DNA of 64,000 nt, taken from positions 32,001 through 96,000 of IMG/VR virus record IMGVR_UViG_3300026533_000002. One strand, written 5' to 3'. This stretch comes from a virus. The stretch's first letter is position 1. Each line of letters opens with the position of its first letter. The translations under genes and the position numbers were made by a program. Positions 1-64,000 of the stretch are shown piece by piece. The notes beneath the pieces are model-generated. The model was not told where the DNA came from and did no database searches. It worked only from the letters and a program-made list of their open reading frames with translations.

Positions 1-181
1 CCAACGCGTCTGTCTCTGACTTACAACCCATAACACCAATTATATGCAGTTCAACAGGATTTGCTGTTTGTAAATTTGAAAGCCTAGCATTAACGTCATT
101 AGACTTACCAATTTTTACAGTAGTATCGTAACCTATTAAGTACACGTAAGATTTAAATCCAAAAATTGACTTAGTCTTCAT
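1..181 (-). CDS. T5orf172/GIY-YIG-like domain protein (runs off window edge)
   Basis: Own translation from ATG at 181: MKTKSIFGFKSYVYLIGYDTTVKIGKSNDVNARLSNLQTANP, matching the VY-I...KIG-S...RL--LQT-NP pattern. Confidence 0.75.
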   Translation of the reverse strand, partial: MKTKSIFGFKSYVYLIGYDTTVKIGKSNDVNARLSNLQTANPVELHIIGVMGCKSETDAL

Positions 182-182
182 T

Positions 183-377
183 CTAGCCAACTCTCTTATC
201 AAACTTATCAGGATTATCAATCTCATCAGTATTATGTAGCCATACATAAGCACCTATAGCAACTAATGCTATTAATGGCGTTAAGAAGTACATAATAGCT
301 ATAATACTTACTATTAAGAATATAGCTACTGGCAATGCTAGTAAGACACTAATTAGTTCTCTCATTATAGTCTCCAC
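183..377 (-). CDS. small membrane protein
   Basis: 64 aa with a long hydrophobic stretch. Confidence 0.55.
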   Translation of the reverse strand: METIMRELISVLLALPVAIFLIVSIIAIMYFLTPLIALVAIGAYVWLHNTDEIDNPDKFDKRVG

Positions 378-1846
378 CCAGCTAACCCAGTCTTTTCTTT
401 GAGTAAGTCAGTACCTTTTAAAGTATGACGAGCTCTAGTAATAGCTACATAATATAGCTTTAACTCAGTCTCAGCTTCAGCCTTCTGTTTAGGTGTACCT
501 GATATTTGCCATCTAAGGGCTCTGTCTACTGTAGTGTCTACATCAGGTGCTAATACTACTGTATCAGCCTCCAAACCTTTAGAGGAATGGCAGCTAGTAC
601 ACACTAGAGTAGTAGGAGTGTTCAGATTCTTATCTACAAAAGCCTTAAGCTTAAGTAATCTAGCAGCATTGTTCTTAAGCACTACATTAACACCCCTAAC
701 AATCTCTTCATCATACTTTAGTTCAGCCTTTATATACTCTAATAGAGACTCATGATTAGCCTTTATATAAGGATTAGTATTCCATGAGTTACGGTACTTC
801 TCTAGTAACTTATACTGGTGTACCTTAATAGGCTCACCATTATCTAAGTTAGCTAGTACTAATGGGAGCTCTAGTATAGTGTCTATCTTACGAGTAGTCT
901 TAAAGGCTTTACCTTTATCCATATTCCTAAGCATCTCAGCTACTAAAGAACCATTAGTTCTAGCTATATACATAGTGGAGTTGGTAGTAACTTTAGAGTA
1001 CTTGAATCCTCTAAATACAAACTCTTTATCAACATTAGTTCTCATAAAGGACTCAACTTTCTTAGCTAGTGGTTCTGATACTCTAAATGATTGAGTAAGG
1101 TTAACAGTAGTACCTACATCTTTAAAGTAATCAAAGGCATTAGTACAGAACATAAATGTAAAGATAGCTTGATGTGGGTCACCTACTATAATCTTAGTAT
1201 CAGCCTTTAATAGTTTAAACACTTCTATTGTAAGATTAGTTAAGTCACCTGCCTCATCTATCATAAGTAAATCATACCTAGGTACTTTAATCTCACCTAG
1301 TCCTAGCATAATATGAAAGAACTTAAGGTAGAAGCTATGAGTACATTTAATTACACCAGTAGCCATTAAGTCTAAGTGTTCATCTACACTATCTATAACA
1401 TACTGTTTAGCATTGGTTGTAGCGAAGTAAGACTCTGAATCAGTATAACCTGATAATAAGAATTCTTCTAAGTGTTTGATTATAACTTTCCTTTCCCCAT
1501 AGTTAAGCCTACCTCTAAGGTCTCTAGCATTGAAGAAGCCTACATCTAACCCATACTGTCTTACTGTATATTTATAAGCTAGTGAATGTATAGTGCTACA
1601 CTCTGTATTACTAGGGAACTTAGTAGATGACTCATCAGCCATAGCTTTACTAAATGTAAGGTATAGCTGTTTAGAGCTGGGCCCAAAGCGTTCAGCTATC
1701 TCAGTTATACTGGTAGTTTTACTGCTACCACTGACTGCTGATACTTTTACAAAGTTTACATTAGGATCTAATGCTGTATCAAACAGGTGTAGTTGTTCCT
1801 TAGTCCAGTCAAAGCCTTCTTTACTCTTAGTTAACGATCTTGTCAT
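365..1846 (-). CDS. SF1 (UvrD-like) helicase
   Basis: AVSGSSKTT Walker A variant, IDEAGD, VGDPHQAIF, LTQSFR, HSSKGLE, YVAITRAR. Confidence 0.9.
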   Translation of the reverse strand: MTRSLTKSKEGFDWTKEQLHLFDTALDPNVNFVKVSAVSGSSKTTSITEIAERFGPSSKQLYLTFSKAMADESSTKFPSNTECSTIHSLAYKYTVRQYGLDVGFFNARDLRGRLNYGERKVIIKHLEEFLLSGYTDSESYFATTNAKQYVIDSVDEHLDLMATGVIKCTHSFYLKFFHIMLGLGEIKVPRYDLLMIDEAGDLTNLTIEVFKLLKADTKIIVGDPHQAIFTFMFCTNAFDYFKDVGTTVNLTQSFRVSEPLAKKVESFMRTNVDKEFVFRGFKYSKVTTNSTMYIARTNGSLVAEMLRNMDKGKAFKTTRKIDTILELPLVLANLDNGEPIKVHQYKLLEKYRNSWNTNPYIKANHESLLEYIKAELKYDEEIVRGVNVVLKNNAARLLKLKAFVDKNLNTPTTLVCTSCHSSKGLEADTVVLAPDVDTTVDRALRWQISGTPKQKAEAETELKLYYVAITRARHTLKGTDLLKEKTGLAGWRL

Positions 1847-1893
1847 CTTATTCCTTAGTAATACTACTATAAGCCTAGCTTATAATAATTATA

Positions 1894-2064
1894 TTATTTA
1901 TTTATATTAAGTCTATCAAAGACCCAATTCATATACATACCTCTTAAGGCAACTTCAGCTTGGTAAGCTTCTCTTTGAGCCATAGCTCTACTTGTAATAG
2001 TAATAGCTCTTATGTTCTCTGCGTTTATAACTAATGGGTTACCTTGTGTGTTATTGTCTTGCAT
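1894..2064 (-). CDS. hypothetical 56-aa protein (not in ORF track)
   Basis: MQDNNTQGNPLV...FDRLNINK fills the gap, start overlaps the upstream gene end. Confidence 0.5.
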   Translation of the reverse strand: MQDNNTQGNPLVINAENIRAITITSRAMAQREAYQAEVALRGMYMNWVFDRLNINK

Positions 2065-2566
2065 CTAATATCTCCTGTAATTTAGCTTCAGGGCCTACCC
2101 ATCCACTTGGTTTAGTTTGTTTACCTGACTCATCTACTGGAGCATCTAATTTAGCCATATTAGCTTCAGATACTACTTTAAACATACTATCAATTTGATC
2201 AACTGTTAAACCCATCTTAGCTAGTTTACCTATATTGTAAACAACTATATCTATAGACTTATCAACCTCTTGTACATCAGTTAGAGGAGGTACATCAAAC
2301 TTTAATGCCCCTTCTTTCAATGCATTAGCAAGACTTAGCCCTAACTGTCTAGAAGTAGGGTAATATGGGTCACCTGGTTTAAAAGGATTACCATTAGCGT
2401 CTAATGTATTGTAACACTCTTCAAACCCTTCGAAGCACTCTTCTAAAGTGTAGCTGAGTTCATTAAAGGAATCCATTGGCTTATCTAGGAAACCTGCCTT
2501 AGAATTAAACTCATAGATATCTTGTATTAAACTAGATGTCAAGTTTAAGAGCCTCTGATACAGCAT
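2051..2566 (-). CDS. MazG-like/PRA-PH-like NTP pyrophosphohydrolase
   Basis: EE-x-x-E helix, D-x-x-D, V-x-x-ANM-x-K...GK-x-x-KP-x-GW-x-x-PE C-terminal motif. Confidence 0.75.
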   Translation of the reverse strand: MLYQRLLNLTSSLIQDIYEFNSKAGFLDKPMDSFNELSYTLEECFEGFEECYNTLDANGNPFKPGDPYYPTSRQLGLSLANALKEGALKFDVPPLTDVQEVDKSIDIVVYNIGKLAKMGLTVDQIDSMFKVVSEANMAKLDAPVDESGKQTKPSGWVGPEAKLQEILDARQ

Positions 2567-2864
2567 GAACTAAAGTATTTAATTCATTAGCATTAGAAAT
2601 ATCTCTTTCACCAGTAATAACTGCATCAAGATACTTGTTAATAACTATTGACATCTTAGTCTCAATACATAAAGTATCTAAGTCAATTACTTCTGAGTCA
2701 CACTCACTACAATCTTGGCTCTCTTCTTTATTACGTTCTTCATTAGAAGTATTAGGTTGCAAGTCTTTCACTAAGTCATTTACCATATCTTCTAGGCTAG
2801 AGTACTTTGAAGTTGCTTCTCTGATACTACCTTTTAACATTTCCATTAATTCTTTTTCTGTCAT
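2532..2864 (-). CDS. hypothetical protein
   Basis: 110-aa ORF with AAGGA RBS. Confidence 0.6.
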   Translation of the reverse strand: MTEKELMEMLKGSIREATSKYSSLEDMVNDLVKDLQPNTSNEERNKEESQDCSECDSEVIDLDTLCIETKMSIVINKYLDAVITGERDISNANELNTLVHAVSEALKLDI

Positions 2865-2874
2865 TTGTATTCCT

Positions 2875-3492
2875 TTATTTGTTTTTACGTTTAGCAGCTA
2901 TCTCTTCTAATAACACTAAGTTATCGTCTTCTTTAGCTATTAGTCTCTCTCTAACTTCACTACTACTTAACCAGATATCTTCATCATTAATGATTGCTTC
3001 TATCTCTTCGGTAGTGAAGAAACCTTCATGTACTTCTTTGAATGAAGATGCTAACTCTCTAGACATAAACTCCATCTGAGATTTAATCTCCCCACCCTTA
3101 CCTTGAACTCCTCCACTATAGTTATGGGATAACCAAGACAAATGATCACCTACAGTAATTCTATCACAAGATAAAGCTATAATTGTAGATATGGAAGCTA
3201 CTGTACCAGTAATGTAAGCTTCTACATGGGCTTTACTAGCTTTAACAGCATTGATTAACATAAAGCCTGAATCAACAAAGCCACCACCATTATTTATATG
3301 GATAGTAAATGTATCATGTCTATCTGCATTTAATAAGGCTGCATACACCTTAGTATACTCAGCAGGAGCTTCTATACTGTCATGGAGGTATACATCTGTA
3401 TGATGACCTTTAGTTATTTGAGGGACATAATCGTCCCATACTGTATGAGGTTTGGTAGTACTACCACATTGCTCTACAACTCTTTCTTCCAT
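2875..3492 (-). CDS. ClpP-like (S14) serine protease
   Basis: INNGGGFV, VASIS (catalytic Ser), SHNYS (His), DIWLS (Asp). Confidence 0.8.
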   Translation of the reverse strand: MEERVVEQCGSTTKPHTVWDDYVPQITKGHHTDVYLHDSIEAPAEYTKVYAALLNADRHDTFTIHINNGGGFVDSGFMLINAVKASKAHVEAYITGTVASISTIIALSCDRITVGDHLSWLSHNYSGGVQGKGGEIKSQMEFMSRELASSFKEVHEGFFTTEEIEAIINDEDIWLSSSEVRERLIAKEDDNLVLLEEIAAKRKNK

Positions 3493-3613
3493 CCATTTCC
3501 TTTATAATTTATACGTTACATACAACGTTTTAAGTACTGTATTAGCTACGATCACTAGTTATAGCAGTAAGACTACCGATAACTATTATCGCGGCTTATA
3601 GAGCAAGTATAGG

Positions 3614-4705
3614 TTATTCCACAGCTTCACCTTTACTATCTACAGCTCTAAACATAAGACCAACTGGCTTTAACGGTTTATTATCCTTACTGTAACGTTC
3701 GAACTCAACCTTTAAATACTTGCCAATGTTGTTAGGAGCCTCTTCAGCGTCTTTCAACCTATCTTCAGCACTACCTTTCCTCTTACAAGAGAACGTAGCT
3801 CCTTGACCTGTTATCAGCTCATATACAACGTGTTTATTCTTATCCAGCTTAAACCCTACTACTTTGAACTCTTCATCCATAGCTTTCTTGAACTTAAACA
3901 CATCTAATGATCTAGTATTGTATTTGTATAGCCCTTTAGAGTTACGAACAATCAAACCTTCATAACCTGCTACGATAGCTTGATTAAATTGCATTTCTAT
4001 ATCATCTTCATCGTAAGCAGCTCCAACCATAACTAATGGTATATTCGGAGTGTCAGCTTTAGCAGATAAGTCATACATAGCTTTACACCTAGTAGCGTAG
4101 TCACCTTCAACTTCGGGGAAGTCAAACACATAGAACTTTAGCTGTTTAGTTAACTCGTTAGGCTTCTTAACAGCAGATGTTATATCTTGTAGATATTCTC
4201 CATGAATGTAAAGCTCTCCATTAATAGAGTTAGTGCCTAATACTTCTAAAAGCTCTAGAACTTCTGCTCTGTGCTGTTCAGGAATACAATACTCTTCACC
4301 ACCTCTTGATAGAAGCTTAAGCTTTCCATCTACTAATCTATATTCCCCATTAATACCGTCCAGCTTGACACTAGTATAACAAGGGAATACCACTTTACTC
4401 TTATGCTTTACATACTCATTAACCTTCATAGGTAATAATACTGTAGGAGTAGAGTCTCTATCAATAGAGTAACCACTCTTAAGCTTTTTAGCATGTACTG
4501 ACTGAGCTTCTGCTAGAGCTTGTTGTTCGGGAGTAGTCTCATTCTTCTTACCTACATTCTTACTAAAACATTCAGTAGTTTTAGATTGGAACTTGCCGTC
4601 AACTTTACCCCATTCAACAGTATAAGTATTATCTTCTACTGTTATTCTAAACTCTTGAGTAGAGCCTTTAGCGTTAGTCTTGTATAATATTTGTAATGCT
4701 ACTAT
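3614..4705 (-). CDS. ATP-dependent DNA ligase (start extended to ATA at 4705)
   Basis: KLDG, NGELY, FYVFD, YEGLIVR, KFK; 92 in-frame codons upstream of the track's Met encode the typical LYK...KNVGKKNETTPEQQALAEA...KSGY N-terminal domain. Confidence 0.9.
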   Translation of the reverse strand: MVALQILYKTNAKGSTQEFRITVEDNTYTVEWGKVDGKFQSKTTECFSKNVGKKNETTPEQQALAEAQSVHAKKLKSGYSIDRDSTPTVLLPMKVNEYVKHKSKVVFPCYTSVKLDGINGEYRLVDGKLKLLSRGGEEYCIPEQHRAEVLELLEVLGTNSINGELYIHGEYLQDITSAVKKPNELTKQLKFYVFDFPEVEGDYATRCKAMYDLSAKADTPNIPLVMVGAAYDEDDIEMQFNQAIVAGYEGLIVRNSKGLYKYNTRSLDVFKFKKAMDEEFKVVGFKLDKNKHVVYELITGQGATFSCKRKGSAEDRLKDAEEAPNNIGKYLKVEFERYSKDNKPLKPVGLMFRAVDSKGEAVE

Positions 4706-4824
4706 GATTTATCCTTTACTGTTTCTTTATACCATCTAGATTGAATTCTGTAATTAAGCACAGAAGCTATAGACCCAGCCATTATAAATGGCAAAGCTAT
4801 TATGTAGTATGTACTACAAGTCAT
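4702..4824 (-). CDS. 40-aa membrane peptide (not in ORF track)
   Basis: MTCSTYYIIALPFIMAGSIASVLNYRIQSRWYKETVKDKS; ATGA overlap with upstream gene, TAG overlaps ligase ATA. Confidence 0.55.
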   Translation of the reverse strand: MTCSTYYIIALPFIMAGSIASVLNYRIQSRWYKETVKDKS

Positions 4825-5162
4825 CTGTAACTCCACTCTATACCAGCTATATTCCAATAGTTATGAATTGTAACTTCATTGTATTGAGATTCGATAGAGT
4901 TTAGTACATCTAAGTACCTAGTGTATGCAGCTATCTTAACATCATCAGAGTCATTCTGACCTTTCTCTCTACTGTGGTACTTATATATTGCTACACGGCA
5001 ATAACCTACCATATCTCTTACAGAGTAAATCTTCTCCATCTTTTCAATAGTAGACTCTTCTCCGTTATCATAATGTTTATTAAGTAACTCTCCATTCTCA
5101 TCAAGAGTTAGTACAGGGTGTAACTTAGGCATTAGTACTCTCATCAAATCTGCTAAGGTCAT
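4821..5162 (-). CDS. DUF3310-like protein
   Basis: AIYKYHSREKGQNDSDDVKIAAY resembles KY-x-x-R-x-K-G...D-x-x-K-x-x-x-Y. Confidence 0.5.
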   Translation of the reverse strand: MTLADLMRVLMPKLHPVLTLDENGELLNKHYDNGEESTIEKMEKIYSVRDMVGYCRVAIYKYHSREKGQNDSDDVKIAAYTRYLDVLNSIESQYNEVTIHNYWNIAGIEWSYR

Positions 5163-6147
5163 CTTGTATAGTGCCTTTAGAATACTGAGTACTCTTCATC
5201 TCTTGCTGAGAAACTTGCTTGTTATTTGGATTCCTAGCATGATTGAACCAGTCCACAAAGCTATCTGGTTTTATAGTTTCAATATCCTTGTAACCTATAT
5301 CTCTTAAAGCCTTATTATGAGAGTACCTAATGAAGTTCTCGCCAATAGCTTTGTTATATCCAGGTATTGGACCATCTTTCTGCAGATACTCATTCCAAAG
5401 TAACTCTTGTTCTAGTACCTTGTCTGCTATCTCTTTAACTAGCTCAACATCAAAACCATACTGTTTAATAGCTAACTTTATAGCTATACTATTAGTAGGT
5501 ACATGGATCTCAAGCTCTTCTTCAGATATTCTACTAATTAGCTGAGCAAAACCGTTAATGGCATTACCTGAGCCTTTATTTATAGATAAAGTAACAAAGA
5601 AACTAAATGGAAATTTAACTCTTTCAAGTATGTATGTAGCTACAACTAGCTTAAATATGTTAATAGGGGACGGATCCTCTATGACAGCACTTAAGTAATC
5701 TATCTCAGAATCTAACCTCCTACTAACAACTGGATCTGCTTCAACTTCATTAATAACTCTTGTAGCATCCGACCCAAACATTTGAACTAGTCCATCAGAG
5801 TATGAAGTAGCATGAATAGTTTCAGTGAAACCTATCTGTGTGTAGGACAATGCTAAGTCAGCACTGTAGGTATGCTGAGCTAGTCTACTATAGACGCCAA
5901 CAACTTCACTATCCATAAGTGTTTGATATCCGTTATTTAAGATAAACATACGCTGCTGTGTTTCTGTCATAGTTTTAAACCCTAAGCTATCCTTAGAGAA
6001 ATCTACCATTTTGGTAGTCCAAAATAAGGCTAGGGATGATTCCCATAACCTTCTTAAATCAGGGTACTCTACTGTATCAGTACGTAAGAATACTCCATCA
6101 CCTTTGTAATTATCAAATATATTCAAATTATGCTCCACAAGAATCAC
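5125..6147 (-). CDS. nrdB: ribonucleotide reductase class Ia beta subunit
   Basis: FW, LMDS, ETIHATSY (radical Tyr), ILE, EELEIH metal ligands; adjacent to nrdA. Confidence 0.9.
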   Translation of the reverse strand: MILVEHNLNIFDNYKGDGVFLRTDTVEYPDLRRLWESSLALFWTTKMVDFSKDSLGFKTMTETQQRMFILNNGYQTLMDSEVVGVYSRLAQHTYSADLALSYTQIGFTETIHATSYSDGLVQMFGSDATRVINEVEADPVVSRRLDSEIDYLSAVIEDPSPINIFKLVVATYILERVKFPFSFFVTLSINKGSGNAINGFAQLISRISEEELEIHVPTNSIAIKLAIKQYGFDVELVKEIADKVLEQELLWNEYLQKDGPIPGYNKAIGENFIRYSHNKALRDIGYKDIETIKPDSFVDWFNHARNPNNKQVSQQEMKSTQYSKGTIQDDLSRFDESTNA

Positions 6148-8713
6148 ATTGTTCAGCTATAGCTGTAGAAGATTGTAAGTAGTAAAGAGATAATAGCCCT
6201 AACTCTTCAGCTAAGATTATATCACTTATAATATCATAGGCACTATCAGAGTTACTCATGTAAGTATTTACTGATTGTCCTTGAGCCATTTCACCAAGAC
6301 ACTCTTGTCTTATAGCTGCTAACGAGTACAGTGCTTTAGTAGGTATATCACCTGCTATAGAGTACTTAGAACCGAGAGAACTTAGTTCAGGAGCTAATTG
6401 CTTAGTGGAGTACGTACCTGTTTTTTCAGCCAATAGCTTGCTAACAGGCTCAATACCTTCAGTGGCATTTATTATAAGGCTAGAAGTACTAGTAGGAGCT
6501 ATAGCAAATAAGGTAGCAAAACGAGATGGTACTGACTGAGAAGTTTTATTAAAGAACTGGAAGGATCCTCTAGACTTAGCTAGTAGCCTAGACTCTTCTA
6601 CAAAAACATCTCTCATAGACGAGCTAAGTTCTTTCATGAGCTCTCTAGCTTCTTCACTATCGAAAGGTAAGCCTTTACTAGCAAATAAGTAGGCTAGGTT
6701 ATTCATACCTATACCAATAGCTCTAAATCCTCTATTAAACAACTCTCCATCAGCAGTTGGGTAGTATTGCCATTCAATTAAATTATCAGAACCTTCTAGA
6801 AGTTCTTTAGCTAGTGAATGTTTAGCAGGTGTATCTAGCTTATCCCATGCTGCTACATTTATAGAACTTAAGTTACATAAAGCAGTTAATCCTGTCTCTT
6901 CTATAGTTGTGGTTGTAAACTTACAATCACTCATAGACATGCTTAACTTAGCTTTATTAAACTTAGAAGCTTTAGTTGGTAACATTATCTCTGTACAGTT
7001 ACCAGTCAATACTCCATTAAATACTAATTTATTATTTCTAGGAGAAGTACCGCAATAGATAGGTTGAGAGCCTTCTAGTAATCTAATGCCAGAAATAGTA
7101 CCGCCATTTACAGGTTCTCCAGAATCTGCATCAATGTGTCCTTCAAGTATCATGCCTTTAGTAAGTTCTTTAGTTCTAAACATTTGCCCAGCAGAGTTAT
7201 ACCATTTATGATAGTCCGAGGCTTTAATGGTTACACTTGTATCTCCTGTAGTTACACTGATAGAGTATATTTTATTATAGCCATTATGGGTCTTAAACAA
7301 TGGTGTCTCTACCCACTGTTCTCCATCCCAACACTCAAGTGTCTGACCAGCTACCTCTGAGATAGGTACATTGCCAAACTCTTTTGTAAGTATTTTAGTA
7401 TCTCCAGTTACACACGCGTTACTTGAGTGTATAGTATCATTAAAAGTAGATTGCTCATTAGCATTATCAGAAAAGAATATGTAAATATTACCAGTCTCAG
7501 ATCTTTGCTTAGCTAATTCATATGCTATGGCCCTAGCGCTTATAACTGTCTTAGTAAGCCCGTTATCTATTGCTTGTTGATATAAATCTTCAAACTCAGT
7601 ACCCCAAGTATTTAAGAGTTCAGGTACATCCTTAGGATCGAATAAGTGTACATCAGAACCTGATTCAATAGCTCTTAAGAAGAGTCTATTAACTTTCAAA
7701 GTATACTTAAGATTCCTAGCTCTTTGGTTCTCTTGACCACCTTCATCAAGTAACAGTAGTAAAGACATAATATCAGCATGCCACCATTGATATGTTACTA
7801 TACATATACCAGGACGTGTTCCTGATTGATTAAAACCTTCTACTGCAGCTTGAAACTTTCTAATAAAAGGTATTGGTCCTGATGACACACCTTTAGATCC
7901 AATAGTAGATCCACTAGCTCTAAATGCACTTACATCGGCAGCATTGCCTCCATCATGTCTAGAGTATTGACCTATATCTGAAGTAACTTTGTTTATTGAT
8001 TCAGTATTATCATCTGGCTTATGAACACAGCAAGAAGCACCTTGCATATTAAATGTTAGACTATTCTTCCATTTAGGAGTTGCTTCAGTATACAGTCCGA
8101 GAGATAAATTATCATACCTAGATATAATCTTATCTATTCTAGTAGGACTTTCATCTAGTAAGTAAGACTGTATAGCAAGTCTCATAAAACCATGTTGAAG
8201 TAGTTCATAACTACCATTATGGTTTTTACTATACTTTGAAAAGAATGTTGACATACCTAGGTATGAGGATAACTTATCTCTAGATGGATTTATAGCTTTA
8301 GACAGAGTAGTTAACTCGTCATCAGTAAAGTGTTTAGTAACATCTACGATGATACCTGCATCACTAAACTTCTTAAGTACTTTAGGTAAACTAGGGTAAA
8401 AGTTTCTAGTCATATTCCATGACGACTTATACATCTTCTGAAGGTATAAGTTAAGTAGTACTTTATCGTAAACTGGCGATATTCTAGAGATTAGGTTATA
8501 AGTAGTATCCATAACCTCATCATATAATAAAGCTATTGGTATTCTATCGTATATACGTATTTTAGTTGCTTCTAGTATACTATTAGCTATTACTTCATTC
8601 CCGTCTGCTGCCCATAGTAGCACCTTGTATAATTTATCTGGATTGTATGGTTCAACTTTACCAGAACGTTTAACAACTAAATGTTTTTTAGAGTTTTCTA
8701 ATTCTATTGCCAT
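6128..8713 (-). CDS. nrdA: ribonucleotide reductase class Ia alpha subunit, intein-containing
   Basis: N-terminal ATP cone VVKRSG, ATP, ASCC, SN-x-CTE (interrupted), CNLSSIN, IAPTSTSS, SLYY, CDSC. Confidence 0.95.
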   Translation of the reverse strand: MAIELENSKKHLVVKRSGKVEPYNPDKLYKVLLWAADGNEVIANSILEATKIRIYDRIPIALLYDEVMDTTYNLISRISPVYDKVLLNLYLQKMYKSSWNMTRNFYPSLPKVLKKFSDAGIIVDVTKHFTDDELTTLSKAINPSRDKLSSYLGMSTFFSKYSKNHNGSYELLQHGFMRLAIQSYLLDESPTRIDKIISRYDNLSLGLYTEATPKWKNSLTFNMQGASCCVHKPDDNTESINKVTSDIGQYSRHDGGNAADVSAFRASGSTIGSKGVSSGPIPFIRKFQAAVEGFNQSGTRPGICIVTYQWWHADIMSLLLLLDEGGQENQRARNLKYTLKVNRLFLRAIESGSDVHLFDPKDVPELLNTWGTEFEDLYQQAIDNGLTKTVISARAIAYELAKQRSETGNIYIFFSDNANEQSTFNDTIHSSNACVTGDTKILTKEFGNVPISEVAGQTLECWDGEQWVETPLFKTHNGYNKIYSISVTTGDTSVTIKASDYHKWYNSAGQMFRTKELTKGMILEGHIDADSGEPVNGGTISGIRLLEGSQPIYCGTSPRNNKLVFNGVLTGNCTEIMLPTKASKFNKAKLSMSMSDCKFTTTTIEETGLTALCNLSSINVAAWDKLDTPAKHSLAKELLEGSDNLIEWQYYPTADGELFNRGFRAIGIGMNNLAYLFASKGLPFDSEEARELMKELSSSMRDVFVEESRLLAKSRGSFQFFNKTSQSVPSRFATLFAIAPTSTSSLIINATEGIEPVSKLLAEKTGTYSTKQLAPELSSLGSKYSIAGDIPTKALYSLAAIRQECLGEMAQGQSVNTYMSNSDSAYDIISDIILAEELGLLSLYYLQSSTAIAEQCDSCGA
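6998..7414 (-). mobile_element. 139-aa mini-intein in NrdA
   Basis: Starts CVTGDTKILT, block B ASDYHKW, ends NGVLTGN followed by extein CTE; no endonuclease domain. Confidence 0.9.
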
Positions 8714-8752
8714 TCATTGCCCTCCTTGTTTATTTATTAATTTATTATTTAG

Positions 8753-8800
8753 TATTACTGTAAGGTATCGACCCCTATTTACTATCGTTTAGCAGTAATA
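8753..8800 (-). promoter_or_regulatory. tRNA-half-like structured leader element upstream of nrdA
   Basis: TATTACTG-linker-TAGGG GTCGATA CCTTA-CAGTAATA: 8-bp stem plus 5-bp stem with 7-nt loop. Confidence 0.45.
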
Positions 8801-8918
8801 TATTTATTAGTGTATGTAGCACCAAAAGCATAGCTCTCAGCACCTCATACTTTGATGTGAAGGCATAGTTAGCAGTTACACTACAACTAGTACCTTTCAT
8901 TACTTTAAGAGCTTATAC

Positions 8919-9281
8919 CTAAAGTATAAAGCGTTTAGACTCGTAAAGTTCTTCACAATAAGCATCTACACCAATATTATCAGTAAATGGCACTGTAACT
9001 CTATCAGAGCCCCAGTAACCTACTACTTCGTTAGTATTAGTACTGATGTAAATAGAAGGACCACCTAGAGCAACAGCTATCTTAGCACCTTTATAGTCTA
9101 AGTCGCTAGTAATAGTGTACTCTATATCAAATGAGCCTTCTAGGTAAGTAGAAGCTGAAACATTTTCACCTAATTCCCAGTCATCATACTCATCTATATT
9201 AGATTCATCCATAACAATACCATTAGTTAGTTCGTTAGCTATACTTTTACAAGATAGCTCTAGCTGCTCTTTAGTGTTCAT
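8919..9281 (-). CDS. acidic hypothetical phage protein
   Basis: 120 aa with GAKIAVALGGPSIYI...GYWG pattern. Confidence 0.6.
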   Translation of the reverse strand: MNTKEQLELSCKSIANELTNGIVMDESNIDEYDDWELGENVSASTYLEGSFDIEYTITSDLDYKGAKIAVALGGPSIYISTNTNEVVGYWGSDRVTVPFTDNIGVDAYCEELYESKRFIL

Positions 9282-9284
9282 TTA

Positions 9285-9458
9285 CTAAGACTTGTCTGCT
9301 GCTACCAAAGCCGCTCTACAAGGAGTTACACCTTTCTTAATTTCACCTAATGTTACACGGATACGTTTAGACTCTGCTTTAGTTGCTTTAGCTTCATATT
9401 TCTCAATCATTTCTACTGCTGCTACTAAGTTCTCTTTCATTGCTGTTAATTCGTTCAT
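9285..9458 (-). CDS. Hc1-like histone-like helical protein, 57 aa (not in ORF track)
   Basis: MNELTAMKENLVAAVEMIEKYEAKATKAESKRIRVTLGEIKKGVTPCRAALVAADKS with AAAGGA RBS; KA-x-x-x-R-x-R pattern. Confidence 0.6.
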   Translation of the reverse strand: MNELTAMKENLVAAVEMIEKYEAKATKAESKRIRVTLGEIKKGVTPCRAALVAADKS

Positions 9459-9476
9459 TTGTTTTCCTTTTGGTTT

Positions 9477-10550
9477 CTAAAGACTACTAAAGTAATAATC
9501 TTTAACAGTTTTAGCTACATTACTATTGATATCTCTCAATGTTAATCCAGCCTCTTCTATAGTTAGAGTTTCTTCCTTGACAATGTCTGTCAATACCCAC
9601 TTAATAAGTAATCCAACTTCTTTAGATTCAGTTATACCTAACTCTGAAATACCCTGTGCTATTCGCCAAGCAGGTGTTACTTCTTCAGCTAGTTTAGATC
9701 TAGCCTCTAGTACTTCATCAGATAACTTCTCTCTAGGTGCTTTGGCCTTACCTGCATGTTTCTCAGCCTTAGTCTTTACTTTGTAAGTAATACCATTATA
9801 GGTTGTAAACAGTACAGCGCCTTCACCGATATTGTCTGGCTTATTGAAGTACTTAGCTACAGGAGAATTGTCTTCTATACTTTCAGCCAATTCTTTAAGC
9901 TTCTGTAAGTTAACTTCATTATCCTCTGAAAGGTCAAGAGTTATTGTATACTCACCAAACTCTTTAGCTAAATAAACTCTAACAGTTTCAGCTACCAAGT
10001 CTTTCAAAGGCTCTGTAGGAAGTAACTCAGATGTGTTGTCTTCGTTACTAACTACTCGAAAGTGCTCGAACAGGTAAATACTATTAGGTATGCCTGAACA
10101 AGCTGCATTCTTCCCTTGGATATTGCTACCAGCCCACTCGCCATCTAATGCTAAAGTATGAGTAGTTAGATCTAAGTTATACTCTTCAACCAGCTTAAAT
10201 ACTAAGTCTAGTACTTCTTTCTCAATAGATTTAACAAACTGAGCCAAACCATTCATGTCGCCAAGTTCAGTCTTAATACTGTTCCTACTTTGAACCCATA
10301 TCTCACCTTGAGAGTAACATACGCTACAAAAACTTCCATGTATCTTTTCTGAGCCTGCTAAAGTTACTTTAGGCAAGGAGACAGGAGCATTAATTGCCTC
10401 TAACTCTTCAGTAGTAGGTTCTCTATCCTCATCTCTAAGAAGCTTGAATAAATCTTTATTTCTCAGATACTTGATATCACTATGAATAGCTCTTCTGAAA
10501 TCTCTAAAATGACTAGTAGATCCATAAGATATATGTCGTCTTACGCTCAT
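9477..10550 (-). CDS. Rnl2-like RNA ligase
   Basis: EKIHG motif I, QSR, DGEWAG, GEGAV, KVKTK. Confidence 0.8.
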   Translation of the reverse strand: MSVRRHISYGSTSHFRDFRRAIHSDIKYLRNKDLFKLLRDEDREPTTEELEAINAPVSLPKVTLAGSEKIHGSFCSVCYSQGEIWVQSRNSIKTELGDMNGLAQFVKSIEKEVLDLVFKLVEEYNLDLTTHTLALDGEWAGSNIQGKNAACSGIPNSIYLFEHFRVVSNEDNTSELLPTEPLKDLVAETVRVYLAKEFGEYTITLDLSEDNEVNLQKLKELAESIEDNSPVAKYFNKPDNIGEGAVLFTTYNGITYKVKTKAEKHAGKAKAPREKLSDEVLEARSKLAEEVTPAWRIAQGISELGITESKEVGLLIKWVLTDIVKEETLTIEEAGLTLRDINSNVAKTVKDYYFSSL

Positions 10551-10563
10551 TATTTATCCTTTA

Positions 10564-11370
10564 TTACTTCCTAGAGTTTGCTATATACTTAACCATAATA
10601 TCTTTTGTTTTAGCAACAGCAAAGAAACCAGCTACATGTACAAACTCCATAGTAGGGTCAGGAAGTAAAGACTTACCTACTTTATCATAAGACCCAGCCT
10701 TAGCATTAGTTGTCTGAATATTATAAGTATCTAACTCTTCATCATACCAATGTACAGCTTCAATATTCGGCATTGTCTCACCGTTAACATGCGAACCCCA
10801 ACCTTGTAACCAAGTACCGAGGTCTAGTACGTCATCTGTACCTTCAAACAGCTTAGCCTGTTTAATAGTTTTAGCTGTAAAATCTAGCTGAACCTGGGCA
10901 CGCTGTAAGTTAGTTAGAATAGCTATAGCAAACTCTATAGCCTTTATGAAAGCAGTATACTGTGTACCACTATGGACATCGTCAGAGTTGAAAGTAGATA
11001 AAAGTCTACTATACTCAAACTCTTCAGCAGGTTTTACTCCGATATCATTATCATCTACAGCTTTTACTAAAGAAGAAATCTTAGGAAAATTATCAGCTAA
11101 ACCTAGATACTTCCATACAAGACCAGCTGATGAAGGTAATTCCTTACTTTGGTGGTGGTCAAATAAAAGTTTATCAGGATTATAGGTCCTGCCAATGTCT
11201 AGTACATACCCATCATCAAACTCTAAAGTCTGATGAGGCACTCTTTTAACATTAGTGTAGTCTACACCTCTGAATATATGAAGTAACGCAATAGCAGTTA
11301 CCTCGTCAGCATGAAAGGTACCGTTGTGTGTAGTTACAGAGCTAATGCTACAGCCCCGAATACTTCCCAT
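10564..11370 (-). CDS. MYG1-family (DHH-like) exonuclease
   Basis: THNGTFHADEV, DIG, FDHHQ, SSAGLVW, D-x-x-D-x-G, FVH-x-x-GF. Confidence 0.85.
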   Translation of the reverse strand: MGSIRGCSISSVTTHNGTFHADEVTAIALLHIFRGVDYTNVKRVPHQTLEFDDGYVLDIGRTYNPDKLLFDHHQSKELPSSAGLVWKYLGLADNFPKISSLVKAVDDNDIGVKPAEEFEYSRLLSTFNSDDVHSGTQYTAFIKAIEFAIAILTNLQRAQVQLDFTAKTIKQAKLFEGTDDVLDLGTWLQGWGSHVNGETMPNIEAVHWYDEELDTYNIQTTNAKAGSYDKVGKSLLPDPTMEFVHVAGFFAVAKTKDIMVKYIANSRK

Positions 11371-11618
11371 AACTCATTCCTAGCATTAGTAAAAGCTACT
11401 GACTCACCAATCTCTTGTACATCGTTAGCAGCGTCAAGTACTTGAGCTATACCAATTACCTCATGCCCTGATTGTAATCTAATTACACAAACTCGCATGT
11501 TAGGAGTTAACTGTGTATGAGTTACAGTACCTAATGCAACTTGTTTATCTAGCAGTAACGGAGATAACTTACCTCCGTTACTTTCTAGTTCGGCTTTAAT
11601 AGCTAATTGTAAATTCAT
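11334..11618 (-). CDS. N4 gp49/Sf6 gp66-family protein
   Basis: VCVIRLQSGHEVIG...EIGESVAFTNARNELW. Confidence 0.7.
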   Translation of the reverse strand: MNLQLAIKAELESNGGKLSPLLLDKQVALGTVTHTQLTPNMRVCVIRLQSGHEVIGIAQVLDAANDVQEIGESVAFTNARNELWEVFGAVALAL

Positions 11619-12283
11619 TACTTGCTACCGGGAAATCCAGATTTAGCTTTTCCAGGGAAGGTCGAAGGTTTAGCTGCTGAAGTAGGAGCTGAAGATCCTC
11701 CACCCATTTGAGCTGCTTTCCAAGCTTTAACTGACTCTTCATTAGTGCCATCATCATACTTAATCTCTTCAGCAAACTGCATATCTTTCTCTAGACGTTC
11801 ACCAATAACTGCATCTTTACCGTTATCTAGTTTAGCTATCTCAGAACCTGCAGCTCCATCAGTGGAACGGTAGAATCGTTTAACTGTAACATTCTCACGA
11901 ACTTCACCTTTATACATGCTATATCCGAATTGGATCCAAGCTTTCACTTCTACATCATTTAACTCTGGAATACAGCTTAACTCTTTAGTACCAGTTTTAA
12001 ACTTAACATCTACCATCTCTGGGTCAGACAACTCATCTGTGCCTACTACTGTAGCTAATGATTCAATTACTTTATAACCAAAAGTAGGTTGACCATTGTT
12101 ACCTAGAATTGTATTACCATAAGACATAACTCTATCAAATAGGTAGTTAATTTGAGTTGCACCATTCTGTGTGTTCTTTACTTCTGCATGACGTAATGTA
12201 AGGTCATAGATACCTGATTTATTAATATGATTGCTTCCGCCTTCTGCTTCTACTTCTGTTGTGTTTACTACGAGAAATGCCAT
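11618..12283 (-). CDS. putative single-stranded DNA-binding protein
   Basis: G-x-Y start of OB-like fold, low-complexity tail, directly downstream of Sak4-like ATPase. Confidence 0.5.
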   Translation of the reverse strand: MAFLVVNTTEVEAEGGSNHINKSGIYDLTLRHAEVKNTQNGATQINYLFDRVMSYGNTILGNNGQPTFGYKVIESLATVVGTDELSDPEMVDVKFKTGTKELSCIPELNDVEVKAWIQFGYSMYKGEVRENVTVKRFYRSTDGAAGSEIAKLDNGKDAVIGERLEKDMQFAEEIKYDDGTNEESVKAWKAAQMGGGSSAPTSAAKPSTFPGKAKSGFPGSK

Positions 12284-12380
12284 TGTTATCCTTCGCCTAA
12301 TATTAGGACTTATAAGTAGGTCTAGCCTACTAGTTCTGTACTCTTTTAGTACACACTTTATATAATAGCTACTATAACTG

Positions 12381-13046
12381 TTAGATAGCGAATTCTGCTG
12401 CTGTATCTTTAGCTGCTGTTAACTTAGCAATGTGTTCATTTATATTATACTTAGTACTTTCCATAGACTCTTCTATATCTGGTAAAGTAGATCTACATGG
12501 GAATTTCATAGTAGTATTATGCATAATATACTTACCAGACTTCTTCTCAACGTATACTGCTTCTCCCGTAGTACTCAACCATGAACCGCTTTTTCCAAAC
12601 TGACCTGAAGCTGGGATAATGTGACGACCAGTCTCAGAATCATACATCGTGTGAGCTACTATAACTACATTCACACCATTAGCTATAAGAACATCTTCTA
12701 CATAACCATTAAATTGAATAGTGTCTTTGTTATTCATCTTATGAATATCAAAACCTTTGTACATTTGGTCGTTATAGCCTTGCATTGCAGTGTACATCTG
12801 AGTTACTGTATCAAATACTACAGTGGCTGGTAATTTATTGAACTTCTCTTGGTAAACACCAAGTTTTTCGTTTATAGTATCAATTAAATCATCAGTACCA
12901 GTAAACGAAGCAATTCTTACGTGAGGTACAGGGAATGTATAAGGTTTCCTATCAAAGTGGACTACTAGTGCATCTTCTATTTTAGACACAATAGTACTCT
13001 TACCTACATTTTCAAAACCTGATATTAGTATTTTTACTGCTGACAT
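12381..13046 (-). CDS. AAA_24/Sak4-like ATPase (recombinase)
   Basis: ISGFENVGKST, VVFDTVT, VIVAH. Confidence 0.75.
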   Translation of the reverse strand: MSAVKILISGFENVGKSTIVSKIEDALVVHFDRKPYTFPVPHVRIASFTGTDDLIDTINEKLGVYQEKFNKLPATVVFDTVTQMYTAMQGYNDQMYKGFDIHKMNNKDTIQFNGYVEDVLIANGVNVVIVAHTMYDSETGRHIIPASGQFGKSGSWLSTTGEAVYVEKKSGKYIMHNTTMKFPCRSTLPDIEESMESTKYNINEHIAKLTAAKDTAAEFAI

Positions 13047-13116
13047 TTATTTCCTTTATAGGTATTAACCTTTTATTATTGCAAGAGTTTAAAGCCATCG
13101 CTAGGCATAGTATTAG

Positions 13117-13401
13117 TTATCTAACTAAATATAGCTCTCCATAGTAATTACCACAGTAATCACAGCTATAAGCTTTCTTATTCTTAGTTGGCGATTTACT
13201 ATGATTAGAATTACAATTATCACAAGTAAATCTCTTTACCTTAGCTTTATCTAGTGACTTAAGAAGCTTAGTACTTAGTAGTCTTAAAGCTTCTCTATCT
13301 TCCTTACTAAAACCTACATCAGGAGGAATCATATTACTTAAGCTAGGCAATGTTCCTCTAAGTCTTGCTATATTCCAATTACGCTCTCTTACATCATTCA
13401 T
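13117..13401 (-). CDS. zinc-ribbon protein
   Basis: CDNC...CDYC. Confidence 0.55.
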   Translation of the reverse strand: MNDVRERNWNIARLRGTLPSLSNMIPPDVGFSKEDREALRLLSTKLLKSLDKAKVKRFTCDNCNSNHSKSPTKNKKAYSCDYCGNYYGELYLVR

Positions 13402-13407
13402 AATGTT

Positions 13408-14244
13408 TTAGTCTTCTTCACGCAATCTGTAATCTCCAGCTAAGAGGTATCTACAAGCAGGATATTCTTTAAATGTAGTAACTGAGTCAGCTACTAGTTT
13501 TAGAACTCCTTCTATATAGTCGTAAGCATCACTATTGAAAGGCTTAGTAAAGTTAAATACTCTAGCAGGTAGTGTCTTAGTAGGTCTAACTACAAAGCAT
13601 AGCTCTACTTGATCTATCTTAATACCTTGTTGGTGAAGTATATAAGCATAAGTAAAAGCTTGCTGTGTATACTCTGATGTCCACCCACGAGGCTTAGATG
13701 TTGCTGTCTTAAAGTCTCTAACAGTGAGCATTCCAGTATGTTTGCCTTCTTTAATTAGCTCCCAAGTATCCGTAGGAGATGAGCTAGTTATAGCGTCATA
13801 TGTGCCAGAGGGGTAAACTCCTTCAGTAATCTCATAAGCTATAAACTCTTCAACAGATACAGTATTAGCCTGCAACACATGTTCTATTATAAGTAATTCA
13901 GCCATACCTTTCCATAAGTTACGTATTACTGAAGTGTCATGCCCTTCCACCTCATCGTACTTGGCAATGTATGCTTCAATACCTGCATGAAGCTTCTCAG
14001 AGTTATACTCTTCACCTTCAATCTTACACCTAGCTACTACTTCACAAGCGTGGTGGCAAACAGTACCTAGGACAGTGGAAGTACTGGAAGTAAACCGTTT
14101 ATCTTCTCCAAGTAAGTTCTCACCATACCAAGTTCTCTTAGCACTAAAGAATTTACCTACACCTGAAGGAGATAGTCTAAAACCATCAGCTGGTACATGA
14201 TTCTCTCCGTTGTAGTACTCACCTACCTTATAACTTACTGCCAT
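13408..14244 (-). CDS. PD-(D/E)XK exonuclease
   Basis: LSPS, GT-x-x-H, GTYD, DFKT, Q-x-x-x-Y. Confidence 0.8.
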   Translation of the reverse strand: MAVSYKVGEYYNGENHVPADGFRLSPSGVGKFFSAKRTWYGENLLGEDKRFTSSTSTVLGTVCHHACEVVARCKIEGEEYNSEKLHAGIEAYIAKYDEVEGHDTSVIRNLWKGMAELLIIEHVLQANTVSVEEFIAYEITEGVYPSGTYDAITSSSPTDTWELIKEGKHTGMLTVRDFKTATSKPRGWTSEYTQQAFTYAYILHQQGIKIDQVELCFVVRPTKTLPARVFNFTKPFNSDAYDYIEGVLKLVADSVTTFKEYPACRYLLAGDYRLREED

Positions 14245-14309
14245 TATGTTTCCCTCTAAATATATTAGTTAAATAATACTCTATAAAATGTCCTATAGCT
14301 TCTATAACA

Positions 14310-14762
14310 TTATGTCTCATCTTCATACTTCCTTATATAGATATCCATTCTAGGATTGTCTTTATCTTTCCCTCCTACTAAGAAGGTCTCTTTAACACAG
14401 AACTTTACATTATCTTCTTCTACTATACCTGCTTTCTGTAAAGCATCTAGTAGTACCTTGGATACGAATGAACCAACATTTAATAAATCACTTTTAACAT
14501 TCTTATAGTAATAAACATAAGCTACTTCGTATTGGCCTTTAATAGGTACTGGCTTCTCATCTAAGAAAAGCTTCATAAAGTAATCATTAAAGTGTTGTTT
14601 GATTTCATTTCGTAAGTGGTAATGTGCTGTAAATAGTTTGTTCATTGAGAGTAGAAAAGTCTTTGATGGCTTAGTCTTAAAGTTCTGAGTATAGTACACA
14701 CTCATAGAGTAGAATAGGAACTCTTCTTCAGGAGGATCAGCAGTAGTTACTACTTTACTCAT
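14310..14762 (-). CDS. RusA-like Holliday junction resolvase
   Basis: SMN, DLLN, K-x-x-x-DAL-x-x-x-G-x-x-x-EDN, NPR. Confidence 0.75.
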   Translation of the reverse strand: MSKVVTTADPPEEEFLFYSMSVYYTQNFKTKPSKTFLLSMNKLFTAHYHLRNEIKQHFNDYFMKLFLDEKPVPIKGQYEVAYVYYYKNVKSDLLNVGSFVSKVLLDALQKAGIVEEDNVKFCVKETFLVGGKDKDNPRMDIYIRKYEDET

Positions 14763-14930
14763 CCTTTATAAGCCTTCATGTACTCTTTAAACTCCCTAGC
14801 CTCGTTAATAGTTGAAAACATATTACCTACTTCTGCTCTAGCTTTATCATATCTATCACCAGTGTACTTCCACTTCTCAAGTCCATTATTACTTTGTAAA
14901 GGGCCTACACAGAAATAGTAGTCACCTTTA

Positions 14931-15560
14931 TTAATGAAGTACATAAGCTACTGGCTTATTAGTATCAAAGCATAAAGTACAAGTGCCACAGCTCTTTAAT
15001 TTACTGTCTGGCATAGTTACAGGGCATACAATAATACCTTTAGCCTTAGCTTCATCAATACTATCAGTATTAATTACAAACGCAGTCATACTAGTTCCTG
15101 TCTCACTAAGTCCTATACTATTAGCTGAGTACTTCATACTTACGTTAGGTAGAGTTTTAATCTCTTCTAGGACTTCTCGTATACCTTTAATGTTATAAGA
15201 CCTTGTAGGTATCCAGAATTGAGTTTTAGTACACAGTGTTACCACTTCTTTTATCTTAGTAGCCAATAGCTCTGTCTCTATATCACCTGATACAAAGAAT
15301 CTAAAGTACTTGTCTTTACCTATAGCTTTAACCATATCAGCTACCCAACCATCTCTCTTGTAATCTTGTTGATTATGTTTTCTCAAAGCTACTGAAGCAG
15401 GCCATACAAATGCACCTTTAGTAGCATAGCAGCTTTTACAAACTTCAACTACTTCTCCGTCTACCTTAGATCCAGGGCATGAAGTCCTAGCTTCTAAGTC
15501 CCAACTCTTTACTTGTTTACCGTTAACTTTCATCTTAGATGCTTTACTAAGTTTTATCAT
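14931..15560 (-). CDS. GP88-like Cys-rich protein
   Basis: SKM, SCPG, C-x-x-CYA-x-KG, RFFVSGD, WIPTR, CP...CGTC-x-LC. Confidence 0.7.
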   Translation of the reverse strand: MIKLSKASKMKVNGKQVKSWDLEARTSCPGSKVDGEVVEVCKSCYATKGAFVWPASVALRKHNQQDYKRDGWVADMVKAIGKDKYFRFFVSGDIETELLATKIKEVVTLCTKTQFWIPTRSYNIKGIREVLEEIKTLPNVSMKYSANSIGLSETGTSMTAFVINTDSIDEAKAKGIIVCPVTMPDSKLKSCGTCTLCFDTNKPVAYVLH

Positions 15561-16166
15561 TATCTATTACCTTTGCTAACAAGCTATCAACTTGTATATA
15601 CTTACCTTCTCTACCAGAGTTATTACTTGCCTTAGGATAAGATTCATCGTCAACTTTAACTAGTAAATACATCCCGAAATCAGCTACAACAGTACCAGTT
15701 TGTCCGTTATGGTGTGACTTCCCATAAGCCTGGATGCGCTTACCTTTAAAACTGAACTTACCCATGTTAGTCTAAAGTATCTGCTAATACACTTAGTTCA
15801 GTAGCTAGCAACATTAATTGAGACTTAGTTAAAGTCTGGGAATAATGTCTATCACAATTTTCAACCAACTCGACTTTTGTACTGTCTAATTTATTTATAC
15901 AAAACACACCAGATTCTTCTAATAACTCTAATATCGAGTTAAATTCATCATTCATTTAATTCCTTTATTAACTTTCTATTGAAAGACATAGCATTTACAC
16001 AAGAGTTAACTCTATTAAAATCTCTAGTCTCTAATGGCTCAACCAGTAACCTAGCTATTGTTGTATCTGATAGGTGAATCTTCAAGTTGAGAACATCTAT
16101 GTACTTCATAGATTTCCAAACTGAAGGTTCGACATCATCTCCATATATGTATTTAGTGTCTAACAT
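15547..16166 (-). CDS. three small hypothetical ORFs (15547-15765, 15767-15955, 15948-16166)
   Basis: Tightly packed minus-strand ORFs of 62-72 aa. Confidence 0.5.
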
Positions 16167-16987
16167 TAGTTTATGTAACCAGATTCTGCGACTATCTCTA
16201 CTAAAGTAGTAAACCTATCTGGATAAAACATAACTGTGTACGGCATAGGGTTTACACTAGAAGCACTCCTATTGTATCCAAACCATCTAGCTTTCTTAGT
16301 TAATTTTCTTTTAATACCTTTGTGTTCATATTCTTCAAGATAACCTAATTCAACTAAAGCATCGTTAAACAGCTTAGTATGAGTATTAACCTTATAATCA
16401 GACAATAACTTAGTAGTAGATTCTCCTTCCACATTAGGCCTAATATCAGACATAGAATCAGTTAAAGCTTCACCAATTCCTTGTGGAAGTAAAGTCTTGA
16501 ACTCTCCCTCTGCTAGTGATACAGGGTCGAATGTTATGCCTAGAGCTTTATGTAATTTTATAGCAGTATCTACTTTAGCATCAATTACCTTCTGCTCTAG
16601 TAACGCTATAGTAGCTACATTCTCACCTCGTAACTTATCTATCTCTAATTTCAGCTTCTCTTTACCTAAGTATTTTACAGCAGCCTTTTCAGCATCGATG
16701 AAATACTGGCGGACAGCTTTGCCTTTAGGAGTTCTTTGCACCATAGCTATAGATTTAGCGACATCAAGAGTGACTATGTATTCTTTACGAATACTACCTC
16801 CAGTTTCTCGTTTGACCGATTTGTCAAATGATGTGTAATCAATTCCCTCGTCTAACGATGCAAGCTCTTTCTTTATCCATGTAGCAAACTCTCGCTTACT
16901 TCCTAATTCTTTATGAAGTTCTCTAGCATCTACGCTATTTACCTCGGTTGCACCTATTTGTGTTTCTATAATTTCTAAATCTATCAT
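16166..16987 (-). CDS. AntA/AntB antirepressor-domain protein
   Basis: VDARELH-x-x-L...F-x-x-W...EGIDY...KEY-x-x-TLD-x-AK...R-x-YFI-x-x-E. Confidence 0.85.
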   Translation of the reverse strand: MIDLEIIETQIGATEVNSVDARELHKELGSKREFATWIKKELASLDEGIDYTSFDKSVKRETGGSIRKEYIVTLDVAKSIAMVQRTPKGKAVRQYFIDAEKAAVKYLGKEKLKLEIDKLRGENVATIALLEQKVIDAKVDTAIKLHKALGITFDPVSLAEGEFKTLLPQGIGEALTDSMSDIRPNVEGESTTKLLSDYKVNTHTKLFNDALVELGYLEEYEHKGIKRKLTKKARWFGYNRSASSVNPMPYTVMFYPDRFTTLVEIVAESGYIN

Positions 16988-16996
16988 TTATTATCC

Positions 16997-17890
16997 TTAA
17001 TTTAAAGATGTTAATATTGTATCTTGTAACCTACTTATAGGCATACTATTATCCCAGAAGTCATTTATACTATATATCATGTCAATTATATAAGCCTTAT
17101 CAGCTCCTAGCTCCTTAGCATGTTGTATAGCTCCTAACATCATATTATTACCTTCTCCATTCTTAGCATCATAAGCATAGCCAAATGTAGTAAAAGGAGA
17201 TTGAAGTAACTTAGAAGCTTCTTCTTTACCTATTACTACTTTCTCTTCTGCTTGTATAGCTAACTTCATTCTAGCCATTTTAAGGTGGGTAGAAGGGTCT
17301 AACTTAGTCTTACCTAATACAGAGTATACATCTCTACCTTCATAGCCGTATATGACTTGTGAGGCAGCTAATTCATCAGCACTAATACCTAATGAATCTC
17401 CAATACTTTTAATAAATAACTTCCACTCTAGAGGCTCTACATCTATTACTCTGTCTAGCTCTATTAGTATCCTATATTTAAACCTATTATTCTTATCAGA
17501 AGTAGTAGCTATATGATGATTAATGTTCCTAAGAACAGAGTGTGTGCTTTCTATAGGTATAGTTGTATTGTCTACATCTAAACAAACCCAAGAAGCTTTA
17601 TTATTAGTATTGAATTTACCCCTAACTCTACCCCAAGCATTAGGATGTTTATCTTTATTATAAACAGCACCTTCTTCGACTGACTTGTATTTAAAAGGAT
17701 TAAACCCATAATCATGGCTTAGTAGTAATCCTAAATCCTCAAAGCTCTTCTCTTCGTATTGAAAACCATATACAGCATTAAAAGCAGTACTTTGCTTTAA
17801 CTTACTTATGTAGTCTTTATGCTTATTATCAGCTATAGCTTGTTGTATCCTAGAGTTATCCACTTCTAAGAAGGATACTCCATGTAACAT
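16997..17890 (-). CDS. putative AEP-type primase / prim-pol
   Basis: LDVD, HHIATTS, KYRILIEL; helical C-terminal domain; coupled to helicase gene. Confidence 0.6.
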   Translation of the reverse strand: MLHGVSFLEVDNSRIQQAIADNKHKDYISKLKQSTAFNAVYGFQYEEKSFEDLGLLLSHDYGFNPFKYKSVEEGAVYNKDKHPNAWGRVRGKFNTNNKASWVCLDVDNTTIPIESTHSVLRNINHHIATTSDKNNRFKYRILIELDRVIDVEPLEWKLFIKSIGDSLGISADELAASQVIYGYEGRDVYSVLGKTKLDPSTHLKMARMKLAIQAEEKVVIGKEEASKLLQSPFTTFGYAYDAKNGEGNNMMLGAIQHAKELGADKAYIIDMIYSINDFWDNSMPISRLQDTILTSLN

Positions 17891-19293
17891 TAAGCTAGCT
17901 CTTCATGCTCTTGATGTAACTCATCAGCTTCATAGAAATGTATATAACCATTATCTGATTCATACTTATTGACATCATCATATGATTTAATTAACTCAAC
18001 AAACTCAGCTAATTTGTTCTTAGGAGAACCATTACCTTTAATGAATCCCATCTTTCTTAATTGATGAATTGACATTCTAAAGTAGCCATTGATAGCTGTC
18101 TTCTGCATGTAGTCACTAGCTAATTCATAACTTTCTTTATTAAGCTCAATCTCAAACTGTTCAAGGTCTTCAGTGAACATCTCTACAAAGTTGATAGCTT
18201 CTATATAGTGCCTAGTCTGTATACTAGTTTCACCTTCTAGTATTGCTACAGCACCTGATATCTTAAGTGCAGCCCATTGTCTGTGCTGTCTATGGATCTT
18301 AGTTAAAGGATATAACATACTAACAGTATCCGCTAGTCGTTGGTTATAATTGTAGTAATCAGAGAATAAAGACTCAACGCCATCATCAATGCCTAGGTCA
18401 TCTTTAACAGTAATGTTTACTAAGTTCTCAAACCAAGGTCTTAGTGATTCAGTTGTAGTTGACACTCTTTCATCTTCAATTTTATCAGCATTACGAGACT
18501 CTTCTATGCTGTCATAGATCTTATGTTCAGCTTTCTTCTGAGAGAAACAGAATATAGCTCTTCTAGCCAACTTGGAACTAGCTTCGTCTATAAACTTCTT
18601 CTTAACAGCTTCATTGTATATAAGCCCGTGAGGACTTCCGAACAGTAAGGCACTAACAGGTAAGTTATGTACAGGTTTACCTTGGTTAGCATCATCTTTA
18701 ACAGCTTTTACTGGTAACTTACCACTATCATAAACTATTGCTAATGATGATATTAGCTCAGGCAAGTCTTTACTGCTAGCAAGCTCTGAAGCAAATTCAT
18801 CCACATAAAGAGTGCCGGCACCTAAGTAACCTTCCTCTAGCGAGTTCAAATGCTTCACCCATCCAGGTAAAGTTGATACTGCTACTGTTAGAGGCCTAGG
18901 TTTAGAGTGGAACTCTTTCCATTTAGTCTCAGGCTTACCTGCCTCTGTTGCTGCTATTACAGCCTGCAGTTTAGCTTGCTCTTCTCTACTTCTATCTATC
19001 AGTACAAAAGCTGGTTCTAGTATCTTCTGTATAGCCCCTAAGGCCCTTCCTTTTCCTGAACCCGATTCACCTATAAGAATTCCTATACTATTAACAGGAA
19101 TGGAACTACCCTTCCAGCCAATATTCTTTCTAAGATGTCCTGCAAAAGTTACTAGTTCATTAGCAGTCATCAATGCCCTCATCTCTGGCTCAATATTCCT
19201 AGTTATAACTTGTTCAGCTGCTTCAAATACTTTAGGCAACTTAGGAGATAAAGCTCCTACCTCTCTTAATGCTTCTTCATACATAGTATGCAT
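17890..19293 (-). CDS. P-loop ATPase, putative replicative helicase (DUF3987-like)
   Basis: GESGSGKG Walker A, YVDE Walker B, ARR arginine finger. Confidence 0.65.
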   Translation of the reverse strand: MHTMYEEALREVGALSPKLPKVFEAAEQVITRNIEPEMRALMTANELVTFAGHLRKNIGWKGSSIPVNSIGILIGESGSGKGRALGAIQKILEPAFVLIDRSREEQAKLQAVIAATEAGKPETKWKEFHSKPRPLTVAVSTLPGWVKHLNSLEEGYLGAGTLYVDEFASELASSKDLPELISSLAIVYDSGKLPVKAVKDDANQGKPVHNLPVSALLFGSPHGLIYNEAVKKKFIDEASSKLARRAIFCFSQKKAEHKIYDSIEESRNADKIEDERVSTTTESLRPWFENLVNITVKDDLGIDDGVESLFSDYYNYNQRLADTVSMLYPLTKIHRQHRQWAALKISGAVAILEGETSIQTRHYIEAINFVEMFTEDLEQFEIELNKESYELASDYMQKTAINGYFRMSIHQLRKMGFIKGNGSPKNKLAEFVELIKSYDDVNKYESDNGYIHFYEADELHQEHEELA

Positions 19294-19295
19294 AA

Positions 19296-19517
19296 CTACT
19301 CCTTATCTACTTTAACCCACTCCATACGATTTCTAATCTCAGTTGTAGTTGTTTGTATGTTCTTATATTCATAACCTGCTTCTATGAACATAGCTTCTCT
19401 TTTACGATCTTCAATACTATCTGCTAGATGACTGGTATTAACTAAATGCATCAGTGTAGCCATGAATACAAATATTAAAACCATTGCCGTTAATGGTGCA
19501 GTATACTCTTCGCTCAT
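19296..19517 (-). CDS. small membrane-anchored hypothetical protein
   Basis: N-terminal hydrophobic helix. Confidence 0.5.
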   Translation of the reverse strand: MSEEYTAPLTAMVLIFVFMATLMHLVNTSHLADSIEDRKREAMFIEAGYEYKNIQTTTTEIRNRMEWVKVDKE

Positions 19518-19889
19518 TGTAAACTCCTTTAAATTACTGGTATGGGTAAGCTGAGTAAAGGGTTAATTTCACTAGTATTAGCAGAGACCATTGTTACAGT
19601 TAATACTATTAAGAAGGCTATAGCCAGTATTACTTTATTAGTATTACACATTATCTTGTTCTCTCTATCTTAGAGACTCTAGGTTCTATCACAGAATTAG
19701 CTCTTACTATATCTGACCTCATCATTAATCTTACTTCACTGTAAGGTCTCAACATAGCTAAGTCAGAATGTTTAGCTGACTTTACTACTTTACTCAATCG
19801 TCTTATATTATTTAGTCTATTCATTGTAGTTTACCTTTTTATTTAATTAACACAGTTGTTAGCTGTGCTTTATTGTTAGATTTTGTTAG

Positions 19890-20348
19890 TTACCTAGCTG
19901 CAGTTACTTTACCAGGAGGTAACAACTGGTTATTATTAGCCTTCCAACCTCTAATCCAGCCACATGTTACGCTATAAGACTTATCTGCTATCTTTGCTAA
20001 ATCAGTACCAGTACATTTTGTCTCAATCCAATAATTGTAACCGTCAACATAAGCTTGTCGATACCTATTACTATTAGCCTCAGTTACATTGGCTTTATGA
20101 GTAATCCACTCACAGTTAGAAGGTTCATAGTTAAGATTTGAATCTATACGTTCTATAGTCAAACCTTCTTTATACCCATTAGCTATTGCCCAAGCTGCAA
20201 AGTTAGCAAACCTATCCCATTCTTTACTAACTGTAATACCTTTAGCTCCGTACCATTTATAAGCCTTATTTGCTTTATTATTACACCTTTCTCTCATACC
20301 TCTCCAAGAATTATACATCCTAGGATTGCTTTGCTTGTTATACTCCAT
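19890..20348 (-). CDS. free-standing HNH-type homing endonuclease
   Basis: YNSWRGMRERC...YGAKGITV-x-x-EW...TIERIDSN-x-x-YEPSNCEW. Confidence 0.85.
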   Translation of the reverse strand: MEYNKQSNPRMYNSWRGMRERCNNKANKAYKWYGAKGITVSKEWDRFANFAAWAIANGYKEGLTIERIDSNLNYEPSNCEWITHKANVTEANSNRYRQAYVDGYNYWIETKCTGTDLAKIADKSYSVTCGWIRGWKANNNQLLPPGKVTAAR

Positions 20349-20367
20349 ATTTTTCTCCTATAGAAAA

Positions 20368-21699
20368 TTAGTGAGATCCCCACCAATCCGGGCTCACTAA
20401 TACCTCGCCCGTGAAGGTGCATTGCATACCTAATTGTCTTGATATGCTTTCGTACGTACCTGCTATGGCTTCTGTTAGTAAGTCTATACAGTCGTTCCTG
20501 ACTAGGTAATCAGTCTCATCGTATATAGTAGCTTGAAGTTTGAAATGCACACCATGCACTAGTCCTAAAGCTTTAGCTCTAGCCATCATAGTTGTAAGGA
20601 AGTACTTCATAGCCTCGCCACCTTGTCCTTGAGTAGCGCTGTTTAAAGCTGCATGAGCATGTCTTACTTCAATCCTTCTACCTCCGAACATTGTAAGGTA
20701 CCCATTTTCTTTGGCTTCAGCCTTCAAGTCTTTGATAAGTTCTGCTAGACCTGTTGTAGATTTGATTAGTTTATCTTGTGTATGTTTACCGAAGATAGCT
20801 TGTATTACTACTTGATCAGTGAAAGGTACCATTGTATCCTTCTTAATAGGGTAGAACGAGACTCCCTCAATTACAATAACTCTCCGCTCTAGTTTCTTTT
20901 TCATTGCTTGAAACTCAATAACAGTATACTTAGCGTATTTATCTTCACCTAGCAATGTGTACCCAGTCAATGTAGGCGAAGACCCGAATAAAAATCCGAA
21001 CCAGAGAGGTTTCGACTGCCCTCTAGTAACATTACACGCTTTAGCGTTAATACTATGTAAATCAGTTCCATTACTTTTGTCACCAGCTACAATTATATCT
21101 CGTAACCTGCCTCCGTCATAAGGTAGAAGAAGTTCAGCTAAGACAACATTTTCCTGACCATCAAAGTCCGAGCCTAAGAAGCTCCATCCTTTCGGCGCAG
21201 CAAATAACTTTCTAAATTCCTGCTGAGCAGGGTACTGTGCTATGTTGGGTGAACTATACCCAAAGCGGCCTGTCACAGCAGTATTAGTGTCACAACGCGA
21301 GTGTAGAGTATTTGTAGCTAAGTTAACTTTACTAAGTATAGACCCCTTATCCCCACCAACTTGACTCTGATCCTTAACTACTTTGAGATATCTCTTCATC
21401 ATCTTACCTGCTGGGTGTTCCATACCTTCTAAACTATCTACATCTACTTTTACATTACCTGCAGCAGTATAATAAGGGAAAGTGTAGCTATAATCTTCTT
21501 CCATCCACCTCTTTATATGGTTCCTAGAACCAGGATTAAAAGGTGTATATACTATAGGCTGATGTTCACCATTCTTAATTACATTAATAGTCCTCATAGG
21601 TCTATCAAACCATTTAATAGTCTTTACTTTTACTAATTTAGTAGTTCCATTCTTATACTTCTTAAGATAAGGTATAGTGTATGGACTTAGTTTATTCAC
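20368..21699 (-). CDS. family A (T7-like) DNA polymerase, C-terminal polymerase half
   Basis: FNPGSR-x-HI, TGR-x-x-x-SSPN-x-AQ-x-P, GSDFDGQE (A), R-x-x-x-K-x-x-x-FGFLFG (B), IYDE (C), W-x-x-x-H terminus. Confidence 0.9.
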   Translation of the reverse strand: MNKLSPYTIPYLKKYKNGTTKLVKVKTIKWFDRPMRTINVIKNGEHQPIVYTPFNPGSRNHIKRWMEEDYSYTFPYYTAAGNVKVDVDSLEGMEHPAGKMMKRYLKVVKDQSQVGGDKGSILSKVNLATNTLHSRCDTNTAVTGRFGYSSPNIAQYPAQQEFRKLFAAPKGWSFLGSDFDGQENVVLAELLLPYDGGRLRDIIVAGDKSNGTDLHSINAKACNVTRGQSKPLWFGFLFGSSPTLTGYTLLGEDKYAKYTVIEFQAMKKKLERRVIVIEGVSFYPIKKDTMVPFTDQVVIQAIFGKHTQDKLIKSTTGLAELIKDLKAEAKENGYLTMFGGRRIEVRHAHAALNSATQGQGGEAMKYFLTTMMARAKALGLVHGVHFKLQATIYDETDYLVRNDCIDLLTEAIAGTYESISRQLGMQCTFTGEVLVSPDWWGSH

Positions 21700-22019
21700 T
21701 ACTTAGCCTTAACAGCTCTGTACCTAGTACCTTGATACATAATACTTTTACTAGATTTTACTATAGGAGTATTGAAATCCTTCTCAGCTTTTAACTTCTT
21801 AATACGCTTTATATTAGCTTTTAAAGTATTAGGATGTTGATCTCTCTGTAATCCTTCCTTAGCTGCCCATTGTCTTACTGTTGAAGTAGATACTCCTCTA
21901 GTAAGGCCTATCTCTCTAGCAGTCATCTTAGGCTTACCTTTTCTAGTAGCTTTCCAATCTTTGATAGTTGCTTGTTTAACTTCTTCTGAGAATCTACTTC
22001 CATTCATTATTGTTTTCAT
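21699..22019 (-). CDS. helix-turn-helix protein
   Basis: AREIGLTRGVSTSTVRQW. Confidence 0.65.
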   Translation of the reverse strand: MKTIMNGSRFSEEVKQATIKDWKATRKGKPKMTAREIGLTRGVSTSTVRQWAAKEGLQRDQHPNTLKANIKRIKKLKAEKDFNTPIVKSSKSIMYQGTRYRAVKAK

Positions 22020-22041
22020 TATTATCCTTTATAATTGTTAT

Positions 22042-23079
22042 TTACCACTTATACTCTACCATCTCTATCAATAAAGTATCTAAGGTCTTTTTATCTGGTT
22101 CACTAGGTAGCTTAGAACGTGACAGTTCTATGTCAATAGCATCTAATACACTCTCTACTTTATCCACTACTGAAGATAAGTCATGTTTACCTTCTTTTAT
22201 CTCTTTAATATAAGATGCTTCAGCTAAAGGGAATACTATAAACTCATTAGTTAGAAGTTCTAATGCCTCACTAGCAATCCTATAACTATGAGATAAAGCC
22301 TTAAAATCAGTCTTAGAAGGTGTGTTAGCTATAGTCTTAGTTCTATTACCAAACTGTCTATATTGATATAAACACTTATCAGAGAAGTACTCTAATGTTA
22401 CTGTACCTAGGAATAGTTTACCTAGTACAGATATATACTCTCTATTACCTTCATATGTGTCTCTATTAGCTTTAGCCATCACAAACTTAATATACTTAAA
22501 GTCATTATCTTTTATAAGTTGTTTCAGGTCATCGTATCTAGTCTCTAGCTTATCTTTATGGTCAGTGCCATAATTAACTCTAAAGTTATTAATAAGAGTG
22601 TCCAGTTCTTTATACCTAGCACCTTTAATTCCAAACTTCTTTGTTTGTCCTAGAGCATAACCTATAAAGCTCTTCATACTACTGTTAAGAAAGTCTTTAT
22701 AGTTTCTACGGATAGAAGCTGTGAACACTATATCCTCGTACATAATAGTATCTGGTCTCCACATACTAAATAATAGATCTATAGCACCAGTCTCTGATTT
22801 AGATAACTGACTAAAGAATCTATGAATAGACATTAGACTAAAGTCAATGTCATCTTCACCATTCTTATCTGTTGTATTATTACTGTTAGATGAGTAGTGG
22901 TCTACTGAGTCAGCTAATAGTAATGACCTCTTACTAGGTATAAACACACCTTTAAAATCAGAGTCACTAGTAGGAGAATCAGTGCCATATAACTTAGATC
23001 CTGTATAACTAACATACACTACCTTATTACCAGTAAGTCTCTCAAACTCCTCTATCTTTTGCACTACTAAATTCTTCAC
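22042..23079 (-). CDS. RlaP-like Pol-beta-superfamily nucleotidyltransferase
   Basis: GSKLYGT-x-x-x-x-SDSDFKGVF, GYA-x-x-Q, KALSH-x-x-R. Confidence 0.85.
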   Translation of the reverse strand: MKNLVVQKIEEFERLTGNKVVYVSYTGSKLYGTDSPTSDSDFKGVFIPSKRSLLLADSVDHYSSNSNNTTDKNGEDDIDFSLMSIHRFFSQLSKSETGAIDLLFSMWRPDTIMYEDIVFTASIRRNYKDFLNSSMKSFIGYALGQTKKFGIKGARYKELDTLINNFRVNYGTDHKDKLETRYDDLKQLIKDNDFKYIKFVMAKANRDTYEGNREYISVLGKLFLGTVTLEYFSDKCLYQYRQFGNRTKTIANTPSKTDFKALSHSYRIASEALELLTNEFIVFPLAEASYIKEIKEGKHDLSSVVDKVESVLDAIDIELSRSKLPSEPDKKTLDTLLIEMVEYKW

Positions 23080-24253
23080 TTACAATCCTTATATGTTCTC
23101 TATGAACATGTTGTTTAATAGCATCATTAGAAGGTCTAACCTCTAAAGAATCTAACCACCTCTTAGGTGAGTAACTTTTCATTCTAGATATAGCAGATGT
23201 AAACATAATCTCATCTTTAGAATCAAAAGTACGTTTATCTACTGTTGAGTCTCTGCCCATTACATCAGCATTAGCAAACCTTAATAGGTCAATTATAGAC
23301 TCATTAGTAAACTTCTTTAAGAGTATTACTTTTCTACTATCTCTATTAGAGTGTATAAGAAATATCCTAATATGGTTACTAATTATAAGTAATACATCAT
23401 TAGATAGTTTAGAAGGGAGCTTTAAAGACTTTAACTCTGACTCTATCAACTCACTCTTTTCATGCCCATGTGCACTACCTTTGGCAGCATACAGCAGAGG
23501 CTTTCCAATATCATGGTAAATAGCAGCTAACTTTAAAGTAGTACTATCTACTAAATCTAATACTCTCATACTATGCTCATACACGGACTTCTCTTGATGG
23601 TAGGCACTATCTTCTACACACTTAGTCATTAAGTAGATCTTAGGAAATATAACATCTAGTACTCCTAAATCTTTTAATGTATCAAAGAATATTCTAGAGT
23701 TAGGTAAAGCTAATGCTTTCATTAACTCCATTGTAACTCTTTCCTGTACTAACCCTTCTAGACAATGCTTCATTGTGAGAACTAATTTCTTAGTCTCTTC
23801 AGCAATAGTAAAGTCAGGTAGCATAGTCTTAAATCTGGCTAACCTTAGTACCCTAACCGGGTCTTCTTTGAAAGCTTCAGAAGTATGTCTTAGTACTTTA
23901 GCTTTAATATCATCGTAACCGTTGTAAGGATCTATAAGAATACCATCTTCAGATAACGCTATTGAGTTCATAGTTAAATCTCTTCTTAGTAAATCATCCT
24001 CTATACTAATATCTTCTACATCTACAGCAAAGTCTGTATACCCTCTACCTGTTGACTTCTCTGATCTAGCTAAAGCTATTTCGTTACCATTACCATCTAA
24101 GAACACTGGGAAACTATTGCCTACTTTCTTATGAGTAGGGAACTGTTTCATGTAAGATTCTACATTGTAACCTGTAACTACATAATCTACATCAGAAGGA
24201 GGTCTGTCTAAGATTGTATCTCTAACATACCCTCCTACTGTGTACTTAACCAT
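23042..24253 (-). CDS. cca: CCA-adding tRNA nucleotidyltransferase with HD domain
   Basis: VGGYVRD, DVD, ALAR-x-E, DLLRRDLT-x-N, EDPVRVLR-x-ARF, ER, H...HDIGK. Confidence 0.9.
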   Translation of the reverse strand: MVKYTVGGYVRDTILDRPPSDVDYVVTGYNVESYMKQFPTHKKVGNSFPVFLDGNGNEIALARSEKSTGRGYTDFAVDVEDISIEDDLLRRDLTMNSIALSEDGILIDPYNGYDDIKAKVLRHTSEAFKEDPVRVLRLARFKTMLPDFTIAEETKKLVLTMKHCLEGLVQERVTMELMKALALPNSRIFFDTLKDLGVLDVIFPKIYLMTKCVEDSAYHQEKSVYEHSMRVLDLVDSTTLKLAAIYHDIGKPLLYAAKGSAHGHEKSELIESELKSLKLPSKLSNDVLLIISNHIRIFLIHSNRDSRKVILLKKFTNESIIDLLRFANADVMGRDSTVDKRTFDSKDEIMFTSAISRMKSYSPKRWLDSLEVRPSNDAIKQHVHREHIRIVSEEFSSAKDRGV

Positions 24254-25370
24254 TACAGTTTTGTACTACAGAATCAGCTAAAGTAGAAGCCATAGTTAGC
24301 GCTTGATCTGTCATAGTAAGTATCTCTTCACTTCCACTTGTTACTGATAAACTAGCCATATGGTTAAGTAACCTATGAGCTTGAGCTTCTACACTATTAC
24401 TCTCAGGCAAGTCATATAACTCTGTTATTTCTTTAGCTGTAACTGCAGGCTCAATAGTTGAAGTTCCATCAGTTAATCTAAAGTACGTTTCACCAAACAT
24501 AGAATCCATAGCTTCAATAACTAAGCCATTTCTGAACTCTGTACCAATTTCCAACTTAACTAGAGAAAACCTAGAAGTAAACTCATCAATAGCTAGCTTT
24601 TGTTTGAACCCAGAAGAGTACATTACATTAGTACTATTAACAGCATCTACATGATATAATATACCGTTATGAGAGGCCCATACTTGCCCTTCACGGACTT
24701 CTATCTCTTCAGACGACTCATTACCTACCTCAGGCTCTTCTAGCTCTCTAGACTCATCTGTGTGCATTTCAGCAGGTGTTGTGTCGGTAAAGTCATAAGT
24801 ATTATCAACTAAGTCACTGTAATGTAGGATATTCTCTAGTATTAGTAAACTAACACCTCTTACCTTAAAATTACATACTCTACCATCAATCTCACTAGCA
24901 TCAATAGTTTTAGGTATAGTAACTCTGTAAGACTCTTTACTAGGTAACATAGTAAGGTACATAGACTTAGTCTTAACGTTATGATTAGCTACTACTACTT
25001 CTGCAGTAAACTCTTTAGGTAAATCTTTAATATTAGTTACAGTAGCTTTAGAAGGAGTCTTACCAACTTCAACTTCTCCACTATTGTCAACATGTTCACC
25101 CAATAAGATTAGTTGATTAACATTGTACTCATGGTTATAAAGTATGGCTACTGAGTAAGTCTTACCTATCTCTAGCTCTTCGTTCTTCCAAGAAGAGTTA
25201 TTAGGCTTATTAACAGTTACTGTAGTTAAGGCTCCATCGACAGCCACTGTTAAAGTCAGTGTGTACTGAGTACCATAGTTAGTAGTTACTTCGTCTATAT
25301 CAATTAGATTAATTCTAAAGTTCTCTTCACCAATAAGTTCTTTTAATTCAGTTATTTTTGTTACGTGCAT
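24246..25370 (-). CDS. hypothetical beta-rich multidomain protein
   Basis: 374-aa ORF with AAGGA RBS; no recognised motif. Confidence 0.6.
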   Translation of the reverse strand: MHVTKITELKELIGEENFRINLIDIDEVTTNYGTQYTLTLTVAVDGALTTVTVNKPNNSSWKNEELEIGKTYSVAILYNHEYNVNQLILLGEHVDNSGEVEVGKTPSKATVTNIKDLPKEFTAEVVVANHNVKTKSMYLTMLPSKESYRVTIPKTIDASEIDGRVCNFKVRGVSLLILENILHYSDLVDNTYDFTDTTPAEMHTDESRELEEPEVGNESSEEIEVREGQVWASHNGILYHVDAVNSTNVMYSSGFKQKLAIDEFTSRFSLVKLEIGTEFRNGLVIEAMDSMFGETYFRLTDGTSTIEPAVTAKEITELYDLPESNSVEAQAHRLLNHMASLSVTSGSEEILTMTDQALTMASTLADSVVQNCNG

Positions 25371-25398
25371 TGCTTATCCTTTTATTTTAATATAGCTA

Positions 25399-26211
25399 CT
25401 AAGGAGTACCTAGTAGCTTTACATAGTTATTGTCTGGAAGAAACTTCCTACTAATACTTAGCTTCTTATATGTTTTAACTTTACCATCTGGCAAGAACTT
25501 AGGATCAAATATACTAGTTAATTTAGTATGTAAGTCTAACTTCTCAGCTAATAAGTCATTGTTTAACTCATTAGCTTTATCAATATCAATATAGAAACCA
25601 AAGTGTGTCTGTTCTTGTATAATAGCAGCTGTTTCATGTTCTATTTCAACTACTTTATCTAGCGGAAAGTTATCTTGCTCTAGTAAGAATAATAAGAAGT
25701 TTACAGCTAAGTCAGTATCTCTGTTACAGTAGATAGCCATCTCCTCAGTAAGTCCTGAGAAGTCTTCAAACTCAATCTTACTATCTCCTCCCATTCTCTC
25801 ACCAAAAGCTTTAAGAGAGTACTTTCCCCATAAGCTTTTATCTAATCCTAATCCTGGATCTATAGACATTAAATAATCTTTAGAGAATATAATCTTAGAT
25901 AGAATGAGAGTATCTAATGGTCTAGGTTTTAACTTAATACCTGTTACATTTTCAATAACGGGAACATCAAACCCTACACCATTATGAAATGACATATAAT
26001 CAGCTGTGTTAATTAAAGCTACAGCTTCACCTATACTACCTTTAGAGTATGGAGTCCAGACATTAGTGTATACCTCAGCTAATGTAGGCTTACCATTAAT
26101 AATCATAGCAACAGAAATACAGTATATATCATCTATAAATGATAACCCTTCCTTAGGTATGAGTTGAGTTTCAATATCTAGAACAGCTACAGTAGCGTTA
26201 CTTATATCCAT
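25399..26211 (-). CDS. family A DNA polymerase, N-terminal 3'-5' exonuclease half
   Basis: LDIET (ExoI), HNG-x-x-FD-x-P (ExoII), DTL-x-x-S, SLKAFG-x-R, YC-x-x-D (ExoIII), EH...Q-x-x-x-GF thumb start. Confidence 0.9.
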   Translation of the reverse strand: MDISNATVAVLDIETQLIPKEGLSFIDDIYCISVAMIINGKPTLAEVYTNVWTPYSKGSIGEAVALINTADYMSFHNGVGFDVPVIENVTGIKLKPRPLDTLILSKIIFSKDYLMSIDPGLGLDKSLWGKYSLKAFGERMGGDSKIEFEDFSGLTEEMAIYCNRDTDLAVNFLLFLLEQDNFPLDKVVEIEHETAAIIQEQTHFGFYIDIDKANELNNDLLAEKLDLHTKLTSIFDPKFLPDGKVKTYKKLSISRKFLPDNNYVKLLGTP

Positions 26212-26855
26212 TAATCATATGAACTAGAGCTACTACTTGAATCTGAACTTGAGCTAGAGTAGCTATCTGAAGAATCAGATGAACTGTAACTGCTGCTAGA
26301 AGAGTAACTTGACCCACTAGAATAACTAGAGTAGCTAGGCTCTATGTAACCTCCAGGAGTTGTAGTAAACGAAGAGTTATCAACGGAATACTCACTGACT
26401 GTTTCAGTTACCTCGTCTATCCTACTGACAAGTTCATTAACTGTACTAGGCAGGGTATCAGGTACGTCATCACTTAGATCAATTACTTCAGATTCCTTAG
26501 GAGTAGCATAAGAAGATTTACATAAGTCTTCTAAGCTATTAGGAGGTACTGCAATATACCCAACATAAGTTTTACTAAACTCTCTATAAGCGTCAGTATC
26601 TTCATCAGCAAATAATACCCATAAGGTTATTACATCATTACCTATGCTACAATGTGAGCCGTCAACTATACCTCTAAAGTTATACTTAAAATTATACATA
26701 GCTTTAAGAGTCCTATTAGTTCCTAACTTCTTATTAGCTTTAACTAATACTTTAGAAGGGAACTTATACTCCATAACACTTTCATCTTCAGAGTAACCTT
26801 TACTGTCGTTCTTGTTAAATAACCACCTAAACGCTCTTTTAAGTACATCTATCAT
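26211..26855 (-). CDS. hypothetical protein with Ser-rich tail
   Basis: C-terminal ~40 aa of S/Y/D low complexity. Confidence 0.6.
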   Translation of the reverse strand: MIDVLKRAFRWLFNKNDSKGYSEDESVMEYKFPSKVLVKANKKLGTNRTLKAMYNFKYNFRGIVDGSHCSIGNDVITLWVLFADEDTDAYREFSKTYVGYIAVPPNSLEDLCKSSYATPKESEVIDLSDDVPDTLPSTVNELVSRIDEVTETVSEYSVDNSSFTTTPGGYIEPSYSSYSSGSSYSSSSSYSSSDSSDSYSSSSSDSSSSSSSYD

Positions 26856-29800
26856 ATGTTTTCCTTAGTTAATTTAGCTATTGAGTCTACTATATTCTTA
26901 TACTTATCTTTAGCATACTCAGCCTTCTTAACTAGAGTTTTCTCTACCTTAAGTGTAGTAGTAGTATCCTCTAGTTTAGACTCTAAATCAGCTATGCTAG
27001 TTGCTTGTATGTTAATAGTATTATCTTTGTCTGCTATCAGGCTCTGTAAGCTCTTTATAGTTTCCTCAGAAGCCTTAGTACTAGTATTAACTAATTCCTC
27101 AACAGTAGTATCTAAATGTAGCTTAAGATCCTTACATAATATATCAGCAACTATAGGTTTACTAGCTAATTTTTCACTAGCCTCAGCAGCCTTACGAAGA
27201 GACTCAACTTCAATCATTAGTCTCTTATTGTCTACCTCTAGCTTATCTTTATCCAATATAAGTTGTTGGTCAGGTACTAGTGAATCCATACTTGCATATA
27301 GTTGATTAATATCCTTAGATAAGTAATAAGCTTTAATAAGAGTATTATATAACTCCTCTGCAGTATCACTTGGATCTATAGAGTTCTCTATATCAGTAAG
27401 CCTCTGTTGAAGCTCACTAATCTTATTCATCACCTTGTTCCTGTTTGAACTGAAGCTCTGGATATATTACACTCTCAAACTTATCTTTAAGAGCTGCTAA
27501 GTTATTGTAAGCTTCTTCAGAATCTAAATACTCTTTAATAGGGCCACTGGCATCTTGCATATCAGCTAAGAATCTAAGTGCTGCTGGGTTATCAGATTCA
27601 AACACAGTCTCAGCAATAATGTCATAGAATATCTTCCAGTCTCCTAACATCGAATGAGCTTGTAACATCTTTTCAACATACTCTGTTTTACCAACAGTAT
27701 TAATACTACTAGCTTGATGAACATCATCATCAGACATAGAGTATTCATCTGCTAACCAATCCATAAGAGCTTTCTTCTTCAATGTCTCTATATTTAAAGT
27801 AGCAGTAGACATCTTCTTAACAGTTCTACCTGTATCTTCAGTAGCTTTCTTTAGATTATCTGCAGTTAGCTTACCGTATTTAGCAATACACACATCACAT
27901 AAGGCTAATGAGTCTTCTACATCTTGTGTAAGGTATTCACTAGCTGATAGAGACATAGCTACCATATACTTAGCTTTCACAGCTTCTAGAACCTCTCTCT
28001 TCTGTAAGTAACTTATGTACAGTTCAGAAGTTTCTACTGTGTACCCTAACTCATGTACAGCTTGTTCATAAGCTTGAATAGTTAAGTTAGTACTCAACAT
28101 AAACAATACAGAACCTTTACCAAAGTACATTAACTCCTTAGAAAAGGCATCAACTCTCTCTAACTGAGCTAATGCCCACTTAACATCAACGACTCCATCA
28201 TCTGGCAGTATGACACCAGTATCTATTTCTTTTACTTCATTCATTATTATCCTTTTAACACTGTTACCAATGTTTTATCTTTAACTACACCAACTACACC
28301 TTTAAATAAGCTATACCTGCCATCTTGCAATGTATCCATAGTATAAAGTTGACGTATCAATGCCTTATAAAGCATCTTAGAAACATCTGCATTAGTAAGT
28401 TTATTATTAATACGTTCTTTATACCTGTGTACTGCATGGGCAGATACTGCCAATTCATTGTAGATAGTTGCTTCACTAGACTTCTTGTCAGCGAGCATAT
28501 CTTCTAACTTCTGTAACTTACTATGAAGCTTACTATTAGTAACCTTCAGTGAAAGCCCTTCATCCATTAGTTCATATACTTTCTCCCTAGAAGCTGCTAA
28601 TAACTTTACAGAAGGGCATAGCCAATTTCTTATCTTATCAATCATCTACTTTAACCTCATAGGTATACTTCTTTATAGTTCTCTCAGATAGACCTGTAGC
28701 CAAAGTAGCTGCGTGTAGAAACTTCTTATGGCTAGGTGCTATCTTATTAGCTTGTCTCATTATCCTAGCCTTACCTTCTTCTATAGAATCCTTATCAAAA
28801 GGATTTATAGAGTATCTGGTAGTCTTTATAAACCAATATAGACTACCGTATGTTAAAGGTTCGTTAGGGTAATAAGGCCTAGAATTAGGCATCTAATACA
28901 AGGTATGTTGTTGTTTCTGAAGATGCTGCATTTAATTTAACAGCCCATACCTTTAATGAATTAATCTCTGGTAAGTTTAATTTCTTAACTGTACCAGTTG
29001 CATGGTTTACAGATACAAGTGCAGGTCTTTCTATCCCATCTAACCTCTTACTCATGTTAAACATTGGGACAGTATTAGTTTCAAAGTTAAATAAGGTAGA
29101 TACCTTATAGTTAACATAAGTAAAGTCAGAGTGGAAACTACCTTCATCTACAAATACCTTAGACCTATAATCTGTAAAGAACCTATGGAATAATATACTC
29201 ATAGTAATATCATAGGGATTACGCTTATTAAGCATATTAACTGCAGTCTCTACAGCTCTCCTATGGTCTTCATAAGTAACTCTACTTTCATCAGCTATAC
29301 TGCTATAATTTCTACTAGCCCTGTCTTTATCAAAGTGATAGATATCCCTATCAAATCTAGTAATAGTATCTTCACCTTTACGTCTAGGCCTTTCAGCCAT
29401 ACGTCTAAATAGCTCTTCTGCTAATACAACCTGTTTTGTTATAGTATTGTGTTTTATCATTAACTACCTCCTAATGGTAAGATTAATACTAAATTAACAA
29501 CAAACAAGTATCCAAGTAACAGCCTAGTTATAGCTCTTTCCTGCTTATATAGTAGGTAAGTAGTATGAGACATATGCTTATGTAAATAGGCTTTATCTAA
29601 ATCAGAACCATTCCAATATGTAATAAAATCATTAAGCATTATACCTCCCAAGGCTTAGCTAGAGATGCTTCAGCTACTAATGGTTTGATAGCTTTTATAC
29701 TTTCAACCTCGTCTTGTAACTTCTTCTTAGCAGCATCCTTCTCAGCTTGTTCTTTATCTTTAATAGCTTTCTTCTCAGCTCTTTCTAAAGCTCTAGCTTC

Positions 29801-30127
29801 TTTATCAGCTTCCTCAGCTGTCATAGCTTCTAAGCGTTTACTCTCTTCTTCATCGTAAGAATCTATCTGTTCTTGTGTTCTACCAAATGATGGTAGCTTC
29901 ACACCTTTAACAGACTTCTTAGTAACTGGTTTAGTAGCTACATTATCAGGGAACTTGCCTATACTTTGCTTAGAAGAGCTAGAAAGGTCTAAGGTAGGTA
30001 AATATACCTGAACAGAGGGTTTATGCTCTGTAGGTTTTAATTTGGACTCAGGCGAGGTACTGAGCAGCTCCATTACTTTTATTACTTCAGAAGGAGTAAG
30101 TTCTAATGTTATTGATACTTTATTCAT
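26852..30127 (-). CDS. run of seven hypothetical ORFs (26852-27433 coiled coil, 27423-28244, 28247-28645, 28638-28892, 28885-29460, 29460-29651, 29639-30127)
   Basis: Abutting or overlapping minus-strand ORFs, no recognised motifs. Confidence 0.55.
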
Positions 30128-30144
30128 ATATCTCCTTTAATTTA

Positions 30145-30372
30145 AGTTTATGCTAGCTATAGGGCTTCCACCTATAGATGTAGTACCTAGCTATATGTTC
30201 ATAATTACACAAAGTTGCACCTATTATACTTCTATAATTAATCAAGCCTAGGAGTGTCTTTTAGTACTCAGCTTGTATCTGTTAGTAATTCCACCACTAG
30301 TATAGGTTAGTTTTAGCTAAAGCATAACCAGGCTATGCAGGTAGTTTATACTCATAACTGATGGAGTATTTA
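30145..30372 (-). ncRNA. candidate structured RNA / leader (~225 nt)
   Basis: Serial hairpins, 5' pseudoknot candidate, 3' 5+7-bp stem with TGGAAGC loop. Confidence 0.45.
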
Positions 30373-30374
30373 CA

Positions 30375-30995
30375 CTATTTAGCAGAACCTACATTAATAG
30401 TTGGTTGAGATGAGTTCTGTGCAATGTTAACACGAGCTTCTCTCTCTGCATCAATAGTCTTATTAGCTGCTACTAAAGAAGCTTCAAGATAAGATACTTT
30501 ATCAGTAAGAGTAGTAACTTTAGCTGCTACTTCAGCATTAGCTATTTGATGTTCAGCTGTCAATGCTTGAATCTTAGAGTCTAGTTCTCTTTTAGCTTCA
30601 TCTTTAAGCTGTTGCTTAATAGCTAAGATAGAAGCATCTGCTTGTGCTTGAATAGTAACTTCTTTATTCTCTAACTCAAGTAAGTCATCTCTGTTAATAG
30701 TAACTACATTACGAACTGTCAGTAATTTCTTTAATTCAACCTCTTCATTCTCACGAATCTTAAGTTTAAGCTCAACTTCTGCATTACGTACTTTAAGTGA
30801 ATACTCTTCATTTAAGCCTTGTAACTCAGCTTGTTTAGCATCAACTTCCTCGTTAATAGATGTAACTGTATCTTTAAACTTCTCAATAGAATTAAGAACT
30901 TTAGTTAAATCTGCTGCTGATTTCTCTAATGCTTTAGAAGCTTTTAAAGTCTCTACTGATGTTGCTTTACTTGGTGTTGTTTTCTGTACTGCCAT
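30375..30995 (-). CDS. coiled-coil protein
   Basis: 206 aa, heptad-rich A/E/K/L composition. Confidence 0.65.
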   Translation of the reverse strand: MAVQKTTPSKATSVETLKASKALEKSAADLTKVLNSIEKFKDTVTSINEEVDAKQAELQGLNEEYSLKVRNAEVELKLKIRENEEVELKKLLTVRNVVTINRDDLLELENKEVTIQAQADASILAIKQQLKDEAKRELDSKIQALTAEHQIANAEVAAKVTTLTDKVSYLEASLVAANKTIDAEREARVNIAQNSSQPTINVGSAK

Positions 30996-31039
30996 TGTTA
31001 AATGCCTTATATTAGTTTATGTGTATACTTATATACCGC

Positions 31040-32751
31040 TTACACTAAAGCGGACTTGCTATCAATTAACTTTAAAGTTTTAACTAGTAACTTAGCTTTA
31101 CTAAGTGTCTCCGCTTCGTCTGGTTTTGAGTTTGTACGAGCTTTATACTCTTCATATTCTCTGTAATATTCAGTTAATAAATCTTCTATAACTGTTAAGT
31201 TCTTAGCCTTATTCTCTAGCTTCCACATTTCTAAAGCTAGTATCCTATTAACTAAATGCCCTCCAGTCACAGCATTAGTAAAAGAATCTGAGTATGTGTT
31301 AAATACATGGTTATAATATTGAGTATTAGCTCCAACTATTTTAGCTAATCCAAATACAGCTGTGTATGTATTATGATCATGTATTACATTCTCTGTATAC
31401 TTAAATGTTTCTAAATACTCTTCATAAGTGAATAGGCTAGTTGCATTGCTGTTTACTTTTTTACTTGTTATCTGTTTACAGATGTACGACATATTATCTA
31501 GTATATAAGCAGGCAGTGATCTACTAGACTTAGAGTCGAATAGATGAACAAGATAAGCACTGTACCTATATTCCAGCACAAGTTCATCATCGTTTAACCT
31601 ACGTACTCCCCAATAATCTGATATACAGTCAGAAGCTCTAAGTAACTCCTCTATCTCTTTGATAGTAGTTACATCTTTAGCATAAGACATTGCTGCCTTG
31701 AATTCAAATAAGTTCATTATATTCCTTTAATTACTTTAGTAGCATATACATACTTTTGTCTAATATCTAGTACTTCTTCCTCATATACAGGCTTGTTTAT
31801 CTCATCTTTAAGTTGTTTAAGTAGCACATGTAGAGGAGAATCTTTCTTAGCTTGGATCTTATTTATTAGGGCAGTTAGTATCAGTATCTGATCTATTACT
31901 ACAGGTACTTGATCTTTTTTAATCCTTGTACTTCTGTCTAGGCCAGTTACAAACTTATGCATAGTGCTAGGCTGCATAGATTTAAAGTTCAATGATAATG
32001 GCAAGCCTAGCTCTTCTGCTACATTCCAATAAGCGTATATTGACATATAGAAATGTTTACTAACAGTGTCTTCTATTTCACTTGCTATTCTTTCAGTAGC
32101 ATCTTTATCATCACTAGAAAATCCTTCTATAACTTTAATTGGCCCACCCTTACACCATCTACATGTAGTTATTGTAAGTTCTACAAAGTCTTTTGATTTA
32201 GTAGAATGGTCCCATATAAGAGTTAAGAACTTCATACCTATCTCTGATGTGTCTACTTGTTTAAGGTATCTAATAGCATCTTTACCTGTTAGATTACTTT
32301 TTAAACTATTTAAATAGCGTTCAAATAAGTTATAAGCAAACATATCCATCTTTAACTCTTTCTTAGTCTCGTTAAATTTAGCTTCTCTTCTCTTCTCTAT
32401 CGCTTTATTTTTAAATGTAGTTAATAAGAAGTCACCTAACTGTTCTCTAGTCATAAATGATGACTCAACAACTACAGTACTTCCATACGCAGAACTATTT
32501 TCTATAGCTAACTTTGCTATAAGTATATTATCAGAATAATACTTATAATCTGTATGGTGTAAATGTATTTGATTAGCCACTAACTGCCAATATAGTTCTT
32601 CTGTATCTTCTTTTAGCTGCCTATATACAGAAGTCTTGTCTTCATTCGAGTTTAATACTCTAATAGCTTCTTTAGCTTTAGTAGTAGCTTCTTCGTCAGC
32701 TAGTACCTCTTCGAAGTACTTCTTAAAATCTTCATTAGCATTTGTGTGCAT
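31040..32751 (-). CDS. two hypothetical helical proteins (31040-31717, 31717-32751)
   Basis: 225 and 344 aa, translationally coupled. Confidence 0.6.
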
Positions 32752-32790
32752 ATCTATCCTTATTGTTTAATTTAGAGTAAAGCCTAAGCC

Positions 32791-34197
32791 TTACTCCATT
32801 GTTATATTAGTAACATCACCTTTTAACCCATTAACAGGATTATCAACAGGAGATACTAAAAATGTAGCTATCTTCTGCATCTTAGGAAACTTAGCCCAAG
32901 ACTGAGGTATATCAGAGTAGTTATCACTTAATGAAATGTAAATAACTTTACTAGGGTCTGGTATATCTGCTTTATCTATATAATCAAATATACAGTAATG
33001 AGAAGTACCTCCACAAGCATATCGTTTGCCCAGTGCTTCTTGGAACTGAGGGTCTTTAGTGATATCAGTATCAGATTCTAATATAAACTCTTTTACTACT
33101 TCAGTATCATGTACTAGTACAGTAACCTTAGAAATCTTCCTACTATTCTCCTTAATGATATAAAGTAACTTAGCCATATCCTCTTCATTCATAGAACCAC
33201 TATGGTCTAATGATAAGAATATCTCAATAGAACTATTAGTAAATGTCTTATTAGGGCTTTTGAACTTATGTCTATAGATATTATTTAATGAGGACCAACT
33301 AGATGAGAAGTCATTAGTAGCATAGTATACTCTTCGTTGAAATGCTTTCTTAATCTTCTTAAACCAACCAGTCTTAGTCTTCTTAGCAGCAAACACTGCT
33401 CCAAAGATTTCAGCTGAAGCACATCCTTTAGAAGCTTCTCTTAAACCATCTTCAATAGTTTCACCTATATCTACTATATGAGCATCATACTCATCGTTTA
33501 CAAGCTCAAAGTCAGTAATCTTTACTAAGTCATCATCTACAAAGACAAAGCCTTCTAGGCTATCTACTGGCTCAATTATAGGTGAGTAAGTATTAACTAC
33601 ATCAGCCATTACCTCTATATCTACCTTATCTTTATAGAACTCATTAAATCGTTGTAACTCTAATACTTCATTAATAGGTTTCTTAATACCTGCGTTATAG
33701 AATAACTCTCTAATAGGTAAGTTTACTTCGTAATGACTAGCTGCAGTAATGTAATGTAAATAGTCCATTTTAGATAGGTATTGGTCGTATTTAGATATAA
33801 CTTTACTCATCTTCTTATAATGAGCTACTGTCTGATGTCCTCTAGTAAGTCTTAATAACTCTCTTAAGTATAAGTAAGTAATAAGAGTATAATTCTTAGT
33901 AACTGACTTATGTAACATCTTTAATTGCTTCTCATTAGAGTAGAAGAATGTAAAGAACATCTCAGTAGAATTATCATGCTTTAAATAAGCAGATAAGTTA
34001 GATGTTAATGAATACATACTCTTCTTAGGTTTAGGTACTTCTGGTAACTTTCTTAACTCTACTCTAATAGGTACATTAAGAAATAAGCCAAATGCAGCTT
34101 GAGCTGTCTTAGAACCTGCAACAATACTATTTAACTGAATAGCTATCTCTTGGTAGATAACTCTTTCTGTTGATCTTAAAAACTCTTCTTTCTTCAT
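32791..34197 (-). CDS. DUF2201-like VWA-domain protein
   Basis: MIDAS LDHSGSM, DTEV, GGTS, LSD; downstream of MoxR-like ATPase. Confidence 0.75.
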   Translation of the reverse strand: MKKEEFLRSTERVIYQEIAIQLNSIVAGSKTAQAAFGLFLNVPIRVELRKLPEVPKPKKSMYSLTSNLSAYLKHDNSTEMFFTFFYSNEKQLKMLHKSVTKNYTLITYLYLRELLRLTRGHQTVAHYKKMSKVISKYDQYLSKMDYLHYITAASHYEVNLPIRELFYNAGIKKPINEVLELQRFNEFYKDKVDIEVMADVVNTYSPIIEPVDSLEGFVFVDDDLVKITDFELVNDEYDAHIVDIGETIEDGLREASKGCASAEIFGAVFAAKKTKTGWFKKIKKAFQRRVYYATNDFSSSWSSLNNIYRHKFKSPNKTFTNSSIEIFLSLDHSGSMNEEDMAKLLYIIKENSRKISKVTVLVHDTEVVKEFILESDTDITKDPQFQEALGKRYACGGTSHYCIFDYIDKADIPDPSKVIYISLSDNYSDIPQSWAKFPKMQKIATFLVSPVDNPVNGLKGDVTNITME

Positions 34198-34218
34198 ATT
34201 AATCCTTTATATTAGTAC

Positions 34219-35394
34219 CTAGATTATATATCTAGATACTTTACTCATTAACTCATCTGCATTAGTAAACTTATACTTAAATGCTTTAGTTAACTGAGCT
34301 TTAGTAGCTTTACTGTATAGCTTCACATCAGCCTTATTACCTAATAGTATATCTATTACTACTCTTACACCGTCTGACAGTTCATCACCATTACTAGTGT
34401 ATTGTGAGTATAAGTTACCTAATACAAATGCTACAAAGGCTTCTTCATCCTTATTAGCTTCTATTAGATCCATTAAATACACACCATCTGCAATAGTACT
34501 AATAAAGTTAACTACATAAGGGTAAGTCATAATATCAATAGTAGACATAGTAGACATATCTTTTACATCTTTATCTTTTACCATCTTATTAAAGTCAATA
34601 GCATCTATATAAGCTACATGACTATGAAAGTCTTTAGCTCTTTCTTTAGACATCTGCATACCAGCAATAGTATCTGCATTATGCAATACAAAGTCATTAG
34701 GATACATAGGTAACTCAGTAGCAATAGCAGTCCAAGCTCTAGCAGTAGCATAACCTTCTACACTAGTAGACTCTTCTTCCATTATACCTTTAGGCTTAGC
34801 TCTTAGGTATGAAGCTACACGGTAATCTAAGTTCTTACCAAAAGAGTCAAACCACCAATCAAAGTTAAACTCAACTTCTAAGATACTCATACGATTACGT
34901 ACAGCAGAGTTTATACCACCAAATCCTGCTTCTGTACTTGTATTCATAGTACCTAAGATTACAACATTATCAGGTAGTTTATAGTTACCTAACATTCTTT
35001 GTAATAGTAACTTATAGAAATAAGCTTGTAAATGAGGAGCTACCATATGAAAATCATCTAATAGTAAGATAGTATCCTTCTCTTCTGCTAAGTCCATAGT
35101 ATTAGCCATTATCTCTGGTATACTCCATTTAGTAGCATTAACATCCTCATCAATTACAGAGTACTTATTATACTTAGTGGCTTTATATTCATCAGGTAAC
35201 CCATTTAAAACCTCTATTGTAATGCTGGGAGCCGATACATCTAATAGATTCATATCTAGATTCTTAGCTATTACACTTATTGCACTAGATTTTCCAGAAC
35301 CTGGCGACCCTGCAATAAACAGTGGTGATGTGCTTTTATTAAGTAGTTGCGATTTGATGTTTGTTTCTATAATTGTTATGTCTTTATTAGTCAT
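34219..35394 (-). CDS. MoxR-like AAA+ ATPase
   Basis: GSPGSGKS, LLLDD, SAVRNR, ARAW. Confidence 0.8.
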   Translation of the reverse strand: MTNKDITIIETNIKSQLLNKSTSPLFIAGSPGSGKSSAISVIAKNLDMNLLDVSAPSITIEVLNGLPDEYKATKYNKYSVIDEDVNATKWSIPEIMANTMDLAEEKDTILLLDDFHMVAPHLQAYFYKLLLQRMLGNYKLPDNVVILGTMNTSTEAGFGGINSAVRNRMSILEVEFNFDWWFDSFGKNLDYRVASYLRAKPKGIMEEESTSVEGYATARAWTAIATELPMYPNDFVLHNADTIAGMQMSKERAKDFHSHVAYIDAIDFNKMVKDKDVKDMSTMSTIDIMTYPYVVNFISTIADGVYLMDLIEANKDEEAFVAFVLGNLYSQYTSNGDELSDGVRVVIDILLGNKADVKLYSKATKAQLTKAFKYKFTNADELMSKVSRYII

Positions 35395-35497
35395 TATTAA
35401 TCCTTTTATTTAATCTTATTATGCTGGTGTATACGTTGTTTTAAGAGGTGTATAAGCCTCTAAACTGCTAACAGGTACTATGACATACCTGAAGCAG

Positions 35498-35521
35498 TAT
35501 AATGCCTTGCAAGGCATTATA
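35498..35521. repeat. perfect 24-bp palindrome TATAATGCCTTGCAAGGCATTATA
   Basis: Read directly; intergenic. Confidence 0.9.
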
Positions 35522-35525
35522 TGGT

Positions 35526-36569
35526 CTAGATAAACTTAGATAGGTCGAATTTCTTAATAGTTTTAGTTAAGTAAACTGTGCCATGATGATTATCACTGTA
35601 TATCAGATTATTACCTTCTACATATTTTAAATCATTACTACCGAAGTACTTATTATTAAACTCGTCTTCAGCAGGGAATATCTCAATATCGTAGTTATTA
35701 TCTAATTCTAAGTTATGTATAGTTTCTAATGGTACTTCAGTTCCGTCAGTATGCAATAACTTAGTAATAGTGTAAACTTCTCTATCACCAGATGAAACAT
35801 CTATGTTCAAGTCTTCTATTAAAGTTAGGATTAACTGCTCAGGGAATCTATTAGATTCTTCTATAATAGCATCAAGTATATCGAATGTAAACATTTTAGC
35901 TGTTCTATACACATACACAATCTCATCAACTCTTTCAGACTCTAATTTAGCTTCACATACTTTACGTATTACATCTTCAGGTAGCTTACCATATTCAAAG
36001 CTATACAGCATACGTCCAGGTCTATCTTTTAGGAACTCACTGATATGTCTTTTATAGTTATCAATAACTATAGATAAGCGTTTAGACGATGCTACTCCGT
36101 CAAAGAAGGACAGTAATGCATCTTGCGTGCTATTCCCATCTCTCCCTTTATACACTTTAGCAAACTCATCAAATATTACTACCACTACACCTAAGTCATT
36201 GATAAAAGTATTGAATGAATCACCGCTATAAGACTCATTAACTAATACTACTGGAGTACCTTGAGCGATGGCCATATTAGCTACTCTTTTAGCTAACTGT
36301 GTCTTACCACTTCCACGAGTCCCTGCTAATAATACTCCTGTTGCAGCATCTCTTACATTAAATGCTTTAATGATCTTACCAGCTCTTTCTTCTGTGTTAC
36401 CGTATAGAGTAGGCTCACTAAATTTATCTTTACTTATTTCTAAGTAGTAAGTACCTGATAATGGTTCTTGACATACTGTATAAACTTTAGGAGCTAACTT
36501 AGTAACTAACCCATCCTCATTGAACTTAATTACTTTTACTATATCACCTGTTGTTGAAAATCCATGCAT
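35526..36569 (-). CDS. AAA+ ATPase
   Basis: GTRGSGKT, IFDEFAK, DRPGR. Confidence 0.85.
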   Translation of the reverse strand: MHGFSTTGDIVKVIKFNEDGLVTKLAPKVYTVCQEPLSGTYYLEISKDKFSEPTLYGNTEERAGKIIKAFNVRDAATGVLLAGTRGSGKTQLAKRVANMAIAQGTPVVLVNESYSGDSFNTFINDLGVVVVIFDEFAKVYKGRDGNSTQDALLSFFDGVASSKRLSIVIDNYKRHISEFLKDRPGRMLYSFEYGKLPEDVIRKVCEAKLESERVDEIVYVYRTAKMFTFDILDAIIEESNRFPEQLILTLIEDLNIDVSSGDREVYTITKLLHTDGTEVPLETIHNLELDNNYDIEIFPAEDEFNNKYFGSNDLKYVEGNNLIYSDNHHGTVYLTKTIKKFDLSKFI

Positions 36570-36579
36570 TAATTATTCC

Positions 36580-36999
36580 TTATATTTCTTTTAAGACACC
36601 TCTTATATAGTGTCCATATTCTTTACACTTAGCTTCTAGTTCTAAGTACTCTTCTATAAACTCATCTGACACAAACATATCAATAAATACTTCAATATCA
36701 TAATGAGCTTCATCATCCATAATAGCTTCTACCTTAGCATCATTACATTCTTGCAGTAATTCATACTCTTTCTCTTCACTCATAATTAAACTCCATTAAT
36801 ACATCCTTCTATAGAAATTAAATAACTTATAAGCAGGACCTACAGTAGTCTTATCTCCACATATCCCGCAAACACCTTTCCTTACTGTCAACACATCAGC
36901 ATAAGGAGGTTGTTTACTATGTACGTCAGCACAAGGTAGGCAAACTAACTTAATGTTACCTTCCTTGACTTCATTATTGTAATCCATTACTTGTTCCAA
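36580..36999 (-). CDS. two small ORFs (36580-36783 acidic; 36796-36999 with CxxC...CxxC)
   Basis: ORF track, packed arrangement. Confidence 0.5.
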
Positions 37000-37583
37000 G
37001 TACTAAACATAGCATCTGTAAATACTACTGGGTAAACTTCTTGCAACTGTTTAAATATTTCAGTAGCAATAGCTCTTACTTCTTTTTGTGCTCTAGGTGA
37101 TAATCTTAAATTAAAGAAGTCCCAATAAGCTTGTAAGTTACCAGTCAATACCATTGACGTAGACACATTAGTAGACAACACTGCTCTAGCATCTTCCTTC
37201 TTAACACCTAAATCTCTTAACTTATTATAAGTAGTTACTGAAGACTCCCATTGAGCTAACATTAGCTTCTCTTGTTCTTCAGTTAAATCTTTAGGCATTA
37301 TAAAGTTAGACCCGTCTTTATTAATATCTACATATCTTAATGATCTAACCATAAAATCCATATGACTACCACTTCTAAGAATATGTACATGAGCTGGTAC
37401 AGATATATCTTCTATCTTAAATGTTGCATAAGCAAATCTAAGTGCAGATAGGTGTTTATGGTCATGTATCAGTGTAGAGGTAATATCTTTACCTCCATCT
37501 TCTAGTGACTTAGTGTTATAGCAGGTTTTAGCAGTCTCACCTATAAACTCTGCTGGTGTCGACATTATTAGTTCTATATTCAT
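36987..37583 (-). CDS. thyX: flavin-dependent thymidylate synthase
   Basis: H-x-S-x-L...ATF-x-I, SLRY, EDARAVL, GN-x-x-x-x-x-x-F-x-x-LR, AQ-x-EVR. Confidence 0.85.
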   Translation of the reverse strand: MNIELIMSTPAEFIGETAKTCYNTKSLEDGGKDITSTLIHDHKHLSALRFAYATFKIEDISVPAHVHILRSGSHMDFMVRSLRYVDINKDGSNFIMPKDLTEEQEKLMLAQWESSVTTYNKLRDLGVKKEDARAVLSTNVSTSMVLTGNLQAYWDFFNLRLSPRAQKEVRAIATEIFKQLQEVYPVVFTDAMFSTWNK

Positions 37584-37584
37584 A

Positions 37585-38952
37585 TTAATCCTTTAGTTTA
37601 ACCCATGAAGGTAATGTGCCTACCTCTGGGTGTGATTTACTACTAACTACACTAGTAATATACTCAGCATCTTTAGTAACTTTATCTCTTAGCTTAATAG
37701 TCTTTTCTTCTACCATCTTAGCTGTACGAGAACCTCTAGTTAATGAATCTGCTATATACTTAGATGTATGTGTATCATTTATTTGCATATCCATTAATTC
37801 CTCTATAACTTTATGTGAGTTATTAGATGTGTCTTCTGCTACAGAAGTAATTAGATCAGTTACACTGGTATACATACTCTGTGAATCTTGCAATGTACCT
37901 AATACACTGGCTAGAGCCATCTCATCAGTCAAATCTGTCTTAAGTGATGGTAAGTCTTTACCAAATGCTAATATAGTTCCTTGGGCTGCTATAATCACAG
38001 CCTCTAGTTTAACTACCCTAGCTCTTAGCTTCTCTGCTGAAGACTTTATCTGTGTATCTAATGCTAACTCAGAAGTTGGTATATCAATCTGATACTGGTA
38101 TTTAGCTAATGCTTCTGTTGATACTACTACTAATTCATCTAATGCAGTTATCTGCGCTAGTAGTAGTACTCTTGAGTGTTGTAGCTGTTCTCCAGCTTTA
38201 AGTAACTCATCATACTTAACACTTACAAGTCCAAATAAGCTATCTATTGACTCTTGTATAGATCTACCTATACTAACTTTATCTACTAAAGATTTAGTCC
38301 AACCTGTGCTATACGCAAATCTACGGAATGCTGCAGTGTACTTATTATCTTCAGAACTAGCTAAAGTTCTAATCTCAGACTCAGCTTTAATAAACATCTT
38401 AGCCAACTCATCTTTGTCTGCTAGGATAGAGTCAGCATTAATACTTTCATTAATCTCTGAAACAGTGCCAATAACTCTTAGATACTCATCTCTCAAGTCA
38501 CTAGTCTTACTAGTAATAATACTAATTGGCTCTACTTCACTTAGTCCTTTACTTCCATTGAACTTAGCTCCTTCTTCTACTAATACTTCATCTAAGTTCT
38601 TACTGTCTAACATTGCATCTAATGCTTTTGTAACTTCTCTAACTACTTGAGAGCCATAAGAAGCCATTAGTGGGATATAAGTTATGCTATTAGTAATTTC
38701 CAATGCTTCAAACTCTATATACCATGACTTATTTTCTAGCACTATTACCTGTATCTCTACTTCAATACCTCTATGAGTTATCTTTTTAGAAGTGGCAAGA
38801 GCTTCCTTATACCTAGCAGTTGTACTTCTACCTTCTTCAGTGGTATAATAAGCACACTCCATAACAGATGGTGATAGTTCCATTAACATTAAATAGCAGA
38901 TATCATTATCCCAAGCTAATATACCTGGAGTTATTTCTTTTAATCTTTTCAT
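37585..38952 (-). CDS. long coiled-coil protein, possibly TelA/toxic-anion-resistance-like
   Basis: Extended helical C-terminal two thirds; family assignment weak. Confidence 0.4.
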   Translation of the reverse strand: MKRLKEITPGILAWDNDICYLMLMELSPSVMECAYYTTEEGRSTTARYKEALATSKKITHRGIEVEIQVIVLENKSWYIEFEALEITNSITYIPLMASYGSQVVREVTKALDAMLDSKNLDEVLVEEGAKFNGSKGLSEVEPISIITSKTSDLRDEYLRVIGTVSEINESINADSILADKDELAKMFIKAESEIRTLASSEDNKYTAAFRRFAYSTGWTKSLVDKVSIGRSIQESIDSLFGLVSVKYDELLKAGEQLQHSRVLLLAQITALDELVVVSTEALAKYQYQIDIPTSELALDTQIKSSAEKLRARVVKLEAVIIAAQGTILAFGKDLPSLKTDLTDEMALASVLGTLQDSQSMYTSVTDLITSVAEDTSNNSHKVIEELMDMQINDTHTSKYIADSLTRGSRTAKMVEEKTIKLRDKVTKDAEYITSVVSSKSHPEVGTLPSWVKLKD

Positions 38953-38983
38953 TTCTATCCTTATTTTTAAATTAGAGTTAGAG

Positions 38984-40459
38984 CTAAGAATTTAATCTTG
39001 CTCTAATCTCTTCTAGTGTTACTGTTGTTAAGACTTTACCGTCTTTATATACAGGCTTTAGAAGCCCTTCAGCCTCTTCTTCTACTGTACATTGGTCTTT
39101 GTATGATAAATCATTATTGACTTTAATAAGCCCCTTAGCTGACCGTTTACCACTATCAGTTTTAGGTTCTTTACTCACATCAATAGATTTACCGCCTACA
39201 ATACAGTGAGTTGCTTTTATGGCAAATCCTAGCGTATCTCTAGTAATCATTTGCTGTGCATATGCTCCAGCTCCTACCACTAAGTTATCAGAACTAAAGC
39301 CCATAGTTTCCATACGAGCTAAAATAGCTTCATACTTATTAGGAGGAATAGCATCACCATAAATAATACCAATATGAGGATCTAGTACTTTATAACCTTT
39401 AGAGTTAGTAATACCTCCGAATATATTCCATAATGCTCTTAGTAGTCCTAATCTTTCATATTTAGTACCAGCTTCTAAGTCTCCGCAGATTACATCAATA
39501 GGTAATCCACTATCTGGTCTAATTACTAGCTTGCCTTCTCTACTAGTAATTACATCCTTTAATGCAGGTAAGTTATGCTCGATAACTCCCCAGAAGTCGT
39601 AACTATCACTTACTACACTAACAATACCTGTAGGAGCTATTTCAGTAAGTAACTTAGTAAGATACTGTTTCTCAGCTTCTAATTTATCACCTCCAATAGT
39701 ATTGATGTTAATAGTCATAGAACTATGCTCAGTAGCCATTACACTGTTTCCACAGCTTACATCAGCATCATAGTAGTACTTAGCTCCTAGTACAGCTTGA
39801 ACTGTATCAGTACCATTGAAGCAAGTAAGATGAGCAATAGAGCTAGTACTCCACTCATTAGAACTTCCTAAACCTCTAGCAGCAAAGTCATGTACTTGCC
39901 AAGGCATAAAGTCAGCAGTGTCAGCAGTAAGCTTGTTATACTTACTAAGAGTTCTCTTATACTCGTAAGCACTTGTAGCCATAGTTATAGGCTTCCATAT
40001 ATTACTTGATAAGTAAGTCTCTAAGTAGTTTACTAACCAAGCAAAGTTATCATGAGTATTAGTGATAGTGAAGATAGGAGTCTTGATAGGAGACCTAGTA
40101 CCTTCATCTAAAGCTTTTATACTAATAGGTAAATAACCTAACTCATGTAATTCTTTCCACATAGATACATCTACTTCTGCTAAACCTAACATACCTTTCA
40201 ATACATTAGTGTATTCACTAGTAATATCATTAATATCAGCTTCAAAGAAGTTAGTTTGCCATTCTTCTTGTAATTTAGTTACTAATGCTTTAATACCAAA
40301 TACAACTACCTTATCATCAAAGCCATCAGCTTTAAGACTAAAGTGTTTACTACTACGAGGTGTTAAGTTAGAGTACATAGAAGTCATCTCTTTAGGATAC
40401 TGAGCTCTATGTCCTAACTTATAAGCATCTACACTTAATGTTGGGTTTAATTTAATCAT
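38984..40459 (-). CDS. nicotinamide phosphoribosyltransferase homolog (Nampt/Namat-like)
   Basis: DAYKLGH-x-x-QYP, HDF-x-x-RG, GTDT, ATEHS, VSDSYD, IRPDSG, IYGDAI, TRDTLGFAIK, K-x-PKTD. Confidence 0.92.
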   Translation of the reverse strand: MIKLNPTLSVDAYKLGHRAQYPKEMTSMYSNLTPRSSKHFSLKADGFDDKVVVFGIKALVTKLQEEWQTNFFEADINDITSEYTNVLKGMLGLAEVDVSMWKELHELGYLPISIKALDEGTRSPIKTPIFTITNTHDNFAWLVNYLETYLSSNIWKPITMATSAYEYKRTLSKYNKLTADTADFMPWQVHDFAARGLGSSNEWSTSSIAHLTCFNGTDTVQAVLGAKYYYDADVSCGNSVMATEHSSMTININTIGGDKLEAEKQYLTKLLTEIAPTGIVSVVSDSYDFWGVIEHNLPALKDVITSREGKLVIRPDSGLPIDVICGDLEAGTKYERLGLLRALWNIFGGITNSKGYKVLDPHIGIIYGDAIPPNKYEAILARMETMGFSSDNLVVGAGAYAQQMITRDTLGFAIKATHCIVGGKSIDVSKEPKTDSGKRSAKGLIKVNNDLSYKDQCTVEEEAEGLLKPVYKDGKVLTTVTLEEIRARLNS

Positions 40460-40848
40460 TGTTTTATTTCCTTTATTACTTGTTGTAGAGTTTCAACTGC
40501 ACCACCTAGATGAGCTGAATCATCTAATAGTAGATTGAAGTGTGGTTTAATAGTAACTTCACCTAAGTCTATCGGAGACTTGTTAATGTAGTCAAATACT
40601 AAACCATTAGCTTTGCAGTTATCAATTATCACATCTAGTCTTTTTGTATTAGAAGTCCATAGACATAGTTTACATCCTAAGTTCTGAGCTTCTAATACTA
40701 AGTCTGATATACCTTTATAGTATTCACCGGTTTCTAAGTCACATAAGGTATTATCATAGTCTACACCAATGACAAGTGACTTATGTTCTTCGTATTGCTT
40801 AACTAGCTTAGATACTCTATTCTCAGTTAGTAAGTAGGGATTACTCAT
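40456..40848 (-). CDS. HAD-superfamily phosphatase-like protein
   Basis: VDYDNTL, LWT, KP, LDD. Confidence 0.7.
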   Translation of the reverse strand: MSNPYLLTENRVSKLVKQYEEHKSLVIGVDYDNTLCDLETGEYYKGISDLVLEAQNLGCKLCLWTSNTKRLDVIIDNCKANGLVFDYINKSPIDLGEVTIKPHFNLLLDDSAHLGGAVETLQQVIKEIKQ

Positions 40849-41651
40849 AACTTAATAACTTTTACTTCTTCTAATGCGCTTATTGAATAAGGCACTACAG
40901 AGTTAGTTGTTATAAATTTACTAATACCTGCTTCTCTTAACTCTTCTAAGCCTTTATGAACAAATAGGTGAGTTACGTATAAAGTAATCTCTCCAACACC
41001 TTTAGCTTTTAATGCTTTAGCTAGCTCAACAAAAGTACGGCCATTAGCACATATATCATCTACTATAAGACAAGACTTACCCTCTAAATCATCAGAGTAC
41101 ACTACAGTACCTGTAATATTACCAGTAAGTAAATCCCTAGTTTTATCAGCTCTTAGCATTGGTACTCTACTCCAAGTAGCTAACTCTTGTACTTGCTTAA
41201 TACTGCCTGCATCTGGTGCTACTAAATAATCATACTTATCAGAAAGATTAGGTATACTATGGCCTAGTATACTTACTTTACCTCTATTAGTACAGTTATT
41301 AAGTAATGCTGTAATTACATCAGAATGATTGTCATATGTAGTTACACTAGTAAAGTTGCATGAGTTAATTAAGCTAGCAAATACACTAGCACCTAGTTGT
41401 TGCCCTTCTTGACATACTCTATCATCTCTAGAATACATAACATAAGGTATTACTAAGCTCAAGTTAATAACACCTTTTCTTCTCAAGGCATCTACTAAGC
41501 ATAGTAATTCCATTATCTCGTCAGAAGACTGAGGACTACCTATAATAGTAACATCCTTATCTAAGAACATAGATTTCAACTTTACATTTATCTCTCCAGA
41601 TTGGAACTTAAATGTATCATAATCTATACCTATCATTTTATACGTACTCAT
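40845..41651 (-). CDS. ribose-phosphate pyrophosphokinase homolog (Prs/Adps-like)
   Basis: F-x-x-GE, PY-x-x-x-SR-x-DR, D-x-HS, APDAG, K-x-R, IVDDICANGRT, VTH. Confidence 0.9.
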   Translation of the reverse strand: MSTYKMIGIDYDTFKFQSGEINVKLKSMFLDKDVTIIGSPQSSDEIMELLCLVDALRRKGVINLSLVIPYVMYSRDDRVCQEGQQLGASVFASLINSCNFTSVTTYDNHSDVITALLNNCTNRGKVSILGHSIPNLSDKYDYLVAPDAGSIKQVQELATWSRVPMLRADKTRDLLTGNITGTVVYSDDLEGKSCLIVDDICANGRTFVELAKALKAKGVGEITLYVTHLFVHKGLEELREAGISKFITTNSVVPYSISALEEVKVIKL

Positions 41652-41665
41652 TGGTACTCCTTATT

Positions 41666-41740
41666 TAGTTTATACTCGTTTAACGGAGTTGTCCTTTATT
41701 TCAACTGCAGGAATTTCACCTGCTTTACTATTGCTAGCTA
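41666..41740 (-). promoter_or_regulatory. structured leader of prs-like gene (T-arm-like hairpin plus pseudoknot candidate)
   Basis: GCAGG TGAAATT CCTGC, then ACTC...GAGTATAAACT just before the RBS. Confidence 0.45.
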
Positions 41741-41791
41741 TTTAATTACTTTAATAGGAGATGTGTTATGCGTCATTGGTAGCGGTGTATA

Positions 41792-42511
41792 CTACTTTAT
41801 ATTATTAAGAGCCGCTCCAGGTAGTATGTCTTTATACAACTTCCTTAACTGATCAGCTTGAACAGCTCTAGCTTGTCCGTACATTTTTGAAGCTTCTTCA
41901 GCTGTATTAAAGTACCCAAGATGCTTCTTCTTACCATCAATATTTATGTATGCCACCCATTTAGCACAATCTTTACGTAAATGCACTCCGGTAAATCCAC
42001 TAGTATTATTTGAGTTACTATTAGCTAGAAAACTATTAAGCCTACCTGGTATAAATAAGCAGCTATCTGGTTGGTAGATTTTACACCCTACACCTAGAAG
42101 GTCTTTATCTAATTCAAATCCTTCAATGTAGTTAGTTTCGAACCATTTACCAAAGACTTGTAAGTTATGCCATTCTTTACACACTGTTACGTCTTTATAA
42201 GTAGGCTTCTTCTCATGATATTTAGAGTAGTACGCTCTCTCCAGCATCCCTTGCCAAGTACTATACAGTTTACAGTGATCCTTACTATTGTAATGCCCTA
42301 CTCCTACGTAACCCTTCCCAAATACCGAGGGGTTGTAAGGATTTTTCACACTTCCATTTCTAAATGCACTTGATTGAACTTCAGTTTCGTAGTTATCTAT
42401 CTTTACTAGCAGGTAATGATTTCTGCTACCTCCGTCAATACATTCACATTTATAGCCTTCGTTAGTAATAATAATTTTACCTATACTACTCCTACAGTAT
42501 TTCCTTTCCAT
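41792..42511 (-). CDS. HNH-AP2 homing endonuclease-like protein
   Basis: W-x-x-ML-x-R, V-C-x-EW, LDKD, Y-x-P-x-x-C; C-terminal NTSGFTGV...W-x-A-x-I...LGYF-x-T-x-EEA AP2 domain. Confidence 0.85.
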   Translation of the reverse strand: MERKYCRSSIGKIIITNEGYKCECIDGGSRNHYLLVKIDNYETEVQSSAFRNGSVKNPYNPSVFGKGYVGVGHYNSKDHCKLYSTWQGMLERAYYSKYHEKKPTYKDVTVCKEWHNLQVFGKWFETNYIEGFELDKDLLGVGCKIYQPDSCLFIPGRLNSFLANSNSNNTSGFTGVHLRKDCAKWVAYINIDGKKKHLGYFNTAEEASKMYGQARAVQADQLRKLYKDILPGAALNNIK

Positions 42512-42562
42512 GTGATACCTTGTTGTAATTTATGATAATACTTAACATTAACTTTATCCTAT

Positions 42563-42865
42563 TCATTTTAAATCCTCATTTATTATCTCCCGTACATTAT
42601 TAATACGAAAGTCTTCAGCTACTTTTAGATCTGGTAAGACCTTTGTAGTACTAATATCCATAGTTTGTCTAATAACTCTTTCATGGGTATTAGTTCCATC
42701 TATTCTAATCATTGATAGTAAGAATAGAACTATTACCATAATTACTGCTATAAAGTACTGGACACTTTTCTTCCACTTATACCAAATAGAAGCAATAAGT
42801 AATGCTGGTAGTACTACTGATAACAGTGTTACTATTGTCTTATAAGATACTATAACTATTTCCAT
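42563..42865 (-). CDS. membrane protein with two TM helices
   Basis: Two hydrophobic segments. Confidence 0.6.
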   Translation of the reverse strand: MEIVIVSYKTIVTLLSVVLPALLIASIWYKWKKSVQYFIAVIMVIVLFLLSMIRIDGTNTHERVIRQTMDISTTKVLPDLKVAEDFRINNVREIINEDLK

Positions 42866-42878
42866 TTAATCTTCTTAA

Positions 42879-43709
42879 TTAAGCAGCTATATATTTAGCT
42901 ACTATAGAGTTTAACAACTCTTCTTCTTCTAATGAATTATCAAGTGTAACTACTCCTTCCAGAGTATTAACTGCTTGGCCATACCCACTTTCCAACTTAT
43001 CACCATACATAACTTCATCTATCTTAAACATCAATCGTCTAAGGAATGAAGGGTATATAACTCTAGCAATAGTAGATATGTTTACATAATCATCATAACC
43101 TTTAACTACTGTACCTAAGTAGCTGTGTCTACCATCAGTAGATACATTCTTAGATATAGAAGATACTATGAGTTTAATCTTATGGCCTCTCTTCTCTAAA
43201 GCTATAACTACTGCTATTACTTTACAGAATGCATCTATAATAGTATCAGTAGATTTACTACCTGATACAGCTATATTAACATTAAGCTCATAATAGTGGT
43301 CTATATACTTCTTATTAGCCTGTAGATAACATTCTGGATCACCTTCAATAAGTTTACCTATATCAAGTTCTAGTCCTTCAACATCGTAGTGATAATCTTC
43401 TACTATCCAACTAGTTAGTAAACCTTTCTTCTTAAGATTATTTCTAATCTTATTCTCAATAGACTCAATACGAGTGTTTACTTCTACAGGAGGTTCTCCA
43501 TTTGGATACATTATTAGATCTAATGCCTCATCAAATGAGTTAGTCCCTGTAAACGAGTAGTCATTATCTTTAGAGGATGTTCTATATGTCTCATTATCTT
43601 TTACACTTAATAGGTAGCTACTTAAAGCTCTTATATTTCTAAACTCTTTTATATCAAGTTTACTAATATCTATACCTACGTCACTATACTGTTTAGTCGT
43701 AATCTCCAT
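42879..43709 (-). CDS. CobT/VWA-like partner of CobS-type ATPase
   Basis: YDVEG-x-x-x-D-x-x-x-x-x-x-GDPEC, LE-x-x-G, PSFLRR, GYG. Confidence 0.6.
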   Translation of the reverse strand: MEITTKQYSDVGIDISKLDIKEFRNIRALSSYLLSVKDNETYRTSSKDNDYSFTGTNSFDEALDLIMYPNGEPPVEVNTRIESIENKIRNNLKKKGLLTSWIVEDYHYDVEGLELDIGKLIEGDPECYLQANKKYIDHYYELNVNIAVSGSKSTDTIIDAFCKVIAVVIALEKRGHKIKLIVSSISKNVSTDGRHSYLGTVVKGYDDYVNISTIARVIYPSFLRRLMFKIDEVMYGDKLESGYGQAVNTLEGVVTLDNSLEEEELLNSIVAKYIAA

Positions 43710-44928
43710 TCTTTATCCTTTTAATTAAACCATTTACTCTAGCAATAAGTAGTAATGTACTTTCTTTAGGTGTAGAGAAATTCATAGTTGATACTACTTT
43801 ATCGTTATACTTAATTTTAAATCCATGGTACCATGAGCTAATACATCTATCAAGATTGTTAGCATCTATATTGTAGTTAGTGTATAAGTACGCTTCCAAA
43901 GATTCAGTACCTACCAATAAGTAGTAACTGTCTTCACCTGGCACTTTATAAAGTCTTACACTATTATCAATGTATTCAGTAGCATAACCTAATTCTCTAG
44001 CGTCTACTTTTAAGTTAGTACCATGTCCTTTAAAGCAATGTTTACTACCACTATCGTGGCTTGCTACTTCATATAGTCTTCCTTTATAAAGTACAGTTGC
44101 TCCTGTTTCAAACATTATCCCTCCTTTAGTAGTTTATTAACTAAAGCTACAAACTTAATCAGATTCTCCCTAGGCTTCCCTTGTACGAATTCTATAGAGT
44201 AAGTGTAGCCTTCGTACGATACTTGGAAGCTCTCATATCCTCTATATAGATTTTTATGCAAGTTATGTGAAACTAGTTTATACTTACTAGATAAGTAGCG
44301 ACTAAAATCTTCAGTGCCATACAAAGCATACCATTCATCTTCTTCACCATAAAGTCTTACAGCATCTATAAACTCTGTGTCTACTACCTCACATAGACTT
44401 CTATCAACTGCTTTTCCGTGACCAATTAAATCAAAGAATGCACCATCAGCCATACATTCAGCTTTATACAGCCTACCTATATACCTAACTACTACAGTTC
44501 CCATATTTACCTGCTTTTATATCTCTAACGATACTATTAACTTTATTTAGTAGCATACTAATATTGCCAACTACATTATTTTCCATAAAGTCTAATTTAT
44601 CATAACTATCATCTGGTAAAGTAATATTAAATCCACTGTGACCTAAAGCTATACATTCGTTTAGGTTAGGCGCATATATGTTATATTTGTTATTGATATA
44701 TGCTTCAAAATCCTCAGTACCATATAGTAGGTAGCCCTTATTACTGTCACTAAAAAAGTACCATCTCACATCATCTGTTAGGGCTAACGGAGTCTTCTGT
44801 AAATCATCTATAGGAGCAGTTAAAGCAATATGACCTTCAAACTCACATAAGTATTGGTGATTGATATTCTTTATCCTGTAAAGCCTATCTCTATAGAGGA
44901 CTGTCGACCCTATTTTAAAGAGAGACAT
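43693..44928 (-). CDS. three tandem paralogous proteins (43693-44115, 44115-44504, 44485-44928)
   Basis: Shared V-x-Y-x-x-RLY...GH...VR-x-Y...Y-x-L-x-GTE-x-x-x-x-Y...Y...NL...F...VN. Confidence 0.85.
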
Positions 44929-45768
44929 CTAATCTTCTTTAAAGTAGAACGTGTCACCCTCTGAGTAACCTTCAGGTATCTCTCCATTAGAAGTATACTC
45001 AGTACTCGTAGTATCCTCAGCAGGAACTTCTGCCTCTTCAATAGGATCAAATAACTTACTAACAATACCGTTTAATTGACTACCATCTACTTCTCTAAAC
45101 ATAGTAGACTCAGCAGCTTCTTTATTATCTATACCAATATCTACTAATGCTTTATAAGATAGAGCATCTCTCATAGATAAGTTCTCGTAACCTAATTTAA
45201 ACATCTCTTTACGAGCAGATTTAACTATGTTATCTAACTCTTCATTACCAATGATACTAGTCTCTAACTCTTCATCTAATCCCCACTTAATAACTAAGAA
45301 CCTAGTTAGAAATGATGTATCTAACTTACTTCTAGAAGAGTAACCACTATCAGTTGAACCATAAGTATTAGCAGTAGCTATAAGTACAAAGTCTTTATGT
45401 CTCTTAACCATTCTACCTGCAAATACTCCATGTGAACCTGCAATAGCAGCATTAAGTGCAAGTAATGTATTCTTATTACCAGCATCACATTCTTCTAATA
45501 CGAATACTCCACCTTCTTGGTAGAACTTACCTAACAAACTATCAGATATCTGACCATCTGGAGTTCTAAAACCTAATAGCCCAGATACAGTAGTCTGCTG
45601 TGTCATTGGTAAATAACCAAACTTAAGCCCTAACTCTCCTGCTAATATCTCTGCTGATTTAGATTTACTACTTCCAGCTTCTCCTATTAACATAATAGGT
45701 AATCTTAAACCTTCTGCATTTCTAGCCTCTGTATACTTTACTAACTTATTATATTCTTTATGCTGCAT
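44929..45768 (-). CDS. CobS-like (MoxR-clade) AAA+ ATPase
   Basis: GEAGSSKS, GGVFVLEECD, H-x-DF-x-x-IATANT-x-G, LD-x-x-x-L-x-RF, SMR. Confidence 0.8.
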   Translation of the reverse strand: MQHKEYNKLVKYTEARNAEGLRLPIMLIGEAGSSKSKSAEILAGELGLKFGYLPMTQQTTVSGLLGFRTPDGQISDSLLGKFYQEGGVFVLEECDAGNKNTLLALNAAIAGSHGVFAGRMVKRHKDFVLIATANTYGSTDSGYSSRSKLDTSFLTRFLVIKWGLDEELETSIIGNEELDNIVKSARKEMFKLGYENLSMRDALSYKALVDIGIDNKEAAESTMFREVDGSQLNGIVSKLFDPIEEAEVPAEDTTSTEYTSNGEIPEGYSEGDTFYFKED

Positions 45769-45779
45769 TGTTTATCCTT

Positions 45780-46091
45780 TTATTTAATGTAAATTTTTAC
45801 TATATGGTTTAGCATCTCAACCACTGCTTTTACTGATTCTTTAAGAGTTGGTTTACTAGTACTGTAACTATGCAATATTAAATAGCCTGGTACATATCTG
45901 TCAGTTGATAATAGTAAGTTACTATTTGAACCCATATACAGATATGTCTTCTCAGAGTTAATTGCATTAGACAAAGCTACTTACAGGCCTCTAATACCTG
46001 AGACTGCTTTATGAAGATGAATACTTTTACCGTTACATATAATAAACATCTCAAAGTTGTCTCCTAGTCTATAGGTCACAGCTTCAGGCAT
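45780..46091 (-). pseudogene. 103-codon array member with in-frame TAA at 45981-45983
   Basis: MPEAVTYRL...GIRGL*VALSNAIN...MLNHIVKIYIK in one frame; same length as neighbours. Confidence 0.65.
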
Positions 46092-46395
46092 TATTTATCC
46101 TTTTATGTTCTTTTATCATTCTATTAAGTAACTTAATTATTTCTACTGCTCTAACTTTTATATCCTTACCTGCTAAAGGGTACTCTATAGCTCCTAAAAA
46201 ATACTTATGCCTTACCTCACTATTATTTGCCGATACTGTGTAGTATATAGCATTACAAAAAGAATTGAGAGCTGTGTCAGTCACAGATAGTCCTTGTATA
46301 AAGTCTAAATGCTTAGAGTCTTCTATTAGAATGTCTCCACCAGTAACTAAACCCTTTTTACCATTAAAGTATGGTTTAAGTCTTACTGCTTCCAT
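46084..46395 (-). CDS. 103-aa probable array member
   Basis: VRL start, LLNRMIKEHK C-terminal helix. Confidence 0.6.
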   Translation of the reverse strand: MEAVRLKPYFNGKKGLVTGGDILIEDSKHLDFIQGLSVTDTALNSFCNAIYYTVSANNSEVRHKYFLGAIEYPLAGKDIKVRAVEIIKLLNRMIKEHKRINNA

Positions 46396-46440
46396 ACTGA
46401 TCCTTTTATTTAATCTTATAGACCCTAAGGCCTATAGCAG

Positions 46441-46869
46441 TTATAGTAAAGTATTACCTTCGGAGTTTACATTACTTAACCAGTAAGTAGCTCCTAGTAA
46501 TGTACTATTAGTTGAAATCTCTCTAGCTAACTCTGCATTAAGAGAATAGTTTTCATCAACTGCAGAACAGTTAACTACACATTTACGATGTTCTCTACCA
46601 ATGATAACTAGTAATGACTCTTCATCTAGTACAGACATAGGCATACTACCTTCAACAGTATCATACTTAGCATCTTTATTAGCTTTTAAAGCTCCTTTAC
46701 TAGTACCTTTATAGGCTGCTACAGCACCTTTAATAGCTTTAGTAATACTAGCAATAGCTTCATCAATATTCTTACCTTTACGGGCTTTACTGATAGCTTT
46801 ATTAAGCTGTACTGATAGTCTTACATTCTTTTTACTTGACTCTACATTTGATTTGATAGTTGGTTCCAT
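46441..46869 (-). CDS. basic hypothetical protein
   Basis: 142 aa, K/A-rich N-terminus, AAAGGA RBS. Confidence 0.65.
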   Translation of the reverse strand: MEPTIKSNVESSKKNVRLSVQLNKAISKARKGKNIDEAIASITKAIKGAVAAYKGTSKGALKANKDAKYDTVEGSMPMSVLDEESLLVIIGREHRKCVVNCSAVDENYSLNAELAREISTNSTLLGATYWLSNVNSEGNTLL

Positions 46870-46935
46870 TTTATTTCCTTTTGGTTAATTTAATACTGAG
46901 TTTCCTCACCTTAGTAGTGGTTGTTTCCTCTTACA

Positions 46936-48445
46936 TCATTTAGCTGGGAGTTGTTTTATATGTCTCATAATGCTATTCAATCTATAGACTATTGCTTTAG
47001 GACCATCTACTGCAAATATCTCATACTCGTCATAACAAGCCATATCATTATTAGTTAAGACTTCTACAAACTCTATAATTCTAGGAGTATCCTTAGAATG
47101 AAGTATGAATCTAATGTCACTAAGCTCAGCATCACAATGTAAAGTTACGTCATATACTTCTTTTAGGTAACCTTTGAGTCCTTGCACATAATTCGTTAAA
47201 TGTACTACTATTCTACCGCTACTATTGCTTTTTGATAATCTTACCATTACCTATGACCCCAATAGGCTGCTATCTTTCTGGTAGCTAAGTTTAAGGCTTT
47301 TACATGGTCTTTTATGCCTATTATCGTATAAGTGTTGTGTATGCGGTAGCGGAAAATAGTATCAGAGAATTTATTAACTACTTCTATACGTCTATCCTTC
47401 GGATCTACTAACAGATAACCTTGCTCATCCCATTCCATTTCTTTATGAGAATATTCTATATTAAAGTGTTCTCTTAGATACTCAGCAATAAGTGTCCTTT
47501 TCCCTGTTACTAGTACATAAGGTGTTCCCCAAGTACCTCTCATTACCTGAATCACCATGACTCCTTAATCTTTCTAATAGATGCATTTAATGCATGTGCT
47601 AGGTCGCTATAGGAGCAAACTGTATATGTGTTATAAGAGCTATAGCTATGACTCATTTCAGATAGCTTGTTAGTAATCTCTATTCTTTTATCCCTAGCAC
47701 TGACAGCTAGGAATACGAATTCATTCCAATTAGTACTATGTCTGTAGTTGCAATTTACTGTATGCTCTACATTTAAGTACCAATCTAAGTTTACTGTCTT
47801 ACCACCTTCTACAACATAAGGCATACCTAAAGGACCTTTAATTAGTCGCAACATTTTAACTCCTTATCAGTAATATGCTTAATAACCTTACCTAACTCTT
47901 CTAAGCTATAAGACTGTTCTAAATAGTCTATATCAAGTAACTTAAGTTCTTCTAGAGTCAATGATTGGTAACACTTAATAAGCTTCTTACTTTTATTGTA
48001 AGTAACTAAGTGATGTTTAGTATAGTCTAGTGTAGGTAGCCCTATAATCCTAATACCATAATTAATTAATAGGTAGATTGGTAAAGGCATTCCATCACTA
48101 ACCACAATACCTCTAAGGCTTAATCTATAAGGTAGCATGGAACTTAGTATCTTTATTCACTCTTATAGCTTTGTTTAAACATTTTGTAAACTCTACAATC
48201 CCTTCAAACGAGCAGCTCCCTAAATAAGGAATTGAAGATTTAAAAGGTGAGTACTCTACAAGTACCATATTTACACCTTCAAGCCTTACATAACCTTTAG
48301 TATGCTGATTAAAATGTCTGCCATTAGTTAAATTAATACCTAAGTAAGCATTAAAGTAATCTTCAAGGCTTATAGTGATAGGTGCAGACGGTTCTTTTAG
48401 TTTTACTAGTAGTCTGTGTTGTCTATTTAATATTAACTCTAACAT
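46936..48445 (-). CDS. five tandem ~100-aa paralog-like ORFs (46936-47247, 47247-47558, 47552-47854, 47842-48138, 48125-48445)
   Basis: Same size; Y-[LF] at about residue 22-30 and terminal L-[NG]-x-x-[IMT]-[RK] helix; two share G-x-x-G-x-PYV, D-[KR]-RIE-x-x-NK-x-S, NTYT. Confidence 0.7.
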
Positions 48446-48448
48446 TTA

Positions 48449-48787
48449 TCACCTCTTTGGTCTTTTAAGTACCTTTAATATAATTAGCTTATTATTTAAC
48501 TGTATATCAAGTACTGGAGGATCAAATAGATTAACAGGAGGTCTTAGTCTCTTAGTCAGCTTACCTTCTATAATTAGTCTTTGACCTGTTCTAAGTTTAG
48601 CTTTAACTAAGTCCTCTGACTCTACCCATACATGGTCTACAACAACTTTCTTATCTACAGTTAGCTTCTCTAAACAAGTTAGCTTAACACCATTAGCATG
48701 ATTAACACCGTAAGCAGAGAAAGTACATAAATAAGTATCTTTCTTACCTAGCCTATCTTCTACTCCTAAGTATCTATCCGTTACCAT
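48449..48787 (-). CDS. hypothetical protein, possible OB-fold
   Basis: F-x-x-YG...DHVW...L-x-x-G-x-x-x-x-x-x-G pattern. Confidence 0.5.
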   Translation of the reverse strand: MVTDRYLGVEDRLGKKDTYLCTFSAYGVNHANGVKLTCLEKLTVDKKVVVDHVWVESEDLVKAKLRTGQRLIIEGKLTKRLRPPVNLFDPPVLDIQLNNKLIILKVLKRPKR

Positions 48788-48959
48788 TATGTATTGCTAA
48801 CAATGTAGCTGCTCTTGAAGGAGAATAGCCTAATGTAATAATACTACTAACTGTTGGTTCACTTCTTCTTAAAGGTCTACTTCTATTAGCAGATCTAGCT
48901 ATCTTTAATTTCTTTCCTCTTCTCATTGTTACTCCTTTTATTTTAATTAGAACTAGATA

Positions 48960-49356
48960 TTACTCTAGTTCTTTTAGTTCTTTCTTAATCTCTTTACGAG
49001 ACATAGATAATACTGCTTCTTTCTCTTTATTATCAAGAGCATTTAACAATACTTCTTTACGAGCATTTAACTCATTAGCTCTCTTAGACTCAGCTATCTC
49101 TTTAAGTCTTGAGTCAATAATATGCTTAACAATACTAAACTTTAACTTAGTTATAGTATCTTCAGCCTTAGCTGCTTCAACAAAGCTAAGAGATACTTCT
49201 TCTAGCTCTTTGTGTAAGCCAACTGCTATTGAGTCTAAAGATACATTGCCTGATTGTAAAGGTAAGTCCCATAGGTCCTCAATTACCATATTACCTTTAC
49301 TAGTGTTAAATCTAACCTTTAGTCTTGTTGCTTCTGCAAATATATTACTTTCCATT
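48960..49356 (-). CDS. conserved-type phage hypothetical protein
   Basis: Probable start MESNIF; A-x-R-x-K-x-RF...EDLWDLPL motif; follows the 655-aa gene. Confidence 0.6.
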
Positions 49357-49365
49357 ATAGTTCCT

Positions 49366-51333
49366 TTAAAACTTAATTGTATATGGTCTACCATCTACTT
49401 TAACGGCTAACTCGTTTCTAACTGTACTACTAAATGCAATACCACTAATTTGCTCATCAGACTCTTCACATTTAAGTTTAGAACCTAATACTTCAAGTAC
49501 TTTACGATGTTTATGTAAGTTATCACTTAAGAATTCATTATACAGTCCTCTAGTTTTATCTGGATTAATACAACCATCTAGCATAAACATATAATGCTTA
49601 TTACCAATCTCTTGATTACTCCAATAGTTAGGAGATAACATCATCATAGATACTTTATGGTATTGTTTAGTTTGTACATTCCACTTAGTAGACGATACTT
49701 CAGAGCTAGGTAGTTTATGGTCAATAGTGATATTACCATTAGCAATAATAACTACAGCTACTGTAACATCCTTAGTGACTGACTTAGGGTAATCATAAGA
49801 ATGTACTACTCCATCAATCTCTAGCTCTGCTCTAAATCCTTTAGTATTTCTACCGCTAAAATTATTCACATAGAACTTATAAGTACCATCTTTCAGCGTA
49901 GACTTAGTATCCCAAGTTATGTTCTCTACTGCATCTTTATCTCCTGGAGCAATGATATCTACATCAAGTCTATCTAACTTATTACCGTAGTAGATATGGT
50001 TAGTAGGGCAATCACAATGAGCATCTAAATCATTGTGGCTATCCTCTCTATCCTCATTCCATAGTATAGTAAATCTTAAGAATCCTTCAGCATTACCTCC
50101 TGCTCTCTTAACCTTCTCTTTCATTGAGTCAGTTACTTCACCATTGTAAGACCAAGTAAAATTATTATCCCATTTAAGAATGTTTGGTGATTCACTATTA
50201 ATAGGTGCTACTACACTGCATAAGTTACTGATATGCTTGTTATCTAACATAGTTTCAATAGTAGAAGCTTTAGGTACAACAGTATCAATGAAGGTGTCAA
50301 TACTTATAACAGTCGAGTTAGCACCTACCTTAGATATAGTACTAGAACCTAGAATACTGGCTAGCGAGCCTTTATCAGCCATGCTAGTACTCTTATCTGC
50401 AAAGATAACATCATTAATACTCACATCAGTAGATTTAGCATAACGTCTATGTAATGACTCTTCTATACCTAATTCATTAATAGTTTTAATAGCCTCATCA
50501 GTCATTCTTTTAGTTATAATAGAACTACTTCTCTTATAATTACTAGGAGCAGTCTTACTTTCATAAGATTTAACTGCTGTCTCCACATCGGTACCTTTAG
50601 ATAAATCTAATAGTAATGTACCTATTACACTGTTTCTAATCCCTGTACCAGGTTCAAATACTGTATCCCAGTAGTAAGTACTATTACCAGTAAACTTAGC
50701 TTGTAGGGCTTTAAATGAACGCACACCTGCTATAAATTCTGTACCTTTATATAAGTTATCAGCTTCAACTAAATCAATAACAGTATCTAAACTGTCAGGA
50801 GTTATCTCTTCTAAAGCTCTCTTATATGAAGTAACTCTGCCTCTAATAACAGACTTCTTAGTAGGACCATCAGGAGCTACATATTTACTAGGAATAGTAC
50901 AAGCAAAGTGATTCCATTTTACTTCTTTATGCTCTCCATTAGAATCTAACTCATCTAGTATCTGTATATTAGAATGCTTAGATACTTTATGCTCATAATG
51001 GATAAACACATCTTCTATATCAGCTGACTTAATTAATTCAGATAATGCTTTAGCTACTGGGTTATAAATACCGTTAGCATTAACATCCCAAATAGATACT
51101 AACTCTCCATCTTTAATAGAGACTACATTACCAATAGCTTTTATAAACTGTCTACAATGCTGACAGTCATGCTCAGTTCTTTCTTTATAGATAGGATTAG
51201 TACCTACCTCGAACGCTTCTAAGTAAGTCTCCCATACTTTATCTTTACTAATACTTACTATATATAACTGTTCTTTACTCATTTTATTAAATTGTATCTC
51301 TACTTGTTGAGAGAATTCTGTAAACTTTGACAT
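49366..51333 (-). CDS. large phage protein with CxxC and YfaP/DUF2135-like domain
   Basis: EHDCQHCRQF, AP-x-NYKR, LRF-x-x-x-WN...DLDAH...LDVD...VENI-x-W. Confidence 0.65.
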   Translation of the reverse strand: MSKFTEFSQQVEIQFNKMSKEQLYIVSISKDKVWETYLEAFEVGTNPIYKERTEHDCQHCRQFIKAIGNVVSIKDGELVSIWDVNANGIYNPVAKALSELIKSADIEDVFIHYEHKVSKHSNIQILDELDSNGEHKEVKWNHFACTIPSKYVAPDGPTKKSVIRGRVTSYKRALEEITPDSLDTVIDLVEADNLYKGTEFIAGVRSFKALQAKFTGNSTYYWDTVFEPGTGIRNSVIGTLLLDLSKGTDVETAVKSYESKTAPSNYKRSSSIITKRMTDEAIKTINELGIEESLHRRYAKSTDVSINDVIFADKSTSMADKGSLASILGSSTISKVGANSTVISIDTFIDTVVPKASTIETMLDNKHISNLCSVVAPINSESPNILKWDNNFTWSYNGEVTDSMKEKVKRAGGNAEGFLRFTILWNEDREDSHNDLDAHCDCPTNHIYYGNKLDRLDVDIIAPGDKDAVENITWDTKSTLKDGTYKFYVNNFSGRNTKGFRAELEIDGVVHSYDYPKSVTKDVTVAVVIIANGNITIDHKLPSSEVSSTKWNVQTKQYHKVSMMMLSPNYWSNQEIGNKHYMFMLDGCINPDKTRGLYNEFLSDNLHKHRKVLEVLGSKLKCEESDEQISGIAFSSTVRNELAVKVDGRPYTIKF

Positions 51334-51595
51334 ATTATTTCCTTTTATTTAATTTACTATCTATACACTTCTGTGCGAGTAAGTTTAGTACTAATATACT
51401 TACTATAGCCGCTACTTCTGCTCTCACTACAAGCCAACTTACGTCAAACCGTATAAATATAATAGCGATACCTAATAGTACAACAGTTACTAGTAGAGTG
51501 TGCAGTACTTGATATAGTACTTCAACTTCTAGTTCACATGTATCTTCTGTGCTCTTCAATTTAAAGTGTTCTAATAACATCTTAATTCTTTTATT

Positions 51596-51828
51596 TTAAA
51601 TGTAGGGATTCTAACCCTACTCTAAACTCTAGTTAAGTCTGACATTAAATGTCACCCCATTCTGATGTTTTCACCAAAACCTCCTTAATTAACTTATCAG
51701 AGCTTTACGACATTCCCTACTCTGATGTGATGAGCATATGTTTGGCTCAAAGGACTACTCACGATATTAGTAGTATCCAGAAGTTCTCAGCCACACTCTA
51801 CTAAAGCTTACTGAGCAGTTTGCTCATC
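51596..51828 (-). ncRNA. candidate structured RNA (~230 nt)
   Basis: Seven serial hairpins ending in GTAGGG TTAGAAT CCCTAC. Confidence 0.5.
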
Positions 51829-53716
51829 TTACACTCCTAACTTAGCTCTAAGTTCTTTCATTCTATCACTTAAGTGCTCTTCAGGAAATGCTTTATAGTG
51901 GTTATACTCTGGACCTCCTAGTGTACCGTCTGCATAAAACACACACTTGTTAATAGCGTCATAAATTCCAATACCCTCGTACATCCAGTCATCTTCATCC
52001 CGGAATAGTACAGCTTGAGTATGGAATAAATCTCTTTCTTTATCATAAGGAAGTTCAACCCATCCATCAGCCTTTACCAAGTAATCAATAGAGATGCTTT
52101 CATCTATAGCACCAAGCCTCCATTCCTCTGATTTACCAACAACAACACACTCACTTACAAATTTAGATGTAAACTTCCACACTAAACCATTATGATTACA
52201 TCTAAAGAATCTAGGGTATTCTACTTCTTCATAAGATAAGTCTAACATCCAATCAGTAATAGATAGTATAGAAGTCTCAGTCTCATGAAAGTACCCACCA
52301 GCTACTACTTCCACATCAATAACTTTACCACATAGATCCTTCATCTCATGTAAGAATACACTCCTTTCATCGCCTTCCATAACTCTCATTTTATTACTAC
52401 CTTTAGTAGTCTTACATTTAATCTCTTTCCAACTTAATACTTTTACTTTCATTTCTTATCCTTTTAATCTCTACACAACTTAATATGTTTAGTTTCTTAT
52501 CTGACATGTAAACAACTCTTCTATAATCTTCAATAGGGTCATTAGCTTTAACCTTACTCCACACTTCTCCATTAATACAGATACCTTTAACAGTGACTGT
52601 ATTACTTGGACTAAGTGTTAACATAGTGCTAACTAGTAGTATGAACTTCATTGCCTATAACCTTATCAGTGAAACCATGGGCTATAAGTCCTTTATGTTG
52701 TTTCACTTCTGTTCTCCATTTAGAGTTTAAATTCTTCCAAGTTGCTTCAGTATACCAGTAAGTTGTACTCCAATCAAATGCCAGAGCTAACCAATGTTTA
52801 GGATTAGCACTTACTACTTTTCTACTAACTCTACTTTCTATGTGAGGAAACCCTTGATTCTTCTTCTTACAGTTACTCCAAAATAGTTTAGTCTCGATAC
52901 CTTCCTTAGCTAACCACTCTTTAAAGTTAAGTACTTTAACATCCTCTCTGTTAGCTATTGCCTTTATCTCTTTTAGAGCTTTCTCAACAGTAATATCATT
53001 TGACTTCACATAATCTAAGATAGTAGCTATCTCTCCTAGTTTCATTGTCTCGGGTGTCTGTGGTTCATACATTATTAATCCTTTACTTTGATCCATTTAT
53101 ATTTACATACATTGTCTTCCAATACTTTTACATATAAGTAACTTGGATGACAACATGCACTACTACTATAAGTAGTCTTCTTAACTATAGCAGTGCTAAT
53201 AATTAACACTATTAGTACTATAGATGCTAACGCTGCTAACTTTAACTTAGTAACTTCAGACATTGACTCTCCTATAAATTACAATGGACAGTTAGAAATC
53301 TGTATGTATAACTATTCTCTATATCTGTCTTTATAGCATTAACTGCTTTATGTACCAATACTTTAGTTACATTGCTCATGAGTAACCCTTCCTAAGCCAA
53401 TATAGAACTTAGCTTCTAATTCTTCTAAATCACCATAGGAGAATAGATCTAATCTATCTATTAACGGTCTAAACACATCTACTATATCTTTAGCTTTATG
53501 GCTAGAGTCTAAACATCTCTCTATTCTCTCTAACATTAGTATAACTCCTACATCCCATTGCACAGGATGAAAGAAGTTAAGATGAAGGTCTTGTTGTTTT
53601 CTGAAATCAACAGAATACTTTACCTCTACATTATCCCCTATACTAAACATAGCTACTCTAAATAGCTCCTTTATATCGCTATTATTAGTGTATACTTTAT
53701 ATATTACTTTGCTCAT
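51829..53716 (-). CDS. five early-type hypothetical ORFs (51829-52452, 52418-52651, 52629-53096, 53075-53263, 53363-53716)
   Basis: Packed minus-strand ORFs; two have signal/TM-like N-termini. Confidence 0.5.
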
Positions 53717-53823
53717 AATCTTCCTTTGACATAATTAGCATTATTAATGCAGTATAAATAAGTAGTATTAAAGGTACTCCTACAAATATAAGTACCATTG
53801 ATGCATCGCTCATAATTATCTCC

Positions 53824-54297
53824 TTATAGACCTAGTTCTACATCATCACCAAATAGAGATACATTAACTTGAAATAGGTGGGTATGCATTAGTGCTTGCC
53901 TTACAGAAGCTATTCTTATATCTTTATCTGTTTGTATAAGATTCCATAGTGCAGGTTTATTAACTTTAATATCCTTAAATATACGGTTAAGACCTCTAGC
54001 TAGGTACATATCAGTGGATTTATAAACTAATAAGTTAATTGATTTACCGCCTAGTTTAAACTTAATGTTATATTTATTAAACAATACACTAGTGTACTCC
54101 TCAAACTTAACACTAGTTTCATACTTCTCAGGGTCTACATCAATACCTTTATCTTGTAATACTTTGTTTACAGTATACCAATCTTCTACATCTACAGCAT
54201 AATCATAGTCACTATCTTCTTTGCTACAATCCCAAGCTCTACTACCTATAGCTATTCCTAATACCTTAACTAACTCATGTATTGATTCATTACTCAT
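53824..54297 (-). CDS. minimal Pol-beta-type nucleotidyltransferase
   Basis: IGSRAW...DSDYDY motif. Confidence 0.65.
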   Translation of the reverse strand: MSNESIHELVKVLGIAIGSRAWDCSKEDSDYDYAVDVEDWYTVNKVLQDKGIDVDPEKYETSVKFEEYTSVLFNKYNIKFKLGGKSINLLVYKSTDMYLARGLNRIFKDIKVNKPALWNLIQTDKDIRIASVRQALMHTHLFQVNVSLFGDDVELGL

Positions 54298-54646
54298 TAT
54301 ATTTCCTTATTTACTCTATACTTTGCCTATATGGCATTATTACTCTGAAAGGTATAATGATATACCTAAACTGTTACTGTAGCTTCTACTAGCCTTATCT
54401 TAACGATTAACACTAATCTTTTTATGGTAACTATTAATATAATCCATAGGACTGTAAGTGTTATATCCTTTATTAATTATAGACACCAGCATGAACTTAG
54501 TTCTATTATTAAAGTCACCTGATCTAACTATACTGTTGAATATGTCTACACCTGCTTGAGTCTTAATTGCTTTATGGAAATGTACCTTAGCCATTGCTTA
54601 TCCTTATATTTAATCTGATACTAACTATACGAGCTAGTATCGTAGT

Positions 54647-55036
54647 TTATATCTTTAATTTCTTAAGAGCTTTAACCATCTTCATCTGACTAACAACATA
54701 TTCTAATGCTTTAATATTAAACTCTTTGTAGTCAGATTCCATTGTAGCTTTTACTTGATTTATTCCAAAAGCACATGCAACGACATTACCTTTAATATAT
54801 CCTTGCTTATTGTCAATTCTATCTAGTGTAAAGCTATTAAATGATAAGTCTCCATACACTCTACCTCTATATAAAGGTATCTTAGAATAGAAACATCTCT
54901 TAGTATTCTGTAACCTTTTATAGTCTCCTAGAGTAAGGCTAAACTCTATACCTTTCTCTTTAGCATACTTTATCTTAGCTAAGTATCTAATAGCTACAAC
55001 TTCATCTGTTACTATATAATCTGTTAACTTAGCCAT
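54647..55036 (-). CDS. HNH-like endonuclease
   Basis: CFYS...TLDRIDNKQGYIKGNVVAC-x-x-x-x-N-x-x-K. Confidence 0.75.
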   Translation of the reverse strand: MAKLTDYIVTDEVVAIRYLAKIKYAKEKGIEFSLTLGDYKRLQNTKRCFYSKIPLYRGRVYGDLSFNSFTLDRIDNKQGYIKGNVVACAFGINQVKATMESDYKEFNIKALEYVVSQMKMVKALKKLKI

Positions 55037-55462
55037 TAGAACTCACTTACCATAGTAACTACTACTGACTCAATTAGACTACCTCTAATATGCACTATTG
55101 ATTTATCAGATAGCTCTAATGATAATACTTTTATATCATTTAGATGTGATGTACTACTTAATATTCTATTATGATTCTCATCCATATCGTCTAGTTCTAT
55201 TGATATGAAAGTATCTCCACTTGTCATTGTTACTTCTAATTTAAACTTCATTGATTATCCCTTATTTTTAATTTATTTACCTCTACAAGAGCTTATATTG
55301 CCTAGACATACAAATATATGTCTAAGTTGCCTTTATGTCTTCTACCTACCTTATATACTTGTATATAAGCTCTTAAGATAGTCTGGTAATAGATAGTAAG
55401 TATAGATTAAACCATAGCCTACCATATATGCAATAGTCATATCACATATCATCTCTCCCATA

Positions 55463-56170
55463 TTAGTACTCCAGTATTGTTAGTAAGTCTTCTTTATGAG
55501 ACTCTAGTAACTGTTTAGCCTTTTGTATACTTTTTATATACATACTTGTATCTTGTGCTTTATGTGTATAAACACCATCAATAGCCAAACAATCTTCTTG
55601 CAACTCTATATAGTAGTTGTATAAATCACTTATACCAAAGTCAGGCTTCCACCCAGCATTTAGCCTAGCAATCTCCTCCTCTACTCTATACTTAGCCTTC
55701 ATATAAGCTACTTTAGCGTTTGCTTCTACCTTAGTTTTAAATACTAACCCTAAGCCTGTTAAATAAACATTTACATCTAAACTCTTAGACCAGTTTAGAT
55801 CTGATTTGACCAACCAATCACTACCATCTGTTGGGTCTATATACCAAGCTTCCTCCCCATCAGCAGGAGTCCAAGGGTTAAAGTCCTCTACTACCGAATA
55901 GTTTTTTGCTGGATATACAAACTTACAATATTCTGGGTTACATACAGGAGGTACTATCTTGTCATATATCCCAGCTACTGGTATTTTATCTATAAAAGCT
56001 TTTCTAATATCACTGTAATCATCATCTAAAGCATAAATAGTAGTAGAGCAGTTAAATGAAGGTCTATGTATTAATCTCCATTTATCTGACTTTACCCAAA
56101 TACTCTCTTTATCTAGCTTATAAAAAGCCTCCATCATATCTTTATGTTTAAAATACGCTTCTTTGTTCAT
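55463..56170 (-). CDS. hypothetical phage protein
   Basis: 235 aa; G-x-x-FKT-x-x-EA and N-x-GW-x-PD patterns. Confidence 0.6.
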   Translation of the reverse strand: MNKEAYFKHKDMMEAFYKLDKESIWVKSDKWRLIHRPSFNCSTTIYALDDDYSDIRKAFIDKIPVAGIYDKIVPPVCNPEYCKFVYPAKNYSVVEDFNPWTPADGEEAWYIDPTDGSDWLVKSDLNWSKSLDVNVYLTGLGLVFKTKVEANAKVAYMKAKYRVEEEIARLNAGWKPDFGISDLYNYYIELQEDCLAIDGVYTHKAQDTSMYIKSIQKAKQLLESHKEDLLTILEY

Positions 56171-56186
56171 CTTATCTCCTTATAAA

Positions 56187-56471
56187 TTATTCTGTAAATG
56201 GTACAAGTATATAACTTGATGTAATTACAGGTTTTGTCTTATGCCCACACTCATTACATACTAGACCAAACTTAGCAGCTTCGGAAACTACCTCTATTGG
56301 AGCAGGCAGTATCTCCTCTATCTCATCATAGCAATCTTTAAACACAGGTAACTCATAAGCTATATCTCCAAAGTAGTATCTACTTAACGAACAATCTCCA
56401 GCTTTACTCTGTCCCTCTACTACCTCTCCACAATTTGGACACTTAAAATATGTATAATCAAACATTCCCAT
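56187..56471 (-). CDS. zinc-finger protein
   Basis: MGMFD...CPNCG...QSK...CNECG. Confidence 0.65.
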   Translation of the reverse strand: MGMFDYTYFKCPNCGEVVEGQSKAGDCSLSRYYFGDIAYELPVFKDCYDEIEEILPAPIEVVSEAAKFGLVCNECGHKTKPVITSSYILVPFTE

Positions 56472-56804
56472 TACTTATCCTTTATACTAATAACAGATTC
56501 TGTTATATATTGTTAATTATACTTCTCAGTATAAGACATATTAATATCTAGCCATACAAATACCATTATTGCAATCATTATTAGTGTATCTATCATAGTT
56601 AATCCTTAAATAAAGTAGCTAACTCATGTTTAGCTACAAAGCTTCTATCTTTATTCCAAGCTCTAATATTAGCTTTATATCTTCTCATAGTGCCTGACAT
56701 AGCTAATGTTGGTCTAGGTTGCTCTACTACTTTACTAACTTGGCTCTCTATTTTCCTATACCCAAATCCATGTCTTTCAAATGTCATTGCATTTATCCTT
56801 ATAT

Positions 56805-57080
56805 TTAATCTTGCATTAGTTTGTATACTTTATATAGGTTACTAACATCTTCGCCTATAATGTAGACATAACTCTTCTTATCTTTCAATACTATCAACTT
56901 ACCTAAGTCTTTAAGAGTTCTAATAGCTCTCTTAACTGTCTTTATACTAATATCTAAATCATTAGCAATCTGGTATTGGTCTGTAATAGTAGTACTAGAA
57001 CATAAGTAGTTACTTACATTCTTAACACTATCTATCTCATTAAAATGCCATTCATAGCTTTTACTAAATACTTTAATCAT
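56805..57080 (-). CDS. winged-HTH protein
   Basis: QYQIANDLDISIKTVKRAIRTLKDLG. Confidence 0.75.
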   Translation of the reverse strand: MIKVFSKSYEWHFNEIDSVKNVSNYLCSSTTITDQYQIANDLDISIKTVKRAIRTLKDLGKLIVLKDKKSYVYIIGEDVSNLYKVYKLMQD

Positions 57081-57087
57081 AGACAGA

Positions 57088-57933
57088 TTACATACTAGTG
57101 TCGTAATGCTCTAGATCATCATCTATCATGGCAGGCTGTGCCAGAGGTTTCTCTAGTGATTTGTATGCTGTATTTATAGTGTTTATGAGCATTATCTTAG
57201 TACCAACATCTACAGCGCTATTACGTCCTATAGAGCTCCAGAACATATATCTACCAGTTTCAGTGCGTAACATACTGTCGTAGTCTATATGCTCCTCAGC
57301 ATTAGTTGACAGTGCAAGCTCACTCTCAGTATTGACGGCAGAAGCCTCTGCCTCTTCGTTTTTAGCTAGTAATGTTTTTAATACTAATAAGGATTTAGTA
57401 TGTTCAACAGTCTCTGTTCCAAATACTGTTACTTTTACTCTCTTTCCTGCCATTAGATCTAAGTAGTACTTAGCGTTATATGCTGCGTTATCTAGTATGA
57501 ATTGAGCAGCTATAATATACCTACGATTACTTAGTCCAGTTAACTTCATAGCTGCTGTCTGTGTGTATCCATAAGACTTTATCAGTGCTACTGTCTTAAA
57601 TGCCTTTTGGTTGGTAGAGTCATTTCTAGCTGCAAATGTATTAAGGTTAGACAATGCTATACAGTCTTTATCCTCTAGGTCATCTACTACATCTCTTGCT
57701 AATACATCTATTCCTAACTCAATAGCTACTTTACTCCTATGTCTCCCGTCAATTACTAAGCCATTTCTTATAATGATTGGATCTATTTGCCCCAGCTTTA
57801 TCATTAATGTCTTTAAAGCATTGTACTCATCTATAGGTTTTACTTGATTAAAGCCTGCTATCTTAGTATCGAATTTAAGTGTGTTAGGATTAAGCTTGTA
57901 GCTATCACCTTTCCATATATCTAGATTAGTCAT
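57088..57933 (-). CDS. ParB/Srx-like N-terminal domain protein
   Basis: GQIDPI...VIDGRHR...N. Confidence 0.75.
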   Translation of the reverse strand: MTNLDIWKGDSYKLNPNTLKFDTKIAGFNQVKPIDEYNALKTLMIKLGQIDPIIIRNGLVIDGRHRSKVAIELGIDVLARDVVDDLEDKDCIALSNLNTFAARNDSTNQKAFKTVALIKSYGYTQTAAMKLTGLSNRRYIIAAQFILDNAAYNAKYYLDLMAGKRVKVTVFGTETVEHTKSLLVLKTLLAKNEEAEASAVNTESELALSTNAEEHIDYDSMLRTETGRYMFWSSIGRNSAVDVGTKIMLINTINTAYKSLEKPLAQPAMIDDDLEHYDTSM

Positions 57934-58071
57934 TTATTTATTTCCTTTGTTGTAGTCTCTCACTAACATTGCTATTACAGCACCAATTGTAGGCATACCT
58001 ACCTCTTCCTTGATCTTCTTCAGATCATCTCTAGTTCTTTCGTTCAACTTAATTGCTACACTTACACTCAT
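57934..58071 (-). CDS. ribbon-helix-helix protein, 45 aa (not in ORF track)
   Basis: MSVSVAIKLNERTRDDLKKIKEEVGMPTIGAVIAMLVRDYNKGNK; AAGGA RBS. Confidence 0.7.
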   Translation of the reverse strand: MSVSVAIKLNERTRDDLKKIKEEVGMPTIGAVIAMLVRDYNKGNK

Positions 58072-58101
58072 AAATGTCCTTTTCTATTTATTTATACTGG
58101 C

Positions 58102-58129
58102 AGTATACTACAAGTAACCTTATAGTAAA
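58102..58129 (-). promoter_or_regulatory. sigma70-type promoter for RHH/ParB genes
   Basis: TTTACT-16 nt-TATACT on the minus strand. Confidence 0.5.
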
Positions 58130-58488
58130 CTAATATGGTTATTTGGTAGGACAATGTCCTAATCCGCAATCCTTTAAATAGGTAAATTATCCGCACTGTT
58201 AAGTACTACTATAGTATTACAACCAGAAAATATTTTCCATATAGTCTCTCCTTACATTAATTAAAAGCTATACTTTACATATAAGCTCTTATATCTCTTA
58301 TCTATACTAATTAGACACCTAAGTACTAACTATTGCTATTAGATACCTAATATACACTTATAATTACTAATAAGGTAATAAGAAAAAAGAAAAAGGCACT
58401 CCGCCTGGAGACCGTCGGTAGACAATAGATAGAGGGAAGATGAAGAGCGAGGCCACGAGTGATGAATCTTGTCCTCCTATTGCTCTTG

Positions 58489-58524
58489 AAAAAAATAAGG
58501 ATACCTACCGCTAAGGGTAAGTAT
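58489..58524 (-). terminator. intrinsic terminator after RNA polymerase gene
   Basis: ATACTTACC-CTTAGC-GGTAGGTAT then CCTTATTTTTTT. Confidence 0.55.
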
Positions 58525-58578
58525 TATTTCTTTAATTATCTATCCTTTAAAATTAATTAAGTAACACCAATTAAGGTG

Positions 58579-60279
58579 CTACATGCAGTTATAAGACTCT
58601 ACTATATCTATTCTATCTGGAATATTCCATCCTCTATAGATACCAGTCTGAGCCTCAATCTCTTGTAGTTGCTTCTCAGCTAGCCCTCTCATTCTATTAA
58701 GACTTTCGAATGTAAGTTGCTTAATTAATGGCAGTGCACTAGGTTTTGAGTAGAAAGCATCTAAAATTGTCTTACAAGGAATACCTCTTCTATGTAGCCC
58801 CATTTGGATGTAATGCTCGGTCGCAGAATCACTTGAGTGTACTATTGAAACTGCTAATCCAGAGTACTTCTTAGTTCCATTACCTGAGTTAGAGAACGGC
58901 ATAATAGAATCAATACTGCTTCCGTCTTCCATACTAACTTGAGCATCTAACATGTAAGGTGCCCATATAGCCTTAACACCATCAACTCTAGTAAACTGTA
59001 CATTATTTACTCCAGCTTCAGCTAGTTTTCTACCATACTCAGCTGTTTTAGCGTTATAGAAGAAACTTTCACCAAATATCTCAGTTACCATATCCATATC
59101 CTCAGGCTTTACAGTAGCTCCATGCATGTAGGGTTGCTGTACGAGCTTTGCCTCATCTCTAGTAATCCCTAGGTAGTCTGCAACTAGTGAATGAGCATCA
59201 TACTTAGTTTCTCCTCCTAGTAAATTTGCTACTTTTAAGAATTGCTCATCACCCCACAAGTTTGATGCATTAATGTTTCCACTTGCAATAAAATCATACC
59301 CTACTACACTTCTACTCATTCTACCTTCAGCACATATTATATTATCAAATACATCTACAATATGAAGTAGCTTACCTAATTCTTTATGTCCAATAGTAAA
59401 TTCTACATATTTACCTTTATTATAATCTTCAAGTAAAGTAGAGTTATAATTAATCTTGGCTATAGAATCTTTAACTAGTACTCTATAATCATCTGATTTA
59501 AACTCATTCTCTAAGTATTTAATAGCATACTTGATCTCAGTAGCATCAACTAAATACTCTTGAGCTGGTTCAATAAGATATTTCTCAAAAGCATCTCCGT
59601 AGTCATAAGCAAAGCCATATCTAGATAATGAATAATTACGAGTATTACTATCAAGTTTACGGTAATTAGTATAAGTATGCCCAAGAAACACTTTAGTCTC
59701 CTCAGCTACCTCTTGTAATCTTTCCCAATAGTTAGCTTCATTAACTTTAGATTTATTAGTTTCATAAAGTAATACTTTATATAAATCAATATACTCAGGA
59801 GCTATTTCCTTTATACGCATATCAATCTCAGCCTTCTCACTAAGTACCTTAGTAGAATTGTTTTCTACTTTCTTCTTACTACCTTTCAATATAATATAAT
59901 CTTGGAAGCTACTCACTTCTTTAAACCAAACCTTAGTCTTAACCTCTTTCTCTCTTTGACCAACGATAGTAGATGTAGTATGAGTAAACATATTTCCATC
60001 CTTATCTATAGTAGTAGCTATCTTATCTTCAAACTTAAACTTCATAGCTTTAACTACTATATTTACTCTTATAAGTAAAGCTTTCTTAAAGTTATATGAG
60101 CCATCATTTACATCTATAATACATTCTAAACTTAGTAAAGCATTAGCTACATTACCTACTAGCATAGATACTGTCATCTCATTAGCTACTATATTTCTTA
60201 CAGTTGCTACAATTAATTGGTTATCTAGTGCTTTAAGTGCTTTAAATGCCGGTTTTAATATAAGTGGGTATTTTTTCAT
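58579..60279 (-). CDS. divergent single-subunit (T7/N4-type) DNA-dependent RNA polymerase
   Basis: In order: LDSNTRNY (DxRGRxY-like), GD-x-x-x-K, YDFIASG (A), TRDEAK-x7-HG (B), IVHSSDS, ILDAF (C). Confidence 0.75.
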   Translation of the reverse strand: MKKYPLILKPAFKALKALDNQLIVATVRNIVANEMTVSMLVGNVANALLSLECIIDVNDGSYNFKKALLIRVNIVVKAMKFKFEDKIATTIDKDGNMFTHTTSTIVGQREKEVKTKVWFKEVSSFQDYIILKGSKKKVENNSTKVLSEKAEIDMRIKEIAPEYIDLYKVLLYETNKSKVNEANYWERLQEVAEETKVFLGHTYTNYRKLDSNTRNYSLSRYGFAYDYGDAFEKYLIEPAQEYLVDATEIKYAIKYLENEFKSDDYRVLVKDSIAKINYNSTLLEDYNKGKYVEFTIGHKELGKLLHIVDVFDNIICAEGRMSRSVVGYDFIASGNINASNLWGDEQFLKVANLLGGETKYDAHSLVADYLGITRDEAKLVQQPYMHGATVKPEDMDMVTEIFGESFFYNAKTAEYGRKLAEAGVNNVQFTRVDGVKAIWAPYMLDAQVSMEDGSSIDSIMPFSNSGNGTKKYSGLAVSIVHSSDSATEHYIQMGLHRRGIPCKTILDAFYSKPSALPLIKQLTFESLNRMRGLAEKQLQEIEAQTGIYRGWNIPDRIDIVESYNCM

Positions 60280-60374
60280 GGAGTAAGTCCTTTAAGTAAT
60301 AGCTACTCTTTATTTAGTAGCTATAGGGTTATTTAACAGTGGTAATAATATTTTACAATTTTTAAGTGTCTAGC

Positions 60375-61319
60375 CTACCAAGCAGCATCTTCTACTAATT
60401 TCTTAGTAGCTTCTGTAGTTTCTTCCACTCCATTAATTACTTTAGCTACAGCCATATTGAACTCTCTAGAAGTCACAGGTAATGTGCCTTTAGCAACCTC
60501 TTCTTTATAGGCTTTAAATGTTGCTTCAAGTATAAATACATCAAGAGCGTTAGTCTTTCCTTCACGCATATTAGCTAAGTAACCTAAGTTGCCAACATCA
60601 GTCTTTCTCTTATCAGTTAAATACTCATAAGCAAGTAATCTACCATCTTTCAGTACTAATGAGCTTTTACCTGTGTCAAGTTTCACTAACGCTAGTACAT
60701 TAGCTAGCTTCCCTTCTAACACCTCTATTCTTGTTGGGGCTTCACCTAGTGCAGTTGTTCTTTTAAGACTACTAGTTTTAATATGGTCTTTTAGCTCATC
60801 TAAAAGGTCATACTTCATTTTAAGACCTGTATTCATTGATAGTATAGACATCTCTAACTCTGTGCTTAAATCTTTGAACAACACTAAACTTAGTTGATGT
60901 GCATCCATTTCTGAGTATTCTAACTCATCCATAAATGCAAATCTATCTTCAGTCTCTTCATCTAACTCAATCTCAGGTATATCTATTACCTCTTCAATAT
61001 GAGCTTCAAAGCCTGCTAGGTTAATAATAAAGTTACAAGCATGTAATGCATCAGTATCAGTAATATTACCGTTATAGTAAGCTACTAAGTCCTCACCAGA
61101 GTAAGGCATAGAAGTAAATACTTTACAGTTAAGGTTGTTATATACTTTTCTAATAGTTAAAGCAAAGTCTCTATCCTCAGCTCTTAGTATATTTAAAGCA
61201 TCATTGATTTCAGTGCTAGTCTCTTTAGTTAATTTGTATTGCATTGTAATCTCCTCAGATTTAGTTGTAGTAGTTTCATTAGCATTTGTGTTGTTAGTAG
61301 TAGTTTGGTTGTTATTCAT
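60375..61319 (-). CDS. acidic hypothetical protein upstream of RNAP
   Basis: 314 aa, N/T-rich N-terminus, AAGGA RBS. Confidence 0.65.
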   Translation of the reverse strand: MNNNQTTTNNTNANETTTTKSEEITMQYKLTKETSTEINDALNILRAEDRDFALTIRKVYNNLNCKVFTSMPYSGEDLVAYYNGNITDTDALHACNFIINLAGFEAHIEEVIDIPEIELDEETEDRFAFMDELEYSEMDAHQLSLVLFKDLSTELEMSILSMNTGLKMKYDLLDELKDHIKTSSLKRTTALGEAPTRIEVLEGKLANVLALVKLDTGKSSLVLKDGRLLAYEYLTDKRKTDVGNLGYLANMREGKTNALDVFILEATFKAYKEEVAKGTLPVTSREFNMAVAKVINGVEETTEATKKLVEDAAW

Positions 61320-61379
61320 AATTATTTCCTTTATGTAGTTATAGGTAGACTAGCATTTCAGCTAGCACATTAGTAGTTA

Positions 61380-61694
61380 TTAAGACTTAGGAGCAGTAGC
61401 AAATCCTATAGCAAGTAACTCAGTTATTTCATCATGAAAGGCTTCATTAGTTATTCTAGGTCTATTATCAGCTTTAACTTTAGTAACTAGCTCAGCTCTC
61501 TCTGCGGCATAGTCTAGCTCACTCTCAGCTGAGTAGAGTACTAGCTTATTGTTAAGTTGTTTAGTTAACTCTTTAGTTCCTTCTAATACTAAATCAGCAT
61601 TATCCTCTAAGATAGCGGCAGATTTAAATATAAACTTACGGTAGATAGTTAATACGATTAGTATAGATGCTAATAGTGCTATTCCTTCAAACAT
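61380..61694 (-). CDS. membrane-anchored hypothetical protein
   Basis: N-terminal TM helix. Confidence 0.6.
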   Translation of the reverse strand: MFEGIALLASILIVLTIYRKFIFKSAAILEDNADLVLEGTKELTKQLNNKLVLYSAESELDYAAERAELVTKVKADNRPRITNEAFHDEITELLAIGFATAPKS

Positions 61695-61744
61695 TGGTAG
61701 ATCCTTTATAAGTAGGGCTTACATCTCTAGGAATGCCTTTATAG

Positions 61745-62179
61745 TTATACGTCTTCTTTCTTTATAATAAGTACATCATGTAGATGCTCTGGATATAAAG
61801 CTATTCTAATTGATAAGTGATCAACAGGTACATCATTAAGATAAGGCTTATATTTAACTAAGGTATATGTATATAATACTTCTAAGTCAGACTTACTAGT
61901 AACTTCATATATCCTAGCGTTATGCCATACAAACTTATCTTCATACTTAGCTTTAAACTCTTTCAAGTCCTTATCAATACTAATGCTTTTACCTACGAAT
62001 ACAATCTTCTTATGACTATATATAAAGTAAAGGCATTGCTTAGGTCTAGGCTTCTCCTTATAGTATAAAGTAGTAAGGAATCCTTTCCTTTGAGCTATTA
62101 AATACTTAGGGTAATTCTTAGCTTTAAACTCTTCTTTAGAGCTATACTGAGAGGCTATCTCTTTTAGTTCTGTTAACAC
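61745..62179 (-). CDS. GIY-YIG-like nuclease-domain protein
   Basis: CLYFIY...VFVGKS...E...KP-x-LN; N-terminal A-x-x-Y-x-S-x-x-EF...Y-x-x-A-x-x-x-G module. Confidence 0.6.
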   Translation of the reverse strand: MLTELKEIASQYSSKEEFKAKNYPKYLIAQRKGFLTTLYYKEKPRPKQCLYFIYSHKKIVFVGKSISIDKDLKEFKAKYEDKFVWHNARIYEVTSKSDLEVLYTYTLVKYKPYLNDVPVDHLSIRIALYPEHLHDVLIIKKEDV

Positions 62180-63179
62180 TTTTATGTCCTTTATTATTAA
62201 ATATATAATTCTCCGATATACAAACTAAATGTTGTAGTTATGAGAGTTACATACTTAGCTTGTATGGAGTTTTAACTAGTTAGAGGATAACTAGTATGGG
62301 TAGAAGTTTTAAGGCCTTGTAGGCTCTTATATAGACTAAGTCTAATGACTATATGATCTAATGCTAGTACCAGCAGTAGCTAGTATAAATCTATGGTAAG
62401 TTCTTAGGAATGACCCTAATGTTTTATCTCTAAATGTAAGGTCTTTAGCGTTATAGTTTACTAGAGATATAAGGAAGTTATTATCTCCTTTATATACTCT
62501 TTTAATGTTATCATTACACATAATGTCTATCCTTTTGTTTGGTTTAGTATTAAGTTACTTATCTATTAGTTTAGATGAAGGACTTAACCCACCACTTAAC
62601 TTGTGCCGATAGACGGAGTCCGGCACTAATAAGATAGGTAGATTAGGTTATATGGAATGTGTTACTAGTAGTAGGTGTAATCTTAAAGTTAGCTGGAAAA
62701 CACCTGATATCGTTGTTTTTTACTTAGTGAAAGATACCTTTTCAGGTGTTTAAATCTAGCTCAAAGTAAGTGTAGTACGAGGTTTACCCCTATTGTATAA
62801 TAAATATAAAGGCAGTACTATTCTCTCATGTGTCCTTATATAAGAGTATAAATGGAGGACTTAGTTTGGTGTCGGTTAGATTTGGACTAGATAAGAGTAG
62901 GTATTAGTTCTTATAAGAGTAGTATCTATCCTTATATAATAAGTAGCTAATAATAGTAGTTATCTTAAGTGAACCTTAAGAGCTACTAGTACCAAACCCC
63001 TATAATAGGGAGTTTGCTATGTTCTAAATAGTAGCTACTTGTAGCTATTTTATCAGTAGCTACTTTCCATCCCTTTATATATAAGTACTATAAAAGGGTT
63101 ACTTTTATGAGCATGGCTTATACGGTTTACCGGTAGCGGTTATTATTGAAGTCACATTGTGGATAGTTAGGTTCAATAA

Positions 63180-63207
63180 TAGGAGGTTAGTTTTAGGAGG
63201 TTAGTTT
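63180..63207. repeat. 14-bp tandem direct repeat TAGGAGGTTAGTTT x2
   Basis: Read directly. Confidence 0.85.
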
Positions 63208-63359
63208 GTTGTTGAGTTGGTACTAGCCTTTGGTTGGGATGGTGAATACCTTGTACCAGAAAGTACCTTTCTTATACTATAAGGAAAAGGTACAGCAAAG
63301 TACTCCAAACCCCGTAGCCAAGGGCCTTACAGGGAATTGGGTAGTCATCACAGTAGTGA

Positions 63360-63803
63360 CTACTTGAACTTATTAAATCCCATATTTAGTACTATTGCTT
63401 CCCTTGGTATATTACCTTTGTGGTGTATCATTTGTATGAACTCCCATACCTTCTGCTCATCGCCTTTTACAGCTAGTAATGGGTTTACTATGAACTCATG
63501 GTCTAGTTGGAGCTTATTTATGAGATTACTCTGCTTTAACCTACTAATTGAGTTGCGTATTGTAGCTACTGTGTATCCAGTGTCTCTCTTTAGAAGCTTT
63601 AGTGTGTCGCCATCTACTATAATATGGTTAGTATTAGTGCTGATATAAGTCATAATAGAGTCTAGTACACGTCTATCATCAGATCTAAGGTCCTTGAACA
63701 CTTTAAATGCTTTGTTGTTAGTCTGCAGAGTAATTCTACCTCTAGTGCCTTTAACTGCTTGTACTTTAACTCCACTTGGTCTGTTTGTCAATGATGCCAT
63801 CAT
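63360..63803 (-). CDS. RepL-like winged-HTH protein
   Basis: Likely start at MMAS after AAAGGA; TGYTVATIRNSISRLK...FIVNP...KG. Confidence 0.55.
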   Translation of the reverse strand: MMASLTNRPSGVKVQAVKGTRGRITLQTNNKAFKVFKDLRSDDRRVLDSIMTYISTNTNHIIVDGDTLKLLKRDTGYTVATIRNSISRLKQSNLINKLQLDHEFIVNPLLAVKGDEQKVWEFIQMIHHKGNIPREAIVLNMGFNKFK

Positions 63804-63827
63804 ATTTCCTTTAGTTTTAATAGTGTA

Positions 63828-63850
63828 ATTATAACACTTCACCCCTTAAC
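63828..63850 (-). promoter_or_regulatory. extended -10 promoter
   Basis: TTAAG...AAGTGTTATAAT about 25 nt upstream of the ATG at 63803. Confidence 0.55.
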
Positions 63851-64000
63851 TTGTACCGTTGCGGAGCTAGGTACTAAACACTAAGAGTAATAAAGTTAAT
63901 TGTTGTAGTGACTAGCTAATATGAGTAGTAGATAAGATTATGATAAGAGAAGTAAGGTATCTCCTCTATCTTAAGATCTCTCTCCTCTGCTAGTGTGTTA

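Follow-up and report, generated by a model that had tools for sequence, protein, structure and literature searches.

What are the small, diverged genes that crowd in and upstream of an AAA+ ATPase gene and its partner in an uncultivated phage of ~119 kb, and do they work with that pair? The phage is virus record IMGVR_UViG_3300026533_000002 of IMG/VR; the window analysed here is the 64,000-nt stretch at positions 32,001-96,000 of the record, and genome-wide comparisons take in all 155 ORFs. The family genes, here termed B and D, and the ATPase pair all lie on the minus strand (Table 1), the pair in a nucleotide and auxiliary-metabolism region. The genes look expressed. Shine-Dalgarno-like sequences precede most of them, most stop and start codons overlap, and the three B genes fill the space between ATPase and partner with spacings of 0 nt or overlaps of 1-20 nt that keep the operon intact.

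Table 1. Features of the locus (coordinates refer to the window).
Feature	Position	Strand	Evidence or remark
Small membrane protein, 100 aa	42563..42865	-	ORF after DUF7192
DUF7192 protein, AAA+ partner, 276 aa	42879..43709	-	Pfam PF23822, phrog_1909
B1, paralog, 140 aa	43693..44115	-	blastp to B2, B3; tail VNGLIK
B2, paralog, 129 aa	44115..44504	-	blastp, alignment; tail VNKLLK
B3, paralog, 147 aa	44485..44928	-	N-terminal SH3/KOW/Tudor-like barrel and C-terminal alpha/beta domain
CobS/MoxR-clade AAA+ ATPase, 279 aa	44929..45768	-	AAA_5, phrog_249
D0*, D-type cassette, 103 codons, in-frame TAA	45780..46091	-	tail LNHIVK
D1, 103 aa	46084..46395	-	tail LNRMIK
Dx, 142 aa as called	46441..46869	-	separate family; homologs in L020, L033
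D2, 103 aa	46936..47247	-	tail LNSIMR; D3/D4 profile match
D3, 103 aa	47247..47558	-	pairs with D4
D4, 100 aa	47552..47854	-	pairs with D3; tail LNASIR
D5, 98 aa, weak or uncertain member	47842..48138	-	lacks LN..I[RK] tail
D6, 106 aa	48125..48445	-	tail LNKAIR

A preliminary description of this DNA had proposed that three proteins of 129-147 aa between the ATPase and its partner are paralogs. Their mutual blastp matches bear this out (E values from 3e-10 to 1e-18: 9e-19 for B1-B3, 2e-13 for B1-B2 and 3e-10 for the third pair), and the motifs that it named are invariant columns of the B alignment (R15-L16-Y17, G32-H33, V54-R55-x-Y57, Y66-x-L68-x-G70-T71-E72, N88-L89 and V130-N131). It also listed seven upstream ORFs of 98-106 codons. 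Six are intact (98-106 aa), but the seventh, most likely D0*, is interrupted by an in-frame TAA at 45983-45981; D0* has its own RBS and ATG. D3 and D4 are, as had been stated, the only plainly alignable D pair (blastp E 1.6e-18), and BLAST detects no other pair of small paralogs among the 155 genome ORFs.

The proposed duplicated repertoire thus begins with two certain paralog groups, and a tail motif and pairwise similarity scores tie in most of the rest. Nine of the 10 B and D genes, D0* counted, end in a helix with the motif LN..I[RK]. In its loose form ([LVIFM]N..[ILVMAT][RK] within the last 32 residues) the motif occurs in 10 of the 155 ORFs, all at positions 42563-48445, and in 0 of 142 ORFs outside this block of the same AT-rich genome. 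When a strict pattern was derived from B1-3 and D3/D4 alone, it retrieved three of six held-out candidates and none of the 144 remaining ORFs (Fisher p = 3.6e-5). The terminal LNxxIR/K helix noted earlier is therefore real and non-random. As background, 22 other phage loci yield the motif in 9 of 329 ORFs and contain no arrays. An extra 111-aa ORF present only in L019, a near-identical relative, provides an independent case, with the strict motif LNQIVR. The small membrane protein does not belong to the family; its loose match, INEDLK, fails the strict pattern, and the gene is a conserved tail of the module.

Pairwise comparisons point the same way. Smith-Waterman z-scores average 1.09 within the cluster (41 pairs) versus 0.14 (220 pairs) and 0.12 (231 pairs) in same-genome controls (Mann-Whitney p = 1.2e-5 and 5e-6), and D6, at 1.54, has the top mean z of the non-trivial ORFs. 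Alignments are colinear over 65 columns for B2 66-127 with D6 30-95, and over 72 columns for D0* with D1 (z 4.4); the D3/D4 profile finds D2 as its best non-self match among the 155 ORFs (E 0.0025). An unlikely alternative is that no single ten-member family exists, with B1-3 and D3/D4 as separate groups, the remainder unrelated ORFans, and the motif a product of convergence or of AT-rich, Lys/Asn-rich composition. Profile-profile tests lean toward this alternative. In hhalign, B1-3 against D3/D4 reaches a probability of 0.3%, and six D against six B alignments 1.9% (P 0.025), a match confined to the tail helix; the B profile HMM ranks no D ORF first and places unrelated ORFs above every D ORF. 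D5 has no motif and lies within noise (mean z 0.59, rank 19 of 81), although its pairwise z values reach 4.3 to B2 and 3.3 to D2, and the tail motif was defined after the sequences had been inspected. The hold-out result, the empty remainder of the genome, the new strict-motif member in L019, the colinear alignments, the z-score shift and the placing of D2 nonetheless argue against unrelated ORFs. The resemblance suggested between D ORFs and the last ~90 aa of B is thus supported statistically, through z-scores and colinear alignments rather than profiles, and falls short of proof. We conclude that this is a real multigene family of about ten diverged copies, confined to one phage lineage.

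Common to the members is an alpha/beta domain of ~90-100 aa closing with the long, basic, amphipathic LN..I[RK] helix; in the three B copies an SH3/KOW-like barrel precedes it at the N terminus. The two structure models differ in mid-domain, D3 having more strands, a point in favor of separate families. In both, the tail helix is modelled with confidence as integral to the fold, which makes a conserved structural element likelier than a free docking peptide. The barrel and basic helix also raise the idea that B and D proteins are small nucleic-acid-binding regulators that bind RNA or DNA and tune phage or host expression, unrelated to the ATPase. This appears very improbable to us, because all fold matches for family proteins are below the stated noise level of the tool, B proteins are neutral to acidic, and SH3-like barrels are also generic protein-binding modules.

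The ATPase matches Pfam AAA_5 (E 1.3e-10), phrog_249 (E 1.4e-29, profile positions 111-362 of 380) and the AAA domains of midasin in the PDB (E 7e-16), and across 11 sequences the columns of Walker A, sensor and MVKRHKDF do not vary. It lacks the N-terminal extension of its relatives and the first ~110 residues of the phrog_249 profile. The partner had been called VWA-like, a label that finds no support in its sequence. It is a DUF7192 protein (PF23822, E 8e-21; phrog_1909, E 1.2e-17), its nearest Atlas clusters are DUF7192 (score 0.97), 7 of 7 homologs are likewise DUF7192, and neither a VWA family match nor a conserved DxSxS was found in it or its homologs. The DUF7192 C terminus, ELLNSIVAKYIAA, resembles the family tail, and this ending (ELLN[SK]IVA) is kept in two diverged lineages, L020 and L033.

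ATPase and DUF7192 genes adjoin in all 12 other lineages in which both genes were examinable, among them L020, L033 and Kayvirus. DUF7192 directly follows the ATPase in 8 of 8 distinct viral-contig lineages with both genes examinable (nine loci, of which two come from the same contig pair; L015 lacked a DUF7192 match). Three B genes inside the pair occur only in the present lineage. The earlier proposal of linkage between the family and the pair is supported in L020 and L033, the only two further lineages available, in which the ATPase is 56% and 54% identical. Each has one longer B-like gene, a long SH3-repeat protein with a B-like C-terminal ~90 aa, just upstream of Dx, AAA+ and DUF7192. The B profile ranks this protein first of 352 ORFs (E 0.007), hhalign relates it to B with P 2e-4 and a probability of 46%, and the L020 and L033 versions also match one another (E 5e-5); we regard the B-like assignment, made from sequence comparison, as only moderately secure. 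Dx does not belong to B/D. It forms a conserved family of its own, linked to this module and interleaved with D ORFs, 57% identical in L020 and 53% in L033, with 13 homologs at 41-58% identity in a collection of 5.8 billion proteins, a conserved ENYSLNAELAR motif and no Pfam or PHROG match. The small membrane protein is 98% identical in L019 and 35% in L020. The family is embedded in a conserved module of B-like gene, Dx, CobS/MoxR-type AAA+, DUF7192 and small membrane protein.

The earlier label of fast-diverging holds for the family only relative to its neighbors. Compared with L019, B genes are 74-85% identical (B1 74%, dN/dS 0.23; B2 78%, dN/dS 0.29) and D1 79%, whereas DUF7192, NAMPT and a 655-aa gene are 99-100% identical. 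D1 is 78-79% identical in L018 and L019 (dN/dS 0.29-0.40), D2 is 100% identical in L019 and 87% in L018, D5 is 97% identical in L019, and D6 is 90% identical there, with a dN/dS of 0.75 on few changes. Gene-wide positive selection does not account for this divergence: dN/dS for B1-3 and D1 against close relatives is 0.22-0.40, indicating purifying selection (DUF7192, 0.015 against L019). Part of the divergence reflects a recombination mosaic: dS against L019 is 0.22-0.60 in the block from D1 to B1, compared with ~0 on the left of this block and 0.06-0.14 on the right. Copy number also changes. D0* is flanked by a duplicated ATAAAAGGATAAA(T/C)AATG junction and is missing in L018, L019 and run X2, of which one contig joins 45764 to 46088; L019 holds an extra cassette not present here. 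D3/D4 are frameshifted in L019 and X2, and an indel in L019 puts the D4 tail out of frame. The family thus evolves by birth and death. Cassettes come and go as whole units, with breakpoints exactly at duplicated RBS-ATG junctions, and individual copies bear a nonsense or frameshift mutation in some of the strains.

Such turnover would also be expected if B and D were independent host-takeover or counter-defence proteins, each binding a different host target alone, in a recombination-prone island that happens to hold AAA+/DUF7192, with turnover reflecting an arms race. We consider this explanation somewhat less likely than the accessory role favored below. It fits small ORFans (the family lacks homologs in a set of 1.84 billion representative proteins), divergence far above that of neighboring genes, cassettes gained, lost or broken between near-identical strains, a location in the early/middle replication and auxiliary-gene region, and a neighboring slot that is variable too, with an HNH gene here and an SPFH gene in L019. 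It fits less well with whole-gene dN/dS well below 1, with B genes placed precisely inside an otherwise invariant pair and translationally coupled to it, and with a B-like gene that stays beside the module in two lineages whose ATPases are only 54-56% identical.

Large phages have lineage-specific multigene families and hypervariable accessory islands, and these share with the present locus tandem, fast-evolving small ORFans and copy-number turnover between close strains. Here, however, copies are interleaved with a conserved two-gene ATPase module, one set inside it, and a related longer gene keeps its linkage to the module in diverged relatives. The same gene order is seen in Kayvirus (Staphylococcus phage K-like), with AAA+ (32% identical), a ~280-aa (281-aa) partner and a membrane protein of ~95-100 aa; in phiIPLA-RODI a "membrane protein" follows the AAA+/281-aa pair. 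The Kayvirus module has no B/D genes and no Dx, its 372-aa ATPase bears an N-terminal extension, and its record annotates no function for it. MoxR-VWA remodelling pairs include RavA-ViaA, CbbQ-CbbO and NorQ-NorD, in which, as here, a small MoxR/AAA_5-clade ATPase is encoded beside an adaptor-like partner. Counter-invader systems of the MoxR-vWA type have also been reported (PMC12839542). Unlike those systems, which are without multiple small paralogs, the present locus has no VWA/MIDAS signature and no peptidase or iSTAND component, and no PADLOC model scored above noise. Pairs of the cobS/cobT type, a CobS-like ATPase with an adjacent partner, have been noted in cyanophages, haloarchaeal viruses and others (PMC8651126). 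As in those pairs, an AAA_5/CobS-like ATPase (phrog_249) stands here beside a partner gene in a large phage, within a nucleotide and auxiliary-metabolism region. The partner here is, however, DUF7192 (276 aa) and not a CobT with recognisable VWA/MIDAS, the ATPase is shorter at its N terminus, and the pair is split by three paralogs with a small-gene array upstream, a layout for which, as previously suggested, the open-access text yields no described counterpart.

A phage-encoded MoxR-type ATPase, bas54_0063 of Bas54, is required to overcome the defence system DS-28, and the accessible part of that report mentions no paralog array with it (PMC13716836). The likeness is one of type, and Escherichia phages are absent from the ten commonest of the 18 genera among the 405 tblastn matches of our ATPase. 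The phenotype makes a counter-defence role for the present module plausible.

We tentatively favor an accessory role for B and D proteins in the AAA+/DUF7192 machine; that they are unlinked genes of host takeover or counter-defence ranks second. Accessory genes of phages often insert between unrelated genes, so position by itself is weak evidence for such a role, and the B-like linkage is seen in three lineages only. The adaptor idea, put forward earlier beside inhibition of host defence proteins, draws on MoxR-VWA pairs and on the notion that the partner supplies the target. In the accessory role, B and D proteins would be co-translated with the machine, most likely as interchangeable target-recognition or client subunits. 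None of the more distant AAA+/DUF7192 phages examined has the B/D family, and the 1.84 billion representative proteins include no B homolog, so the machine does not need the family; B and D would therefore modulate its specificity and not form its core. Through interchangeable subunits, the machine may act on different host proteins in early or middle infection.

The genes under study form a tightly packed run on the minus strand (see the table). D6 to D2, ORFs of about 100 aa upstream of the AAA+ ATPase gene, overlap successively by 1–14 nt, and three paralogs of 129–147 aa, B1 to B3, stand between the ATPase gene and that of its partner, a DUF7192 protein. AAGGA- or GGAG-type sequences lie 5′ of most ORFs in the block. 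No Rfam or tRNA match was found in the region, and promoter and terminator scans gave no excess over shuffled expectation. The surrounding long minus-strand block holds replication, nucleotide and auxiliary genes (ribonucleotide reductase, helicase, primase, DNA polymerase pieces, tRNA nucleotidyltransferase, NAMPT and ribose-phosphate pyrophosphokinase). The virus record, of which the window covers bases 32001–96000, has 118,976 bases in total and a GC content of ∼33%, and is complete by CheckV; a search of 50,697 phage records revealed no close relative at the DNA level. Primase (phrog_2135) and DNA polymerase (phrog_17) are each represented by two ORFs (window 16997–19293 and 20368–26211), with a nucleotidyltransferase, the tRNA nucleotidyltransferase and a 374-aa ORF between the two polymerase pieces. 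About 8 kb further downstream, and transcribed in the same direction, are two more ATPase genes (phrog_1297 and phrog_2376; window 34219–36569), and a copy of the phrog_1297 ATPase, 37% identical, is found near the module in the diverged relative L033 (14706–15360).

Genes of the AAA+/DUF7192 region in transcription order (F and NAMPT are placed last), with amino-acid identity and Nei-Gojobori dN/dS for the window versus the near-identical relative L019 unless stated
Gene	Position	Strand	Junction	Identity	dN/dS
655-aa phrog_1735 gene		-		99.4%	undefined (dS = 0)
144-aa phrog_2018 gene		-			
50-aa ORF		-			
112-aa ORF (E)		-		100%	undefined (no substitutions)
D6	48125-48445	-	overlaps D5	90%	0.75 (few changes)
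D5	47842-48138	-	overlaps D4	97%	undefined (dS = 0)
D4	47552-47854	-	overlaps D3		
D3	47247-47558	-	overlaps D2		
D2	46936-47247	-	66-nt gap to Dx	100%	undefined (no substitutions)
Dx	46441-46869	-	45-nt gap to D1		
D1	46084-46395	-	then D0*	79%	0.40 (0.29 vs L018)
D0*	45780-46091	-	then AAA+ gene		
AAA+ ATPase	44929-45768	-	stop abuts B3	93%	0.21 (0.05 vs L018)
B3	44485-44928	-	overlaps B2 by 20 nt	85%	0.22
B2	44115-44504	-	overlaps B1 by 1 nt	78%	0.29
B1	43693-44115	-	overlaps DUF7192 by 17 nt	74%	0.23
DUF7192	42879-43709	-	after B1	99.6%	0.015
100-aa membrane protein	42563-42865	-	then HNH endonuclease, end of block		
F				100%	undefined (no substitutions)
NAMPT				99.4%	0.019

The ATPase matches PF07728 (AAA_5) with 41.9 bits against a curated cut-off of 22 (E 1.3e-10), and its best solved relatives in the PDB are Midasin AAA domains (E 7e-16). 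Residues G29, G32, K35, E93, D95, N134, R156 and R200 are invariant among 11 aligned homologs, as are the Walker A, sensor and MVKRHKDF columns; Walker B reads EE in the window and DE in the relatives. By its profile match and its Walker, sensor and arginine residues, the protein is assigned to the AAA_5/MoxR-CobS-Midasin clade. The full-length CobS architecture is absent, in that relatives of 322–457 aa carry N-terminal extensions and the window ATPase has none. A search for those extensions among the small ORFs, as split-off N-terminal domains, yielded a best blastp E of 0.14 against nine longer AAA+ homologs, and this origin was rejected. The match to phrog_249, “porphyrin biosynthesis” (E 1.4e-29), covers only profile positions 111–362 of 380, and none of 18 proteins scanned around the pair matches a CobT or CobN family. 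The AAA+/DUF7192 pair routinely carries the “porphyrin biosynthesis” label without evidence.

The partner had been described as VWA-like, a label that its sequence does not support because VWA families give no match to it (E <= 0.1) or to its homologs (7/7, E <= 1) and because the alignment of seven homologs has VNIxASxxxS instead of the DxSxS MIDAS motif, without the conserved Asp. It matches DUF7192 (PF23822), a viral family, with 75 bits (curated cut-off 27, E 8e-21), as do 7/7 homologs; phrog_1909 is also matched, and Atlas clusters score 0.97 as DUF7192. The only invariant columns in the seven homologs are M1, G112, D116, G123, P125, R224, Y243 and G244. PDB sequence searches with the protein and its profile gave no match, and no paper on DUF7192 was found in open-access full text.

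CobS-like AAA+/DUF7192 pairs are widespread among large phages (405 records), such as Staphylococcus Kayvirus, Listeria phages, cyanophages and mycobacteriophages; Kayvirus phiIPLA-RODI encodes, in this order, an AAA ATPase, a 281-aa hypothetical protein and a membrane protein. Ten distant viral-contig loci encode an AAA+ protein 32–37% identical to the window ATPase, and DUF7192 directly follows the ATPase in all eight distinct lineages in which both genes are examinable (nine loci, two from one contig pair; L015, which has no DUF7192 hit, is outside this count). Metagenome scanning with the ATPase as query yielded L018 (2.6 kb, AAA+ 98% identical), L019 (12.8 kb, 93%) and L020 (11.6 kb, 56%). 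The two genes are also adjacent in L020 and in L033 (AAA+ 54% identical), and genes between them are found only in the window's own clade (window, L018 and L019). The earlier remark that no system with this layout had been described agrees with our search of open-access full text, where no small-paralog array with a phage CobS/MoxR-type AAA+ pair is described. Known anti-phage defence components were sought with PADLOC at E <= 0.01, and 15 of 16 proteins had no match; the single exception is the 100-aa membrane protein (E 0.0087).

B1–B3 are unmistakable paralogs (mutual blastp E 9e-19, 2e-13 and 3e-10), and each motif listed for them in the preliminary description is an invariant column of their alignment. 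Among the upstream ORFs only D3 and D4 were said to be plainly alignable, and BLAST across the 155 ORFs of the genome concurs: the two are clear paralogs (E 1.6e-18), and no other small paralog pair was detected. A seventh upstream ORF of ∼100 codons, claimed at the same time, is best explained by D0*, but its frame is broken: an ATG with a good RBS opens 36 codons, an in-frame TAA follows at 45983–45981, and 66 more codons lead to the family tail.

This tail provides the most widely shared feature. A loose motif, [LVIFM]N..[ILVMAT][RK], sought within the C-terminal 32 residues, is carried by 10 of the 155 ORFs, all within 42563–48445 (B1–B3, D0*, D1, D2, D3, D4, D6 and the membrane protein). 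Across 22 other phage loci, 9 of 329 ORFs have it, never in arrays. Because the loose motif was defined after the sequences had been inspected, a strict pattern, [LV]N..[ILVT][KR], was re-derived from the five sure members only. It is present in three of six held-out candidates (D0*, D1 and D6) versus 0/144 other ORFs (Fisher p = 3.6e-5); the D2 tail, LNSIMR, is one conservative position off. A 111-aa ORF unique to L019 also matches it with its C-terminal VKVLNQIVRDFKLKG. Smith-Waterman z values against shuffles average 1.09 within the cluster (41 non-trivial pairs); the mean is 0.14 when cluster members are paired with controls (220 pairs) and 0.12 when same-genome controls are paired with each other (231 pairs). 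The Mann-Whitney p values for this shift, 1.2e-5 and 5e-6, are optimistic because pairs are not independent. Colinear alignments extend across most of the domain for B2 66–127 with D6 30–95 and for D0* 27–99 with D1 27–95, and B1 63–84 aligns with D3 13–35 at the hairpin and first helix.

Profile comparisons of the ORFs, a kind of check envisaged in the preliminary description, gave signals both for and against a single family. The D3/D4 profile has D2 as its best non-self match (E 0.0025, 155 ORFs), but hhalign of the B profile with D3/D4 gave a probability of 0.3%, the six-D versus six-B alignment gave P 0.025 confined to the tail helix, and the B HMM scores unrelated ORFs above every D ORF. 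The two top hits of the B HMM (B-profile E 0.007–0.018) were discarded: 54647–55036 for short, off-register aligned stretches, and 61745–62179 for its low score (8.7 bits, E 0.014). On sequence grounds, B1–B3, D0*, D1, D2, D3, D4 and D6 probably constitute one family. Membership of D5, which has no tail motif and whose mean z ranks 19th of 81 small ORFs, is uncertain.

Structure prediction for D3 from the six-D alignment (pLDDT 83, pTM 0.75) places strands at 5–7, 13–17 and 20–23, a helix at 24–32, strands at 35–38, 46–52 and 57–61, a short helix, a strand at 75–80 and a helix at 82–101. Between this model and that of B3, predicted as an SH3/KOW/Tudor-like barrel with a C-terminal alpha/beta domain, the sequence-anchored hairpin, first helix and long last helix correspond; the middle differs. 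In both models the tail helix packs with confidence, which makes a role as conserved structural core more likely for the tail motif than one as a free docking peptide. PDB and BFVD structure searches with the two models found no significant match.

Sequence searches confine the family to this phage group. An exhaustive HMMER search of 1.84 billion representative proteins with the B profile found only the three window proteins. Apart from proteins of the phage itself, a word-index search with D3 and D4 found only one 63-aa fragment (83% identity). There was no tblastn match for B3, a B-family pattern scan of viral contigs gave 23 pattern matches of which 0 were confirmed, and none of the small ORFs rose above noise in Pfam, PHROGs, NCBIfam or PADLOC. 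For B3 the best ESM Atlas score, 0.77, is under the lead threshold; the best B-profile match among PDB sequences, a RecA fusion (E 0.01), was judged noise.

Dx, a conserved 142-aa gene interleaved with the array and no member of the family, has 13 homologs at 41–58% identity with a conserved ENYSLNAELAR motif and no match in Pfam or PHROG. The family motif reads ENYSLNAELARAIATN. Homologs begin MRLS, and the start of window Dx is therefore probably the GTG of codon 16 (VRLS). A Dx-based scan of genome contigs found no match, and DUF7192-based and Dx-based scans of viral contigs found only the one contig behind L033/L034. In all three lineages seen, including L020 and L033, Dx lies just upstream of the AAA+ gene. 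Directly 5′ of it in L020 and L033 is a long SH3-like-repeat protein (323 and 589 aa, respectively). These two proteins match each other (E 5e-5), and B hallmarks appear in the final ∼90 residues of each: LVDGTIEFRVYLKEKYMID, followed by the tail SVIKALNKIITS (L020) or AVLKYINTVIEGFS (L033). Comparison of the B alignment with these C-termini by hhalign gave P 2e-4 and a probability of 46%, and a six-sequence B profile run on 352 ORFs from 22 loci ranks the L020 protein first (E 0.007) and the L033 protein third (E 0.59); a word-index search with the L020 protein found itself only. With moderate confidence, the long proteins appear B-like by homology. Thus, a B-like gene seems linked to Dx-AAA+-DUF7192 in 3/3 lineages with Dx, a small number.

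Just upstream of the long protein, both diverged relatives encode a reverse transcriptase (L020 1355–2341, RVT_1 E 4e-14; L033 4212–5120, 1e-23), so that their order is reverse transcriptase, SH3-repeat B-like protein, Dx, AAA+, DUF7192. A diversity-generating retroelement was considered for this reason and rejected: RVT_1 has no match in the window's genome, and no TR/VR-like direct repeat was found. Stretches without long ORFs in L020, before the AAA+ gene (4130–4849) and after DUF7192 (6570–7470), contain repeated 32–49-nt elements around GAAC(C/T)AGTTTCGTTAT, ∼100–200 nt apart, which are possible promoters or regulatory sites of the phage.

L019 is syntenic with the window from the 655-aa gene to NAMPT, and dS between the two is ∼0 from the 655-aa gene to D2, 0.22–0.60 from D1 to B1, and 0.06–0.14 from DUF7192 to NAMPT. 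From this pattern and the dN/dS values we conclude that the B and D genes are real and constrained. Some of the divergence of these genes stems from a recombination block in which the ATPase also lies. The fast divergence proposed earlier holds insofar as amino-acid change is tolerated in B and D genes far above the level of their neighbours, but the window versus L018/L019 comparisons give no evidence of gene-wide positive selection.

Members of the array are also gained and lost. Neither L018 nor L019 has D0*, and in both of them D1 overlaps the start of the ATPase gene. The window cassette sits exactly at the ATPase ATG, flanked by a duplicated ATAAAAGGATAAA(T/C)AATG junction, and the form without it is confirmed by a contig from an independent sequencing run, X2, that joins 45764 to 46088. 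L019 in turn has an extra cassette directly behind the RBS used by D1 in the window. Broken copies are present as well: D0* carries its nonsense codon in the window, and in L019 indels put the D4 tail out of frame and shift the D3 reading frame from roughly codon 11 onwards. These D3/D4 indels recur in the separate X2 assembly, although sequencing error could still account for them because X2 may come from L019's sample. A Logan contig from run X1, the likely source sample, has one base deleted at window 45794, near the D0* 3′ end, which would alter the last codons. An X2 contig skips 190 bases in B1 (window 43785–43976), either because of a deletion variant or because the segment is too diverged for alignment at 80% likeness. 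Cassette gain and loss at exact junctions offers a clean example of phages building and pruning small-gene repertoires.

The conserved AAA+/DUF7192 module therefore harbors a lineage-specific, constrained small-protein family that evolves by birth and death and has one shared domain. Phage small-gene families are of a kind already known; the wiring into a MoxR-type module is what is unusual here. We tentatively infer, at somewhat less than even confidence, that the B and D proteins are putative accessory or target-recognition factors of the AAA+/DUF7192 machine. This reading draws on the precise, translationally coupled insertion of B genes inside an otherwise invariant pair, on the retention of a B-like gene beside the module in diverged relatives, on the resemblance of the family tail to the conserved DUF7192 C-terminus (ELLN[SK]IVA), and on a recent tie to counter-defence, in that a phage MoxR ATPase is necessary to overcome a host defence system according to one report (PMC13716836). 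Co-folding of the AAA+ and DUF7192 proteins with B3 as partner, run without controls, scored 0.05 and 0.00 (mark, 0.32) and weighs neither for nor against binding.

The main rival is that B and D proteins serve host takeover or counter-defence on their own, with their genes in a recombination hot spot, an explanation only a little less likely than the accessory-factor reading. It gains from variability of the neighbouring slot: after the membrane protein the window has an HNH endonuclease (41792–42511, phrog_953), and L019 has a 292-aa SPFH/Band_7 protein (9206–10084), which looks like an accessory-gene swap. Were the genes unrelated to the ATPase, they would amount to an ORFan family of the ordinary sort, carried in an accessory island by a phage that is uncultivated.

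A stronger form of the target-recognition reading, speculative and rather improbable, is that the small proteins are swappable target adaptors for a phage MoxR-type unfoldase, a modular ATP-driven counter-defence of a kind not yet described. Each cassette would recognise a different host protein, such as a defence factor, and use the shared helical domain to deliver it to the AAA+/DUF7192 machine. By shuffling cassettes at conserved RBS-ATG junctions, the phage would be able to direct a single remodelling engine to new targets. A private small-protein family expanded inside and beside this widespread pair is a natural handle on the machine's targets and, if the paralogs bind the machine, their other surfaces would point to what those targets are.
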